64,000 nucleotides of DNA, taken from contig CAZYHP010000001.1 of NCBI GenBank assembly GCA_964647135.1, forward strand, positions 1,511 to 65,510, given 5' to 3'. The translations under genes and the position numbers were made by a program. The notes beneath the pieces are model-generated. The model saw only the letters and a list, made by a program, of their open reading frames with translations. It made no database searches and was not told the origin of the DNA. Positions 1 through 64,000 of the stretch are shown here, one piece after another. The number at the start of each line of letters is the position of its first letter. Positions within the stretch are counted from its first letter, which is position 1. Source of the DNA: an uncultured Rhodanobacteraceae bacterium. Lineage in GTDB: Bacteria; Pseudomonadota; Gammaproteobacteria; Xanthomonadales; UBA2363.

Positions 1-672
1 GCTGCCGCCGGGCAGGTCGATGGACGAACGACGCACCGCAGTGGCCACCTCGTCGAAGGTCAGCGAAAACTTGCGCAGGTCGGCCTCGGAGACCTCGATC
101 GCCATCTCGAAGGCGCGGTCGCCGGCGAGGTTGACCTTGCGCACGCCGGGCAGCGCGAGGATCTCGTCGCGCACCTGGCGGGCGAGGTTCTTGCGCGCAC
201 GGTCATCGAGATCGCCATAGACGGTGACCCAGACCACCTGCTGCTCGAACAGCACCTCGGAGATGATCGGCTTCTCGGTTTCCGCCGGGAAGTTTGGAAT
301 CGCATCGACGCGCAGCTTGACGTCGTCGAGCACCTTGGTCGCGTCGTGGCCGGTCAGCACCTCGATCTGGACGATGCCGCTGCCTTCGCGCGCGGTGCTG
401 CGGATTTCCTTGATGCCCTCGATGTCGGCGACGGCTTCCTCGATCTTGACGACCACGCCTTCCTCGACCTCGGACGGCGCGGCGCCACGGTAAGGCACCA
501 CCACCTGCACGAGGTTCGATTCGAAGGCCGGGAACGTGCGCTTCTGGATGCCCTGGTAGGACAGGAAGCCGGCGATCATGATCACCGCCATCAGCAGGTT
601 GGCGGCGACCGGGTTGCGCGTGAACCAGCCGATGATGCCTTCGTGGTCGTCGTTGAAGCGGTTCGGGTTCAT
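1..672 (-). CDS. RND (AcrB/HAE1-type) efflux permease, N-terminal 224 codons; the gene continues past the window start
   Basis: Not in the ORF track because it runs off the edge. My translation from the ATG (complement of 670-672) reads MNPNRFNDDHEGIIGWFTRNPVAANLLMAVIMIAGFLSYQGIQKRTFPAFES...VVVPYRGAAPSEVEEGVV, a typical TM1 plus periplasmic porter start of RND pumps. It starts 4 nt after the stop of the adaptor gene. Confidence 0.8.
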   Translation of the reverse strand, partial: MNPNRFNDDHEGIIGWFTRNPVAANLLMAVIMIAGFLSYQGIQKRTFPAFESNLVQVVVPYRGAAPSEVEEGVVVKIEEAVADIEGIKEIRSTAREGSGIVQIEVLTGHDATKVLDDVKLRVDAIPNFPAETEKPIISEVLFEQQVVWVTVYGDLDDRARKNLARQVRDEILALPGVRKVNLAGDRAFEMAIEVSEADLRKFSLTFDEVATAVRRSSIDLPGGS

Positions 673-676
673 GGCC

Positions 677-1897
677 TTACTCCACCGGGTCCGAGTCGTC
701 CGCCGGGTCGGCGGCGACCGCCGCGCGGCCGGTGGCGGCGACGGCGGCGCCCTCGTTCACGCGCACCGGCATGCCGTCGACCGGCGACGGCATGCTCGAC
801 ACGATGATGCGCTCGCCCTCGGCGATGCCCCCGTCGACATAGGCATGGCTGGCATCGCTGCGCACGATGTGCACCTCGCGCAGGCGCAGGCGCTGGTCGG
901 CGTCGACGGTCATCACCTGGTTGCTGCCGCGCAGCGCCTGTCGTGGCACGGCGACCGCGGCATGTCCGATGCTGGCCGGCAGTTCCGCATTCACGAACGT
1001 GCCGAAGCTGAGCACGTGTGGATGCGTGCTGTCCTTCTGGCGACCGTAGGGATCATCGATGCGCGCGACGGCGTAGATCACGCGCGAACGCTCGTCGATG
1101 ACGCGTTCCGAGCGCACCAGGCGCGCCGGCCAGCTGTAGCGGGTGCCGGCGATGGTGGCGCTGAGGGTCATGGCGATGCTGTCTTCGGCGCCCGGCGCCG
1201 GCAACGTGACGAAGCTGGCGTCGTGCTCGGTCAGCGGCAGGCGGATTTCCGCGATGTCGGTGGCATACAGCTCGGCCAGTTGCGTGCCGGTGCCGACGAA
1301 CTGGCCGATATCGACGCGCTTGTCGCGCAGCAGGCCGTCGTAGGGCGCGCGGATGACCGTGCGGTCGACGTTGATGCGCGCCTGCTGCAGTTCCGCTTCG
1401 GCGGCACGCAGGTTGGCTTCGGCTTCGGCCACGTAGGGCTTGCGCAGCACCAGGTCGCTGGGCGTACCGGCGCGGCGCAGGTTCTCCCAGTCGCGCAGCG
1501 CCTGGTCGGCGCGGGCACGTTCCTGCGCCAGCAGTGCTTCGCGGTTGGCGACGGCGGCTTCGGCGCGGCGCAGCGCTGCCTGGTAATCGCGCGGGTCGAT
1601 GCGCAGCAGGACGTCGCCGCGTCGGAAGAAACCGCCGGCATTGAACTGTTCCGCCACGTCGACGACAACGCCCGACACTTCGGAGACCAGCACCGTCTGG
1701 GTGCGCGGCTGCACCGTGCCCTGGGCGCGGACGACGAAGTCGGCGGCAACGGAGCGTGCCTCCTCGACCTCGACCAGCGGCGTCGTCACCGCGGCTTCCT
1801 GTTTCGCGGGTGCCGGCCGCATGTTGATCAGCACGAAGGTCAGGGCGATGGCGGCGACCGGAATCAGGATCGGGAGCAGGCGTTTGGGCAGGCGCAT
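677..1897 (-). CDS. RND efflux periplasmic adaptor (HlyD/MFP family)
   Basis: ORF 677..1909. It has an N-terminal membrane anchor (LLPILIPVAAIALTFVL), a coiled-coil hairpin (YQAALRRAEAAVANREALLAQERARADQAL...AEANLRAAEAELQQARINVDRT) and beta-barrel segments. It lies immediately upstream of an RND permease. The track start is TTG; I chose the first ATG (MRLPKRLL) at 1897. Confidence 0.85.
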   Translation of the reverse strand: MRLPKRLLPILIPVAAIALTFVLINMRPAPAKQEAAVTTPLVEVEEARSVAADFVVRAQGTVQPRTQTVLVSEVSGVVVDVAEQFNAGGFFRRGDVLLRIDPRDYQAALRRAEAAVANREALLAQERARADQALRDWENLRRAGTPSDLVLRKPYVAEAEANLRAAEAELQQARINVDRTVIRAPYDGLLRDKRVDIGQFVGTGTQLAELYATDIAEIRLPLTEHDASFVTLPAPGAEDSIAMTLSATIAGTRYSWPARLVRSERVIDERSRVIYAVARIDDPYGRQKDSTHPHVLSFGTFVNAELPASIGHAAVAVPRQALRGSNQVMTVDADQRLRLREVHIVRSDASHAYVDGGIAEGERIIVSSMPSPVDGMPVRVNEGAAVAATGRAAVAADPADDSDPVE

Positions 1898-2026
1898 GGG
1901 CGTGGGCAACAGCTGGTAGGAGGAGTGTCCGCGATTGTCCGGTTCCGGACGGCGACGGAAAGGGCCAGAAGTCAGGGGCGGACGTCCGGGGCGGTCAGCG
2001 CCAGCGACCGCCCTGTCCGCGGGCGG

Positions 2027-4516
2027 TCATTCGCTGCGCCGGCGCGTGCGGTGGGTCGCCGGCGCCGTCCAGGGGTCGTCCGGCCAGGGATGCTTGGGGT
2101 AGCGGCCCTTGAGCTCCTTGCGGACCTCGGCGTAGGTGCGCTGCCAGAAGCCGGCCAGGTCGGCGGTGACCTGGATCGGGCGCTGTGCCGGCGACAGCAG
2201 GTGCAGCAGCACCGGCACCTTGCCACCGGCGACGCTCGGACCTTCGGCGGCGCCGAACAGTTCCTGCAGTTTGACCGCCAGCACCGGCGCCTGGCCCGGC
2301 TCGTAGTGCAGGCGCAGTTCGCGACCGCTGGGCACCGTGACGGCGACCGGTGCCAGCCGGTTCACCGCCTGCTGCTGGGCGTGGTCAAGGCGGGCGCGAA
2401 GGGCCTGCCCGAGTTCGTCCGCCGACAGGGCCGACAGTTTCGACTTGCCGGCCAGGAACGGCCCCAGCCAGTCCTCGACGCAGGCGAGCAGCGCCTCGTC
2501 GTCACAGGCCGGCAACGCCAGCGCCGGGCTCCACTCGCGCACACAGGCGACACGGGCCTGCCACTGCCGCAAGGCGTCGGTCCATGGCAAGGCCGCCAGC
2601 CCGAGCTGGCGGACGCCGTCGAGCAGGCCGGCCACGCGCTGCGCCGGGTCGGTGACGGCGATCCGTTCGCGTTCCAGCACCAGGTCCATGAAGCGCTGCT
2701 CGCGGAACACCGCGACCGCCTGCGTGGCGGCGTCGAAACGACCCTGCTCGACGGTCTGGAAGCGCTCCGGGAACAGCCGCCGCAGCTGCGCGGGATCGAA
2801 GGGCGCGGCTTTCAGGATCAGGCTGTCGCGGGCGTCGTAGCGCAGCTCGGGGACGACCAGCCAGGGCTCGCCGCGCAGCGCCGAGTTGTCATGGAGTCGG
2901 GCGCCGCGGCCGTTGCTGAGCTGGTAGCGCGAGGCGTCACGCGGGTGCTGGCGGGCGATCCGGTCCGGAAACGCCGCCAGCAGCAGGTCGCCGAGGCGAT
3001 GGCGGTCGATCTCCGGCGGCGCTTCCGCGGCGCGCAGGCGACGACGCCATTGCCGCGACTGCTCGGCCAAGGCCGCCAATGCATCGCGGCTGCTGTCGGC
3101 GGCGCCGGCCCGGCGCGCCCGGAAGCCGGCAAGCACGCGCCAGCGCAGGTCGAGGCGATCATCACGCGCATCCTCGCCGCGCAGGGGATCGCGGCCTTCG
3201 AGCAGGGCGATGAGGTCGGCACACAGCGCGCTGTCTTCATCGGTGCTCGCGCGCGACGCCATCGCCGCCAGGCGCGGATGTGTACCCAGCGCCAGCACCT
3301 GCCGGCCGAACGGCGTGATGCGGCCCTGCCCGTCCAGCGCGCCGAGTGCGCGCAGCGTGTCCACGGCCTGGGCGACATGGCCCGCCGGTGGCGGATCGAG
3401 GAAACGCAGCGCATCGCTGCCCCAGGCGCGCAGTTCCAGCAGCAGGCCGGACAGTTCGACCTGCGCCAGCTCCGGTCGGGTGGCGGGATCGAGGCGCAGG
3501 CTTTCCGGCCACAGGCGCAGGCACAGGCCGGGGCCGAGGCGGCCGGCGCGGCCGGCGCGCTGCGTGGCCGAGGGCGCGGTGATCGTCACTGTCGCCAGCC
3601 GGCTGAAGCCCGAGTTGGGATCGAAGCGGGGTTCACGCGCCAGGCCGGTGTCGACGACGGCACGCACACCCGGCAGCGTGACGCTGGATTCGGCGACGTT
3701 GGTGGCCAGCACGATGCGGCGACGACCCGCGGGGTCGGGCGACAAGGCCGCCGCCTGTGCCGAGAGGTCGAGGTCGCCATGCAGTTCGACCACGACGGCA
3801 TCGCCGCCGTCGAGGCGGCGCGCGACCTGAGAGATTTCGCGGCGACCGGGCAGGAACACGAGCACGTCGCCTTCGCTGGCGGAAAGCGCCTCGCGTACCA
3901 TGCGCGGCACGGCGGAGACCGCGTCCTCGCCGGGTCGCAACAACGGATGCCGGATCTCGACCGGAAAGCTGCGGCCTTGCGAGCGGATGCGCGGCGCATC
4001 CAGGAACGCAGCCAGGCGTTCGCCTTCCAGCGTGGCCGACATCACCAGCAGGCGCAGGTCGGGACGCAGGCCCGCCTGCACATCCAGCGCCAGCGCCAGG
4101 CCCAGGTCGGTGTTCAGATGGCGCTCGTGGAATTCGTCGAAGAGGAGGGCGCCGACGCCTTCCAGCGTCGGATCGTCCTGCAGCATGCGGGTGAGGATGC
4201 CCTCGGTCACCACCTCGATGCGGGTCGCCGCCGAGACCCTGGCTTCGAAGCGCACGCGGTAGCCGACCGTGGCACCCGCTTCCTCGCCCAGCGATGCGGC
4301 AATGAAGCGCGCGGCACTGCGCGCGGCCAGCCGCCGCGGCTCCAGCATCAGGATCCTGCCGCCGGACAGCCAGGGTGCGTCCAGCAGCGCCAGCGGCACG
4401 CGCGTGGTCTTGCCGGCGCCCGGCGGCGCTTCCAGCACCACGCGCGGGTGCGTCGCCAGGCTGGCAAGCAGTGCCGGCAGGACCGCGTCGATGGGAAGCG
4501 CGGAGGGCGGGGTCAT
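2027..4516 (-). CDS. hrpB: ATP-dependent RNA helicase HrpB (DEAH-box)
   Basis: 829 aa. Walker A is EAPPGAGKTTRVP and the DEAH-type box is LLFDEFHERHL, followed by TNVAESSVT and QRAGRAGR motifs. Length and the C-terminal HrpB-type domain fit. Confidence 0.9.
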   Translation of the reverse strand: MTPPSALPIDAVLPALLASLATHPRVVLEAPPGAGKTTRVPLALLDAPWLSGGRILMLEPRRLAARSAARFIAASLGEEAGATVGYRVRFEARVSAATRIEVVTEGILTRMLQDDPTLEGVGALLFDEFHERHLNTDLGLALALDVQAGLRPDLRLLVMSATLEGERLAAFLDAPRIRSQGRSFPVEIRHPLLRPGEDAVSAVPRMVREALSASEGDVLVFLPGRREISQVARRLDGGDAVVVELHGDLDLSAQAAALSPDPAGRRRIVLATNVAESSVTLPGVRAVVDTGLAREPRFDPNSGFSRLATVTITAPSATQRAGRAGRLGPGLCLRLWPESLRLDPATRPELAQVELSGLLLELRAWGSDALRFLDPPPAGHVAQAVDTLRALGALDGQGRITPFGRQVLALGTHPRLAAMASRASTDEDSALCADLIALLEGRDPLRGEDARDDRLDLRWRVLAGFRARRAGAADSSRDALAALAEQSRQWRRRLRAAEAPPEIDRHRLGDLLLAAFPDRIARQHPRDASRYQLSNGRGARLHDNSALRGEPWLVVPELRYDARDSLILKAAPFDPAQLRRLFPERFQTVEQGRFDAATQAVAVFREQRFMDLVLERERIAVTDPAQRVAGLLDGVRQLGLAALPWTDALRQWQARVACVREWSPALALPACDDEALLACVEDWLGPFLAGKSKLSALSADELGQALRARLDHAQQQAVNRLAPVAVTVPSGRELRLHYEPGQAPVLAVKLQELFGAAEGPSVAGGKVPVLLHLLSPAQRPIQVTADLAGFWQRTYAEVRKELKGRYPKHPWPDDPWTAPATHRTRRRSE

Positions 4517-4598
4517 GCGAGGGATGCGACAGGGCCGCGGTGGAGACGACGAGGGCGCCCGCAGGCGCCCTCGTCAGACCGGCTGTTGCAGCACGTCG

Positions 4599-5654
4599 TC
4601 AGCGCTGGGCTTCGAGTGTCTCGATGGCAGCCCGCATCAGCGCCGCGGTCGCCGCCGGATCGGCACGGTCGCGTTTCGCCTGCGGCGTGGCGGACGGGCC
4701 CGTCAACGGCAACGAATGCCAGGGCGCGACGCCCACCGCTGCCCCCTTGCTGTCCGCCGTGTCGCCGGGCTGCGCGCTTGGGGCGTTGTCGTCGCCATCG
4801 ACGAAGGCACGGCTCGCACTGCGCCACCCACGCACCGGCAGCACATAGTAATTGTTGCTGTCGAGGCAGTTGCCGATCAGGTCGGAAATGCTGCGCGGAC
4901 AGCGTTTGGCATAACCGCGGAAGGTGTTGAGGTTGGCTTCCACCTCATAGACCAGGAACGTCGTCGCCTCGTCCTCGACGACGATGAAGTAGGTGTCGTC
5001 GGTCGGGCTGTAGTAGCCGGTTGCACCATGGCTGTTCAAGGCCGCGGTGCTGCACTGGCCGACCGTGCTGTTCTCCGGGCGGCAACCGTCGAAGTAGGCG
5101 ATTCCACTGTTCGCGTAGGTGCGGTCGAAGACCAGCACGTCGCCGAAGAACGGAAACGCCCGGGCGTCGGGGATGTTGCTGAAATCCAGCGTCGCATGCC
5201 ATTCACCACGCCAGATGCCGGTGCGTGGCGAGGCGTCGCTGCCGTAGCTGAGGCGGAAGTTGTGGCGCTGGATCGGAATCGTGCGGCCGCCGATTGTGAC
5301 CAGTGCGGTGCTCTCGGTCAGGAACTCGACGTCGATGTCGCCGCCGGTGGCGAAGGCGGTGGACGGGCGGAAGTTGCAACCCAGGCAGGTGCCGTTCTCG
5401 GCGGAGTAGAGCTGGTTGAGGAACACCGCGTTGTTCTCCATGGTGCCCTGCGCGGCATACCAGGTCGCATCGCCGCCGTTGGTGTAGCTGAAGACCACCA
5501 TGAAGACGTAGTCGTCCTGGATCTCGATGGCGAAGCCGTAACCGGGCTCGTCGGGATTCCACCACCAGCCGGATTCCGGCGTAAACGCGCGCGCCAGCGG
5601 CGCGGCCAGAGCCAGCGCGCAGGCCAGCAGGAAAGATGACAGCAGTCTGATCAT
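4599..5654 (-). CDS. Secreted protein of unknown function with an N-terminal W-W-x-P...G-x-G module
   Basis: ORF 4599..5735, trimmed to the internal ATG that gives a signal peptide (MIRLLSSFLLACALALAAPLARA/F). GC3-rich. No family recognised. It shares a motif block with the 35863..37707 protein. Confidence 0.7.
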   Translation of the reverse strand: MIRLLSSFLLACALALAAPLARAFTPESGWWWNPDEPGYGFAIEIQDDYVFMVVFSYTNGGDATWYAAQGTMENNAVFLNQLYSAENGTCLGCNFRPSTAFATGGDIDVEFLTESTALVTIGGRTIPIQRHNFRLSYGSDASPRTGIWRGEWHATLDFSNIPDARAFPFFGDVLVFDRTYANSGIAYFDGCRPENSTVGQCSTAALNSHGATGYYSPTDDTYFIVVEDEATTFLVYEVEANLNTFRGYAKRCPRSISDLIGNCLDSNNYYVLPVRGWRSASRAFVDGDDNAPSAQPGDTADSKGAAVGVAPWHSLPLTGPSATPQAKRDRADPAATAALMRAAIETLEAQR

Positions 5655-5813
5655 TCCAGTACCCCTGATTGGTGGTGAGTGCCCAAAGACTAATACCGTG
5701 CCGATGGACTGTCGTGAACCGGCGCTGTCCCGCACGGCGGTCCGCGGACGACGGGCAAGGCTACACTACGCGGCCCGCGCGGGCACGGTCCGCGCCCCGT
5801 CATGCCCTGAATC

Positions 5814-6617
5814 ATGGATCTCATCGACATCGGCGCCAACCTGGGCCACGAATCCTTCGCCCACGATTTCGACGCGGTGCTGCAGCGCGCCTTCGATGCC
5901 GGCGTGTCGCAGCTGGTCGTCACCGGCGCCAGCGAAGCCGGCAGCATCGCCGCCCTGGAACTGGCACAGCGCCGTCCCGGTCGCCTGTTCGCCACTGCCG
6001 GCGTGCATCCGCACCATGCCGCCGATTTCTCCAGCCATATCGAGAGCGTTCTCGCCGACCTGCACCGCCACGAAACCGTGCGTGCAGTGGGCGAGTGCGG
6101 CCTGGACTACCACCGCGATTTCTCGCCGCGCCCGGCGCAGCGCCGTGCCTTCGAACGGCAGCTGGAGCTGGCGGTCGCCTGCGGCAAGCCGCTGTTCCTG
6201 CACCAGCGCGATGCCCACGCCGATTTCATGGCCATCCTGCGCGACTTCAGCGGCCGTCTCGGTGCGGCCGTGGTGCATTGCTTCACCGGCAGTGGCGAGG
6301 AAATGCGCGCCTATCTCGATGCCGGCTGGCATATCGGCATCACCGGCTGGCTCTGCGACGAACGCCGCGGCCTGCACCTGCGCGAACTGGTCCGCGACAT
6401 TCCCGCCGACCGCCTGATGATCGAAACGGATGCGCCCTACCTGTTGCCGCGCACGGTGCGGCCGATGCCCTCGCATCGCCGCAACGAGCCGATGTACCTG
6501 GCGCATATCGTCGAGGAACTGGCGCGAGACCGTGGCGAGGACATCGCCGTGACCGCTGCCGCCACGACGGCGACGGCGCGGGCGTTCTTTTCGCTGCCGC
6601 CGGTGGTGTCGGACTGA
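5814..6617 (+). CDS. tatD: TatD-family metal-dependent DNase/hydrolase
   Basis: 267 aa. It begins MDLIDIGANL...GVHPHHA...ECGLDYHRDFS...PLFLHQRDAH...VVHCFTG...ETDAPYLLP, the characteristic TatD/YjjV motif series. Confidence 0.9.
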   Translation: MDLIDIGANLGHESFAHDFDAVLQRAFDAGVSQLVVTGASEAGSIAALELAQRRPGRLFATAGVHPHHAADFSSHIESVLADLHRHETVRAVGECGLDYHRDFSPRPAQRRAFERQLELAVACGKPLFLHQRDAHADFMAILRDFSGRLGAAVVHCFTGSGEEMRAYLDAGWHIGITGWLCDERRGLHLRELVRDIPADRLMIETDAPYLLPRTVRPMPSHRRNEPMYLAHIVEELARDRGEDIAVTAAATTATARAFFSLPPVVSD

Positions 6618-6747
6618 CATCTTCGCAGCGCCGCGCCGGCACCCGGCGCGACAGCGTCGGACCGGCCGCGTGCCGCCCGCAGCGACCGGACCTGCAGCCG
6701 CCGCGGCGGGCAGAACCCGGTGGCGGCATTGCCGCGCGCAGCGCCGC

Positions 6748-8325
6748 TCAGTCTGCGTCGGACTCGGCCTGAAGCGGCTGCGCCACCAGGCGTTCGATGC
6801 GGTTGCCGCTCATGGCATCGACGGTGAAGCGCCAGCTGCCGATATCGATACCCTCGCCTTCGCCGGGAATGCTGCCCATGGCCTCGAGCACCAGGCCTGC
6901 GGCCGTGTGGTAGTCGACGTCGTCGGACAGGTCGAGCCCGAGGCGGTCACGAAGCTCATCCAGCCCCGTCCGGCCATCCACCGTCCATGTGCCGTCGTCG
7001 TTGAGCACCATCAACGCCGTGACCGGATCGTGTTCGTCCGGCAGTTCGCCGGCAATCGCCTCCATGACGTCGGTGGCGGTGACCAGCCCGATCAGGGAAC
7101 CGAATTCGTCGACGACGAAGGCCAGCTGCAGCGGTTCGCGCTTGAAGCGTTCCAGCGCCGCCAGCACGGTGGCGAATTCCGGCAGGACCGGTGGCTGCAG
7201 GATGTGCCGGTCGAGGTCGAGGTCGCGACCGGCGAGCAGGTCGGGCAACAGGTCCTTCTTCTGCAGGATGCCCAGCGGATCGTCGCTGCGGCCATCGCGC
7301 ACGGCGACCACGCGCGAATAGGGGGTTTCGACCAGCTCGCGGCGCACGCGCTCCGGTTCGTCATCGAGATCGATCCAGTCGATGTCGGTGCGGGGCGTCA
7401 TGATGGCGGTGACCGGACGCTCGGCGAGCGTCAACACGCCCTGGATCATGCTGCGCTCGGCCGGCTGGAACGCGGCTTCCATCTGCGCGGCGCTGGTGTC
7501 GATGGTGGCCGACGCCGGCTGCAGGGCGGCTTCGCTGCCGTACTCGACGCGCCCGCCGAGCATGCGCAGCACGGCGTCGGCGGTGCGGTCGCGGAAGGGC
7601 CGGCGACGGTCGACCTTGCGGCGGTTCGCGCTGGCGACCTGGTTGAAGGTCTCGATGACGATGGCAAAACCGATGGCCGCGTAGAGGTAGCCCTTCGGGA
7701 TGTGGAAACCCATGCCTTCGGCGACCAGGCTGAAACCGATCATCAGCAGCAGGCCGAGGCAGAGGATGATCAGCGTCGGATGGGCGCTGACGAAACGGGT
7801 CAGCGGCTTGCTGGCGATCATCATCACGACGATGGCCAGTACGACGGCGATCATCATCACCGTCAGATGGTCGACCATGCCGACGGCGGTGATCACCGAG
7901 TCCAGCGAAAACACCGCATCGAGCACGACGATCTGGGCGAGCACGACGCCGAAGCTGGCGAAGACCTGCTTGCCGGCGGTGCGATGGTCGCTGCCCTCGA
8001 GGCGCTCGTGCAGCTCCATGGTCGCCTTGAAGAGCAGGAACAGGCCACCGCCGAGCAGGATCAGGTCACGACCCGAGAACTCATGGCCGAATACCGCGAA
8101 CAGCGGCTCGGTCAGCGTCACCAGCCAGGAAATGCTCGCCAGCAGCGCCAGACGCATGACCAGGGCCAGGCTCAGGCCGATCAGGCGGGCCTTGTCGCGC
8201 TGCTCGGGCGGCAGCTTGTCCGCGAGGATCGCGATGAACACCAGGTTGTCGATGCCGAGCACCAGCTCGAGCACGATCAGTGTCGCCAGGCCCATCCAGG
8301 CCGATGGATCTGCTATCCATTCCAT
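6748..8325 (-). CDS. TerC-family integral membrane protein fused to CBS pair and CorC/HlyC transporter-associated domain (YoaE-like)
   Basis: The track ORF 6748..9141 is over-extended with an Arg/His-rich junk N-terminus. The real start is [31 protein letters not shown] (TerC motif). The C-terminal part has CBS-like and CorC_HlyC-like segments ([22 protein letters not shown]). Confidence 0.85.
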
Positions 8326-8384
8326 GAGGAGTGCTTCGTATGGGGTCCGGTATGACTCTACAGGTTGGGCCGGTCTTGGCGCGA

Positions 8385-9191
8385 CTAGCTGCGCAGGCCG
8401 ATGCCGCGATGCAACAACCAGAGTGAAATCGCGGTCAGTACCACCGTGGCGATGCCGATGACGGCATAGGCGGTGGCCAGGGACACGTCGCTGACGCCGA
8501 GGAGGCCGTAGCGGAAGGCGTTGACCATGTGCAGGATCGGATTGGCCTGCGACACCGCCTGCCAGAGCGGCGGCAGCAGGCTGATCGAATAGAACACGCC
8601 GCCCAGGTAGCTCAACGGCGTGAGGATGAAGGTCGGCACGATGGCGACGTCGTCGAACTTGCGCGCGAACACGGCGTTGATGAAGCCGGCCAGCGAGAAC
8701 ACGATGGCAGTGAGGATCGCGCTGCTCACCGTCACCAGCGGATTGGCGATGCGCACGGTGGTGAACATCATGGCGATCAGCAGCACGATGACGCCGCACA
8801 TCAGCCCGCGCAACACGCCGCCGCCGACGTAGCCGGCCAGGATCACCCAGCTGGGCATCGGCGAGACGAGCATCTCCTCGACATGCTTGCCGAACTTGGC
8901 GCCGAAGAAGCTGGAAACGATGTTGCCGTAGCTGTTGGTGATGACGCTCATCATCACCAGGCCGGGAACGATGAAGTCGATGTAGGCGATGCCGTCCATC
9001 TGCCCGATGCGGCCGCCGATCAGCGTGCCGAAGATCAGGAAGTACAGCGTCATGGTGATCGCCGGGGGCACCAGCGTCTGGCTCCAGATGCGCAGGATGC
9101 GGCTGACCTCGCGACGCAGGATGGTGAGCAGCGCGACCCACTTCTCGCGGGCGCCGTAGCCGGCGTGGTCGGCGACTTCGCGGGCGTCCAT
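8385..9191 (-). CDS. ABC-2 type transporter permease (YadH-like)
   Basis: This is the C-terminal part of track ORF 8385..10388. The start MDAREVADH overlaps the ATPase stop as TGATG (9189-9193). Six predicted TM helices, typical of the ABC-2 family. Confidence 0.8.
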
Positions 9192-10123
9192 CACGCCACC
9201 TCCGCCGGTCGGTCGACCAGTCGCATGAACAGTTCCTCGAGGCGGTTGGCCTTGTTGCGCATCGACTTGACGCGGACGCCGCTGGCGTTCAGCGCGGCGA
9301 AGACGGCGCTGAGATCGACCTGCTTGGGCACCTCCGCTTCCAGGGTCTGCGCATCGACCAGAACGAAGCGCACGCCATCGAGCTGTGGCAGGGCCGGCGT
9401 CGCGCCGTCGATGTCTAGCACGAACTGCTCGACGTCGAGCTTGGCCAGCAGGGCGCGCATCGAGGTGTTCTCGATGATCCCGCCCTTGTCGATGATGGCG
9501 ATGTTGCGGCACAGCTGCTCGGCCTCCTCGAGGTAGTGCGTCGTGAGGATCACCGTGGTGCCGGCCTGGTTGATCTGGCGCACGAACGACCACATCGACC
9601 GGCGGATCTCGATGTCGACGCCGGCGGTGGGCTCGTCGAGGATCAGCAGTCGCGGCTCGTTCATCATCGCCCGCGCCACCATCAGCCGGCGCTTCATGCC
9701 GCCGGAGAGGGTTCGCGACATGACGTTGCGCTTGTCCCACAGCGCCAGCTGCGTCAGGTATTTCTCGGCGCGCTCCAGGGCGATGCGCCGCGGGACGCCG
9801 TAGAAGCCGGCCTGGTTGACGAGGATGTCCACCGGCTTCTCGAACATGTTGAAGTTGAGTTCCTGCGGCACCAGGCCGATCAGGCTCATCGCCCGGCTGC
9901 GCTCGCGCAGCACGCTGACGCCGAAGACGTCGGCTTCGCCGGCGCTGGCGTTGACCAGCGACGAGACGATGCCGATCAGCGTCGACTTGCCGGCGCCATT
10001 GGGACCGAGCAGGGCGAAGAAATCGCCGTCTGCCACCTCCAGGCTGACGCCTTTCAATGCCTCGACGCCGTTGCCGTAGGTCTTGCGCAGGTCGCGGATC
10101 GAAAGGGCGGTCGGCTGGCTCAT
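9191..10123 (-). CDS. ABC transporter ATP-binding protein (YadG-like)
   Basis: 310 aa. Walker A is GPNGAGKST, the signature is LSGGMKRRL and Walker B is [12 protein letters not shown]. It is translationally coupled to the downstream permease. Confidence 0.9.
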
Positions 10124-10253
10124 GCTTGGGTCGGCTGGGTAGGCCGGTTAGTATAGGCGCTCGCCGGCGGGACCATGGCGCACCTGAATCGCCGCGACGG
10201 CATCCAGGCGCGTCCTGTCCGTCCGACCCACTCCCGTCGTACGCAGTCCGTCC

Positions 10254-11036
10254 ATGGATCATTTCGAGCTGACGCTCGTCTCCAGCCGCCCGCTGGCACC
10301 CGCCGTCCGCCACTACACCTTCGTGCGCAGTGACGGGGCGCGACAGCCTTTCATTCCGGGCCAGTTCGTGCAGGTGCATTTCGAGCACGAAGGCGTGCAG
10401 TTGCGACGCAGCTACTCGATCGCCACGCTGGCCGATGAGGCCGGTGCCGACGAGATCGAACTGGCGGTGTCCTTTGTGCCGGGGGGCGCCGCCACCGCGC
10501 TGTTCGAAGGACTCTCGCCGGGCGACCGCATCCAGGCCACCGGGCCGAACGGCCGCCTCGTGTTGCAGGAAGGCGACCGCAACCAGCGTTACCTCCTGGT
10601 CGCCACCGGCACCGGCGTCACGCCCTACCGTTCCATGCTGCCGCTGATCCGCCGCCGCATTGCCGAGCGCGGCCAGCGCTTCGTCCTGCTGTTCGGCGCG
10701 CGCACACCGGACGAGCTGCTGTATGGCGAGGAATTCGCCGCCTTCGCCGAGGCGACGCCGGGCTTCGAGTTCCGACCCTGTTTTTCACGCGGTGGCTACG
10801 ACCCCGCGCGTCCTTACGAGCGCAGCGGCTATGTGCAGGCCGCGCTGGCAGAGCTGTCGCCAACGGCGGAACAGGACATCGCCTACCTGTGCGGCAACCC
10901 GAACATGGTCGACGCGGCATTCGAGGCCCTCAAGGCGGCCGGTTTGCCGATTCCGCACATCCGCCGCGAAAAGTACATTTCGCCGCCGTCGCCCCGGGCG
11001 CTGTCCGCGCCCCCGGCCGATGGCCGGACCCCATGA
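10254..11036 (+). CDS. Ferredoxin-NADP(+) reductase-type FAD/NAD(P)-binding oxidoreductase
   Basis: 260 aa. It has an FAD-binding RRSYSIA motif and an NAD(P)-binding LLVATGTGVTPYRSML motif, with a size similar to Fpr. Confidence 0.75.
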   Translation: MDHFELTLVSSRPLAPAVRHYTFVRSDGARQPFIPGQFVQVHFEHEGVQLRRSYSIATLADEAGADEIELAVSFVPGGAATALFEGLSPGDRIQATGPNGRLVLQEGDRNQRYLLVATGTGVTPYRSMLPLIRRRIAERGQRFVLLFGARTPDELLYGEEFAAFAEATPGFEFRPCFSRGGYDPARPYERSGYVQAALAELSPTAEQDIAYLCGNPNMVDAAFEALKAAGLPIPHIRREKYISPPSPRALSAPPADGRTP

Positions 11037-11082
11037 CTGTCGTCACTGCCCGGGCCCGCCCGGTTGCTACAGGATAGACCGC

Positions 11083-12525
11083 ATGACCAGACTGATCCGC
11101 CTTGCCGCCTGTGGCGCCGCGCTCCTGGCGCCCCCCGCCCTCGCACTCGAATTCAGCCGCTGTGAACTGAAACCGCCGCAGGCGGTGTCCGGCATGGACG
11201 CGCGCTGTGCGCAATTCGAGGTGCCGGAGAACCACGCCGAGCCCGACGGCAGGCGGATCACGCTGCGCGTGGCCAAGGTCGCGTCCCGCGCCAGCCGGCC
11301 GCTGCCCGATCCGATCGTGTTCCTGGCCGGCGGACCGGGGCAGGCGGCGACGGAGAGCTTTCCGCAGGTCGCGCCGGCCTATCGCGAGCTGCTCGGCCAG
11401 CGCGAGGTGATCCTCGTCGACCAGCGCGGTACCGGCAGCTCGAATCCGCTGAAGTGCCCGATGCCGGGTCTCGACGACCCCACCGCGCCGACCCCGGATC
11501 GCGAGCAGATCCAGCAGATGGCGCGCGACTGCCTGGCCGGCATCGACGGCGATGTCGCCCACTACACGACGCGCGATTACCTGGCCGACCTGGAAGCGCT
11601 GCGCAAGACGCTGGGCATCGAGCGCTGGAACATCGTTGGCGGCTCGTACGGCACGCGTGTCGCGCTGGCCTATTTGCAGGCCTATCCGGACAGCCTGCGC
11701 TCGGTCGTGCTCGACGGCGTGGTACCGCAGGATGTCGCGCTGGGCCAGGACCATGGCCGGCACCTGGACGAGGCGCTGGCCGCGCAGTTCCAGCGCTGCC
11801 GCGAGGACGAGGCCTGCCATGCCGCCTTTGGCGATCCCTGGGAAACCCTTCAGGAACTGCGCCTGCGCTACCGCGAAGCGCCGACGACGGTGATGGTGGC
11901 CGACCCACGCAGCCGCGAGCCCGTCGAAACGCCGCTCAGCGAAGCGACACTGGCGTTGACGGCACGTCTCTACGCGTACCAGCCGGAGACCATCGCGCTG
12001 TTGCCGCTGCTGCTGCACCAGGCTCGCGAAGGCGATCCGCAGCCGCTGCTGGCGCAGGCCCGCATGATCGTCGCCAGCCTCGACGACATGCTCGCGCACG
12101 GCATGCAGCTGTCGGTAACCTGCAGCGAGGATGCGCCCTGGCTGCGCGCCAACCCCGAGGACACCAGCCTGATCGGTGCCGAGATGGTGTCTTTCCTGAT
12201 GGCGCAGTGCGAGGTCTGGCCGGTGCCGCGGGCGCCGGCGACTTTCAAGCAGCCGGTCGATTCCGACCTGCCGGTGCTGCTGCTTTCCGGCGAGTACGAC
12301 CCGGTGACACCGCCCTCCTACGCCGAGCGCGCGCTGGCGACGCTCGGCAACGCCCGCCACCTGGTTGCCCCGGGCCAGGGGCATATCGTCCAGGCGCGTG
12401 GCTGCATGCCGCGACTGCTGACCCGCTTCATCCGCGACGCCAAGGTCGCCGACCTGGATGCGGACTGCGTCGACAACATGTCGGCGCCCGGCTTCTACCT
12501 GAACTTCAACGGCAGCGCGCCATGA
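11083..12525 (+). CDS. Secreted alpha/beta hydrolase, tripeptidyl-aminopeptidase-like (S33)
   Basis: Track ORF 10660..12525, trimmed to MTRLIRLAACGAALLAPPALA (signal peptide). The nucleophile elbow is IVGGSYGTRVA, and a C-terminal TAP-like region is present (LLLSGEYDPVTPP). Confidence 0.75.
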   Translation: MTRLIRLAACGAALLAPPALALEFSRCELKPPQAVSGMDARCAQFEVPENHAEPDGRRITLRVAKVASRASRPLPDPIVFLAGGPGQAATESFPQVAPAYRELLGQREVILVDQRGTGSSNPLKCPMPGLDDPTAPTPDREQIQQMARDCLAGIDGDVAHYTTRDYLADLEALRKTLGIERWNIVGGSYGTRVALAYLQAYPDSLRSVVLDGVVPQDVALGQDHGRHLDEALAAQFQRCREDEACHAAFGDPWETLQELRLRYREAPTTVMVADPRSREPVETPLSEATLALTARLYAYQPETIALLPLLLHQAREGDPQPLLAQARMIVASLDDMLAHGMQLSVTCSEDAPWLRANPEDTSLIGAEMVSFLMAQCEVWPVPRAPATFKQPVDSDLPVLLLSGEYDPVTPPSYAERALATLGNARHLVAPGQGHIVQARGCMPRLLTRFIRDAKVADLDADCVDNMSAPGFYLNFNGSAP

Positions 12526-12555
12526 GCGCGCGCTGTCCCATACGCGAGGTGACGC

Positions 12556-13283
<728 letters not shown>

Positions 13284-13287
<4 letters not shown>

Positions 13288-14459
13288 GCGCCTGGTTCAC
13301 GGTATTCCGCAAGGAAGCGATGGAAAACCTGCGCGACCGCCGCACGGTGATGAATTCGCTGGTGTTCGGTCCGCTGTTCGGTCCGCTGCTGTTCGTCCTG
13401 CTGATCGGCTTCATGATCAACAAGGCCAGCGAGCGCGCCGAGAAGCCGCTGGACCTGCCGGTGGCCGGCGCCGAGCACGCGCCCAACCTGATCGCGCACC
13501 TGCGCCAGAACGGCGTGGTCATCGAGGACGCGCCGGCCGATCCGGAAAAGGCCGTTCGCGACCAGGACGAGGAACTGGTCCTGCGCATTCCGGTCGAGTA
13601 TGGCGAGCGCTGGCGCAGCGGCCAGCCGGCGCCGGTGGAACTGGTGTTCGACGAATCGCGGCAGTTCACCTCGGCCTCGGTGCAACGCGCCACCCGGCTG
13701 CTTGAAGCCTACGGCGCCACGCACGCGGCGCTGCGGCTGACGGTGCGTGGCATCGATCCGCAGATCGCCCGCCCTGTCATGGTGATCGAGCGCGATCAGA
13801 GCAGCGCGCAGAGCCGCGCCGGCATGCTGCTGGCGTTCCTGCCGTACATGCTCATCCTCGGCGCCTTCCTCGGCGGCATGTACCTGGCCATCGACACCAC
13901 TGCCGGCGAGCGCGAACGGCAGTCGCTGGAAGCGCTGCTCATCAATCCGGTGCCGCGCAGCCAGGTGCTGGCCGGCAAGCTGGCCGCCACCACCGCCTTT
14001 TCGCTCGCAGCGGTGGCCATCTCGGTCTTCGGCCTGATGGTGTTCCTGCGCCTGATTCCGCTGGGACCGCTCGGTTTCACGCTGAAGCTGGATTTCGCCT
14101 CGGCCTGCCTGGCCCTGCTGGTCGTGGCGCCGCTGGCGCTGCTGGCCGCATCGGCACAGACGCTGGTGGCCGCCTTCAGCAAGAGCTTCCGGGAGGCGCA
14201 GACCTGGCTGTCGATGCTGATGATCGTGCCGGCGCTGCCGTCGCTGTTCATGGCCATCAACCCGGTCAAGCCGGCCGACTGGATGTACGCCACGCCCCTG
14301 CTCGGCCAGCACTTCATCATCAGCCAGATCGTCCGTGGCGAAGCGGTGCTGCCCTGGCAGTACGCCGCCAGCATCGGCTGCACGCTGCTGGCCGGGCTGC
14401 TGCTCGCCTTGATCACGGTGCGTATCTACCAGCAGGAACGCCTGGCGATTTCCAGCTGA
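13284..14459 (+). CDS. ABC-2 family permease (NatB-like)
   Basis: 391 aa. An N-terminal TM is followed by a large extracytoplasmic loop and then five TM helices. It is coupled to the preceding ATPase. Confidence 0.8.
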
Positions 14460-14695
14460 GAATGAGCCGGCGCGGTACCTCGTGCAGCGGGAATTGACCG
14501 GCGCGACTTTTTACCCCGCGACATCGGTGGTGGTCGGCCTCGGGTGATCGGGGCGGCCGCATGCCTGGCCGGGCCACCAAATAGCGCCTGCGCTGAAGCA
14601 GTGCATCGCAGGGCGCAGGGCCTGCCGCCCGTCCAAGCGCGGGTGTGTCGCCTGTACCTCCCCGCGCAGCAACCTTCCAGCACCGCCGGGCGGCG

Positions 14696-16060
14696 CTACT
14701 TGCCGATGCAGAAGCTGGAGAAAATGGCGCCGAGGAGGTCATCCGGCGAATAGGCGCCGGTGATCTCGGACAGCGCCTGCTGTGCCAGGCGCAGTTCCTC
14801 GGCGGCAAGGTCCCCGGCACCGTGCTGCAGCTGTACCAGCGCTTCGCGCAGGTGCTCGCCGGTGCGGCGCAGCGCATCGACGTGTCGGGCGCGGGCGCTG
14901 AAGGTGTTTTCGGCACTGTCCGCCGCCCCAGCCAGGTTGGCGAGATGCGCGCGCACGGCGTCGAGGTTTTCGCCGGTGCGCAGCGATATCCGCAGCACCG
15001 TGGTGTCCGCCGCGGCGATTACCGACCTGTGCGCATCGCTGCCGGCACCGTCGCAGGCATCGGTCAGGTCGATCTTGTTGTACAGCACCGTCACCGGTAC
15101 GCCGACGGGACACTCTGCTCGCAGCGCGGTGACATCGTGCGGATGCCGCGCATCGACCACCAGCACGATATGGTCGGCGCGGGCGAGCTCTGCGCGGGCG
15201 CGGCGCACGCCCTCGGCCTCGACGGTGTCGTCGGTGTCGCGCAGTCCGGCGGTATCGACCAGGGTCAGCGTGGCGCCGCCGACGCGTATGTCCTCGCGCA
15301 GCACGTCGCGCGTCGTGCCGGCGATGTCGGTGACGATGGCGCGTTCGCTGCCGGCCAGCGCGTTGAGCAGGCTGGACTTGCCGGCGTTCGGGCGACCGAC
15401 GATGGCGATCACCCGTCCATCGCGCAGGCGCTGGCCGCGCTCGGCGGCTTCCAGCAGGTGCGCATGGGCTTCGATCACGGCGCCGATGCGCGCGGCGATC
15501 TGGCCGTCGGCCAGGAAATCGATGTCCTCTTCGGGAAAGTCGATCGCCGCTTCAACATGCAACCGGGCCTCGACCAGTGACTGCAGCAGCCGGTCGACAC
15601 GCCGGGAGAACTCGCCCTCCAGCGAACGCTGCGCGGCACGCGCGGCAGCGGCACTGCCGGCGGCAATCAGGTCGGCGACGGCTTCGGCCTGTGCCAGGTC
15701 GAGGCGACCTTCAAGAAACGCCCGTTCGGAGAATTCGCCCGGCCGCGCCGGTCGCGCACCCAGCGCGTAGAGTCGTTGCAGCAGCAGGTCGATCAGGACC
15801 GGGTTGCCATGAGCCTGCAGTTCGACCACGTCCTCGCCGGTGAACGAATGCGGCGCCGGGAAGTAGAGCAGCAGGCCGCTGTCCAGCGTGGCGCCGGCGG
15901 CGTCGCGAAAGCGCGCGTAGTGGGCGTGGCGGGGTCGGGCGCGGATGCCGCAGAGTCGCTGCGCGATGTCGTGGGCGTCCGGACCGGACAGCCGCACGAT
16001 GCCGATGCCGGCGCGGCCGGCCGGCGTGGCGATGGCGGCGATGGTGTCCCGAGCCGTCAT
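14696..16060 (-). CDS. mnmE: tRNA uridine-5-carboxymethylaminomethyl modification GTPase MnmE
   Basis: 454 aa. The G-domain motifs are GRPNAGKSSLLNAL and DTAGLR, and the C-terminus has the invariant CIGK. Position next to yidC is conserved. Confidence 0.95.
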   Translation of the reverse strand: MTARDTIAAIATPAGRAGIGIVRLSGPDAHDIAQRLCGIRARPRHAHYARFRDAAGATLDSGLLLYFPAPHSFTGEDVVELQAHGNPVLIDLLLQRLYALGARPARPGEFSERAFLEGRLDLAQAEAVADLIAAGSAAAARAAQRSLEGEFSRRVDRLLQSLVEARLHVEAAIDFPEEDIDFLADGQIAARIGAVIEAHAHLLEAAERGQRLRDGRVIAIVGRPNAGKSSLLNALAGSERAIVTDIAGTTRDVLREDIRVGGATLTLVDTAGLRDTDDTVEAEGVRRARAELARADHIVLVVDARHPHDVTALRAECPVGVPVTVLYNKIDLTDACDGAGSDAHRSVIAAADTTVLRISLRTGENLDAVRAHLANLAGAADSAENTFSARARHVDALRRTGEHLREALVQLQHGAGDLAAEELRLAQQALSEITGAYSPDDLLGAIFSSFCIGK

Positions 16061-16085
16061 CGCCGCGGGTTCCCGCGCGCCCCGC

Positions 16086-17777
16086 TCAGGCCTTTTCGCC
16101 GGCCTCGATGCGCTTGGTGATGAACCATTGCTGCAGCAGGCCGAGGGCGCCGTTGGTGGTCCAGTAGAGCACCAGGCCGGCCGGGAAGAAGGCGAACATC
16201 ACCGAGAACATGATCGGCATGAACTGGAAGATGCGACGCTGGATCGGATCCATGCCCGGGCTCGGCGACAGCTTCTGCGTCAGCCACATCACCGCGCCGT
16301 TGAGCACCGGCAGGATGTAGTACGGATCGCGGGCGGAAAGATCCTGGATCCAGCCGAAGAACGGCGCGTGGCGCAGTTCGACGGATTCCAGCAGCACCCA
16401 GTACAGCGCGATGAAGACCGGGATCTGCACCAGGATCGGCAGGCAGCCACCGAGCGGGTTGATCTTTTCCTTCTTGTACAGGTCCATCATCGCCAGGTTC
16501 ATCTTCTGGCGGTCGTCGCCGTAGCGTTCCTTCAGCTGCGCCATGCGCGGCTGCAGCTTGCGCATCTTCGCCATCGAGCGGTACTGCGCTTCGGACAGCT
16601 TGAAGAACACCGCCTTGATCAACAGGGTGACGAGGATGATGGCCAAGCCCCAGTTGCCGACCAGGCTGTGGAACTTGTCCAGGGCCCAGAACAGCGGCTT
16701 GGCCAGGAAAGTGAAGATGCCGTAGTCGACGGTCAGCTCCAGGCCCGGGGCGACGTCCGGCAGCACGTTCTGCAGCTTTGGACCGACCCACAGGCGCGAG
16801 GTGTCGCTCCACTCCTCGCCCGGCGCGACCGTGGTCGCGGTGGTGCCGACCTGGCCGATGGTGAAGCGCGTCGGCTGGCTGTTCGCCACCTGCGAGGTTT
16901 CGTAGCGGTTGGCCTGGTCGGCTGGCGGAATCCAGGCGGCCAGGAAATAGTGCTGCAGCATGCCGGCCCAGCCGGCGGTGATGTCACGGCGCAACGGCGT
17001 CGAGGCGACATCGTCGAACTGCTGCTTCTCGTAGCGCTCCTCGGGGCTGTACCAGGCCGGACCATGGAAGGTGATCGCGGTGGCGTCGGTGAACGAGAAG
17101 CTGGCGCCCGTACGCAGCGGCACACGCTGCAGCTGCCGGTACGCCGTGCCCGACCAGGGCGCGCCGCTGTCGTTGCGCAGCTGGTGGCGGACATCGATGG
17201 TGTAGGCGCCGCGGTAGAGGGTGATGGTCTTGCGGACCGTGATGCCGCTGGCATCGGTCCATGTCAGCGGAACCTCGATGCGGTCTCCGCTGAGGACGTA
17301 GCGGTCCTGCTCGATCTGATACAGCGCCGTATGGTCCGGGGCGACGCCGGTATTGCTGACCAGCCCACTGCGGGCATGGAACAGGCGCGTCGGATCGTCG
17401 CTGAGCAGCTCGACCGGCTGTTCCGACTTCAGGGTGGCCGCATAGTCGAGCAGTTCTGCCGACACGATCGTGCCACCGCGGCTGTCGATCACCAGCCGCA
17501 GGACATCTGTCTCGACGGTGATGCGCTGTCCCGGTGCCGCCATTGCCGTGCCCGGCGCCGCGGCCGGTGCATCGGCGGCGACCTGGGGTGCACTGGGGAC
17601 ACCTTCGCTGCTGCCTGCCGTCAGGGTCGCGCCCGGCGCGGCCGGGCTGGCATCGCCAACGCTGGCCGGGGCGGGCGCGGCGGCCGGGGCGGGCTGGTTG
17701 AAATCGCCCCAGGCCTGCCAGAGCAGGTAGGCGACGAACAGCCAGGCGACGAAAAGCAGAACGCGGGTATTGGGCAT
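16086..17777 (-). CDS. yidC: Membrane protein insertase YidC
   Basis: 563 aa. It has an N-terminal TM, a large periplasmic domain and the conserved C-terminal core (PLGGCLPILVQIPVFIALYWVL...PAGLVLYWTTNG). Confidence 0.95.
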   Translation of the reverse strand: MPNTRVLLFVAWLFVAYLLWQAWGDFNQPAPAAAPAPASVGDASPAAPGATLTAGSSEGVPSAPQVAADAPAAAPGTAMAAPGQRITVETDVLRLVIDSRGGTIVSAELLDYAATLKSEQPVELLSDDPTRLFHARSGLVSNTGVAPDHTALYQIEQDRYVLSGDRIEVPLTWTDASGITVRKTITLYRGAYTIDVRHQLRNDSGAPWSGTAYRQLQRVPLRTGASFSFTDATAITFHGPAWYSPEERYEKQQFDDVASTPLRRDITAGWAGMLQHYFLAAWIPPADQANRYETSQVANSQPTRFTIGQVGTTATTVAPGEEWSDTSRLWVGPKLQNVLPDVAPGLELTVDYGIFTFLAKPLFWALDKFHSLVGNWGLAIILVTLLIKAVFFKLSEAQYRSMAKMRKLQPRMAQLKERYGDDRQKMNLAMMDLYKKEKINPLGGCLPILVQIPVFIALYWVLLESVELRHAPFFGWIQDLSARDPYYILPVLNGAVMWLTQKLSPSPGMDPIQRRIFQFMPIMFSVMFAFFPAGLVLYWTTNGALGLLQQWFITKRIEAGEKA

Positions 17778-17859
17778 GAGACTGGGCGGGCGGGCGGTGA
17801 CCCGTCGTGTAGGAAAGGCAAAGGAAGGGGATTGTCGCGGTTCGTGGCGAGCCGATCAA

Positions 17860-18204
17860 TCAAATGGCCAGACGAGGCCAGGCTTCGATGAGGTCACGCC
17901 AGACTTCGTCGCGCGGCGCCTGGGCGGCTTCCGGCTTCGCGTTGACGACAATATCCAGGGACGGCAACTGCGCCGCGGCCAGGCGGAAGCTGTGGCGGAT
18001 CTGGCGGCGCAGGCGGTTGCGCACGACCGAGCGCTTGTCGACACGGCGGCTTACCGCCATGCCCAGGCGGGCATGATCGAGTTCGCTGGCTGCGTAGTGG
18101 AAGCGGAAATAGCGCGAGTTGCGCTTCAGCCGTGCGGCGAAGACGCGGTCGAACGCCGGCTTGCCACTCAGCACACTCGCGCGCGTCGGCGTGGCGGCGC
18201 GCAC
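17860..18204 (-). CDS. rnpA: Ribonuclease P protein component
   Basis: 114 aa with a GTG start 16 nt after the rpmH stop. It is basic and carries the RNR-like motif ([17 protein letters not shown]). The rpmH-rnpA-yidC order is canonical. Confidence 0.85.
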
Positions 18205-18220
18205 GGTTGGGCCGTCCCGC

Positions 18221-18355
18221 TTACGGGATCAGGCGCTGGCGGCCCTTGGCACGACGGGCCGAGAGGATCTTGCGACCGTCGGCGGTCTTCATGCGGGCGC
18301 GGAAGCCGTGGGTACGGGCGCGCTTGAGGTTGCTGGGCTGGAAAGTGCGTTTCAT
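18221..18355 (-). CDS. rpmH: 50S ribosomal protein L34
   Basis: Not in the ORF track (too short). My translation is [44 protein letters not shown], 44 aa, essentially the consensus L34 sequence. Confidence 0.97.
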
Positions 18356-18530
18356 GGCGGCAGACCCAAGGTCGTCGGCAAAGGGCGGGCATTGTAGGCG
18401 CTGGTGCGGCGCCGGTCAAATGCACCCGTTCGCCGGCCCTCGCCACCGCCGCCGCGCAGGTACCCGGCAGGGCGCTGCAACCGGTTACACTGATCCACCG
18501 CATACGCGTTGTAACGAGAAACCGATCGCG

Positions 18531-19850
18531 ATGGCCGAATTGTGGCAGCGTTGCCTGCGGCGCCTGGAAGGCGAGCTCAACGCCGAGGACCTGCATACCT
18601 GGCTGGTGCCCCTGCAGCCGCAGCAATCGGCCAGCGGCGAATTGCTGCTGTATGCCGCCAACGTCTACGTGGCCGAACGCGTACAGAAGCACTTCCTCGA
18701 ACGCATCCAGGAGCTTCTCCAGGCCTTGCAGGGCTCGCCCGTGGTCGTTCGCCTGAAGGTCGGCCAGCGACCCAGCGACGAACCGGAAGCACCCGGGTCG
18801 CGGCAATCCGGTGGCGAGCGGCTGCCGCCGATCGAGTCCAATCTGGATGCGCGCTACACCTTCGACAATTTCGTCGAAGGCAAGTCGAACGAACTGGGCA
18901 AGGCGGCTGCGCTGCAGGTGGCCCTGAAGCCGGGCGAGGTCTACAACCCGTTGCTGCTGTACGGCGGCACCGGCCTGGGCAAGACCCACCTGCTGCTGGC
19001 GGCCGGTCATGTGATGAAGCAGAACCGGCCTGGCATGCGGGTCGTCTACATGCGCTCCGAACGCTTCGTCAGCGAGATGATCCGGGCGCTGCGGAGCAAC
19101 CGCATGGACGAGTTCAAGCGGCAGTTCCGCAGCGTCGACGCGCTCCTGATCGATGACATCCAGTTCTTCGCCGGCAAGGACCGTACCCAGGAAGAGTTTT
19201 TCCACACCTTCAATGCGCTGTTCGAGGGCAAGCAGCAGATCGTGCTGACCTGCGACCGCTATCCGAAGGAGGTCGAAGGCCTGGAGCCGCGCCTGAAGTC
19301 GCGCTTCGGCTGGGGCCTGAACGTGGCCATCGAGCCGCCGGATTTCGAGACGCGGGTGAGCATCCTGCTGAGCAAGGCACAGGCGATGGAACTGAGCCTG
19401 CCTGACGACGTCGCCTTCCTGATCGCCAAGCGCATGCGTTCGAACGTGCGCGAGCTGGAGGGCGCCCTGAACACGCTGTCGGCACGCGCCAACCTCAGCG
19501 GCCGGGCCATCACGCTTGAGTTCGCCCAGGAGGCACTGCGCGACCACCTGAGCGTCCAGGAGCGACTGGTCAGCATCCCGAACATCCAGAAAACCGTTGC
19601 CGACTACTTCGGCCTGCGCCACGGCGACCTGGTGTCGAAGCGTCGCCAGCGGTCGGTGGTGCGTCCGCGGCAGATGGCGATGACGCTGGCGAAGGAACTG
19701 ACCGAGCACAGCCTCCCGGAGATTGGTGAGGCCTTTTCGCGCGACCACACGACCGTGCTTCACGCCTGCCGGGTCGTGCGCAAGCTGGTGGAAACCGATG
19801 GTCGGGCGCGGGAGGACTGGGACAAGTTGATCCGCACGTTAACCAGTTGA
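18531..19850 (+). CDS. dnaA: Chromosomal replication initiator DnaA
   Basis: Track ORF 18132..19850, trimmed to [19 protein letters not shown]+ Walker A is [11 protein letters not shown] and Walker B is LLIDDIQF. The C-terminal DNA-binding helix is [12 protein letters not shown]. Confidence 0.95.
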
Positions 19851-19855
19851 GCGCT

Positions 19856-19974
19856 TGTGGATACACTGTGGCTGAAAGGCGGCGAAAAAGTTATGCACAG
19901 AGTCATCACACGCTGGCGAACCGGTTTGCGCACAGGTTTTTTTGATGCAAGCAATTGATTTGATTCAGAATTTG
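19856..19974. other. Candidate oriC core or dnaN regulatory region: DnaA-box-like 9-mers plus an AT-rich block
   Basis: TGTGGATAC (19856-19864; reverse complement GTATCCACA) and TTATGCACA (19891-19899) each have 1 mismatch to TTATCCACA. A 38-nt block at 19937-19974 (tttttttgatgcaagcaattgatttgattcagaatttg) has 10 G/C of 38 by hand count, in an otherwise very GC-rich genome. Confidence 0.4.
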
Positions 19975-20050
19975 CGGGTTGTTGAGGCGCCAGGAGGCCC
20001 TTAACAACAACAATCTTCAACAGACAAGAGCAACTAGTTGAGGTCTGCCC

Positions 20051-21151
20051 ATGCGGTTCCAAATCCAGCGGGAAGCACTGTTCAAGCCCTTGCAGGCGGT
20101 GATTGGCGTCGTTGAAAAGCGACAGACCATGCCGATCCTGGCGAACCTTCTTGTCTCGGTGCGCTCGGGTCGTGTTTCGTTCACGGGCACCGACCTTCAG
20201 CTGGAGATCATCGGCAGCGCCGAGGTGTCGGACTCGGTGGATGGCGAGGTCACCGTCCCGGCGCGGAAGCTGGTCGACATCTGCCGGGCACTTCCTGACG
20301 GAAGCATGGTGACGGTCGAGCAGCAGGGTGACCGGGTCCTGGTCAAGGCCGGCCGCAGCCGATTCACGCTGGCGACGCTGCCGGCGGCCGAGTTCCCGGC
20401 TCTGGAGGCCAGGGAGATCAACGACGTCCTCGAGCTGCCCGAAGGCGTGTTCAAGGACCTCATCGACCGCGTCGCGTTTGCCATGGCGGTGCAGGACGTC
20501 CGTTTCTATCTGAATGGCATGCTCTTCGATCTGCGGGATGGATCTCTGCGCGCCGTCGCGACGGATGGGCATCGACTGGCCACGTGCCAGGCCGACCTGC
20601 CGGGCCATACCGGAACGGACCGACAGCTGCTGTTGCCGCGAAAGGCGGTTCTGGAGCTGCAGCGCCTGCTGGAGGGTGGCGATGATCTGCTGCGCCTCGA
20701 GTTCGGTCGCAGCCACCTGCGGCTGGGTCGTGCCGACGTCCAGTTCACCTCGAACCTGATCGACGGCCGTTTCCCGGATTACGAGGCGGTGATGCCGATT
20801 GGCGCTGACAAGCAGGTGCGGGTGGATCGTGACCAGCTGCGTGCGGCGTTGAGCCGCGCAGCTATCCTGTCGAACGAGAAATACCGTGGTGTGCGTCTTG
20901 AGGTCACTCCGCAGCAGTTGCGGATCGTCGCCCACAACAGTGAGCAGGAAGAGGCGATCGAGGAGTTGGGTGCGGAAAGCAACGCCGATGGTTTGCAGAT
21001 CTCCTTCAACGTGACCTACGTGCTGGATGCATTGGGCTCTCTGCGGGGCGAGCAGGTGGATCTGAGGCTTCGGGATGGCAACTCCAGCTGCCTGATTTCT
21101 GACGCGGACGAGTCCCGGGCCCGTCACGTTGTCATGCCCATGCGCATGTGA
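20051..21151 (+). CDS. dnaN: DNA polymerase III beta sliding clamp
   Basis: 366 aa. It begins MRFQIQREALFKPLQAVIGVVE. Three-domain length and position after dnaA fit. Confidence 0.95.
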   Translation: MRFQIQREALFKPLQAVIGVVEKRQTMPILANLLVSVRSGRVSFTGTDLQLEIIGSAEVSDSVDGEVTVPARKLVDICRALPDGSMVTVEQQGDRVLVKAGRSRFTLATLPAAEFPALEAREINDVLELPEGVFKDLIDRVAFAMAVQDVRFYLNGMLFDLRDGSLRAVATDGHRLATCQADLPGHTGTDRQLLLPRKAVLELQRLLEGGDDLLRLEFGRSHLRLGRADVQFTSNLIDGRFPDYEAVMPIGADKQVRVDRDQLRAALSRAAILSNEKYRGVRLEVTPQQLRIVAHNSEQEEAIEELGAESNADGLQISFNVTYVLDALGSLRGEQVDLRLRDGNSSCLISDADESRARHVVMPMRM

Positions 21152-21171
21152 TTGAAACTCATGGTGACGCG

Positions 21172-22263
21172 ATGCGGATTCGTCGGATCTGCGTCGCCAA
21201 TGTGCGTAACCTGGTATCGGTCGAGGCCGAGCTGGGGCGGCACTTCAATGTGTTGACCGGCAGCAATGGTGCCGGGAAGACCAGCTTTCTCGAAGCCATC
21301 CATCTACTGGGTCACGGGCGGTCCTTCCGGGGTCGGCATGCTTCTGATCTGATCAGACTCGGGACTGACGGTTTGTCGGTCTTCGCGGAATGCCGGTTTG
21401 ACGCCGCCAGTTCGCCGACGGAAAGGTTGGGACTGGCGCTGGGCGCGTCGGGGTGGTCTTTGCGGCGGAATGGGGAGACCGTCGGAAACCTTTCCGACTT
21501 CGTCCGAACGTTGCCCGTCGTAACGCTGGAACCGGGTTGTCATGAGCTGATCAGCGGACCGTCCGAAAACCGTCGACGCTATCTCGATTGGTTGTTGTTC
21601 CACGTGGAACCAGAGTTTCTTGGGGTCTGGCGTCGTTATGCCCGTGCGCTGAAGCAGCGTAATGCCAGCCTGCGTTCGGCCGTGGTGACCGACGTGGAAC
21701 TGTCCGGTTGGGAGTCGGAGCTGGCCGAGTCCGGGTCGTTCATTCACCGCCATCGTCTGCAGGTCAGCCTTGATCTAGAGCGCCGGCTGCTGCCACTGAT
21801 CCGGCATATCGCGCCGGGGTTGAACGTCTCCGGCATTCGGGTTCGATCCGGTTGGTCTCCCGACCTTGATCTGGCGACGGCGTTGCGCGAAGGGCGTTCC
21901 ACGGATCGCGAGCGGGGGTTCACCCAGCGTGGCCCGCACCGCGGCGATTGGCGGCTGGTGCTTGAAGACGGCCTCGATCATGACCAGCTTTCGCGCGGGC
22001 AGGGCAAGCTGGCGGCAGTGGCCTGTCTTCTGGCGCAGGCCGAGCTGTTCCGTGATTCCAACGGACACTGGCCGGTGCTGTGCTGTGACGACCTGGCGGC
22101 AGAGTTGGACATGGCTCACCAGGCGGCGCTCCTGGCCTGGTTGAGAGCCTCGGGGACACAGGTGGTGATGACCGGGGTCGTGCCACCAGGTCCCGCCTTG
22201 GCCGAGGACGCGGACAATCGCATGTTCCACGTGGAACAGGGTCAAGTCACCCAACTGCTATAA
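21172..22263 (+). CDS. recF: DNA replication and repair protein RecF
   Basis: The track ORF begins at GTG 21148, overlapping the dnaN stop. I prefer ATG 21172 (MRIRRICVANVRNL). Walker A is GSNGAGKTSFLEAI, and the C-terminal signature/Walker B region is LCCDDLAAELD. Confidence 0.9.
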   Translation: MRIRRICVANVRNLVSVEAELGRHFNVLTGSNGAGKTSFLEAIHLLGHGRSFRGRHASDLIRLGTDGLSVFAECRFDAASSPTERLGLALGASGWSLRRNGETVGNLSDFVRTLPVVTLEPGCHELISGPSENRRRYLDWLLFHVEPEFLGVWRRYARALKQRNASLRSAVVTDVELSGWESELAESGSFIHRHRLQVSLDLERRLLPLIRHIAPGLNVSGIRVRSGWSPDLDLATALREGRSTDRERGFTQRGPHRGDWRLVLEDGLDHDQLSRGQGKLAAVACLLAQAELFRDSNGHWPVLCCDDLAAELDMAHQAALLAWLRASGTQVVMTGVVPPGPALAEDADNRMFHVEQGQVTQLL

Positions 22264-22304
22264 TTAGTCCATCCCACCGCCGCGCGTCCCGCGGCAGGTA
22301 CTGA

Positions 22305-24731
<2,427 letters not shown>

Positions 24732-24883
24732 TCCACGGGGATCGGCTGGCGACGGACGCCAGGGGTCTGCCGTCCGGGAAGACCCGATGTCGCTGGCCGC
24801 CATGCGATCGCGGCCGGCTGGCGCCCGTGGCACGGATGCGCGGATCGTTGTACTGTCCCGCCAGCTAGGGACGCTCGTGGCTC

Positions 24884-26425
24884 ATGAAAAAAACCCATCT
24901 GTACGTATTGGCGGTGCTGCTGATCGCCGCCGGCCTGTCCGCATTTTTCTATAAATGGAAGGTCCTCAAGTTCCCTATCACGCCGGTCGAACAGGCGGAG
25001 GTCTGGGAGCTGCAGGCGAGGGTCGAATTCCAGGCCCGTGGCGGCGCCAATCGGGTCCTGCTGCAGATCCCGCTCGATCCACCGGGCTATTCGATTCTCG
25101 ACGAGAACTTCATGGCGCGCGGCTACGGCATGAACACCGAGCGCAGCCGCGATGGCCGCAGCCGCGAGGTGCAATGGTCGATCCGGCGCGCACGCGGCAC
25201 GCAGGCGCTGTATTACCGGGCAACGATCTATCGCGACGGTGTGCCGGGCGCCGACACCGACCGGCCGCAGCTGCAATCGCCGGCTCAACTTGAAGAACCG
25301 TTCTCCAGCGCTGCGCAATCGCTGCTGGAGCGCGTCCGTGAGCACAGCGTCGACAGCGCCAGCTTCGCTGCCGAGCTCCTGCGCGAGCTCTCCAGCCCGA
25401 CACCCGCGCAGGAAGTGACGCTGCTCATGCAGGGCCTCACCGACGACCACGAGCGCGCCCGCTTCGCCACCGAGCTGCTGGCGATCCGGAATATCGCCGC
25501 ACGGGTGATCCAGGGCCTGCGCCTGGAGGAGACCGCCGCCGGCGAGCTGCGCCCGTATCTGCAGGTCTACGACACCGAGGCCAACGAGTGGCGGACACTG
25601 GACATCCGCAGCGGCAGCATCGGCTGGCCCAACGACCTGTTCCTCTGGAGCAAGAGTGGCAAGCCCGTGCTCGACATCGACGGCTCGCCACGCGCACGCT
25701 TCGACATCCGCATGCAGCGCAGTCTGGTGGATTCGCTCAAGGCGGCCGTCGACCGCCTGGAGGTCCGCGACGAGAACCTGGTGGCGTATTCGCTGCTCAA
25801 CCTGCCGCTGCAGACCCAGGACGTCTATCGCATCCTGCTGATGGTGCCGGTCGGTGCCTTCATCATGCTGATCCTGCGCAACCTCGTGGGCGTCAAGACT
25901 TTCGGCACCTTCATGCCGGTCCTGATCGCAATCTCCTTCAAGTGGACGTCGCTGCTGGCCGGCCTGACATTGTTCTCGCTGGTCGTCGGTCTGGGCCTGC
26001 TGGTGCGCTTCTACATGGAGCGACTGAAGCTGCTGCTGGTGCCCCGGCTCACGGCGGTGCTCATCGTCGTGGTGCTGATCATGGCGCTGGTCAGCGTCGT
26101 CTCCAACCGGCTCGGCCTGGAAGTCGGCCTGTCGATCGCGCTGTTCCCGATGATCATCATGACAATGACCATTGAACGCGTATCGGTGGCCTGGGATGAA
26201 CGCGGCGCCGGCTACGCCATGAAGATGGCCGCCGGCTCGCTGATGATCGCCAGCCTGGCCTACCTGGTGATGAGCTGGCCGCCGCTGGAGCACCTCATGT
26301 TCGTCTATCCGGAGATGCTGCTGATCCTGCTCGGATTCACGCTGATCCTCGGCCGCTATTCCGGTTACCGACTGACCGAGCTCACCCGCTTCCGGGCGCT
26401 GGCCCGACCTCCCGAGGAGGGCTGA
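24884..26425 (+). CDS. 'Inactive transglutaminase' N-terminal domain fused to a 7-TM module (UUP1-type membrane protein)
   Basis: 513 aa. An N-terminal TM (LYVLAVLLIAAGLSAFF) is followed by a ~300-aa extracytoplasmic domain and then a multi-TM C-terminal half (GVKTFGTFMPVLIAISF...). Architecture and sequence character match my recollection of the protein that partners RimK-related ATP-grasp ligases. Confidence 0.65.
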   Translation: MKKTHLYVLAVLLIAAGLSAFFYKWKVLKFPITPVEQAEVWELQARVEFQARGGANRVLLQIPLDPPGYSILDENFMARGYGMNTERSRDGRSREVQWSIRRARGTQALYYRATIYRDGVPGADTDRPQLQSPAQLEEPFSSAAQSLLERVREHSVDSASFAAELLRELSSPTPAQEVTLLMQGLTDDHERARFATELLAIRNIAARVIQGLRLEETAAGELRPYLQVYDTEANEWRTLDIRSGSIGWPNDLFLWSKSGKPVLDIDGSPRARFDIRMQRSLVDSLKAAVDRLEVRDENLVAYSLLNLPLQTQDVYRILLMVPVGAFIMLILRNLVGVKTFGTFMPVLIAISFKWTSLLAGLTLFSLVVGLGLLVRFYMERLKLLLVPRLTAVLIVVVLIMALVSVVSNRLGLEVGLSIALFPMIIMTMTIERVSVAWDERGAGYAMKMAAGSLMIASLAYLVMSWPPLEHLMFVYPEMLLILLGFTLILGRYSGYRLTELTRFRALARPPEEG

Positions 26426-26426
26426 G

Positions 26427-27389
26427 ATGTTCAACCCGTTCGCGGCGGCACGTCGCCTGCGCGAGATCGGCCTGGTGGGCCTGAACGGACGCAATGCCGA
26501 TTACGTGCTGCTCTACAACCAGCGCAAGTTCTACCCGCGCGTCGACGACAAGCTGCTGACCAAGGAACTGGCACTGGCCGCGGGACTGCCGGTGCCCGAG
26601 CTGTATGCGGTCGTCCGCGAAGAGCACGAGATCGCGGCGCTGCACCGGAAACTGGAGCCGTACCCGAACTTCGTCGTCAAACCCGCCCATGGTTCCGGCG
26701 GCGACGGCATCCTGGTCATCCACGGTCGCCGCGGCGAACGCTATCGGCGCGCCAGCGGCAGCTTCATGACCCGCGAAGAGTTCCAGCATCACCTCTCCAA
26801 TGGCCTGTCGGGCCTGTTCTCGCTTGGTGGCCAGCCCGACCACCTGCTGGTCGAGTACTGCGTCGAATTCGATCCGATCTTCGAACGCGTCAGCTACAAA
26901 GGCGTGCCCGACATCCGCATCATCACCTTCCTCGGCTACCCGGTCATGGCGATGATCCGCCTGCCGACCCGCATGTCGGACGGCAAGGCCAACCTGCACC
27001 AGGGCGCGATCGGCGTCGGCATCGACATCCCCAGCGGCATCACCAAACGCGGCGTCTGGGGCAACGAGCCGGTACGCGAGCACCCCGATACCGAACACTC
27101 CATCGTTGGCCTGTCGATCCCGCACTGGACGGATCTGCTGATGATCGCCGCGCGCTCATACGAGTTGTCGGGACTGGGCTATGTCGGCGTCGACATCGTG
27201 CTCGACCGGGATCGCGGACCCATGGTGCTGGAACTGAATGCGCGCCCCGGCCTGGCCATCCAGATCGCCAACGGAAATGGCCTGCGCCACCGCCTGGAAA
27301 AAGTCGAAGCCCTGAAGAAGGCAGGCGGATTGTCCGCGGATCCGGCTGAACGGATCGCCTTCGCGCAGCGGAATTTCGCCACGACCTGA
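26427..27389 (+). CDS. RimK-related ATP-grasp enzyme ('alpha-L-glutamate ligase-like protein')
   Basis: 320 aa. The N-terminus is typical (LREIGLVGLNGRNADYVLLYNQRKFYPRVDDKLLTKELA). ATP-grasp core segments are FVVKPAHGSGGDGILVI and GYVGVDIVLDRDRGPMVLELNARPG. The start lies 1 nt after the upstream stop and has a GAGGAGG Shine-Dalgarno. Confidence 0.8.
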   Translation: MFNPFAAARRLREIGLVGLNGRNADYVLLYNQRKFYPRVDDKLLTKELALAAGLPVPELYAVVREEHEIAALHRKLEPYPNFVVKPAHGSGGDGILVIHGRRGERYRRASGSFMTREEFQHHLSNGLSGLFSLGGQPDHLLVEYCVEFDPIFERVSYKGVPDIRIITFLGYPVMAMIRLPTRMSDGKANLHQGAIGVGIDIPSGITKRGVWGNEPVREHPDTEHSIVGLSIPHWTDLLMIAARSYELSGLGYVGVDIVLDRDRGPMVLELNARPGLAIQIANGNGLRHRLEKVEALKKAGGLSADPAERIAFAQRNFATT

Positions 27390-27449
27390 AGCCTGGCAGG
27401 CGCTGTCATGGCGTTAGAATCGGGTCGTTCCGGCACAGGAGATGGCGAC

Positions 27450-28253
27450 ATGACCCCGCGCATCGTGTTCGTGACAGCCCTCGCACTGGCATTGCAGGCT
27501 TGCGCCACCACGCCTTCCGGTCGCAGCCAGGCGATGGTGGTCGACGACAGCCAGATGAGCCGTCTTGGCGCCCAGGCGTTCTCGGCGCTGCGCACCGGCG
27601 GTCGGCTCTCCACGGATGGTCGCCACAGGCAGTACGTACGCTGCATAGCCGATGCCCTCATCGCCCAGCTTCCGGATCCCTGGCGAGACCAGGACTGGGA
27701 GGTCGAGGTGTTCGTCGATGACGCCGCCAACGCCTTCGCCCTGCCGGGTGGCAAGGTCGGCGTGAACACGGGCATGTTCGCAGTGGCGGAAAACGCCGAC
27801 CAGCTCGCTGCCGTCGTCGGCCATGAGCTGGCGCATGTGTGGTACCGCCACGGTGGCGAACGCTTCTCGCAGCAGATTCTCGCCCAGACCGGGCTGACGG
27901 CGGCGGCCGTCGTCGCCGATGCGAAAGCCCCGGAAAACTCGAGGTTGATCCTCGGCGCCCTGGGCGCCGGCGCGCAGGTGGGTGTCCTGCTGCCCTTCTC
28001 GCGCAAGCATGAGACCGAAGCGGACCTGGAAGGGCAGCGCCTGATGGCGCGCGCCGGCTTCAATCCCGCCGCAGCGGTCACGCTCTGGCAGCGGATGAAC
28101 CAGGCCGCCAACACCGCCCCCTCGGTCTGGCTCTCCACCCATCCCGACCCGCAGGGCCGGATCGACCAGCTCAACCGCGCACTGCCAGGGGCGCAGGCAG
28201 TCTTCGAGCAGGCGCGCTCCGAGGGCCGTTCACCGTCCTGCCGGCTTCAGTGA
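27450..28253 (+). CDS. M48-family zinc metallopeptidase lipoprotein
   Basis: The HEXXH motif is VVGHELAHVWYRH, with a downstream Glu ligand region (KHETEADLEG). I chose ATG 27450 (AGGAG 8 nt upstream), which gives the lipobox signal MTPRIVFVTALALALQAC. The track start 27408 is the alternative. Confidence 0.85.
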   Translation: MTPRIVFVTALALALQACATTPSGRSQAMVVDDSQMSRLGAQAFSALRTGGRLSTDGRHRQYVRCIADALIAQLPDPWRDQDWEVEVFVDDAANAFALPGGKVGVNTGMFAVAENADQLAAVVGHELAHVWYRHGGERFSQQILAQTGLTAAAVVADAKAPENSRLILGALGAGAQVGVLLPFSRKHETEADLEGQRLMARAGFNPAAAVTLWQRMNQAANTAPSVWLSTHPDPQGRIDQLNRALPGAQAVFEQARSEGRSPSCRLQ

Positions 28254-28383
28254 TGCAAAAAGTTAAGGCAGCTTAACGCCAGTGCCTTCGCGACGCCTGA
28301 CAATAGACCATCCACGAAACCGGACGTAGCACGGGGCATGTCGACATGACCCGCCGCTTCCCCCGCCATCCAAAGGATTCACG

Positions 28384-29691
28384 ATGAAACGTCTCATCCT
28401 TGCCATCAGCCTGATCAGCCTGCCGCTGAGCGCCCTCGTCACGGCGCTGCCCGCCGACGCCGCCAAAGGGCGCCTGCAGGACCGGGAATCGCGCCAGCGC
28501 TCCAGCCAGGCGCAACCCGAGGAAGAGAATCCGTATCCGAATTCGACCCGCGCCGAACCGGAGCGCAAGACCACCGAGCGCAACATGCGCCGCATCCAGG
28601 CCGCCTACGACAACCTCAACGAGGGCGAGTACGACAAGGTCACCGCCACGCTGGGCGAGCTCGACGGCAACAGCCGCCTCAGCCCCTACGAACAGGGACT
28701 GGTCGACCAGGGTCTGGCCCAGGCCGCCTACGAACAGGATGACGTCGCGACGGCGATCCAGCGCTGGCAGAAAGCCATCGACGGCAACGCCCTGCCGAAC
28801 CGCGACCACTTCCAGCTGATGTACCAGATCGCCCAGTTGCAGTTGATGGAAGAGAACTACGAGGAGTCGCTCGCCGCCGTCGACCGGTGGTTCCGGGAAA
28901 GCGGCTCCACCAAGCCCGAGGCCTATGCGCTGAAGGGCAACGCCCTCTACCGCCTGGAACGCAACGCAGAGGCGGTCGCCGTCCTCGACGAGGCCATCGC
29001 CGCGTCGGCGGGCAATCCGTCCGACAACCTGTACGAGCTTAAAATGGCGGCGCTCTATGAACAGGAAGATTACCTGGGTGCGTCCCAGGTCCTGGAAGAA
29101 CTGGTCCGTCGCCGCCCGGACGAGGTCAAGTACCAGATCAATCTGGCACAGACCTACATCGAACTGGAACAGCTGGAGAAGGCGCTGCCGGTCATGCAGA
29201 CGCTTCGCAGCAGCGGCAAGCTGCAGGATCCGCAGCACTGGCGCCAGCTCTACCAGCTTCAGGCCTATGCCGATCGCCCTGCCGACGCCGCGGCGACCAT
29301 CAACGCGGGCCTCGAGGCCGGCGCGCTGCCCGCCGACAAGGAAATCCTGCGGGCACTGGGCGACAACTACTACCAGGCCGAGATGATCGACCAGGCGATC
29401 GATGCCTATACCCGCGCCGCCGCCGTCTCCGCCGACGACGGCAACGCCGACCAGCAGCGCGGCCACCTGCTCCTCGAGCGCGAGCGCCACGCCGATGCCC
29501 GCGAGGCCTTGAATACGGCCATCCGCAAGGGCAATCTGAGCGACCCGGGCACGGCTTACCTGCTCCTGGGGGAGGTGGAGGCCGAGGCCGGCAACAACCC
29601 GGCGGCAATCGCTGCATTCCGTGAAGCACAGAAGCACGAACGCTCGCGCAGCAACGCGGAACTCTGGTTGAAGAATCTGGGCGCCCGTTGA
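28384..29691 (+). CDS. Secreted tetratricopeptide-repeat (TPR) protein
   Basis: 435 aa. The signal peptide is MKRLILAISLISLPLSALVTALPADA. Repeated A/Y/L-patterned 34-aa units are present (e.g. ALKGNALYRLERNAEAVAVLDEAI, AYLLLGEVEAEAGNNPAAIAAFREA). Confidence 0.75.
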   Translation: MKRLILAISLISLPLSALVTALPADAAKGRLQDRESRQRSSQAQPEEENPYPNSTRAEPERKTTERNMRRIQAAYDNLNEGEYDKVTATLGELDGNSRLSPYEQGLVDQGLAQAAYEQDDVATAIQRWQKAIDGNALPNRDHFQLMYQIAQLQLMEENYEESLAAVDRWFRESGSTKPEAYALKGNALYRLERNAEAVAVLDEAIAASAGNPSDNLYELKMAALYEQEDYLGASQVLEELVRRRPDEVKYQINLAQTYIELEQLEKALPVMQTLRSSGKLQDPQHWRQLYQLQAYADRPADAAATINAGLEAGALPADKEILRALGDNYYQAEMIDQAIDAYTRAAAVSADDGNADQQRGHLLLERERHADAREALNTAIRKGNLSDPGTAYLLLGEVEAEAGNNPAAIAAFREAQKHERSRSNAELWLKNLGAR

Positions 29692-29824
29692 CCGCAAAAG
29701 CATTATGAAAGGCGCGTGAATGCTTGTGCCCTGCGGGGCATTGGTGTAGCGTCGCTTTCCCCGCAGCCAGCGTAGGGCTTCCGGCACTTGCCAGAGGCCA
29801 TCCGCCTGACGATCAGATCCAACA

Positions 29825-30505
29825 ATGGCCATCTACGAATACCACGAAGACATCGAAGACAACCGCGTCCGCTGGCCACGCGTGGCGGGACTGAGCGTGG
29901 CGTTCATCGTGCACGTTGTGATGTTCAGCATGCTGCTGTTACCTCCACGTGCCGGCGATCCGGACAAGGACGACACCGACGACATGGTCGAGGTCGTGTT
30001 CATGGAACCGCCGCCGCCGCCACCGCCGCCGCCACCGGAGCCGCCGCCGCCGCCGGAAGAACCGCCGCCGGAAGAACCGCCGCCAGAGCCGCCGCCGGAA
30101 CTGCCGCCGATGGCACCCCCGCCGGAACCGGCCCCGATTCCGTCGGCGCCGCCGTCGGAGATGGCCATCCCGGTTGCCGCGGCACCGCCGGCACCGCCAG
30201 GACCGCCGCCGCCGCCTGACACCGGCGCCGCCGTCGGTGCGGACTACCGCAACCGCAAGGGCTTGCGCTACCCGCCGCAGGCGATGCGCCGTGGCGAGGA
30301 AGGCACCGTGACCCTGCGCGTCTACGTCGACGTGAATGGCGATCCCGAGCGCGTCGAAATGCAGCGCTCCAGTGGTTCGCGTTTCCTCGACCAGGCGGCA
30401 CAACGTGCGGTCCGCACGTGGAAGTTTCGTCCGGGAACGAAGGACGGCCGCGCAGTTGGCGGCTGGGTCATCGTCCCCATCCAATTCCGTCTCTCTGATG
30501 GCTAA
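29825..30505 (+). CDS. tonB: Energy transducer TonB
   Basis: 226 aa. It has an N-terminal anchor, a long Pro-rich spacer (PPPPPPPPPPEPPPPPEEPPPEEPPPEPPPELPP, nt ~30007-30218) and the C-terminal TonB domain (YPPQAMRRGEEGTVTLRVYVDVNGDPERVEMQRSSGSRFLDQAA). It is followed by exbB/exbD. Confidence 0.9.
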   Translation: MAIYEYHEDIEDNRVRWPRVAGLSVAFIVHVVMFSMLLLPPRAGDPDKDDTDDMVEVVFMEPPPPPPPPPPEPPPPPEEPPPEEPPPEPPPELPPMAPPPEPAPIPSAPPSEMAIPVAAAPPAPPGPPPPPDTGAAVGADYRNRKGLRYPPQAMRRGEEGTVTLRVYVDVNGDPERVEMQRSSGSRFLDQAAQRAVRTWKFRPGTKDGRAVGGWVIVPIQFRLSDG

Positions 30506-30522
30506 CCCAAGGTAGCGCAACC

Positions 30523-31269
30523 ATGCAAGACCAGATCCCAACCTCCCTGCCGACCGATTCGGACGCAGCGGCACTGAGCCAGATGGGCTTCAGCCACATG
30601 ATCCAGCACCTCGACGCGGTGGGCTGGATCGTGCTGATCACGCTGCTGGTGATGTCCCTGATGTCCTGGTTCTACATCATCTCCAACACCGTGCGTAACA
30701 GCGCCGTCCGCGGCCGCGCCGACAAGGTCATCCGTGGCTTCTGGGGCAGCAACTCGACCCAGGAAGCGGTGCAGTACATGGAAGCCCAGCCGAAGAACGA
30801 GCCGTTCTCCAAGATCGCCCTGGAGTGCGCCGAAGCGGCTGCCCACCACGCCAAGCATGAAAGCGGCGGCGGCCGCATGGTTGAAGTCCTGAACCGCTCG
30901 GAGTTCATCGACCGTTCGCTGCGCCAGGCCGTCACCCGCGAAAGCGGTCGCCTGGAAACCGGCCTCACCCTGCTCGCCACCGTCGGTTCGTCGGCGCCGT
31001 TCATCGGCCTGCTCGGTACCGTCTGGGGCATCTACCGGGCCCTGATCGCCATCGGCGCCAGCGGCAAGGCCGACATCGGCGCCATTGCAGGCCCCGTCGG
31101 TGAAGCGCTGATCATGACCGCCATCGGCCTGTTCGCGGCCATTCCGGCGCTGCTCGCCTACAACTTCTTCGTGCGCTCCAACCGCGTTGTGCTGTCGAAG
31201 TTCGACGAGTTCGCGCACGACCTGCACGACTACTTCGCCACCGGCGCCCGCGTCGGCATCGGCAAGTAA
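30523..31269 (+). CDS. exbB: MotA/TolQ/ExbB proton-channel protein ExbB
   Basis: 248 aa. Three TM helices. The conserved segments are APFIGLLGTVWGI and GEALIMTAIGLFAAIPALLAYN. Confidence 0.9.
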   Translation: MQDQIPTSLPTDSDAAALSQMGFSHMIQHLDAVGWIVLITLLVMSLMSWFYIISNTVRNSAVRGRADKVIRGFWGSNSTQEAVQYMEAQPKNEPFSKIALECAEAAAHHAKHESGGGRMVEVLNRSEFIDRSLRQAVTRESGRLETGLTLLATVGSSAPFIGLLGTVWGIYRALIAIGASGKADIGAIAGPVGEALIMTAIGLFAAIPALLAYNFFVRSNRVVLSKFDEFAHDLHDYFATGARVGIGK

Positions 31270-31293
31270 TCGCCGGCAACTGGAGAACGACCC

Positions 31294-31713
31294 ATGGGCA
31301 TGAGCGCAGGCAGCGGTGATGGCGACAATGCACCGATGGCCACCATCAACGTCACGCCGCTTGTCGACGTGATGCTGGTGCTGCTGATCATCTTCATGAT
31401 CACCACACCGTTGATGCAGAACGTTGTCGAGGTCGACCTGCCGAAGGCCGACCTCACATCGGAAGAGGCGATCCGCCCGCTGGTCATCGACCTGGCGATC
31501 GAGTCCGACGGAACGATCTGGTGGGACGGACAGGTCCGCAACCGTACGAGCCTGGAAACCGAGTTGCGGCGCGCTGCGCGCCAGACGCCGCAGCCCGAGG
31601 TCAAGGTCCGTGCGGACGCGAATCTGCGCTACCAGACCATCCGGGAGACTCTCGAGATCGTCAAGGATGCCGGCATCGTCCGTGTCGGCTTCGTGACCGC
31701 CCCCGATCGTTGA
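31294..31713 (+). CDS. exbD: Biopolymer transport protein ExbD (copy 1)
   Basis: 139 aa. It carries the signature INVTPLVDVMLVLLIIFMITTP and a GGAG Shine-Dalgarno. Confidence 0.9.
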   Translation: MGMSAGSGDGDNAPMATINVTPLVDVMLVLLIIFMITTPLMQNVVEVDLPKADLTSEEAIRPLVIDLAIESDGTIWWDGQVRNRTSLETELRRAARQTPQPEVKVRADANLRYQTIRETLEIVKDAGIVRVGFVTAPDR

Positions 31714-31768
31714 TGGAAACGGGCGGTAGCCGGCCAGGTCCGGCGCCGCCACTTAGGAGTATTGCCAC

Positions 31769-32188
31769 ATGGGCATGAGCGTAAGCAGCGGAAGCAGTGG
31801 TGATGCCGCCCCGATGGCGGAGATCAATGTCACCCCGCTGATCGACGTGATGCTGGTGCTGCTGATCATCTTCATGATCAACGCGCCGCAGCTGACCTAC
31901 AAGGTGCAGATCGACCTGCCGCAGCCGAGTGTTTCGACCAAGCCGCCGGAAGAGTCCGACAAGATCACTGTGCGCATCAACGATGACGGCACGGTACTCT
32001 GGAACGACCAGGCCATGAGCATGCGGCAGATCGAGTACCAGATGACGCTGGCGGGTCGGCAGAATCCGCAGCCGCAGATCATGATCAGTGCCGGGGACCG
32101 GTCGCGCTACCAGGTCCTGGCCGAAGTCATGACCAAGGCCAAGAACGCCGAAGTGAAAAAGATCGGTTTCGACAACACGCGAAACTGA
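31769..32188 (+). CDS. exbD: Biopolymer transport protein ExbD (copy 2)
   Basis: 139 aa. It carries the signature INVTPLIDVMLVLLIIFMINAP and an AGGAG Shine-Dalgarno. Confidence 0.9.
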   Translation: MGMSVSSGSSGDAAPMAEINVTPLIDVMLVLLIIFMINAPQLTYKVQIDLPQPSVSTKPPEESDKITVRINDDGTVLWNDQAMSMRQIEYQMTLAGRQNPQPQIMISAGDRSRYQVLAEVMTKAKNAEVKKIGFDNTRN

Positions 32189-32212
32189 TCGGATCGAACA
32201 TCGATCACGAAG

Positions 32213-32244
32213 AAAAGGCCGCCTCAGGGCGGCCTTTTCCTTTC
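32213..32244 (+). terminator. Rho-independent terminator after exbD copy 2
   Basis: The sequence is aaaaGGCCGCC-tcag-GGCGGCCttttcctttc, a perfect 7-bp GC stem (extendable through the A/T flanks) followed by a T-tract, 25 nt after the stop codon. Confidence 0.8.
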
Positions 32245-32396
32245 GGCAATCGGATCCGGAGTCCCGGTCATGAAGCATTCCCTTGCACATCACGTGTCGC
32301 CTGCGTGAATAGCCGCTGACCCTTCACCAGCCGGCCGTTGCGGCCTTCACTGTCCAGGACTAAAAGAAACGAACCAGCACGGACGGGAGTCAGCCC

Positions 32397-32801
32397 ATGA
32401 GCAGCGCCATTCTGTCGGGTTCCAGCCAGCCGCACGCCGAGATCAACGTGACACCCCTCATCGACGTGATGCTGGTTCTGCTGATTGTCTTCATGGTCGG
32501 CTTGCCCTTGCTGACGCGCGACGTCCCGCTCGCGCTGGCATCGTCGCCAGATCCGGACATCGTTGTTCCGCTCCCGGAACCCGTGACCCTGCGTCTGGAC
32601 AGCCACGGTGCCCTGCACCTGCAGGACGTCCGGGTCGAACAGCGGCAACTGGAACACCTGCTGCGAAGCCTCGCCGCCCAGCAACCCCAGCCGGCGCTGA
32701 GCATCGATGTTCCCGACCAGGCCAGCTACCAGAGTGTGGCGGCCCTGTTGTCCGCTGCCCACAACGCGCGGTTCTCGCGTATTGGACTCGCACAACCCTG
32801 A
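32397..32801 (+). CDS. ExbD/TolR-family protein (third, divergent copy)
   Basis: 134 aa. The signature INVTPLIDVMLVLLIVFMVGLPL is retained and a GGGAG Shine-Dalgarno is present. It is separated from copy 2 by the terminator. Confidence 0.8.
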   Translation: MSSAILSGSSQPHAEINVTPLIDVMLVLLIVFMVGLPLLTRDVPLALASSPDPDIVVPLPEPVTLRLDSHGALHLQDVRVEQRQLEHLLRSLAAQQPQPALSIDVPDQASYQSVAALLSAAHNARFSRIGLAQP

Positions 32802-32868
32802 AGCCGATACATTGCAGACCTGCGTTGGCGCACGTCAGGACTGTCCGCCAACCGGCGACCTGGCGCAG

Positions 32869-33624
32869 CTAGCCGCCGGTGATCGCCAGGTAGCGGCGCA
32901 CGGTGTTCGCGAGTCCGTCGTACAGGGCTTCGCCGATCAACGCGTGGCCAATCGAGACTTCCGCAATCCAGGGAATCGCCGCCAGCAGTGGACCGAGATT
33001 GCGCTGGTCGAGATCGTGGCCGGCGTTCACGCCCAAACCCGCCGCGCGCGCCGATTCCGCGGTGCGCAGGCAATCGGCCAATGCGGTGCCTCCGGCGTCA
33101 CCGCGATCAGCAGCCTCGGCGTAGGGTCCCGTGTAGATCTCGATGCGGTCGGCCCCGATTTCGGCCGCCCGTTCGAGGTTGGTTGTTCCGGCATCGACGA
33201 ACAGGCTCACCCGGCAACCCAGCGAATGCAGGGCAGCGATCAGTGGTCGCAGACGCTCGCCGTCACGGTCCAGATCGAATCCATGATCCGACGTGAGCTG
33301 GCCATCACTGTCGGGCACCAGCGTGCACTGGGCCGGTCGGCTTTCGCGGACCAGTTCCAGCAGGCCCGGATAGCCCGCGCGCGCCGGCGCGAAGGGGTTG
33401 CCCTCGATGTTGAGTTCGACATCGTCACGGCCAGCCAGGAGACGTGAAAGGGCCCGGACGTCGTCAGGCCGGATATGGCGCGCGTCGGGGCGCGGATGCA
33501 CGGTCAGTCCGCGACAGCCTTCGGCCAGGCAGACGCGGGCGGCGGCGATGGGGTCGGGCAGGCTGCCGCCACGCGAATTGCGCAGCACCGCCACCTTGTT
33601 GAGGTTGACGCTGAGTACGGTCAT
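32869..33624 (-). CDS. pdxJ: Pyridoxine 5'-phosphate synthase
   Basis: 251 aa. It contains [16 protein letters not shown]...[17 protein letters not shown]...NIEGNP...VSLFVD...IEIYTG...LGVNAGHDL, the PdxJ motif series. Confidence 0.95.
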
Positions 33625-33706
33625 TGCGGAGGTCCCGACTGTCTGCAGGCGCCTAGCTTAGTCCGCAAGCCTGCACACCGGCACCGCGCGTTCGACGGGA
33701 TCGGCG

Positions 33707-34606
33707 TCAGCGGCAGGACTCGGCACGTTCCTTCCAGAGCACCGGTTCCCAGTAGCTGCCATCGAGAATCCGGTCGCTGCGATCACGATGGAAACGCGCG
33801 GCGAGGAAGTAGGTCACGCCTGCTTCGATCTCGACATCCAGGTCCTTGTAGCCCCCATTGCGCTGGCGGCCGCGCTGTCGGTTGGCAATGCCGGAAAAGT
33901 AGGTTTCGTCGATCAACTCGGCCACCCGCACGACATGCTTCCCCGGTGCAAGGCGGACGACGTCCTGCTGGCTGGTGCCGGGAAGGCCACCATCGACAGC
34001 GATCAACCGTGCCGGAAAAAGCTCGCGCGTTCGCGGCGCGATCGCCTCGACGCTCAGGCGCCCGCACCGGGACGCCGGATCGCCCTCCACGCGCTGACGC
34101 TGGCCGCCAGTCGTCCCTTGCAAGTCCAGTTCAAGGCGCATTGCCGGCAGCATGATCGCTTCAAGGGTCCCTGCGATCTGCTGCGTCTGCCCCGCACGCA
34201 CAATGCTCAGCTCGATGCGACCATCGCCTTCCGGATCGTCGAGCAGTTCCCGCATGCGCCGGCTGCCTCCCTCGCCACGCAACCCGATGCCGTTGGCCGC
34301 CACCAGGCGGTCGCCGGCCTGCAGGCCGAGGCGTGCGGCACTCCCGCCCGGCAGCGTGCCGAGCACGACGAGTCCATCGGCGCTGTCACGATCGACCAGC
34401 AGGCCGAAGTCACTGACGCGCTCCGCAGGGCGATCGATCACCAGCGGGCTCTCCGAGTCGGGCAATGCGCCGGACTGGACAAGGCGAAGCAGGGCCATCC
34501 GGAACTCGTCCTCGACGGCGGCCGTGTCCGGCCCTGAAGCCCACGCAGGCACCGCCAACGCGAGGCACAGCGACAACAGGCATCTGAATCGACTGGGGGC
34601 ATTCAT
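33707..34606 (-). CDS. Secreted PDZ-domain protein of unknown function
   Basis: 299 aa. The signal peptide is LLSLCLALAVPAWA. The PDZ-like segment is VLGTLPGGSAARLGLQAGDRLVAANGIGL. It is last in an apparent ECF sigma / anti-sigma operon. Confidence 0.65.
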   Translation of the reverse strand: MNAPSRFRCLLSLCLALAVPAWASGPDTAAVEDEFRMALLRLVQSGALPDSESPLVIDRPAERVSDFGLLVDRDSADGLVVLGTLPGGSAARLGLQAGDRLVAANGIGLRGEGGSRRMRELLDDPEGDGRIELSIVRAGQTQQIAGTLEAIMLPAMRLELDLQGTTGGQRQRVEGDPASRCGRLSVEAIAPRTRELFPARLIAVDGGLPGTSQQDVVRLAPGKHVVRVAELIDETYFSGIANRQRGRQRNGGYKDLDVEIEAGVTYFLAARFHRDRSDRILDGSYWEPVLWKERAESCR

Positions 34607-34633
34607 TACAGGTCGTCCTGGATCACGTCGGAA

Positions 34634-35095
34634 TTACAGTCGCACCGCCACGCCACCTTGCTGGCGACTCAGGATAAGGGCTGAGAGGGCCTCGCTGCGT
34701 TCCCGCCACAACCGGTTGCGATGACCCGCATCACTGGACTCCACATACGCCAGGTCGAGGGCGTGGTCGACCCGTCGCAATTGCCGCAGCAGGTATTGTG
34801 CGCGCGCATCCTCGCGCAGCCACGTCCGATCCTCACGTTCGCGCCACGCCGACTCCAGTTCCGCGGAACGTTGCTGCCAGTCGGTATCGATGGCCGGGTT
34901 GCCCCGCTCGGGAAGCAGGAACGACACCGTCGCCAGCGCCAGAAGCATGCCCAGCACGGGCAGGCTGCGGTGGAATGCCAGCCGGCGCCGGTGCCGACGC
35001 AGCAGCAGATCGCGCAGCGAGGGGGGCGGCTCCACGACCGCCTGCGTTCGCAGCCGCCGCGCAAATTCGGGATGTGACAGTACTGAGGTTTTCAT
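34634..35095 (-). CDS. Putative single-pass anti-sigma factor
   Basis: 153 aa with one TM (LPVLGMLLALATVSFLL). The start overlaps the sigma-factor stop by ATGA (35092-35095). No recognisable zinc-binding motif, so the assignment rests on context only. Confidence 0.5.
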   Translation of the reverse strand: MKTSVLSHPEFARRLRTQAVVEPPPSLRDLLLRRHRRRLAFHRSLPVLGMLLALATVSFLLPERGNPAIDTDWQQRSAELESAWREREDRTWLREDARAQYLLRQLRRVDHALDLAYVESSDAGHRNRLWRERSEALSALILSRQQGGVAVRL

Positions 35096-35649
35096 GGCTG
35101 CACCGGTACGCCCTTTCGGGGGAAGTCACGCAGGCGCCTCAGCGCCCGCGACAGAATCGACTTGGAGTAGCTCTCGGACTGCTTGAACAGCGCCGCCATC
35201 TCACCATGCGTGAGACCTTCGACCGCGTGCAGCACGAGCACCAGTCGAGCCGTCGGTGACAGGCGCTGCAGCAACTCCTGGACATGCAGGGAATCCAGCA
35301 TGCCGTTCTCGACAGACAATTCCGCATGCGCGTCGTCCAGCGATACCAGGCGCTTGCGCTCGCGAAGACGGTCGATCGTCGCATTCGCGACCATCCGCCG
35401 CAGCCAGGCGCCAAACGGCGCATCGCCGCGGAACTGCCGCGCCGCCCGGGGCAGCTTCAGGAACACGTCCTGGACCAGGTCGGCCGCATCTTCCGGATGA
35501 CCGAGAACCCGCAGGGCCAGCCCATAGGCCGGTCGCGCATACCGGTCATACGCCGCCGCCAGAGCCGCCGGACTGCCTTGCTGCAGGTCCTGCAGCAGTG
35601 CCGGGGCGAACTCATGGCTGAATGTCGATGCGGTAGTAGTCGGATCCAT
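35092..35649 (-). CDS. ECF-type RNA polymerase sigma-70 family factor
   Basis: Track ORF 35092..35733, trimmed to MDPTTTAST. Region 2 is DAADLVQDVFLKL...FGAWLRRMVANATIDRLR. Region 4 is RLVLVLHAVEGLTHGEMAALFKQSESYSKSILSRALRRL. Confidence 0.85.
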   Translation of the reverse strand: MDPTTTASTFSHEFAPALLQDLQQGSPAALAAAYDRYARPAYGLALRVLGHPEDAADLVQDVFLKLPRAARQFRGDAPFGAWLRRMVANATIDRLRERKRLVSLDDAHAELSVENGMLDSLHVQELLQRLSPTARLVLVLHAVEGLTHGEMAALFKQSESYSKSILSRALRRLRDFPRKGVPVQP

Positions 35650-35862
35650 TCGCAGACCTAGACGACCCGGGACGCGCCATCGTCGCAACCGGAGACGGCA
35701 CAGACGATGAATCCGGACATCGCTGCCGTACAATAGCCGGCTTGCGGCCCGCTTTGGGCTCCGTTACGGTGACAGGCCGACAGACCGGTCCACCTGTCCG
35801 GACCGGGAATACCGGCCGGCCAACTCGGCACGAGGCGGACGCAACAGCTCCAGGAGACGCGG

Positions 35863-37707
35863 ATGAAACACGTTCTGGCCGGCACACTGGCCATTCTCGC
35901 CACGCCTGCGCTGGCCCTCGCCCAGGCGCTTGATTGCCAACGCTACGCCGACAATGCCGGCGTGATGCCTGCGGCCTATCCGCAGCATTGCCTCGGCCAG
36001 GTTCCGGTCGCACGGGCACCGCTGGCGAAAGCGCTGTCGGGGGATCCCGGAAGCACGGCCTATGCCGTGCAGCTCAGTCCCATGGCCGGCTTCGCGGAAC
36101 AGGGCTTCTACCGCTTTTTCCTCGATGACTTCGCCAACCCGGTGCCGGTCAATGTCGAGCCGGGTTTCGCAAACATGTATGGCCTGGATTTCAATCCGGC
36201 CGCCACGCGCCTCTATGGCATCCAGGCCCTGGCCGGCGGTTCGCCGCACCGCATCGTCACGATCGACACCGGAACCGGTACGACGCTGACGCAGGGCTTC
36301 ATGAGCAGCCTGCAGGTCCTGATGCCGCGCGACCAGATCACCGGCATGAGCATCGATCCGCGCACCGGTGACACCTACGCGTTGACCGTCAACCTGCTGA
36401 CGAACAATCCGCAGCTGACCGAAGCGCGGCTGTGGCGCGTCAACCTGCAGTCGACCGCGCCGACGCTGGTGGCACGTTTGCTGCCGGACGAGCCGCGCGC
36501 AATCTTCATCGACCTCGCCATCGATTGCCAGGGTCGCATGTTCGCGCACAACATCAGCGACGACTCGCTGTACCGGATCAATCCCAACGACGGGAGCGCC
36601 GAACGGATCGGCAGCCATGGCCAGGATGCGAATTTCGCGCAGGGCATGGACTTCGACAACGAGGACGGCGAACTCTATGCCGCCCTGCACACCGCCAATG
36701 GCAACAGCACGCTGGGACGCTTCAACGTGGACACCGGCGCCTTCGAAGCGGTGGGCGCGGGCGCAACCGGCCAATGGGAAGTGGCCTTTCCAGCCACCTG
36801 CGCGGCCAAGACCATCGATCCGGTGGCACTCACCGGTGGCTGGTACGCCCCGTACACCAGCGGCCAGGGTTTCACCGCCCGCTACTTCCCGGCCTCGGGC
36901 GATGTCTTCATGCCGTGGTTCACCTTCGCCATCGCCCAGGACGACGACGACGATGACGACGACGAGGAACGCATCAACCTGCACCGCTGGTATGTCCTGT
37001 TTGGCCAGATCGAACCGGGCACGCAGACGAACGAGCTGGAACTGGCGATCACCCAGGCGACGGACGGCAGCTTCGATGCCCCGCCCGGCGCCACCTCGCA
37101 GGTCGTCGGGCAGGCCCGGCTGCAGATGCTGTCCTGCAGCCAGGGCGTGCTGGAATATGCGTTCGACGAAGGGCACAACGAGGGCGTCAGTGGCCGGCTT
37201 TCGATGACCCGGCTGCTGCCACAGGGCGAAGCGTGCACCGACTACGACGGCCAGGTGAAGCCGGCAACGGGTGCGTACGATCCGGCCCTGACGGGCAGCT
37301 GGTATGACCCGGAAACGCCGGGCCAGGGCCTGGAGCTGTTCCGAATCGCACGCGACACCGACGCCGGCATCAACGGTCTCCTGTACGGCGCATGGTTCAC
37401 CTTTGCGCCAGCCGATGAAGAGGATGCCGGTCCGCTGCGCCAGCGCTGGTTCACCCTCGATGGCCAGACGGTCGAGGAAGACGGCGATATCAAGACCAAC
37501 ATCGTCTTCACCCCGGGCGGCAGCTTCGACAACGAACCTTCGGTCGGCGTCGCCTCGTACGGAACGGCCACGATCAAGTCGCTGTCCTGCGATCGCCTGA
37601 CGCTGAGCTACGAGTTCAACGACACCGCAGTCGTGGGCGAATGGCGAGACCTCTCCGGGGAAATCACGCTCTACAGGCTGGGCCCCTGTCCGCCACAGGG
37701 CGACTGA
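35863..37707 (+). CDS. Large secreted protein of unknown function: N-terminal propeller-like half plus two copies of the W-Y-x-P...GQG module, with a poly-Asp insert
   Basis: 614 aa. An AGGAG Shine-Dalgarno is present and the signal peptide is MKHVLAGTLAILATPALALA. The N-terminal half has repeated 'YGLDFNP / YRINPNDG / GMDFDN' segments. The C-terminal half has TGGWYAPYTSGQGF and TGSWYDPETPGQGL blocks. The D8EE run lies at 36940-36969. Confidence 0.75.
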   Translation: MKHVLAGTLAILATPALALAQALDCQRYADNAGVMPAAYPQHCLGQVPVARAPLAKALSGDPGSTAYAVQLSPMAGFAEQGFYRFFLDDFANPVPVNVEPGFANMYGLDFNPAATRLYGIQALAGGSPHRIVTIDTGTGTTLTQGFMSSLQVLMPRDQITGMSIDPRTGDTYALTVNLLTNNPQLTEARLWRVNLQSTAPTLVARLLPDEPRAIFIDLAIDCQGRMFAHNISDDSLYRINPNDGSAERIGSHGQDANFAQGMDFDNEDGELYAALHTANGNSTLGRFNVDTGAFEAVGAGATGQWEVAFPATCAAKTIDPVALTGGWYAPYTSGQGFTARYFPASGDVFMPWFTFAIAQDDDDDDDDEERINLHRWYVLFGQIEPGTQTNELELAITQATDGSFDAPPGATSQVVGQARLQMLSCSQGVLEYAFDEGHNEGVSGRLSMTRLLPQGEACTDYDGQVKPATGAYDPALTGSWYDPETPGQGLELFRIARDTDAGINGLLYGAWFTFAPADEEDAGPLRQRWFTLDGQTVEEDGDIKTNIVFTPGGSFDNEPSVGVASYGTATIKSLSCDRLTLSYEFNDTAVVGEWRDLSGEITLYRLGPCPPQGD

Positions 37708-37761
37708 GGCGATTCCATTCCTGGTCCGGGTCGTGCAGCCGTCGCCCGGATGACGCTTAAG

Positions 37762-37795
37762 GAACCCGGGCCGACTGGCCCGGGTTCTTTGTTTC
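37762..37795 (+). terminator. Rho-independent terminator between convergent genes
   Basis: The sequence is GAACCCGGGCC-gact-GGCCCGGGTTC (11-bp perfect stem) followed by tttgtttc. It lies 55 nt after the 37707 stop and 9 nt from the stop of the convergent 37804 gene. Confidence 0.85.
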
Positions 37796-37803
37796 ATCGT
37801 GGA

Positions 37804-38061
37804 TCAGGTCGCTCTGCGAAGCAGTCCTATCAGGACCAGCAGGATGATGGCGCCGATCAGCGCATAGATGATGGCGCCGACGATACCGCCGCCGATCACC
37901 ACACCCATGCGCGGCAGGAGGAAGCCAGCCAGCAAGGCGCCGACGATACCCACCACGATGTTGCCGACCAGGCCGAAGCCGTAGCCGCGGACGATCTGTC
38001 CGGCCAGGAAGCCGGCAATTGCACCGACAAGCAAGAACACGATCAGGGACGTAACATCCAT
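37804..38061 (-). CDS. GlsB/YeaQ/YmgE-family (transglycosylase-associated) small membrane stress protein
   Basis: 85 aa. Gly-zipper TM repeats are VGAIAGFLAGQIVRGYGFGLVGNIVVGIVGALLAGFLL. An AAGGAG Shine-Dalgarno is present. Confidence 0.85.
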   Translation of the reverse strand: MDVTSLIVFLLVGAIAGFLAGQIVRGYGFGLVGNIVVGIVGALLAGFLLPRMGVVIGGGIVGAIIYALIGAIILLVLIGLLRRAT

Positions 38062-38275
38062 TTCGGACTCCTTGAAGTGAAGTTGTGCCGACCCGGATCG
38101 GAACGCCTGCGGGTGGACCTGATGCCGCTGATGGCGCTACAACCCCATCCGGACCGCTTCGCGCCAAGTTCGACGCGCTCCGATCATGCGCCCCTCAGCG
38201 GCCCCTTGTCATGGTGCGCCGCCGCGAACCACGCCCGGCGCCGGCCTGCCGCCGCACCACCGGCAGCGCGGGTTG

Positions 38276-39283
38276 TCAGACCGTATCGCGGTGGTAGCCG
38301 GTGACGCGCTCGACTTCATTTCGCGACCCCAGGAAAACGGCGATGCGCTGGTGCAGTCCCGTCGGTTGCACATCCAGCAGGCGCTGGTGGCCGTCCGTCG
38401 CCGCACCGCCTGCCTGTTCGACGATCATCGCCATCGGGTTGGCCTCGTACATCAGGCGCAGGCGCCCTGCCTTGGCCGGATCCTTGTTGTCGCGCGGATA
38501 CATGAAGATGCCGCCGCGGCTCAGGATGCGGTGCACGTCGGCGACCATCGAGGCCACCCAGCGCATGTTGAAATCGACGCCGCGCGGACCGTCGCGACCG
38601 GCGACCAGCTCGCCGACATAGCGCTGCACCGGCGGTTGCCACCAGCGCTGGTTCGACATGTTGATGGCGAATTCGCGGGTATCGGCGGGAATCTGCACGC
38701 GGTCGGCGGTCAGCACGAAGCTGCCCTGCTCGCGATCCAGCGTGAACACAGCGACCCCGTCGCCGACCGTCAGCACCAGCAGCGTGCTGGGCCCGTAGAC
38801 GGCGTAGCCGGCGGCGACCTGGTGCGCGCCCGGCTGCAGGAACGCCGATTCATCGGGGTCCGTCACGCCTTCCGGGCAGCGCAGCACCGAGAAGATCGTG
38901 CCCACCGAGACGTTCACGTCGATGTTCGAGGAACCGTCGAGCGGATCGAACAGCAACAGGTACTCGCCCTTCGGATAGCGGTTCGGAATGGGGCTGGGGT
39001 GCTCCATTTCCTCGGACGCCAGGGCCGCCAGGTGGCCGCCCCACTCGTTGGCCTCGAGCAGGATCTCGTTGGCGATCACGTCGAGCTTCTTCTGCACTTC
39101 GCCCTGGACGTTCTCGGCGTCGGCACTGCCCAGCACGTTGCCGAGGGCACCCTTGCCGATCGACACGGAAATGGCCTTGCAGGCGCGCGCCACCACCTCG
39201 ATCAGCAGGCGCAGATCCGGCTGGATGCGGCGCGCCTGGTACTGCTCGTCGATCAGGTAGCGGGTGAGGGAAATGTGCGACAT
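38276..39283 (-). CDS. fbp: Class 1 fructose-1,6-bisphosphatase
   Basis: The track ORF starts at TTG 39304; ATG 39283 gives [14 protein letters not shown]. FBPase motifs are [20 protein letters not shown] and GGIFMYPRD...[13 protein letters not shown]. Confidence 0.92.
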
Positions 39284-39382
39284 GGTGCTCGGCCCCGGCG
39301 ACAAACGTTCATTGTGCCCGATCCGCGCAGGGGTGGCTCGACGACTGCCGCCGAAGCCCCCCGTCCGCGCATGCCGAAATCC

Positions 39383-39820
39383 TCAACCCGCCGGTTCGCG
39401 CTCGACGATTGCCATGGTCAGGCGATTGATGCACACCAGCCGGCCCGCTTCGTCTTCGATCCGGATCGACCAGACCTGGGTGCTGCGCCCGAGATGTTCG
39501 GGACGCGCGCTGCCGGTCACGATGCCCTCGCGCACGGCACGGATGTGGTTGGCATTGATCTCCAGCCCCACCGCAGCCTGTCGCTGCGGATCGTCGAGGC
39601 ACAACCAGGCGGCCAGGCTGCCCAGCGTTTCCGCCAGTGCCACCGACGCACCGCCATGGAGCAGGCCGAAGGGCTGACGTGTCCGCGTGTCGACCGGCAG
39701 GGTGCCGCGCAGGACGTCGTCCCCGAGTTCGATCAGTTCGATGCCGAGGTGACCGACGAGGCAGTCGCGGCTGAAGGCATTGAGTTCGTCGAGGCTGGGC
39801 GTGCGTTTCCAGATCGGCAT
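39383..39820 (-). CDS. PaaI/YbdB-type hotdog-fold acyl-CoA thioesterase
   Basis: 145 aa. It contains GHLGIELIELGDDVLRGTLPVD...QPFGLLHGGASVALAETLGS, the typical PaaI-family core. Confidence 0.8.
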   Translation of the reverse strand: MPIWKRTPSLDELNAFSRDCLVGHLGIELIELGDDVLRGTLPVDTRTRQPFGLLHGGASVALAETLGSLAAWLCLDDPQRQAAVGLEINANHIRAVREGIVTGSARPEHLGRSTQVWSIRIEDEAGRLVCINRLTMAIVEREPAG

Positions 39821-39964
39821 CGGTGGTGTCCGGGACGGTGCCGGTCCGAGTGGCCGGCAGGGCCATGGAGCCTACGGCCGCCGCGGCAGGCGGGCAAGCG
39901 CGCTGCCGCGGAGTGACCGGGCGCCGCGCCTGTGCGAGCGCCGGTCAGCGGCCATGGCTGGACG

Positions 39965-40864
39965 CTAGACGTCGCCGCCGCCGTCCAGCCAGCCTTCGCC
40001 GGTGCCGCGGTGAACGACGTGGTCACCCTCGATGATGTCGCCGGCGGGAATGGCGGGCAATGGCGCCAGTTCCGCATAGATCGCGGTGAAATCCGGCCGC
40101 GTTGCATCGAACAGCTGCTGGAAGTCGTCGATGACGAAGTACGTCTTCTGGTAGGTGTCGATGCGGTAGCGCGTGCGCATGATGCGCTTGAGGTCGAAGC
40201 CGATGCGGTTGGGTGCCTCGCTTTCCAGGCAGTGGATCGACTCGCCCTTGCTGGAGACGATGCCGGCGCCGTAGATGCGCAGCCCTTCGGCACTGCGGAT
40301 CAGGCCGAATTCGACGGTGTACCAGTACAGTCGCGTCAGGTTCTGCAGCGCCGCCTCGCCCAGCCCGTGCGCCTTCACGCCACCGCGGCCGTAGGCCTGC
40401 ATGTAATCGGCGAACACCGGATTGAACAGCAACGGTACGTGGCCGAACAGGTCGTGGAACAGGTCCGGCTCGGCGATGTAGTCGATCTGGTCGGGCCGAC
40501 GGATCCACCAGGTCACCGGGAAGCGCCGGTTGGCGAGGTGGTCGAAGAAATCCAGCTCCGGCAGAAGGCCTTCGACACCGATGATCGTCCAGCCGGTGGC
40601 GGCCTCCAGCAACGCATTGATGTCGGAGAAGCGCGGAATCCGCCCGGCGCTCATCTGCAGGCCATCCAGCGCCTCCAGGTGCTCACGGCAGGCACGGCCC
40701 TGCAGCACCTGCATCTGCCGTTCGAACAGCGTCGCCCAGGTCTGGTGGTCCTCCTCGCTGTAGCGCTCCCAGTCCTGTTCCACCACGGCGGTGGTGTAGA
40801 CCGGGACGTAACCCTTGTCGGTCTGCTGGTGTTCGACGCGGCGCGGTGTGGCGTTGCTGGACAT
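39965..40864 (-). CDS. phhA: Phenylalanine 4-monooxygenase
   Basis: 299 aa. It has the aromatic amino-acid hydroxylase core with iron ligands in PDLFHDLFGHVPLL and ...YWYTVEFGL. The size is typical of bacterial PhhA. Confidence 0.9.
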   Translation of the reverse strand: MSSNATPRRVEHQQTDKGYVPVYTTAVVEQDWERYSEEDHQTWATLFERQMQVLQGRACREHLEALDGLQMSAGRIPRFSDINALLEAATGWTIIGVEGLLPELDFFDHLANRRFPVTWWIRRPDQIDYIAEPDLFHDLFGHVPLLFNPVFADYMQAYGRGGVKAHGLGEAALQNLTRLYWYTVEFGLIRSAEGLRIYGAGIVSSKGESIHCLESEAPNRIGFDLKRIMRTRYRIDTYQKTYFVIDDFQQLFDATRPDFTAIYAELAPLPAIPAGDIIEGDHVVHRGTGEGWLDGGGDV

Positions 40865-40980
40865 GCGGTGGACTCCGTAGGTTGCATGATCCTACGGCAT
40901 CGATCACGCAAGAGGCTTGCGAGCGTGCGCTTCCGGGCCGAATATGCGCAATATTCTTCTGTCACCGACGCCCACGACGC

Positions 40981-41457
40981 ATGATTCAGCTCGACCGCAC
41001 CGACGTGGCCATCCTCGACACGCTGCAGCGCGAGGGCCGCATCAGCAACGCCGACCTCGCCGAGCGCGTCCACCTGTCGGCCTCGGCCACGTTGCGCCGC
41101 CTGCAGCGCCTCGAGCGCAGCGGGGTGATTGCCGGTTACGGCGCCCGTCTCGACCCGGCCGCCCTCGGCCTGGACCTGACCGCTTTCGTCCGCGTGCAGC
41201 TGGAAAAGCATGGCTCGGCGTCCATCGACACCTTTGTCGAGGCGGTGCGTGGCTGGAACGAGGTGGTCGCCTGCCACGCCCTGACCGGTGACATGGACTA
41301 CCTGCTGCAGGTGGTGGTGCGCGACCTCGCGCATTTCTCGCGCTTCCTGCTCGACCACCTGCTCAATGCCACCGGTGTCGCCGACGTCAACTCCAGCTTC
41401 GTGCTGCGCACCGTCAAGGCGCCATCCGGATTGCCCCTGCCGGCAGTCCATACTTGA
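40981..41457 (+). CDS. Lrp/AsnC-family transcriptional regulator
   Basis: Track ORF 40846..41457, trimmed to MIQLDRTDVAILDTLQREGRISNADLAERVHLSASATLRRLQRLERSGVI (HTH) plus the C-terminal RAM/AsnC ligand domain. It is divergent from phhA. Confidence 0.9.
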   Translation: MIQLDRTDVAILDTLQREGRISNADLAERVHLSASATLRRLQRLERSGVIAGYGARLDPAALGLDLTAFVRVQLEKHGSASIDTFVEAVRGWNEVVACHALTGDMDYLLQVVVRDLAHFSRFLLDHLLNATGVADVNSSFVLRTVKAPSGLPLPAVHT

Positions 41458-41511
41458 ACCGTGCGGCAATTCGCAGGAGTATAGACTTTCGCGACTTGAA
41501 AGGAAGGCGGA

Positions 41512-42018
41512 ATGTACAGGCTTGCGCAGACGCTGACCCTGCTGCTGATGCTTGCATCGGTTGCGCTCCCTTCGAGGGCGCAGGTGGCGCCGCAGGTCCA
41601 GCACTGGGAGATCCAGACGGTTGGCGACGGTGTCGTCGGGATCACGTTGGCAGGTATCTGGAACACCAGCTGCATTCCCCGCGAACCGGTCACTGCGTCA
41701 CGCCAGGGCACGATCATCCACGTCCATGCGACGGCCGGTGCGGCACCAGGCCAACTGTGCTTCCAGGCCGGCCGGCCCTGGAGCATCCAGGTCCTCGTTC
41801 CGGGCCTGCAGCCGGGCGACTACGAGATCCATGCCAGCCACTCGCGGCCGGAGGTACCGGAAATCGTCACGCCATTCGGCCAACACATGTTCACGTACAC
41901 GCCGTCACCGCTCGGAACCGCGGCGCAGCCGGTGCCCTTCGGTCCGCTCACCTGGATGCTGCTCGTCCCGGCGCTGCTGGCACCCGTGGCCTGGAAGCGG
42001 CGCCGCGCTGCCGGCTGA
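41512..42018 (+). CDS. Small secreted protein with a C-terminal TM + Arg-cluster tail (sorting-signal-like)
   Basis: 168 aa. An AAGGAAGG Shine-Dalgarno is present and the signal peptide is LTLLLMLASVALPSRAQ. The C-terminal tail is PVPFGPLTWMLLVPALLAPVAWKRRRAAG. No family recognised. Confidence 0.65.
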   Translation: MYRLAQTLTLLLMLASVALPSRAQVAPQVQHWEIQTVGDGVVGITLAGIWNTSCIPREPVTASRQGTIIHVHATAGAAPGQLCFQAGRPWSIQVLVPGLQPGDYEIHASHSRPEVPEIVTPFGQHMFTYTPSPLGTAAQPVPFGPLTWMLLVPALLAPVAWKRRRAAG

Positions 42019-42104
42019 GGCCGGCTTCGGGCGGGCAACAGGCTTGTCGAATCGTGCCGCGCGCGTTCGACCAGCTTGGGTCACATGACCGGAGACGCGG
42101 AGCC

Positions 42105-42554
42105 ATGACCCACACCATCCACCTGAATCGTGTCCTGCGCGCACCACCGGAGCGTGTATACCGCGCCTTCCTCGATCCGGCGGCGATAGTGAAGTGGAGT
42201 CCGCCGCACGGCTTTACCGGCACGGTGCATCACAGCGATGTCCGCGTCGGCGGCAGCTACCGCATGTCGTTCACCAATTTCCGTACCGGGTCGTCGCACA
42301 CGTTCGGTGGCACCTATCGAGAACTCGTCGCGGGCGAGCGCATCCGCTACGACGATGCCTTCGAGGATCCTGCCCTGCCAGGCACCATGGATGTCACGAT
42401 CGAGCTGCGGGCGGTGCCGTGCGGAACCGATGTCTCCATCACACAGGGCGGCGTGCCCGAGATGATTCCGGCGGAAGCCTGCCACCTGGGCTGGCAGGAG
42501 TCGCTGGCGCTGCTGGCAGCGCTGGTGGAAGCGGAAATTCCGGACGGCGCCTGA
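42105..42554 (+). CDS. SRPBCC-superfamily protein (AHSA1/START-like)
   Basis: This is the in-frame C-terminal part of track ORF 41454..42554. It reads MTHTIHLNRVLRAPPERVYRAFLDPAAIVKWSPPHGF...GGSYRMSF...HTFGGTYRELVAGERIRY, typical of Aha1-domain SRPBCC proteins. Confidence 0.8.
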   Translation: MTHTIHLNRVLRAPPERVYRAFLDPAAIVKWSPPHGFTGTVHHSDVRVGGSYRMSFTNFRTGSSHTFGGTYRELVAGERIRYDDAFEDPALPGTMDVTIELRAVPCGTDVSITQGGVPEMIPAEACHLGWQESLALLAALVEAEIPDGA

Positions 42555-42560
42555 GCCACC

Positions 42561-43340
42561 TCAGTTCAACCGCCAGTGCGTCGGTGAGTCCAGAGTTGGT
42601 GCGGTCGGCCTTGTGACCGGTCGCGATTCGCCGTCGATGGCGTCGTCCGGGTCCTCGGCCTCGGGCCAGTCCTCATCCGATTCCGGTTCGACCTCCCAGC
42701 TGTAGGCGGCGCGCGGCGTCATGGGGTCGCGCCTGCGCAACAGCAAGGCAGCGACCAGGCCGCCCATGGCGCCGAATAGATGGGCCTCCCACGACACGCC
42801 GTCTTCGCGCGGGAATACCGTCCAGATCATGCTGCCGTAGAGGAAGAAGGTGATCAGCGCGACGACGATGGCCAGGCGGTCGCGGCGCAGCAAGCCGACG
42901 ACGAACAGGAAGAACATCAGCCCATGCGCCACACCGCTGGCACCCAGATGCAGTGATGGCCGACCGAACAGCCAGGTCCCCAGGCCCGATGCGATCCAGA
43001 TCATCGGCAAGGCCCACAACAAAGCGCGCGGATAGGCGTATCGGGCCATCGAGCCGAGGATCCACAGCGGCACCGTATTCGAGATCAGGTGGCTCCATGA
43101 GCCATGCAACAGCGGTGCGGTCAGGACGCCGAGCAGACCGGCGGCCTTGCCCGGATCGATGGCCATGAAGCGCCAGGAGACATCGCCGACTTCACGGAAC
43201 AGGTGGATCCACCACAGCACCGCCAGGGCGATGCCGACCTGGCCGATGGCTTGGCCGATGCGATAGCGGTCCTCGGCCGCACGCCGGCGGGTCCAGAGGT
43301 GGGCATTGGGATCGACGGGTCCGGTTCGGAGTATGTCCAT
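42561..43340 (-). CDS. Rhomboid-family intramembrane serine protease
   Basis: 259 aa. It has the HGSWSHLISN motif and the catalytic GASGVAHGL segment, with a later His in AHLFGAMGG. Six TM helices. Confidence 0.85.
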   Translation of the reverse strand: MDILRTGPVDPNAHLWTRRRAAEDRYRIGQAIGQVGIALAVLWWIHLFREVGDVSWRFMAIDPGKAAGLLGVLTAPLLHGSWSHLISNTVPLWILGSMARYAYPRALLWALPMIWIASGLGTWLFGRPSLHLGASGVAHGLMFFLFVVGLLRRDRLAIVVALITFFLYGSMIWTVFPREDGVSWEAHLFGAMGGLVAALLLRRRDPMTPRAAYSWEVEPESDEDWPEAEDPDDAIDGESRPVTRPTAPTLDSPTHWRLN

Positions 43341-43383
43341 CGATCCGATCTTGGGGCGAAAGGCGAGCCGGGCAAGTCCCGGC

Positions 43384-43698
43384 TCAGCGGCGGGTGGGCT
43401 CGCTGTCCTTGACGACCCGGAAATCGCCGTCGATCACGCGCCCGTCCACCGTATGCCAGGTTGCTTGGGGACGCACGCCACGTCGCAGCTGGCGTCGCAG
43501 CCACCACATGCGGCCGGTCAGCGCCAGTCCGACCACGGCAATGACGGCCAGCGCAGCCAGGAACAGCATCACGCCCAGCATCGCCATGAACAGGAAAGCC
43601 AGGCTTGCCCCCACCAGCGTCAGGGCGCGCATGAACGGGTGACGTGGAATCCGGCTGCCGCCGGCATGGGTAACGAATCGGATCATGGCCATCACCAT
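43384..43698 (-). CDS. Small membrane protein, unknown function
   Basis: 104 aa with two hydrophobic helices (ALTLVGASLAFLFMAMLGVMLFLAALAVIAVVGLAL). It lies upstream of and on the same strand as the rhomboid gene. GC3-rich. Confidence 0.5.
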   Translation of the reverse strand: MVMAMIRFVTHAGGSRIPRHPFMRALTLVGASLAFLFMAMLGVMLFLAALAVIAVVGLALTGRMWWLRRQLRRGVRPQATWHTVDGRVIDGDFRVVKDSEPTRR

Positions 43699-43851
43699 GC
43701 CGCCGCACCGGTGCGATTACAAGCCGCCCGATGCAAGCCGCTGCCCGGCATTCACGCATGCGGTCCCATGCAGGCCACCACGGCCGTCAGAAGAGCGAGC
43801 GAACCGGCTTCGAGGACATGATCGGTCCGTGATTCGCGCTAGTCTGCCAAC

Positions 43852-44811
43852 ATGTTGACGACATCTTCCCGCCTCCTGCGCCTGCTTACCCTGCTGCAGG
43901 GCCGCCGCGACTGGTCCGGTCGCGGCCTTTCCGAAGCCTTGTCCGTCGACGTGCGGACCATCCGCCGCGACATCGACCGCCTGCGAGAGCTGGGCTACCG
44001 GATCGATGCGTCGGCTGGACAGGGCGGCGGTTACCGGCTCGGTGCCGGCCCGAACCTGCCGCCGGTGCTGCTGTCCGACGCCGAGGCGGTGACGGTGATG
44101 CTCGCCTTGCGCGCAGCCGCCCACAGCATGGCCGGCATGGACGCCAGCATCGCCGGCCTGCTGGCGAAACTGGAGAACCTGCTGCCGACCCGCCTGCAAC
44201 CGCAACTGCGTGCGGTGAACGCCGTGGCGCACGTGTTGCCGGCAGCCGGCGCACTGGCGGAGATCGAAGCGCTCGCCCTGATCGCGACGGCCTGTCGCGA
44301 CCATCGCCGCCTGCGCATGCGTTACAGCGATCGCCAGGGCCGCGAAACGCAGCGCGAGGTCGAACCGCTGCAGTTGATCCTCGCCGGGCGACGCTGGTAC
44401 CTCATCGCCTGGGATCGCCGCCGTGACGACTGGCGCAGTTTCCGTATCGACCGCGTCAGCGATCCGGAACTGCTGCCGGCGAAGTTCGAACCGCGGACTC
44501 TGCCTGAGGCGCCAGCGACATTCATCGCCAAGGCGCTGGCATCGGCGCCGTCACGCTACAGCCTGCGTCTGCGTCTGTCCGGCCGCTACGAAGACCTGGT
44601 CGATGTCGTCCCAGGCTGGTGCGGTCTGCTCGAACCGCTGGACGAACACAGCTGCAGCTTGCGCGCGGGTGCCGAAACACTGGCCGGCCTGGCGACGGCG
44701 CTGCTTTTCATCGGGAAGGATTTCCAACTCATCGACGATCCGCCCTGGCGAGGCGAGCTCCAGGCGCTGCTCGCGAAGGTCACCGCCGCCGTCGCAGCGC
44801 CCGGCCCATAG
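43852..44811 (+). CDS. YafY-type transcriptional regulator (HTH + WYL domain)
   Basis: 319 aa. The N-terminal HTH is RLLRLLTLLQGRRDWSGRGLSEALSVDVRTIRRDIDRLRELGYRI. The WYL core is REVEPLQLILAGRRWYLIAWDRRRDDWRSFRIDRV. Confidence 0.85.
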   Translation: MLTTSSRLLRLLTLLQGRRDWSGRGLSEALSVDVRTIRRDIDRLRELGYRIDASAGQGGGYRLGAGPNLPPVLLSDAEAVTVMLALRAAAHSMAGMDASIAGLLAKLENLLPTRLQPQLRAVNAVAHVLPAAGALAEIEALALIATACRDHRRLRMRYSDRQGRETQREVEPLQLILAGRRWYLIAWDRRRDDWRSFRIDRVSDPELLPAKFEPRTLPEAPATFIAKALASAPSRYSLRLRLSGRYEDLVDVVPGWCGLLEPLDEHSCSLRAGAETLAGLATALLFIGKDFQLIDDPPWRGELQALLAKVTAAVAAPGP

Positions 44812-44996
44812 CCGAACGCGGGCAGGCGCGCGAATATACTCTGCCGCACCGTCGCCGCGCGCCACGAAGGGAAAGGCATCGTGGTCGCCCGAACCATCCG
44901 CATCGACAACCTGGTCATCGCACCCCATCGCGGCAGCGAAGGGGTTCCCGCGTGCGCGAAGGCGGGGTCATTGCACGGTGCATTCAAGGAGGTTGA

Positions 44997-47174
44997 ATGC
45001 GCACGCGCGGCGTGAGGATCGCGCGTGCGGTCCTGTGGCTCTGGCTGGGCTGGCTGCTCGCCGGCAACCTCGTGCTCAACACCGCCTTGGGTCCGAGTCT
45101 CGTCAATCGCAAGCCCGAGCGCTTCCAGCTGCAGTGGGCGCACGGACTGACGCTGTTTCCCGGTCAGCTGTGGCTGTGGAACGTCCAGGCGCGCGGCCAC
45201 GTCCGCAAGACCGTCTGGCAGGCGCAGGCCGGGCGCGCGGGCGGCCGCATCGCCCTCTGGCCATTGCTGGGGCGCCGTCTGGGCATTCCCTCGGCGCAGG
45301 CGCACCAGGTCCACGTGCAGATCGACCGGGTCGAAGAGGACATGCAACCGCCCGAAACACGGCCGGGCGGCTGGTGGATCAGCCTTGACGATCTTCGCAC
45401 CGACAGCCTGCGCACGCTGAGCTATGGTTCGCTGCGTCTGGTCGGCAACGGCGCGGCGCGCTTCGGTGTCCACAAGCAGTTGCGCGGTGGCCCGCTGGCG
45501 ATCCCGCTGGCGAGCCTGCGCATGGACGGTGGCCAACTGTTCGACGACGACCTGCTGTGGTCCAGCCACATCCACATCGACGGCACGTTCCAGTTGCCGG
45601 AACACCGTCGCGAGGAAGCGCCCGGCATCGAGCGTCTTCGACTGGCGACCGCAGTACTGAAACTTGCCGCCCGCACACCGGGCCTGGTGGTGGCTCTCGA
45701 CAGCTCGGGGAGCTGGGCCGCCGACGTCACCCGTCTCGATCCCGACGGTCCGGCCGAGGCGCACGGTGAACTGCGTGTTGACCTTGCTCTCGCAGACGGC
45801 GCACTGCAGCCCGGTGGATCACTGGCGCTGGCGTTGCCCCTCGATGCCATCGATGCGGACGGCGCCGATCGCTCAGGCCAGGCCGGCCTGGTCATCGCCG
45901 TCGATCCCGACCGCCTGCATCTCAGTGCGCGCCTGCCGCCCCCACCGGGTGACGGTGGCCACCTCGACGCCGATCTCTACCTCGCTGGCCGGCAGTTGCC
46001 GATGCCACGCGACAACCGCTGGGCCGACACCGCACACCGCCTCTCCGGCGACGTCGACCTCGACTGGCAGTTCCAGTCACTGCACTGGTTCACTCCGTTG
46101 TTCGCGCGCGCGGCGTGGCTGAATCTCGACGGTGCCGGCCGCGTGCAGGCCGACCTGCGCATCAAGGATGGACAGCTCGGCGCCGGCAGCAGCCTGATCG
46201 TGCCAGCGGTGTCGGCGCGCATCGATGTCCTCGACAACCGCTTCACGGGCACGGCGAAAGCGCAGGGACGCATCGAAGAACACGAGGGCAAACAGCGCAC
46301 GCGTCTGGACCTGCAGGTCGAATCGTTCCGGATGTCACCGCTGGACACGCCCGACACCACCGCAGTGACCGGCAGCAACCTGCGGCTGGATGTCACCGCC
46401 GGCGGAACGCTCGCCGACATGGGCGAATCGGTGCACGCACGCCTGCGTTTCGACGACGCCCGCATTCCCGACCTGCGCTACTACAACCGCTTCCTGCCAG
46501 GCCGCGGCATGCAATTCCTCGGCGGTCAGGGCCGCCTCACCGGCGATCTCGCACTCGACGCCACCGGCGAAGTGGCGCAGGGCCGCATCGGCATGGAGGC
46601 ACGCGGCGCGCGACTGGCCATCGGCGAGCTCGATGTCAGTGGCGATCTTTCGATCCGTACACGCCTGCGGCGCGGTGACCTGGCGGCCAGGCGCTTCGTG
46701 CTCGAAGGCACCGAACTGGATCTCACCCGACTGCGACAGACCGGCCGTGAACGCGCCCGCGATCGAGACTGGTGGGCGCGCGCCACCGTGCCACGCGGTG
46801 AGCTGGTCTGGGGCAAACCGCTGCAACTCAGCGCCGATGTCGAGGCGCGTGCGCGCGACATTGGACTGCTGCTGAGCCTGTTTGCGCATGAGCGCGACTA
46901 CCCGCGCTGGGTATTCAACCTCGTCGATGCCGGCGAAGCGCGACTGACCACGCGCTTCCACTTCGGCGGCGGCGCCATGACGCTCGATCCGCTGCATGCC
47001 CGCAACAACCGCTTCGACGTCAAGGCGCGCCTGCGCATCGCCGACCGGCAACCCCTGGGCCACCTGCTGCTCGGCTGGGGCCGCCTGTCGCTCGGCCTGG
47101 AACTCGCACGCGGCGCCCGCGACTGGCACCTGCGCAAGGCAGCGGAGTGGTTCGAGGGCGGGCGGCTGCCGTAA
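44997..47174 (+). CDS. Large membrane-anchored protein of unknown function (AsmA/TamB-like repetitive beta-rich character)
   Basis: 725 aa. An AAGGAGG Shine-Dalgarno is present and the N-terminal anchor is AVLWLWLGWLLAGNLVL. The rest is long and repetitive with alternating-polarity segments (LRLDVTAGG..., LTGDLALDATG..., DVSGDLSIRTRL...). The family guess is weak. Confidence 0.6.
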   Translation: MRTRGVRIARAVLWLWLGWLLAGNLVLNTALGPSLVNRKPERFQLQWAHGLTLFPGQLWLWNVQARGHVRKTVWQAQAGRAGGRIALWPLLGRRLGIPSAQAHQVHVQIDRVEEDMQPPETRPGGWWISLDDLRTDSLRTLSYGSLRLVGNGAARFGVHKQLRGGPLAIPLASLRMDGGQLFDDDLLWSSHIHIDGTFQLPEHRREEAPGIERLRLATAVLKLAARTPGLVVALDSSGSWAADVTRLDPDGPAEAHGELRVDLALADGALQPGGSLALALPLDAIDADGADRSGQAGLVIAVDPDRLHLSARLPPPPGDGGHLDADLYLAGRQLPMPRDNRWADTAHRLSGDVDLDWQFQSLHWFTPLFARAAWLNLDGAGRVQADLRIKDGQLGAGSSLIVPAVSARIDVLDNRFTGTAKAQGRIEEHEGKQRTRLDLQVESFRMSPLDTPDTTAVTGSNLRLDVTAGGTLADMGESVHARLRFDDARIPDLRYYNRFLPGRGMQFLGGQGRLTGDLALDATGEVAQGRIGMEARGARLAIGELDVSGDLSIRTRLRRGDLAARRFVLEGTELDLTRLRQTGRERARDRDWWARATVPRGELVWGKPLQLSADVEARARDIGLLLSLFAHERDYPRWVFNLVDAGEARLTTRFHFGGGAMTLDPLHARNNRFDVKARLRIADRQPLGHLLLGWGRLSLGLELARGARDWHLRKAAEWFEGGRLP

Positions 47175-47340
47175 ACAGCCCCACGCCTCCGGCTGCTGAG
47201 CCAATTTTGCGCCGAGGCCGTAAGGAAGGGCCCGAACCCGTCAGGCTCAGGCAATCGGGGCGATGAGCAGGTAGAGAAGGAGGGGCGATTACCGCGGTCG
47301 CCCCAGGATGTCGCAGGCACGCCATTCCTGGCGCGTTGCG

Positions 47341-47372
47341 GGCACATCGGCACATCGGCACATTGGTACATC
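47341..47372. repeat. Four tandem copies of an 8-bp unit
   Basis: The units are GGCACATC GGCACATC GGCACATT GGTACATC, read directly. They lie in the 420-nt intergenic region 47175-47594. Confidence 0.9.
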
Positions 47373-47594
47373 AGGACTTCGGCAATTCAGGAGTTTCAAT
47401 GACCGACCAATGAGCCTGAATTGGCGGCGGCAGCGTGTGAACTGCGCTCAATCACCCACCGACGCTGGCGCCTGTGTCCCGGGACCGGGAATCGTGAATT
47501 TTTGTGTCGACTTTGTAACGATTTGAAAACGGACCTTGAAGCCGACCGTGTCGAGGATCACAGTCTGATCAGACTGACGCATGGGAGTGCCGTC

Positions 47595-48209
47595 ATGTTT
47601 GGTTGGTCCTCCGCTCCAGCTGTCGATGCCGCCGCGAATGCGGAGGACTCGCCCGCGCACATGCCGCGGCCCACCGGGCGCAGCGGACTGACCCGGCTGC
47701 TGGTCGATCGCATCCAGGACAGCCGCCGCGATCCCTTCGCCGTCGTCATGCTGGATCTGGCCGGTCGGCCCAGCGGCAGTGACCATGCGGCTGTGGCGCT
47801 CCCGGTCGCCGCCCGCGAAAGCATCGCGCGGCGCCTGCAGGCACGGCTGACGCAGGTCGCCGGCCATGGCGAACTGGACGAGTCGCTTTCCGTGTTCATC
47901 CTGGCCGGCGTCGATACCAAGGCCGCGCTTGAGCCCTTGCGGCAGGCGCTGACGGAGTTGTGTCAGCACAATGTGCTCGCGGACCGGCAGTGCTTCAGTG
48001 TGCGCTGGCGCCTGGCGGCGACCTTCTATCCGCGCGACGGACACGCGCCCTGCCGGCTGCTCCATGACGTGCACACCGTGCTGCGCGGCGAACCCTGGCA
48101 TGACGGCGCCTCGGCGCCGTGCGCCGCCAATCCGGCGCCACCCGTTCGCCGTCCGCCCGCCGCCGAACTCCGCATCCCGTTGGCGTCGGATCCACTGGCG
48201 CTGGTCTGA
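47595..48209 (+). CDS. Hypothetical protein, possibly a degenerate GGDEF-like domain lacking the GGDEF motif
   Basis: Track ORF 47421..48209 (TTG start), trimmed to MFGWSS. GLTRLLVDRIQDSRRDPFAVVMLDLAG resembles the start of a GGDEF domain, and SVRWRLAATFYPRDGHAPCRLLHDVHTVL resembles its end. The active-site position reads ESLSVF. Both coding status and family are uncertain. Confidence 0.4.
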   Translation: MFGWSSAPAVDAAANAEDSPAHMPRPTGRSGLTRLLVDRIQDSRRDPFAVVMLDLAGRPSGSDHAAVALPVAARESIARRLQARLTQVAGHGELDESLSVFILAGVDTKAALEPLRQALTELCQHNVLADRQCFSVRWRLAATFYPRDGHAPCRLLHDVHTVLRGEPWHDGASAPCAANPAPPVRRPPAAELRIPLASDPLALV

Positions 48210-48391
48210 TCTGTCGCGGTGCGCCGGCGCGGTGCTTCAGTACGCCGCGCGTATCTGCCGTATCCACCGCAATCCAGGGAAGAGTGCCGCACTCGCGCCG
48301 GGCTGGACCCGGCTACTTGCACCAAACCCTGCGCGACCGACCGGTGCCCGCCGTCTGGTCGACAGGCGCGACACCGGTGGCCCTGGCAGCG

Positions 48392-51196
48392 TCAGGGTGA
48401 CTCGAAGCCGTTGGCGAACAGGGTTTCCGACCATGCCACGCCGCCCTGGAACAGGATGGCGTTGTCGCTGGCGCGCAGGTCGCCCAACTCGTTGTCGGTC
48501 AGCGTGACCGTCCAGGTCTGGCCATCGCGCGTAAAGGGCAGATCGCGCCAGGCGTAGGTATGCGACTGGTCGGGCGTCAGCGGCGCGTAGACGCGGAAGC
48601 GCCAGGACGGATCGAAGCTGCCGCCGTGGTAGCGCAGGTGCATTCGCGCCTGTGTACAGCTGCCGAGATCGAGGCGGACCAGGCCGAGCGGGAGTTCGAA
48701 TCCGGGGTCCAGCGGGAAGGCACTGGCTGGCAACGCGTGCGCGTTCTCCAGTTGCGCACAGGCGCCATTGATCGGCTCCACTTCGATGGAGACATAACTG
48801 CCGCCGCCGCTGCGAACGCCGTCGCCCATCTCGACCAGCGACGCGACGCCGGCCTGCACGGTGTCGGGAATACCGTCGCCGTTGCCGTCGCCGCCATTGG
48901 GTGCGCCGCTCTCGATGGCGGTCGGCACGCCGTCGAGGTCTTCGTCCGGCACCTGGTCGATACTGAAGACGCCGTGTCGCGTGCCGGCGTAGAGGCGCGG
49001 AATCGCGCCGGACAGATCCAGCGCCAGCGCGGTCGCGGCGCTGCTCGGCAGGCCGACGCTGTAGGAGGTCCAGGTCACACCGCCATCGAGCGTGCGATAC
49101 ACCCCACCGGGATTGGTCTCCGAGCCCGTCGAGCCTGCATAGGCGATGTCGGGATTGTTCGGATCGACGATCAGCGCGCGGATATCGGCGTCGGGTGCGA
49201 TGCCGGTGTTGGCCTCGTACCAGCTCGCACCGGCGTCGTCACTGCGATAGACGATGGAGTCGAAAAGCAGGTTGCTGGTCGACGCGTACAGGCGGCTGGG
49301 CTGGCTGGGTGCAAGGGCGAGGGCGAGCACGGTGCGTGTCGAGCTGTCCGGGTCAGCAGGATTCATGCGCGGCAGCCCATTGCTGCTGTGCACCCAGTTG
49401 GCACCGCCGTCGGTGCTCTTGAACACACCGTTGATGATGCCGCGCGACACAAGCGGGCCCGGACCGGAAGCCGGGTCGTAGGAATTGGTCGTCGTGCCGA
49501 CATAGAGCGTCGTGGGCGTCACCGGATCGACGACGATGGGCACGACCTGCACGGCTTCGTACTGGGGATTGGCCGGGTCAAACAGCGGGATCGGCAGTCC
49601 GTTGTCGGAGGGGCTCCAGGTCGCGCCGGCATCGGTGCTCTTGTAGATGCGCGCGGCGCGGACGGTCGGCGCGCCAGTGACACCGTCGTAGTGGATCGTG
49701 CCGCTGCCGCCGAGGTAAAGCGTCTGCAGCGGACCGGTACCCGCCGGGGCGCCGCCGCTGGACGGGTCGGCGACAATGCTGCGGGCAATCACGAAGTAAC
49801 TGCGCCGGTATCCGCCCGCATCGGTGTAGGGAATGCCGTTGTCGATCGTCGACCAGGTGGCGCCACCATCGGTACTCTTGAACACGCCAGCGTTGCCGTC
49901 GCGGACGGCACCGGACATCGACATGATCGGTTGCGCATAACCGGCGGCGTACAAGGTCGTCGTGAAGGGTGAAGCCGTTGTCTGCGGATCGAGGAAAATG
50001 GTGCGCAGGCCGCTGGCCTCCAGCGTCGGCGAGGCCGAGAACCAGCTGGCGCCGCGGTCAATCGAGCGGAACAGGCCGTCACTCGGGGTATCGAAGGCGT
50101 CGCCATAGCCGGCATACACCCACAACGGCTGCGCCGGATGCACCGCCAGCGACCGGATCTGCGCCTCGCGCAGGCCGTTGTTGCGACGTGACCAGCTCGC
50201 ACCGCCATTGGTGGTGACATAGAAACCAGTGAAGTCGGCAGCGGCATAGATCGTGTCCAGTGCGTCGGGACGGATGAAGACCGCGTTGACGCCGTTGTCC
50301 CAGGCGCCACCGGCGACCGGGCGGATGCCCTGCCCGATGACCGAATAGGTCGCACCGCCATCATCCGTACGTGCCAGTCCGATGCTCGTCAGCAGCCACC
50401 AGACATCGGCATTGGTTGGATGCGCCTTGATGCGCCGGACCGCACCAACACGGGGCAGGGTGACCGGGCCGAGGGGGCTGAAGGTCGCGCCTCCATCGGT
50501 GCTGCGGTAGATCTCGGAATACTGGTCCACCAGAACCTGCCCGGGAACAGCGGTGAAAGTGAGCGTCTCGTTGTTGTTGGCGAGGGGAAGGCCTGTGACC
50601 GCGGTCCAGGTGACACCGGCGTCGGTGCTCCGGGCGATTGCCCCGGAGCCACTGACAAGAAGGCGCCCGGCGACGTGCGGATCGGCGACCAGGTGGTTGG
50701 GATAGGGAATGAAGCCGGTGGCGGCCAGCGCGGTCCAGCTCGTGCCGTTGTCATCACTGCGCCACATCTCGCCGGTACCGGCCAGCCAGATGCGACCTGG
50801 CGTCGTCGGATCGAAGACCAGATCCCGGAATACCGCGACCGCAGGAAGGCCGCCCGACAGCGGTGCCCAGTTGTCGCCGCCGTCCAGGCTGCGGAACACG
50901 CGCGAATAGGCATTCACCAGAAGGATGTCGCCATCGTGCGGGCTCATCGCCAGTCGCCCGATGGACGAGACATAGGGGGCGATATTGAGCTTGGTCCAGT
51001 TCAGGCCGGCATCGGTGCTTCGGTAGACGCTGGATGAGCTGGACAGGAAAACCGTATTCGGCTGCGCCGGATCGACGGCGATATTGGAAAGCGAACCGCC
51101 TTCCGGTCCAGCGGATGTCCACACGCCCGGCCCGGCGTGCACGGGCAGTACGGTGCCCAGCACCACGAGCAGTAGCAGTCGCAGGAACGCATGCAT
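48392..51196 (-). CDS. Secreted BNR/Asp-box repeat beta-propeller protein (sortilin/VPS10- or GH74-like) with a C-terminal Ca-binding-like segment
   Basis: Track ORF 48392..51499, trimmed to MHAFLRLLLLVVLGTVLPVHA (signal peptide). I counted 13 Asp-box motifs by eye (RSTDAGLNW, RSLDGGDNW, RSDDNGTSW, RSTDAGVTW, RSTDGGATF, RTDDGGATY, TTNGGASW, RSIDRGASW, KSTDGGATW, KSTDAGATW, KSTDGGANW, RSDDAGASW, RTLDGGVTW). An Asp/Gly-rich DEDLDGVPT...NGGDGNGDGIPD segment follows. Confidence 0.85.
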   Translation of the reverse strand: MHAFLRLLLLVVLGTVLPVHAGPGVWTSAGPEGGSLSNIAVDPAQPNTVFLSSSSSVYRSTDAGLNWTKLNIAPYVSSIGRLAMSPHDGDILLVNAYSRVFRSLDGGDNWAPLSGGLPAVAVFRDLVFDPTTPGRIWLAGTGEMWRSDDNGTSWTALAATGFIPYPNHLVADPHVAGRLLVSGSGAIARSTDAGVTWTAVTGLPLANNNETLTFTAVPGQVLVDQYSEIYRSTDGGATFSPLGPVTLPRVGAVRRIKAHPTNADVWWLLTSIGLARTDDGGATYSVIGQGIRPVAGGAWDNGVNAVFIRPDALDTIYAAADFTGFYVTTNGGASWSRRNNGLREAQIRSLAVHPAQPLWVYAGYGDAFDTPSDGLFRSIDRGASWFSASPTLEASGLRTIFLDPQTTASPFTTTLYAAGYAQPIMSMSGAVRDGNAGVFKSTDGGATWSTIDNGIPYTDAGGYRRSYFVIARSIVADPSSGGAPAGTGPLQTLYLGGSGTIHYDGVTGAPTVRAARIYKSTDAGATWSPSDNGLPIPLFDPANPQYEAVQVVPIVVDPVTPTTLYVGTTTNSYDPASGPGPLVSRGIINGVFKSTDGGANWVHSSNGLPRMNPADPDSSTRTVLALALAPSQPSRLYASTSNLLFDSIVYRSDDAGASWYEANTGIAPDADIRALIVDPNNPDIAYAGSTGSETNPGGVYRTLDGGVTWTSYSVGLPSSAATALALDLSGAIPRLYAGTRHGVFSIDQVPDEDLDGVPTAIESGAPNGGDGNGDGIPDTVQAGVASLVEMGDGVRSGGGSYVSIEVEPINGACAQLENAHALPASAFPLDPGFELPLGLVRLDLGSCTQARMHLRYHGGSFDPSWRFRVYAPLTPDQSHTYAWRDLPFTRDGQTWTVTLTDNELGDLRASDNAILFQGGVAWSETLFANGFESP

Positions 51197-51314
51197 GACA
51201 AAGTCTCCAGAGGGCGGTGCGGCGGCATCGCCGGCAAGATGGATGGATGCCGCAGGGGTATACAGGACTGACGCGAAAAGCGGCCGAAACCTGCCATCCG
51301 GCAAACCGGCGCGG

Positions 51315-51956
51315 TCAGGGCGTGCCCGGCATCTCGATGGCGCGTGATGGTCCCGAGCACACCGCCGCGCCGACCAGATGATCGCCCAGGGGCAGCTCGG
51401 CGCAGGACCAGCGTGCGGCAGGCGCAGCCTCGCCGTCCAGATGCGCCAGACGAAGTCGGCCATCGGCACCGGGCTGGAAGCAGGCCCTGCCGAGGCCATA
51501 ACCCAGGCCGCGGCCGATGGCCTTGAACAGCGCTTCCTTCATCGTCCACAGGCGCAGGAAAGCGTGGTCGAGGTCGGGCTGGCCAGCCAGCCAGTCGACC
51601 TCCGCCGTCGGAAAATGCCGCCGCGCCAGTGACATCGCCTTCGGCCGCGGTTGCCGGATCTCCAGGTCGACGCCCAGGTCGGCACCCTCGACCAGGCCGA
51701 ACAGGTACCAGCCGCCACTGTCGCTGGGATTGAAGCCGAAGCGCTCGTACGGCGGCGGCAGAAACGGCTTGCCGTTGGCGCCGCGGCGCAGCGCTGACAG
51801 GTCCAGGCCGGGAAACGCCGCGAGCAGGTGGTCGCGGGTCGCGAGCGCGGCGGCACGCTTGCGCGCTTTCGCCGTTTCGATCACGCCAAGGCCGGCTTCG
51901 ACCGGCAGTGCCTGGCATCGGATCCGGATCGGTGGAAGCGCCGGCCTGTCCGTCAT
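51315..51956 (-). CDS. 4'-phosphopantetheinyl transferase (Sfp/EntD type)
   Basis: 213 aa. PPTase motifs are GKPFL, FNPSDSGG, GVDLE and WTMKEALFKAIG. The start overlaps the upstream gene's stop by ATGA (51953-51956). Confidence 0.8.
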   Translation of the reverse strand: MTDRPALPPIRIRCQALPVEAGLGVIETAKARKRAAALATRDHLLAAFPGLDLSALRRGANGKPFLPPPYERFGFNPSDSGGWYLFGLVEGADLGVDLEIRQPRPKAMSLARRHFPTAEVDWLAGQPDLDHAFLRLWTMKEALFKAIGRGLGYGLGRACFQPGADGRLRLAHLDGEAAPAARWSCAELPLGDHLVGAAVCSGPSRAIEMPGTP

Positions 51957-53140
51957 CGCGGCTGCAACTGGTAGCGCAGATCGGCGTCGAAACCGGAAAG
52001 GCGCGTCGTGTCCAGGCCGCGCGCCAGGGCCATCACCTGGAAGCGTTCGCCCATCTCGCCGGGCAGCATCAGCGTCTTCACCGCGCCGACGCGGTTCAAG
52101 CGGGCCGCGAAGGGCAATTGCTCCAGCGTCGCCAGATACCCCTGGATATCATTCCCGAGAAGGAATTGCGCCTGCGAGGTATAGCCGGCGACCTCGAGGC
52201 CGCAGGCCAGGGCCGCTTCCGCCACCGCGGTGAAATCGACGAAGGCGGTGATGTCCTGCAGTCCCGGCAGGTGCAGCGGATCGCCGTGGGCGTGATGGCG
52301 GTAGTGGCAGACCAGTGTGCCGTCCTGGCGCTCCGGGCTGTAGTACACCTGCCGCGGATAGCCGTAATCGACGAACAGCGCCAGTCCCTGCTGCAGCGAA
52401 CCCGTCAAGGCGGCGAGCCAGGGTTGCAGGCTCAGGTGCATTTCCGAGCGGTAGGGGCGCGGGAGCGTGTCGAGGTCGTCACCCAATCGCTGCTGGATCT
52501 GTCTCGCCAGCGCCGGCGACGCGGGCTGTTCCAGCCATTCGAATCGCTCCGGCCCGCCGCCGACGAACTGCTCGTGCAGGCCATCGTCACGCAGCGCGAA
52601 GCGTGTCGCCGGCAGCGCATCGATGACCTCGTTGGCGACCACGGCGCCGCGCCACGGCGACTGCGGCGGCTGGTCCAGCCAGTCGACGCGGTCGAGCAGC
52701 CCGGGACAGCGTTCGGCGATCCGCGCGCGCTGCCGTTCGCGCAGGTCGGCGCTGATTTCCAGCAGCCGGTAGCGGCGCGGCAGCGCGTCGCGTGCAGCCA
52801 GGGCCGCCAGCAGATCGACGGCCAGCGCGCCGCTGCCGCCGCCGACTTCCAGCAGGTCCCAATCTCCGCCGCCGTCACTCGCCATGGAATTGGCCAGGCA
52901 GTGTGTGAGGGCGTGCGCGAAGGCCGGGCCCAGCTCGGGCGCGGTGACAAAGTCGCCCTCGGCACCGAACTTGCGGCTGCCGGCGCTGTAGTAGCCCAGG
53001 CCTGGCGCGTACAACAGCAGCGCCATGAAGCGCGAAAAAGGCATCGGGCCCGTCCTGGCGATTTCGGCGGCAACGTGCGCGGAAAGGCGCCGGGAATGCG
53101 CGAGCGCGTCGGCTGGGGGTTCGGGAAGGCGGGCGGACAT
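51953..53140 (-). CDS. Class I SAM-dependent methyltransferase, MidA/NDUFAF7-like (COG1565)
   Basis: 395 aa. The N-terminus is MPFSRFMALLLYAPGLGYYSAG...FGAEGDFVTAPELGPAFAH. The SAM-binding segment is LLEVGGGSGALAVDLL. This is the typical layout of the family. Confidence 0.8.
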   Translation of the reverse strand: MSARLPEPPADALAHSRRLSAHVAAEIARTGPMPFSRFMALLLYAPGLGYYSAGSRKFGAEGDFVTAPELGPAFAHALTHCLANSMASDGGGDWDLLEVGGGSGALAVDLLAALAARDALPRRYRLLEISADLRERQRARIAERCPGLLDRVDWLDQPPQSPWRGAVVANEVIDALPATRFALRDDGLHEQFVGGGPERFEWLEQPASPALARQIQQRLGDDLDTLPRPYRSEMHLSLQPWLAALTGSLQQGLALFVDYGYPRQVYYSPERQDGTLVCHYRHHAHGDPLHLPGLQDITAFVDFTAVAEAALACGLEVAGYTSQAQFLLGNDIQGYLATLEQLPFAARLNRVGAVKTLMLPGEMGERFQVMALARGLDTTRLSGFDADLRYQLQPR

Positions 53141-53178
53141 GGTCGACGGCGGTGGTTCGGACCGGTAGCGTAGCGGAC

Positions 53179-53934
53179 ATGCCCCGACCCCAGCTCCACG
53201 ACGACCGCCCCGTCGCCCTCGTCACCGGCGCCGCGCGCCGCATCGGCGCGACCATCGCGCGAACGCTGCATGGCGCCGGCTACGACCTGGTCCTGCATTG
53301 CCACGCTTCGCTGCACGAGGCCGGGATGCTGCGCGACGAACTGCTGGCGGCGCGACCCGGCAGCGCCCTCGTCGTCAGCGCCAACCTCGCCGACGACACG
53401 GCGCCGACGCGGCTGGTCGACGCCGCGCTCGCGCAGTTCGGCCGTCTCGACGCGCTGGTCAACAATGCCAGCCGTTTCCGCCCGACCCCGCTGGGCACGA
53501 TCACCGCGGCGGACTGGGACGAGTTGTTCGCCAGCAATGCCCGCGCACCGCTGTTCCTCGCCCAGGCGGCGGCAGCGCAGCTGCGCGAGCGGGGTGGCGC
53601 CATCGTCAATCTCGTCGACATCTACGCCGAACGTCCGCTGCCGGACCATCCGGTCTACGTGATGGCGAAGGCGGCGCTGTCGGCGCTGACGCTGTCGTTG
53701 GCGCGCGATCTCGGCCCGGCCGTGCGCGTGAATGCCATCGCGCCCGGCGCCATCCTCTGGCCCGAGCAGCCGCCGCCGGACTACGGCAAGGAACGGCTGC
53801 TGGAAGCCACGGCCCTGAAGCGCAGCGGCACGCCGGAAGACATTGCCGGTGCCGTTCTCTACCTGCTGCGCGATGCCACCTACGTCACCGGCGAGATCCT
53901 GCGCGTCGACGGCGGGCGCTGGCTGTCGATCTGA
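53179..53934 (+). CDS. Short-chain dehydrogenase/reductase, pteridine-reductase-like
   Basis: The track ORF starts at GTG 53152; ATG 53179 gives MPRPQLHDDRPVALVTGAARRIG. Motifs are NNAS and the catalytic YVMAKAAL (YxxxK). The C-terminal TGEILRVDGG is typical. Confidence 0.8.
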   Translation: MPRPQLHDDRPVALVTGAARRIGATIARTLHGAGYDLVLHCHASLHEAGMLRDELLAARPGSALVVSANLADDTAPTRLVDAALAQFGRLDALVNNASRFRPTPLGTITAADWDELFASNARAPLFLAQAAAAQLRERGGAIVNLVDIYAERPLPDHPVYVMAKAALSALTLSLARDLGPAVRVNAIAPGAILWPEQPPPDYGKERLLEATALKRSGTPEDIAGAVLYLLRDATYVTGEILRVDGGRWLSI

Positions 53935-54010
53935 CCGCGGCGGGACACTTGGGTTAACCTGCCTGCCGATCCACACCTTGACCGGACCGGCGCGGTCCAC
54001 CGGGAGACCC

Positions 54011-55630
54011 ATGGCACAGGCAGACAGCGGGCGCATGCCCCGGCAGATCGGCTACATCATCGGCAACGAGGCGTGCGAGCGCTTCAGTTTCTACGGCATG
54101 CGCAACATCCTGGTGCCGTTCCTGATCAGTTCGGTGCTGCTGCAGTACCTGCCCGAGGGCGCCGACCGGGAAGCGATGGCCAAGGAGGTGTTCCACTCCT
54201 TCGTGATCGGCGTGTACTTCTTCCCGCTGCTGGGCGGCTGGCTGTCGGACCGGTTCTTCGGCAAGTACAACACCGTCCTCTGGTTCTCGCTCATCTACTG
54301 CGCCGGCCATGCCTGCCTGGCGATGTTCGAGGACAACCGCAACGGCTTCTACGCCGGCCTGTTCCTGATCGCGCTGGGCTCCGGCGGCATCAAGCCGCTG
54401 GTGGTGTCCTTCTGCGGCGACCAGTTCGACCAGACCAACAAGGACAAGGCGAAGCTGGTCTTCGACGGTTTCTACTGGATCATCAATTTCGGCTCCTTCT
54501 TCGCCTCGCTGTTCGCGCCATTGCTGCTGCGCCACTTCGGCCCGGCCGTCGCCTTCGGCATCCCCGGCGTGCTGATGTTCATCGCCACGCTGATCTTCTG
54601 GCTCGGCCGGCACCAGTACGTGAATGTGCCGCCGAGCGGGCCGGATCCGCACTCCTTCCTCAACGTGGTCAAGACCGCGCTGCGGCAACGCCGCCCGGGC
54701 GAAGGCAATCTCGGCGCCGTGGTGGCGTGGAGTGGCGTCGCCATCGCCGTGTTGATGCTCCTGCTCTGGGCCTTGAGCGTCGGCGGGGTGCAGGTGCCGG
54801 GTTGGCCGTCCTCGTTCGGCTTCGTGATCACCGCCTGCCTGGCGCTGGGTGTGCTGATCGCTTTCGGCGGCTGGGGAGCGTCGATGCAGCTGGAGCGTGC
54901 GCGCGGCCTGCATCCGGATGCCGCGGTCGACGGCGTGCGCGCGGTGTTGCGCATCCTGATCGTGTTCGCGCTGGTGACGCCGTTCTGGTCGCTGTTCGAC
55001 CAGAAGGCCTCGACCTGGATCATCCAGGGCAACGCCATGGTCATCCCGCATGACCAATGGTGGTGGCCGAGCTGGCTGATCCAGGAGCCGGCGCAGATGC
55101 AGGCGCTGAACCCGCTGCTGGTGATGTTGCTGATCCCGTTCAACAACCTGCTCCTGTATCCGGCGCTGCGCCGGATCGGCTTCAACCCCACCCCCCTGCG
55201 CCGCATGGGCTGGGGCATCGCCTTCTCGGGCGTGTCGTGGATCATCGCCGGCGCCCTGCAGCTGTGGATCGACAGTGGCGCCGAAGTGTCCCTGGCCTGG
55301 CAATCGCTGCCCTACCTGCTGCTGACGTTCGGCGAGGTACTGGTGTCGGCGACGGCGCTGGAGTTCGCCTACAGCCAGGCGCCGCATGCGATGAAGGGGG
55401 TGATCATGGCGTTCTGGTACCTGACCAGCACCTTCGGCAGCCTGTGGGTGCTGATCACCAATGCCGGCGTCCGCAATGCCGGCTTCCAGTCGGTGATCGC
55501 CGGCAGCGGACTGAGCGAACCGGCCTTCCTCATGTTCTTCTTCGCGGCGTTCGCCTTTGTCGCGGCGCTGGCCTTCGGCCTTTACGCCCGCCACTACCCG
55601 ATGCAGGACAACTACCGCATCGCCACCTGA
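54011..55630 (+). CDS. Proton-dependent oligopeptide transporter (POT/PTR2 family, MFS)
   Basis: Track ORF 53843..55630, trimmed to MAQADSGRMPRQIGYIIGNEACERFSFYGMRNIL. PTR2 signatures are GGWLSDRFFGKYNT and FYWIINFGSF. Confidence 0.9.
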   Translation: MAQADSGRMPRQIGYIIGNEACERFSFYGMRNILVPFLISSVLLQYLPEGADREAMAKEVFHSFVIGVYFFPLLGGWLSDRFFGKYNTVLWFSLIYCAGHACLAMFEDNRNGFYAGLFLIALGSGGIKPLVVSFCGDQFDQTNKDKAKLVFDGFYWIINFGSFFASLFAPLLLRHFGPAVAFGIPGVLMFIATLIFWLGRHQYVNVPPSGPDPHSFLNVVKTALRQRRPGEGNLGAVVAWSGVAIAVLMLLLWALSVGGVQVPGWPSSFGFVITACLALGVLIAFGGWGASMQLERARGLHPDAAVDGVRAVLRILIVFALVTPFWSLFDQKASTWIIQGNAMVIPHDQWWWPSWLIQEPAQMQALNPLLVMLLIPFNNLLLYPALRRIGFNPTPLRRMGWGIAFSGVSWIIAGALQLWIDSGAEVSLAWQSLPYLLLTFGEVLVSATALEFAYSQAPHAMKGVIMAFWYLTSTFGSLWVLITNAGVRNAGFQSVIAGSGLSEPAFLMFFFAAFAFVAALAFGLYARHYPMQDNYRIAT

Positions 55631-55721
55631 GTGCGCGGCTGCCCCGCACCCGCGGACCATCCACCGGTCCGCGGGCGCGGTGTACGATGCCGCCCTGTCC
55701 CCGCCGCCGATCCACACCCGC

Positions 55722-56735
55722 ATGGAAGCACCGAGCGCCGTCAATCCCCACCGAATCGCCGCCTGGGTGCTGGCCGGAATCGCGCTCTTCGTCGTCCTCC
55801 GCTTCGGTCTGCTGGTGCCGCTGCTGGCCGGACTGCTGGTCTTCCACCTGACGCATTCGCTGGCGCCGTTCATCGAGCGCCGCATCACGCCGCTGGGTCC
55901 GCGACTGATCGCCGTGACCCTGGTATCGATGCTGATCATCGGCTTGCTGACGCTCGGCATCGTCGGCCTGGTGGCGTACTTCCGTACGGATGCCGGATCG
56001 CTGCAGGGCCTGCTGGACCGCCTGATGGGAATCATCGACGACTCGCGCGGCCAGATTCCGGACTGGCTGCTGGCCTATCTGCCGGAGGACAGCTCGGCCA
56101 TGCGTCGCGCACTCGGCGAGTGGCTGACCAACCATCGCACCGAATTGAGCCTGGTCGGCGCCGAAGCGGTGCAGACCATCGTCCGGCTGCTGATCGGCAT
56201 GGTGCTGGGCGCGATGATCGCGCTGTATGACGAATTGCCCAACCAGTTCCTTGGCCCGCTCGGCCGCGAGATGGTGGGTCGCGCGAGTCGATTTGCCGAT
56301 GCCTTCCGCCGGGTCGTGTTCGCGCAGCTGAAGATCTCGCTGCTCAACACCTTCTTCACCGGCATCTTCCTGGCCGTGGTGCTGCCGGCGTTCGGCGTCC
56401 ACCTGCCACTGACAAAGACGCTGATCGTCGTCACCTTCGTGGCCGGCCTGCTGCCGGTCGTCGGCAACCTCATCTCGAACACGGTGATCACCATCGTCGG
56501 CCTGTCGGTGTCGTTCTACGTCGCCGTCGCGGCGCTGGCCTACCTGATCCTGATCCACAAGGTCGAGTACTTCCTCAACGCGCGCATCGTCGGCGGCGAG
56601 ATCCATGCCCGTGCCTGGGAGCTGCTGCTGGCGATGCTGACGATGGAAGCCATCTTCGGCATACCCGGCCTGGTCGCCGCACCGGTGTACTACGCCTACA
56701 TCAAGCGCGAACTGACGGACCAGGGCTGGGTCTGA
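55722..56735 (+). CDS. AI-2E family transporter (PerM/UPF0118)
   Basis: Track ORF 55557..56735, trimmed to MEAPSAVNPHRIAAWVLAGIALFVVL. It is multi-TM, and the conserved C-terminal region is GLLPVVGNLISNTVITIVGL...EAIFGIPGLVAAPVYYAY. Confidence 0.8.
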   Translation: MEAPSAVNPHRIAAWVLAGIALFVVLRFGLLVPLLAGLLVFHLTHSLAPFIERRITPLGPRLIAVTLVSMLIIGLLTLGIVGLVAYFRTDAGSLQGLLDRLMGIIDDSRGQIPDWLLAYLPEDSSAMRRALGEWLTNHRTELSLVGAEAVQTIVRLLIGMVLGAMIALYDELPNQFLGPLGREMVGRASRFADAFRRVVFAQLKISLLNTFFTGIFLAVVLPAFGVHLPLTKTLIVVTFVAGLLPVVGNLISNTVITIVGLSVSFYVAVAALAYLILIHKVEYFLNARIVGGEIHARAWELLLAMLTMEAIFGIPGLVAAPVYYAYIKRELTDQGWV

Positions 56736-56752
56736 GCCGCGCCGCCCCGTTG

Positions 56753-58198
56753 ATGGCCCACACGCAGCAGCCCGCCCTGTTCACGGTCGTGCCCGGCGGA
56801 CTGTTCGGTCCGCTGGCCTCGCCCAACCGCGCGCACTACTGGCTGCTGCTGTGCCGGCTCTTCGACGAGTTCTTCGGACCCGATGCGCCGCTGCCGCCCA
56901 GCAACGGCCTGCCGCGCCGCGAAATCACGGCGGCGCTGGAGCGCTACCTGCTTGCCGACGACCCCTGGGAAGCCGAGGACGGCGATGCGCCCGACACGCC
57001 CATCGCGGTGCGCGCCGGCCACATCTATGAGCGTTTCCGCAATGCCGGCTGGCTGCGCCAGGAGCGCATCGGCGCCCGCGAGATGGTCAGCATGGCGCCG
57101 CTGGTGGCGCAGCTGCTGTCGACACTGATCGAATTCGCCGAACACGGCCCCACCTTTGTCTCGGCGCGCATGCGTTCGGTGGAGCTGCAGTTGCAGCAGG
57201 TCGTCGAAGGCCGCGCCGCCGGCGATGCACTGGATGAAGCCGCCGACCAGGCGCGTCGCCTGCTGGTGTCGCTGTCGTCGATGAGCCTGACCGTGCGCGA
57301 CCTGATGCCGCAGCTCACCCGAGCAGAAACCACGGCGCAGTTCGCGCGCGAGTGGTTCGAGCGCTATGTCGGCGAATTCTTCATCGGCGACTACGCCGAC
57401 CTGCATCGCGCCGACCATCCGCTGGCGCGGCGCAGCGCGATCCTGGCGATGACCCGGCAGATCGAGTCCGGAGATCGTGGCGACGCGTTGCTGGCGTGGT
57501 ACGCCGACCACCATGGTGACGCCGACCGTGGCGCGCAGCGCTTCGCACGCAGCCTGCGCCGCCTGCGCGAGCTGGATCGCATCGACGAGTATCTCGAACG
57601 CCTGGACGACGACATCCGCCAGGCCAATCGCCGCGCCCTGGCTTTCCTCGACTACCGTCTGCGTGCACCGGCGCGCCTGGATACGCTGCTGCGACGCGCC
57701 GCCCGCGGCGCGCTGGCGGCGGCGCCCGGTAAGCTGCGTCTGCCGGTGGCCAGCGGTGGCCTGATGGATGCCGACCGTCTGCGCGCGCCACGCACGCGCC
57801 CGACCCCGATTCCGCGCAGCGCCAACGCGACGACACCGCCGACGCCGGAACAGCTGGCGCGGCTCGCACTGCTGCGCCGCATGAAGCGCGCGCGCCTGGT
57901 CACCGCCGAGGACATGGCCGGCTATGTCGGCCGCCACCTGGCCGACCGCGCCGAAATCGATAGCGACGTACTCTCGATCCAGTCCATTCCCGACCTGCGC
58001 GCCTACCAGACATTGCTGACGCTGGCGCTGCGTGGTCGACGCGTCGGCGGTCTGCGCCGCGACGATCCCCTCGGCCGCCTGCTGCGCGGCTTCCGCGTCG
58101 AGCTGCTGGATGACAACGAACGCAGCGACAGCGACTGGCTGCGCGGACCGCGCTTCATCCTCCGCCGCGTCGGCACCCAGACCCGGACACCCGCATGA
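56753..58198 (+). CDS. jetA: Wadjet JetA-like (MksF/kleisin-like, DUF3375-type) subunit
   Basis: 481 aa from ATG 56753 (the track start 56750 is TTG). It is first of four coupled genes. The N-terminus is PALFTVVPGGLFGPLASPNRAHYWLLLCRLFDEFFG. Size and position match type I JetA. The assignment comes from operon architecture plus sequence character, not from a search. Confidence 0.7.
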   Translation: MAHTQQPALFTVVPGGLFGPLASPNRAHYWLLLCRLFDEFFGPDAPLPPSNGLPRREITAALERYLLADDPWEAEDGDAPDTPIAVRAGHIYERFRNAGWLRQERIGAREMVSMAPLVAQLLSTLIEFAEHGPTFVSARMRSVELQLQQVVEGRAAGDALDEAADQARRLLVSLSSMSLTVRDLMPQLTRAETTAQFAREWFERYVGEFFIGDYADLHRADHPLARRSAILAMTRQIESGDRGDALLAWYADHHGDADRGAQRFARSLRRLRELDRIDEYLERLDDDIRQANRRALAFLDYRLRAPARLDTLLRRAARGALAAAPGKLRLPVASGGLMDADRLRAPRTRPTPIPRSANATTPPTPEQLARLALLRRMKRARLVTAEDMAGYVGRHLADRAEIDSDVLSIQSIPDLRAYQTLLTLALRGRRVGGLRRDDPLGRLLRGFRVELLDDNERSDSDWLRGPRFILRRVGTQTRTPA

Positions 58199-58842
58199 AA
58201 CGAAGCTGGAACACCCTGAGCCAGCAATCCAATGGCGCCTGGTCCGTACAGGACTTCGAGCGCGCCGCCTATCGCCTCGTCACCGAGCAGGTGCTGTCGG
58301 CCGGCGAACGCAGTACGCGCCTGGCCTATCACCTGGTCGAAGACCATTTCGACGACTTCGTCGCCGCGCTGGCGCCGCTGGGCGTGCGCCTGGAACGCAA
58401 CGCGCACTACCGCCATGTCGTCGCGCTGCCGACGCACGGCGAGGGCACGCCGGTGTCGCTGGCGGAAACGTTGCTGCTGCTGGTGCTGCGGCAGCGTTAC
58501 GACGTGGCGATGCGTGAAGGCCTGATCGAAGAGGACGGCCTGGTCACGATCGAGCTGCCCGACCTGCAGGAAGCGTATCCACAGCTGACGGGGCGGCCCA
58601 TGCCGGACGTCGGCCAACTGCGCGAGCTCGGGCGCAGCCTGCGCCGCTGGGGCGTGTGCCGCCTCGTGGACGCCGACAACGACGATCCGCAGCCGTTCCA
58701 TCTGCAGGTGCGCCCCGCCATCGTCGAGATCATCGGCGAGCAGTGGCTGCAGCGACTCGACCAGCACTTCCGCGGCGACGACGAGGAGGACGACGTGTCC
58801 GACACGGCGGCCGTCGCAGGGGATGACGATGCAAAGGCTTGA
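58195..58842 (+). CDS. jetB: Wadjet JetB-like (MksE/KITE-like, DUF4194-type) subunit
   Basis: 215 aa. It overlaps jetA by ATGA. The size is typical of type I JetB, with an acidic C-terminal tail (GDDEEDDVSDTAAVAGDDDAKA). Confidence 0.7.
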   Translation: MKRSWNTLSQQSNGAWSVQDFERAAYRLVTEQVLSAGERSTRLAYHLVEDHFDDFVAALAPLGVRLERNAHYRHVVALPTHGEGTPVSLAETLLLLVLRQRYDVAMREGLIEEDGLVTIELPDLQEAYPQLTGRPMPDVGQLRELGRSLRRWGVCRLVDADNDDPQPFHLQVRPAIVEIIGEQWLQRLDQHFRGDDEEDDVSDTAAVAGDDDAKA

Positions 58843-61800
58843 GCGCGTCCATCTGGTGCAGTTCTTCCTGTTCGAGGCGCAGACGCTGGAACTGGACCGC
58901 ACCAGCGCCGTGATTGCGCCGAACGGCGCCGGCAAGAGCGCCCTGCTCGATGCGCTGCAGATCGTCCTGCTGGGCGGCGACCGCAGCCGAATCCGCTTCA
59001 ACGCACAGGCGGGCGGCAGCGCGCGGGCACGCAGCATCCGCGACTATTGCCTGGGCGTGTATCGCAGTGGCGACGATGGAAGGAAGCGGCGCACGGCGAC
59101 GACCTACCTCTCGCTGGTGTTCCGCGACGAGGACAGCGGCGTGCCGCTGACGGCCGGCATCGCACTGGCCGCGTCGGTGGATGAGCCCGAACACCGCGTG
59201 CACGGCCTGTACCTGCTGCCCGGTGTGGCGCTCGAGCTCGACGACCATCTTGAACAGGTCAACGACCGCACCTTGCCGCTGGCCTGGGCGACCTTCCGCG
59301 AACAGGCATCGCGTCGCTGCAAGGCGGCCGGGACGACACTGGAACTGCACAGTGTCGCCGAGCGCTTCGTGAAGGACCTGCTGTTCCGCCTGCGCGCCAC
59401 GCCGACCGCGAATCCCGACGTCAACGCCTACCGCAAGGCCTTCCTCAATGCGTTGAACCTGCAGCGCGTCGATGATGTCGACCTGTTCGTCCGCGACCTC
59501 GTCGCCGAGAACCGGCCGACCGACATCGCCCGTTTCCGCTCGCTGCTGGAGAGTTTCCGGCAGATCCGCGACCGCATCGAGCAGGTGCGCCAGCGCATCG
59601 AGGCGGCGGAGGGTGCCGAGAAGCAGTACGAGCGCATCGCCGGCCAGGCGGTGCGCGCCGCGTCGTATCGCGCCCTCGCCGCGGAATATACGCGCGACCT
59701 CTACGGCGAACAGATCGAAACCGCGGAAGCCGACGTCGAGACGGCCCGCGAGATGCTGGCGCGCACGCGTCGCGAGCTGACGGAAGCGCGCAGCGAACGC
59801 GAGCGCCTGCGTGATGAACTCGAGCGCGGTACCGCGCAACTCGCCGGCCATGGCGGCTACGGCGAGCAGGCACGGTTCGAGGAAGTGGCCGGCCGCGATC
59901 GCGAGCGACTGACGCAGATCCGCGGCGAGCTGCTGCGCGAAATCGCGGCGGTCAGTGACCGCCTGGGCACACTGCCCGCCCTCGATGGCGTCGATCCAGC
60001 GATGCTGGCCGAGGCACGTCGGCCGTGGACGCAGTGGTACGCGGCGCTCAATCGCGAGGCCGCTGACGAACCCCTTCCCTGGTTGCCGGAAGACTTCTAC
60101 GAAGCGGCACGGACGGCGCTGCGCGCGGCACGGCCGCTGGTCGAACAGCTCGAGTCTGCCGCGCGCCGCCTTCACGCCGAACTGGAACAGGCCCGCGCAC
60201 GTGCGCAGGCGGCGCGCGCCAATCATGGCCGTCTTTCCGCTGGCCAGGCGGAACTGGCGCCGGATGTCGTGCGCCTGATGAACTATCTGCGCGACGAAGG
60301 CATCGACGCGCGCCCGGTCTGTGATCTCGTGCGCGTGCGCGATCCCGCCTGGCAGCGCGCCATCGAGGCCTACCTGCGCAGCAATGTCGAGGCGCTGCTG
60401 ATTCCCGTCGAACACGAGGAAAAGGCGACACGCCTGTACCGCAGCCTGCGCGATGGGCGCGCCGTCTATGGCGTCAAGCTGGCGCTGTCGAGCCACGCCC
60501 GCGGCGGTCGTCGCGACGAGCCCGCGTCCGGCACCGTCGCCGCATTGCTCGAGGGTCTCAATGACGACGCCCTCGCCTTCCTGCGCCGCCAGCTCGGCGA
60601 CCTGCGCTGCGTCGACAGCGATGCCGAACTGCTGCGCACGCGCCAGGGCCTGAGTGCCGACGGCGTGCTCGCCAAGGGCGGCAGCATCGAACGCCTGCGC
60701 CTGCCGGCCATCGGCGAGTTGAAGATCGGTGCCGCCGACAACCGCGATCGCCTGCGCGTGCTGCGCCAGGACATGGATCGTGCCGAGGCCGACATCCGCC
60801 GCCTCGAACCGCTGGTACGTGCCCTGGACGGCCATCATCGCGGCCTGTCGCGACTGGCGCAGGGCGACGAGCTGGCGCAGGCGCTGCATGCACGCGTGCT
60901 CGAACATCACGATGTCGCGCAGCGCCTGCGCAGCAGCCGTGACACGGCCGCCGCATCGGCGGATCCGGACCTGCTTCGGCTGGCGGAACAGGTGCGCGAA
61001 CTGCGCGGCGAGCGTGACGCCGCCGAACAGCGCGTCGAGGCACTGGTCGGTCGCGAGGCGGTGGCCGACGGCCGCCTCACCAGGCTGGTCGAGATGCTCG
61101 ATGCCCTGCGCGCGCAGGAAGAGCTCATCGCCCGCAAGGCCGTGCAGGCCTTCGCCGATCCCGATGTCGATCCCAATCGCGTCGAGCGGCAGCGCGAGGA
61201 CATGGACGACCGCTTCGCGACGCTGGAGGAACGGCGCCAGCACTGCGAGTCGCGCGCCGACGAATCCGACCGGCGGCTGGCGCACCTGCTGCCCGAAGCC
61301 TGGAGCGTGCTGTCGCAGTACGCGCGCGACCACGGCCTGGACCTGGAACTGGAGACCCACGACTGGCGCCGCGCCCGCACGCTGCTGCGGCGTGAGCTGG
61401 CGCAGCTGCGCGACACCGACCTGGTGCGTTACCAGGCCGATGCCGACCGCGCCTACGACACCGCCGTCGAGACCTTCCGTGCCAGTGTCGCCGCGACGCT
61501 CAACGACAACTTCGTCCGTCTCAAGAGCCAGATCGCCACGCTCAACCGCACACTGCGCGCCAGCCCTGCGTTCTCGAACAACGAGCGCTACCAGTTCCAC
61601 TACGAAGTGGTGCCGGAGTTCCGCGAGCTGGAACGCTTCATCCGCCGCGCCGCCGACGTCGGCAGCGAGGACAACCTGTTCGGCAGCGCCGGCGAGGTGC
61701 CGGCGGCGTTCCGCGAACTGATCGAGGACACTGTCGCGGCGCGTTCAACCCCTTCGCCACTGGACGACTACCGGCGCTTCTTCCGCTTCGAGGTGCAGAT

Positions 61801-62251
61801 CCGCCAGGACGAGGAAGTGATCGGCACGCTCAGTGAGCGCATGCGTTCCGGTTCCGGTGGCGAACACCGCGCACCGCTCTACGTGATCGCCGGCGCCGCG
61901 CTGGCCGCCGCCTACGGCAAGAGCGAGGCGCAACCGGGCGGTTTGGGCCTGATCCTGCTCGACGAGTTCGGCGACAAGATCGACGCCCAGAACGCGCGCG
62001 CGACCACCAACTACCTGCGTTCGCTGGGCCTGCAGCTGCTGCTGGCCGCGCCGGACACCGCACAGGGCACGCTCAGCGGTGTACTCGACAGCTACATCGA
62101 ACTGTTCCGCGACGGCGACCTGTTGCAGGTCGAACGCATCGAGGTCAAGGATCCCGCACGCGCGCTGCTGCTGTCGGACCAGTTCGACCTGCATCCCGAA
62201 CTCCTGGCCGAGGAAACCGCGCGCATCGAGCGCGAGCTGGGCTTGCAATGA
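58823..62251 (+). CDS. jetC: Wadjet JetC-like SMC-family ABC ATPase (MksB-like)
   Basis: 1142 aa. The alternative start ATG 58829 has a better-spaced AGGGGA Shine-Dalgarno. Walker A is APNGAGKS (58919-58939). About 900 aa of Arg/Glu/Leu/Ala-rich coiled-coil-type sequence follows, then an SGGE signature-like motif and Walker B LILLDEF (61949-61969). Confidence 0.85.
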   Translation: MTMQRLERVHLVQFFLFEAQTLELDRTSAVIAPNGAGKSALLDALQIVLLGGDRSRIRFNAQAGGSARARSIRDYCLGVYRSGDDGRKRRTATTYLSLVFRDEDSGVPLTAGIALAASVDEPEHRVHGLYLLPGVALELDDHLEQVNDRTLPLAWATFREQASRRCKAAGTTLELHSVAERFVKDLLFRLRATPTANPDVNAYRKAFLNALNLQRVDDVDLFVRDLVAENRPTDIARFRSLLESFRQIRDRIEQVRQRIEAAEGAEKQYERIAGQAVRAASYRALAAEYTRDLYGEQIETAEADVETAREMLARTRRELTEARSERERLRDELERGTAQLAGHGGYGEQARFEEVAGRDRERLTQIRGELLREIAAVSDRLGTLPALDGVDPAMLAEARRPWTQWYAALNREAADEPLPWLPEDFYEAARTALRAARPLVEQLESAARRLHAELEQARARAQAARANHGRLSAGQAELAPDVVRLMNYLRDEGIDARPVCDLVRVRDPAWQRAIEAYLRSNVEALLIPVEHEEKATRLYRSLRDGRAVYGVKLALSSHARGGRRDEPASGTVAALLEGLNDDALAFLRRQLGDLRCVDSDAELLRTRQGLSADGVLAKGGSIERLRLPAIGELKIGAADNRDRLRVLRQDMDRAEADIRRLEPLVRALDGHHRGLSRLAQGDELAQALHARVLEHHDVAQRLRSSRDTAAASADPDLLRLAEQVRELRGERDAAEQRVEALVGREAVADGRLTRLVEMLDALRAQEELIARKAVQAFADPDVDPNRVERQREDMDDRFATLEERRQHCESRADESDRRLAHLLPEAWSVLSQYARDHGLDLELETHDWRRARTLLRRELAQLRDTDLVRYQADADRAYDTAVETFRASVAATLNDNFVRLKSQIATLNRTLRASPAFSNNERYQFHYEVVPEFRELERFIRRAADVGSEDNLFGSAGEVPAAFRELIEDTVAARSTPSPLDDYRRFFRFEVQIRQDEEVIGTLSERMRSGSGGEHRAPLYVIAGAALAAAYGKSEAQPGGLGLILLDEFGDKIDAQNARATTNYLRSLGLQLLLAAPDTAQGTLSGVLDSYIELFRDGDLLQVERIEVKDPARALLLSDQFDLHPELLAEETARIERELGLQ

Positions 62252-63465
62252 GTCGGCCGCAAGCGCCGGATGACTCACCGGCATTGCGCTTCCTTGGGCG
62301 GCTGCTGGCGCGCGTCGACGCGGCCGCGATCCGACACGGCGGCGTCGTGGTCAGTGTTCCTATGTCGACGGCCAGCGCGCCGGAATACCACGCAGCGCGC
62401 ACCTTGGCGGAGCGCGAGGAATTCCATGCGGTAATCGCACTCGCCGAGCGCGCCGGTGCGGTAACCGTGTGCAGCGAGGGCCACCGGGACGATCCCGGAT
62501 TACTTCGGGTGACCGTGGCCGATACGCAGGCGCTGGCCTCGTTTCTGGGCAGGAAGACCCTGCGCCAACAGGTGGAAGCCGCCGGAACGGCGCTCGCCAG
62601 TGCAGCGTCCAGATTCCCCGTCATTGAAGTCGTGCTTTCACGGTGGGCGAAGGGAAAGACCGTGCGAGGCAGACGCACCGAGGCGGCCGTTGATCTTGCA
62701 GATGCCGCGCGGGTGGTTGATGCAGGTCTTCGCGAATGCGGGCCTGAACGCCTCCTCCGGCGCGAGAGCATCCGCCTGTTCGGCGACAGCAAACGAGTCG
62801 AGGCGTTGACGCCGTGGCTGGAAGTCCTGCTGACGGGCGAACTGGGTGCCACCGGCCTGGACGATGCCCAGATCTGGTCGGCATTGGGCTTGCGCAAGCA
62901 ACCGCAGCCCTTGCTCCTGGCGGGCGCGGCAACACTGGAACTGGTTGACGGACTTCACATCGATCTTGTTCGCCCCTACCTGGGCATCGCGCCCGAATCA
63001 CTGTGTGCCATCGACACGGCGGCACGGCACCTAATCAGCGTCGAAAACCTTGCCAGCTTCCACGACTTGGCGCTGTCCGCCGAGGAGCGCAGCGTCGTCA
63101 TCGCCTACACCGGCGGAATGCCATCGCCTGTGTGGCGGGAGGCCTACCGGCGTCTGCTCCAGAGCCTGTCTGACGACGCCCGGGTGCTGCATTGGGGTGA
63201 CATCGATGAGGGCGGCTACCGCATAGCGGCCGTGCTGGCCCAGACAGCGGCAACAGTCGGAAGGACACTCGAGCCGTGGCTGATGTCGCCCTCGGATCTC
63301 CCAGAGACGGTGCGCGCGGGTGCTTCAGTACCTTCAACCGCCACCCGGAACGCCATGCAACATTGGGCGCGTCGCGCCGGATGGGAAGATATCGCAGCAA
63401 CGCTGATCGAACAGTGTGTCGTATGCGAGCAGGAGGCCTTGCCGGCAATCTTTCCGGGAGAATGA
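62248..63465 (+). CDS. jetD: Wadjet JetD-like Toprim-domain nuclease subunit (MksG-like)
   Basis: 405 aa. It overlaps jetC by ATGA. The C-terminal half has ISVENLASF (Glu266, nt 63043-63045) and VLHWGDIDEGGYRI (Asp318/Asp320, nt 63199-63207). This is the E...DxD arrangement of Toprim/topo-VI-A-like JetD C-terminal domains. Confidence 0.8.
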   Translation: MSRPQAPDDSPALRFLGRLLARVDAAAIRHGGVVVSVPMSTASAPEYHAARTLAEREEFHAVIALAERAGAVTVCSEGHRDDPGLLRVTVADTQALASFLGRKTLRQQVEAAGTALASAASRFPVIEVVLSRWAKGKTVRGRRTEAAVDLADAARVVDAGLRECGPERLLRRESIRLFGDSKRVEALTPWLEVLLTGELGATGLDDAQIWSALGLRKQPQPLLLAGAATLELVDGLHIDLVRPYLGIAPESLCAIDTAARHLISVENLASFHDLALSAEERSVVIAYTGGMPSPVWREAYRRLLQSLSDDARVLHWGDIDEGGYRIAAVLAQTAATVGRTLEPWLMSPSDLPETVRAGASVPSTATRNAMQHWARRAGWEDIAATLIEQCVVCEQEALPAIFPGE

Positions 63466-63841
63466 CCGTCCACCGACCACGCCGCGAGGTATGGATGCCG
63501 CGGTAACGAGGGGCGCCGTTTGCGTGGCGCAAATTCGCAGGCGGACGGCAGTCTCGCCACAGCCGGCTTGAAAGATTCTTCCGCGACGCGTAAGCGATGA
63601 AGACGTAGCGCTTGCTTTGGTGGCCGCGTGTCGCGAGCACGACAATGCCAGCATGAGACCGGCTTCCCGTCGGCGGCGTCCGTCCTGGAACGTACTTCGG
63701 AGCGAGCCGTCGACGTCATGTTGCGGCAATAGAGCGCCGTCGACATTCCGCCCGGTCGCCCGTCATCGACGGCGCGGTGAACACGGAACCGTGCTCTCCG
63801 GACGCAAATCCAAACATTCAGAAGAGCGTCCTATCCTCTGC

Positions 63842-64000
63842 TCACGTCGTTCCACCTGTTAGACTGCGCGCACCGGCCACGGCGAGCGCCAGCCAGCCGA
63901 GGATGAAGGCGACCCCGCCGGTCGGGACGATATGGCGCAGGCCGCCAGCGCCGAGTGACGGCCACCACAGGTGCAGCACATAGATGCCGACCGAGAAGCA
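63842..64000 (-). CDS. DUF423 (YgdD-like) small membrane protein, C-terminal 52 codons; the gene continues past the window end
   Basis: Not in the ORF track because it runs off the edge. My translation is ...CFSVGIYVLHLWWPSLGAGGLRHIVPTGGVAFILGWLALAVAGARSLTGGTT*. The P-x-GG-V-x-F-x-x-GW-x-x-L ending matches my recollection of E. coli YgdD. GC3-rich. Confidence 0.6.
   Translation of the reverse strand, partial: CFSVGIYVLHLWWPSLGAGGLRHIVPTGGVAFILGWLALAVAGARSLTGGTT

What the first reader, a model, noticed from the sequence alone, without database searches (positions are those of the whole stretch)
56753..63465. Complete four-gene Wadjet-like (JetABCD / MksBEFG-type) SMC-plus-Toprim operon
Four same-strand genes are translationally coupled, with ATGA overlaps at 58195-58198 and 62248-62251 and a 20-nt overlap at 58823-58842.
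- A is 481 aa.
- B is 215 aa and ends in an acidic tail.
- C is 1142 aa. It has an N-terminal P-loop APNGAGKS (58919-58939), about 900 aa of coiled-coil-type Arg/Glu/Leu/Ala-rich sequence, then SGGE and Walker B LILLDEF (61949-61969).
- D is 405 aa. Its C-terminal half has a Toprim-like catalytic layout, ISVEN (Glu at 63043-63045) and WGDIDEGG (DxD at 63199-63207).
Gene order, sizes and motifs fit type I Wadjet: kleisin-like JetA/DUF3375, KITE-like JetB/DUF4194, SMC-like JetC and the Toprim nuclease JetD. Wadjet is a defence system known to sense and cleave circular plasmid DNA. This is the strongest candidate for a discrete 'system' in the window. The A and B assignments rest on architecture and my recollection of family character, not on a search, so a divergent or novel variant cannot be excluded.
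Basis: partly seen in the sequence, partly recalled or inferred. Interest (0 to 1): 0.85.

Follow-up and report, generated by a model that had tools for sequence, protein, structure and literature searches.

The report
Ordinary type I Wadjet plasmid-defence operon

Summary

All four proteins match the type I Wadjet models of PADLOC over their full length: JetA1 5e-224, JetB1 4e-90, JetC1 E=0, JetD1 5e-134. They also pass the Pfam cut-offs for JetA, DUF4194/JetB, SbcC_Walker_B and JetD_C.

A confident JetD model has the CAP-plus-Toprim fold of MksG, topoisomerase VI-A and P. aeruginosa JetD. A moderate JetB model has the fold of E. coli and P. aeruginosa JetB and of MukE.

Catalytic residues are intact. 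These are the JetC Walker A, signature motif and Walker B E1048, and JetD E266, D318xD320 and E394xE396.

The genes are under purifying selection against the syntenic operon of Pseudofulvimonas gallinarii, where NCBI already names JetD as Wadjet.

One correction: JetA belongs to PF18982, not DUF3375.

The mechanism is inferred from characterised homologues, not shown here: ATP-driven loop extrusion by a JetABC dimer, stalling on small circular DNA, then JetD cleavage.

The only mild point of interest is that this Lysobacterales clade gives no sequence hit to any solved Wadjet. It is a known kind, and interest is low.

The parts
56753..58198 (+). jetA: kleisin subunit, 481 aa. An in-frame TTG lies at 56750.
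   Evidence: Pfam PF18982 JetA scores 6.6e-48 over model positions 13-433 of 434. PADLOC JetA1 PDLC00456 scores 5.3e-224 over 5-479 of 482. It is 93% identical to the P. gallinarii orthologue, with dN/dS 0.11. The kleisin role is taken from the literature on the family. It was not tested structurally here.
58195..58842 (+). jetB: KITE subunit with tandem winged-helix domains, 215 aa. It has an invariant N-terminal segment and a disordered acidic C-terminal tail.
   Evidence: Pfam DUF4194 scores 5.1e-20; a precomputed Pfam hit table calls the same accession, PF13835, JetB. PADLOC JetB1 PDLC00498 scores 4e-90. The AF2 model has pLDDT 73 and two helix-helix-helix-strand-strand units. Foldseek finds E. 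coli JetB 8as8_C at 5.2e-08, P. aeruginosa JetB 8dk1 at 3.8e-07, then MukE and Nse1/3. M1-S12 and D20-F-E-R23 are invariant in 25 homologues. Residues 191-215 have pLDDT below 50.
58823..62251 (+). jetC: SMC-family ABC ATPase, 1142 aa. An alternative start lies at 58829.
   Evidence: PADLOC JetC1 PDLC00513 scores E=0 and 1560 bits over 1-1135 of 1140. Pfam gives AAA_29 at 1.5e-09 on the N-terminus and SbcC_Walker_B at 5.1e-18 on residues 982-1066. TIGR02168 SMC_prok_B aligns residues 427-874 at 4e-16 but far below its cut-off. dN/dS is 0.10.
58916..58939 (+). JetC Walker A (P-loop), APNGAGKS, residues 32-39
   Evidence: The residues are invariant in the three-sequence alignment A2.
60311..60493 (+). 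JetC hinge-like core, about residues 497-557, within a globular segment at about 480-640 that splits the two coiled-coil arms
   Evidence: Pfam SMC_hinge scores E 7.4e-4 and 20.3 bits, just under its cut-off of 22.5, when the segment 470-660 is scanned alone. The composition profile shows fewer helix formers and more Pro/Gly here.
61853..61864 (+). JetC ABC signature motif, SGGE, residues 1011-1014
61949..61969 (+). JetC Walker B, LILLDEF, residues 1043-1049. The catalytic Glu is E1048, taken here (position in the Walker B motif, not an alignment) to correspond to E1022 of E. coli GF4-3 JetC.
   Evidence: The E1022Q mutant of E. coli JetC abolishes restriction.
62248..63465 (+). jetD: nuclease effector, 405 aa. 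[quoted passage not shown]
   Evidence: PADLOC JetD1 PDLC00529 scores 4.9e-134 over 5-393 of 394. Pfam JetD_C PF09983 scores 7.9e-14, and DUF3322 is sub-threshold. The AF2 model has pLDDT 92.3. Foldseek finds MksG 8b7f at 4e-11, topoisomerase VI-A 1d3y at 6.5e-08, P. aeruginosa JetD 7til at 2.2e-07 and the Spo11 core 8urq. It is 91% identical to the protein NCBI names 'Wadjet anti-phage system protein JetD domain-containing protein' in P. gallinarii.
63043..63045 (+). JetD Toprim catalytic Glu, E266, in ISVEN at the C-terminal end of strand 261-265
   Evidence: It is invariant in 34 homologues, and its strand position comes. By its place in the Toprim fold (not by alignment) it corresponds to E248 of E. 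coli JetD, E197 of topoisomerase VI-A and E236 of MksG, all required for cleavage.
63199..63207 (+). JetD Toprim DxD metal-binding motif, D318-I-D320, immediately after strand 312-316
   Evidence: It is invariant in 34 homologues. By its place in the Toprim fold (not by alignment) it corresponds to D290/D292 of E. coli JetD and D249/D251 of topoisomerase VI-A.
63427..63435 (+). JetD C-terminal E394-Q-E396, likely the conserved pair of glutamates proposed as alternative nucleophiles in JetD and MksG
   Evidence: It is invariant in 34 homologues. The literature statement concerns MksG E349/E351. The equivalence is inferred from position and was not shown by a residue-level superposition.

Best explanation
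This is an intact chromosomal type I Wadjet (JetABCD) plasmid-restriction system of a Pseudofulvimonas-like gammaproteobacterium (order Lysobacterales).

Shown here
- The four proteins belong to the JetA, JetB, JetC and JetD type I families.
- The ATPase and Toprim catalytic residues are intact.
- JetD and JetB have the expected folds.
- The genes are under purifying selection.

Inferred from characterised type I homologues (E. coli GF4-3, P. aeruginosa PA14, C. glutamicum)
1. Two JetC dimers, each closed by a JetA kleisin carrying a JetB dimer, are joined through the JetA N-termini into a dimer of SMC motors.
2. The complex loads on DNA without sequence preference and extrudes loops using ATP.
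3. On a small circular molecule, extrusion runs to completion and the two motors stall against each other. They hold a sharply bent residual DNA segment.
4. This state recruits or opens the JetD dimer. Its Toprim sites (E266, D318xD320, divalent metal) cut both strands and linearise the plasmid.
5. The linearised plasmid is then lost.
6. Chromosomes are too large to be fully extruded, and linear DNA lets the motor run off the end, so both are spared.
For: Family membership
- Full-length PADLOC type I hits were found for all four proteins.
- Pfam hits above the gathering score were found for JetA, DUF4194/JetB, AAA_29 with SbcC_Walker_B, and JetD_C.

Gene organisation
- The order is A-B-C-D with overlapping stop and start codons.

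Folds
- The JetD model (pLDDT 92) shows the Toprim topology, in which strand 261-265, helix 268-276, strand 283-287, helix 294-306, strand 312-316, helix 321-335 and strand 341-343 follow in order. The Glu and the DxD sit at strand ends.
- Its best PDB matches are MksG, topoisomerase VI-A, JetD and Spo11.
- The JetB model matches solved JetB, then MukE and Nse KITE proteins.

Conservation
- E266, D318, D320, E394 and E396 are invariant across 34 JetD homologues.
- The Walker A, signature and Walker B motifs are present.
- dN/dS is 0.10-0.30 against the syntenic P. gallinarii operon, similar to neighbouring housekeeping genes at 0.09-0.22.

Distribution
- The cassette sits in unrelated chromosomal neighbourhoods in Luteimonas, Dokdonella and another Lysobacteraceae genome. 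This fits a horizontally moving defence cassette.

Mechanism, from the literature
[quoted passage not shown] Cleavage needs ATP and the Walker B residue, and JetD E248 (10.1101/2022.10.04.510915).
- Single-molecule work shows loop extrusion, then stalling, then cleavage (PMC10889018).
- MksG is a metal-dependent nuclease (PMC10123090).
Against: - Nothing here measures activity. Function is transferred from homologues that are very distant in sequence.
- No PDB chain, including solved Wadjet subunits (8as8, 8dk1, 7til and 8b7f are in the structure library used), is found by phmmer or by profile searches. This held at E<=0.01 for single-sequence JetA, JetB and JetD, E<=1e-4 for single-sequence JetC, E<=1 for the JetD and JetC profiles, and E<=10 for the JetA and JetB profiles.
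- Structural identity to solved JetD and JetB is only 16-19%.
- Global TM-scores are low, at 0.3-0.45. For JetD this is plausibly due to the flexible two-domain arrangement, and for JetB to a moderate model (pLDDT 73).
- JetA and JetC were not modelled, and the SMC_hinge hit is just below threshold.
- No promoter or terminator was identified.
Confidence: 0.9

Rival explanations
1. The complex is an MksBEF-type condensin whose main job is chromosome organisation or segregation, with the fourth gene playing an accessory role. It would not be a plasmid-restriction system.
For: - JetABC is architecturally close to MukBEF and MksBEF.
- The operon lies about 37 kb from dnaA, in the origin-proximal part of the chromosome. 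Its position is conserved between two Pseudofulvimonas genomes.
Against: - All four proteins hit Wadjet type I models best and over their full length.
- A JetD nuclease with invariant catalytic residues is encoded in the same overlapping operon and is under purifying selection.
- The cassette lies at unrelated positions in other genera. This fits a mobile defence cassette rather than a core chromosome function.
- JetD is described as exclusive to the JET family. All four subunits are required for plasmid restriction in the tested systems.
Confidence: 0.04
2. The system is mainly an anti-phage defence, as the NCBI product name 'Wadjet anti-phage system protein' suggests.
For: - NCBI names the homologues this way.
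- Many phages have circular replication intermediates, which could in principle be substrates.
Against: E. coli JetABCD had no obvious effect on plaque formation by T4, T6, T7, P1 or lambda, matching what was previously found for B. subtilis. The reviews read here describe Wadjet as an anti-plasmid system.
Confidence: 0.04
3. The operon is a decaying or silenced remnant that is no longer active.
For: - No recognisable sigma-70 promoter or terminator was found.
- jetD has a lower GC3 (0.72 against 0.85) and a higher dN/dS (0.30) than jetABC.
Against: - All four reading frames are intact. Their lengths match those in P. gallinarii, except that JetB is one residue shorter there.
- All catalytic motifs are intact.
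- dN/dS is well below 1 for every gene.
Confidence: 0.02

Closest known systems
Type I Wadjet / JET nuclease of E. coli GF4-3 (JetABCD; PDB 8as8, 8bfn)
   Same: - The gene order is the same, jetA-B-C-D.
- The four protein families are the same (PADLOC type I models).
- The JetB fold is the best structural match (8as8_C, 5.2e-08).
- The motif-position counterparts of the mutated residues JetC E1022 and JetD E248/D290/D292 are present, as E1048 and E266/D318/D320.
   Different: - Sequence similarity is too low for phmmer or small profiles to detect. Structural alignment gives about 17% identity for JetB.
- The spacing from the Glu to the DxD is 52 residues here, as in topoisomerase VI-A, against 42 in E. 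coli JetD.
- No activity data exist for this clade.
Type I Wadjet of Pseudomonas aeruginosa PA14 (JetABC 8dk1/8dk2, JetD 7til)
   Same: Both the JetD and the JetB models match the PA14 structures (7til at 2.2e-07, 8dk1 at 3.8e-07). The domain plan is the same, with JetD as arm/CAP plus Toprim and JetB as tandem winged helices.
   Different: - Identity is 16-17%.
- The 'IFDR' motif of the type I JetB N-terminus, reported to contact JetD, is not present literally. This clade instead has an invariant MKRSWNxLSQxS N-terminus and an invariant D-F-E-R at residues 20-23. Whether either is the equivalent was not tested.
MksBEFG of Corynebacterium glutamicum (MksG, PDB 8b7f)
   Same: MksG is the single best structural match of JetD (4e-11, 19% identity, 407 aligned columns spanning both domains). 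Both have the DUF3322-like N-terminal domain and the DUF2220/JetD_C Toprim domain.
   Different: The DUF3322 match is below threshold here. The Toprim tyrosine Y258 proposed as catalytic in MksG is reported as not conserved in JetD, and its equivalent was not examined here.
MukBEF / MksBEF condensins
   Same: These share the SMC, kleisin and KITE architecture. MukE is the next-best fold match for JetB after the solved JetB structures.
   Different: They have no Toprim nuclease subunit, and their function is chromosome organisation. Sequence hits to the MukB N-terminal Pfam model are marginal (E 0.0093, below cut-off).

Membership tests
Wadjet type I (JetABCD) | Four-gene operon in the order jetA-jetB-jetC-jetD on one strand | tested here: met
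   The four ORFs have overlapping stops and starts at 58195-58198, 58823-58842 and 62248-62251. The same order is found in the related loci L003 and L004. L001 and L002 run off their contigs within jetC.
Wadjet type I (JetABCD) | JetA of the type I kleisin family (Pfam PF18982 JetA; DUF5716 in PADLOC's description) | tested here: met
   PF18982 scores 6.6e-48 and 163.8 bits against a cut-off of 26.2, covering 13-433 of 434. PADLOC JetA1 scores 5.3e-224. No DUF3375 hit was found.
Wadjet type I (JetABCD) | JetB is a DUF4194 / MukE-like KITE protein with tandem winged-helix domains | tested here: met
   DUF4194 scores 72.3 bits against a cut-off of 32.7. JetB1 scores 4e-90. The AF2 model best matches solved JetB (8as8_C, 8dk1), then MukE and Nse. 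The model is of only moderate confidence (pLDDT 73).
Wadjet type I (JetABCD) | JetC is an SMC-family ABC ATPase with Walker A, signature motif and Walker B split between the N- and C-terminal head halves | tested here: met
   The motifs are APNGAGKS (32-39), SGGE (1011-1014) and LILLDEF (1043-1049). AAA_29 and SbcC_Walker_B score above their cut-offs. JetC1 scores 1560 bits over its full length.
Wadjet type I (JetABCD) | JetC has long antiparallel coiled-coil arms joined by a central hinge dimerisation domain, which distinguishes SMC from Rad50-like proteins with a zinc hook | tested here: inconclusive
   SMC_hinge scores E 7.4e-4 and 20.3 bits, under its cut-off of 22.5, at residues 497-557. 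TIGR02168 aligns across residues 427-874. The composition is consistent. The full-length JetC1 profile match implies homology through this region. No structure was predicted, and no CxxC hook is visible in the sequence.
Wadjet type I (JetABCD) | [quoted passage not shown] | tested here: met
   JetD_C scores 51.8 bits against a cut-off of 22. JetD1 scores 4.9e-134. The AF2 model (pLDDT 92) shows Toprim topology. Foldseek finds MksG, topoisomerase VI-A, JetD and Spo11. E266, D318 and D320 are invariant in 34 homologues.
Wadjet type I (JetABCD) | Type I rather than type II or III | tested here: met
   All top PADLOC hits are models numbered 1 and cover the full length. JetC2 models score at best 4.6e-13 on about 110 residues, and JetD3 models score 1e-3 or worse. 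TIGR02680 is far below its cut-off, at 33.5 against 462.85 bits. I recall TIGR02680 as the type II JetC model, from my own knowledge.
Wadjet type I (JetABCD) | ATP-dependent restriction and cleavage of small circular DNA that requires all four subunits | not testable with these tools
   This is known for E. coli GF4-3, P. aeruginosa, B. cereus-derived and C. glutamicum systems. An experiment is needed for this locus.
Wadjet type I (JetABCD) | The JetABC complex assembles as a dimer of motor units through the JetA N-terminal winged-helix domain and helical bundle, and JetD docks on the JetC larynx and the JetB N-terminal helix | not tested
   No complex prediction was available. The invariant JetB N-terminus (residues 1-12, helix 5-11 in the model) is a candidate JetD-binding helix.
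Lamassu / Rad50-SbcC-like / Gabija (other SMC-like or Toprim defence systems) | Full-length match to LmuB, SbcC or the OLD-family GajA, with the corresponding partner genes | tested here: not met
   LmuB, PtuA and similar models match only about 50 residues around the P-loop (E 6e-9 to 2e-5). No OLD/GajA model was listed for JetD, and the partner genes are JetA and JetB.

The most novel reading that the evidence does not exclude
The Lysobacterales clade of type I Wadjet, to which this operon belongs, is far from every characterised Wadjet in sequence. No hit to any solved structure was found, and structural alignments give 16-19% identity.

Its nuclease subunit also evolves faster than the motor. 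JetD is 51% identical between genera, against 74% for JetA and JetB. Its dN/dS is 0.30, against about 0.10 for JetA, JetB and JetC.

This could reflect functional differences, such as another size limit, a different metal requirement, a different JetB-JetD docking motif, or escape from plasmid-encoded anti-Wadjet factors. A second role tied to its conserved origin-proximal position is also possible.
Probability: 0.08. Interest if true: 0.4.

Novelty: already known. Interest (0 to 1): 0.12.

Why it matters
The practical value is annotation. The host, a Pseudofulvimonas-like bacterium, probably resists transformation with small circular plasmids. Anyone trying to engineer it should delete jetABCD or use linear or very large vectors.

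The locus also adds one more intact type I Wadjet from a clade (Lysobacterales) with no experimentally studied representative. Such a clade could serve as a distant comparison point for which features of the loop-extrusion and cleavage mechanism are universal.

It does not open a new question.

Tried and rejected
- **PDB sequence searches.** Single-sequence searches with all four proteins, and profile searches with alignments A1-A4, found no Wadjet chain. Only chance-level P-loop and coiled-coil hits appeared. Structure comparison was needed instead.
- **NCBIfam.** It has no model that A, B or D reach, and C gives only sub-threshold SMC/Rad50/RecF hits.
- **Mobile-element borders.** I looked for them around the operon. 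The window has no tRNA genes and no Rfam families. No meaningful direct or inverted repeats flank 56.7-63.5 kb. Integration by a recognisable element is therefore not supported.
- **Promoter and terminator scan.** It found nothing above the shuffled expectation.
- **Defence island.** The immediate neighbours are a POT peptide transporter, an SDR, a methyltransferase, a BNR-repeat protein, and DUF423 and glyoxalase genes downstream. None hits PADLOC, so this was rejected.
- **Plasmid origin.** The window carries dnaA-dnaN-recF-gyrB, and plasmid records hold only relatives below 33% identity, so this was rejected.
- **dN/dS error.** A first calculation for jetB used a wrong frame in L004 and gave nonsense. 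It was redone with a codon alignment.

Full report
**1. Observation**

The region holds four + strand ORFs: 56753-58198 (481 aa, with an in-frame TTG at 56750), 58195-58842 (215 aa), 58823-62251 (1142 aa) and 62248-63465 (405 aa). The ATGA overlaps at 58195-58198 and 62248-62251 and the 20-nt B/C overlap are as described.

The motif coordinates are right:
- PNGAGKS is at 58919-58939.
- SGGE is at 61853-61864.
- LILLDEF is at 61949-61969.
- JetD E266 is at 63043-63045.
- D318-I-D320 is at 63199-63207.

JetB ends in an acidic tail. The window is 65-70% G+C, so long spurious ORFs are common. These four, however, have a coding-type GC3 of 0.85 for A, B and C and 0.72 for D. They are also conserved with dN/dS well below 1.

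Minor corrections:
- The Arg/Ala/Leu/Glu-rich middle of JetC is not one 900-aa coiled coil. A globular hinge-like segment at about residues 480-640 interrupts it.
- JetC may start at the second ATG, at 58829.

**2. What it is**

Profile searches settle the identity.

| Protein | Pfam | PADLOC, full length |
|---|---|---|
| A | PF18982 JetA, 6.6e-48 | JetA1, 5.3e-224 |
| B | DUF4194, 5.1e-20 | JetB1, 4e-90 |
| C | AAA_29 and SbcC_Walker_B | JetC1, E=0, 1560 bits |
| D | JetD_C, 7.9e-14 | JetD1, 4.9e-134 |

Type II and III models score far worse, and only on fragments. NCBIfam has no model for A, B or D.

**3. Structure**

No solved Wadjet chain is found by sequence, even with profiles. The clade is therefore remote from the characterised systems, and I tested the folds instead.

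JetD was modelled from 34 homologues, giving pLDDT 92.3.
- It has an N-terminal helical/CAP part and a C-terminal domain of alternating strands and helices with Toprim topology.
- E266 sits at the end of the first strand, and D318xD320 sits just after the third.
- Foldseek against the PDB gives MksG 8b7f (4e-11), topoisomerase VI-A 1d3y (6.5e-08), P. aeruginosa JetD 7til (2.2e-07) and the Spo11 core complex.
- E266, D318, D320, E394 and E396 are invariant.
- By motif position, the first three correspond to residues whose mutation abolishes cleavage in E. coli JetD and MksG. The last two probably correspond to the conserved glutamate pair discussed for JetD and MksG.

JetB was modelled from 25 homologues, giving pLDDT 73.
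- It shows two winged-helix-like units.
- It best matches E. coli JetB 8as8_C (5.2e-08) and P. aeruginosa JetB 8dk1, then MukE and Nse1/3.

For JetC, the mid segment gives a near-threshold SMC_hinge hit. JetA and JetC were not modelled.

**4. Context**

JetD is 91% identical and JetA 93% identical to proteins of Pseudofulvimonas gallinarii DSM 21944. That genome is colinear with the window from 51336 to 64000 at 89% nucleotide identity. The window therefore comes from a close relative, and the operon sits in the same place in both.

The window is chromosomal and origin-proximal. The cluster mnmE-yidC-rnpA / dnaA-dnaN-recF-gyrB lies at 14.7-24.7 kb.

The immediate neighbours look like housekeeping genes, and none hits PADLOC:
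- upstream, a POT transporter, an SDR, a methyltransferase and a 337-aa membrane protein;
- downstream, DUF423, glyoxalase and DPP-IV-like genes.

In Luteimonas, Dokdonella and another Lysobacteraceae genome, the same cassette has entirely different neighbours. This is typical of a horizontally moving defence cassette.

No tRNA, Rfam element or flanking repeat marks an insertion. No promoter or terminator consensus was found, and jetA begins 17 nt after the upstream gene.

**5. Selection**

| Gene | dN/dS against P. gallinarii |
|---|---|
| jetA | 0.11 |
| jetB | 0.12 |
| jetC | 0.10 |
| jetD | 0.30 |
| neighbouring genes | 0.09-0.22 |

The system is maintained. JetD diverges fastest between genera, at 51% identity to the Luteimonas copy against 74% for JetA and JetB and 68% for JetC.

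**6. Mechanism**

The mechanism is inferred and was not shown here.

From the literature on type I systems:
- On small circular DNA, extrusion completes. The motors stall and hold a bent DNA segment, and the JetD dimer kinks and cuts it.
- Linear DNA and very large molecules escape.

All sequence features needed for this are present in the window.

**7. Comparison and novelty**

This is a member of type I Wadjet by every feature that could be tested. The hinge is supported only indirectly, and activity is untestable here. Standard pipelines (PADLOC, and NCBI naming in the sister species) already recognise it.

The only mildly notable points are:
- the large sequence distance from all solved Wadjets;
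- the faster evolution and lower GC3 of jetD;
- the absence of a literal IFDR motif in JetB, which instead has an invariant N-terminal dodecapeptide and an invariant DFER.

**Verdict**

Noticed in passing
window 14696-24731: The chromosomal replication-origin gene cluster is here: mnmE (14696-16060, -), yidC (16086-17777, -), rnpA (17860-18204, -), dnaA (18132-19850, +), dnaN (20051-21151, +), recF (21148-22263, +) and gyrB (22311-24731, +). G+C dips to 0.63 at 20-24 kb. The Wadjet operon therefore lies about 37 kb from dnaA.
   Followed up: partly
window 43852-47174: A WYL-domain HTH regulator (43852-44811, +) matches PADLOC WYL at 9e-52. It is followed on the same strand by a 725-aa ORF (44997-47174) with no Pfam or PADLOC hit. 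WYL regulators often control defence genes, so this pair could be an uncharacterised defence candidate.
   Followed up: no
window 62248-63465 (jetD) compared with 56753-62251: jetD has a clearly lower GC3 (0.72) than jetA, jetB and jetC (0.85). Against P. gallinarii its dS is lower (0.15 against 0.31-0.41) and its dN/dS is higher (0.30). The same GC3 drop is seen in P. gallinarii. JetD is also the least conserved subunit between genera.
   Followed up: partly
window 58195-58842 (JetB residues 1-23 and 191-215): The first 12 residues (MKRSWNxLSQxS) and D20-F-E-R23 are invariant in 25 homologues, which is unusually strict for an N-terminus. This may be the clade's version of the JetD-binding 'IFDR' helix of type I JetB. 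The acidic C-terminal tail is conserved in character but not in sequence, and it is predicted to be disordered.
   Followed up: partly
window 55722-56735: A 337-aa multi-pass membrane protein lies directly upstream of jetA, with a 17-nt gap. It has no Pfam or PADLOC hit. It is 95% identical to its P. gallinarii counterpart, with dN/dS 0.085. It may share a transcript with jetA.
   Followed up: partly
window 24884-29691: A same-strand cluster follows gyrB: a 7TM protein fused to an inactive transglutaminase, a sugar-transfer-associated ATP-grasp enzyme, an M48 peptidase and a TPR protein. This looks like a conserved peptide-modification or ATP-grasp module of unknown role.
   Followed up: no
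window 63466-63870: About 400 nt after jetD has no convincing ORF and a lower G+C. A small hairpin (GCGCCGTTTGCGTGGCGC, about 63513-63530) is the only terminator-like feature. A convergent DUF423 membrane-protein gene follows on the - strand, identified from the P. gallinarii locus L004.
   Followed up: partly
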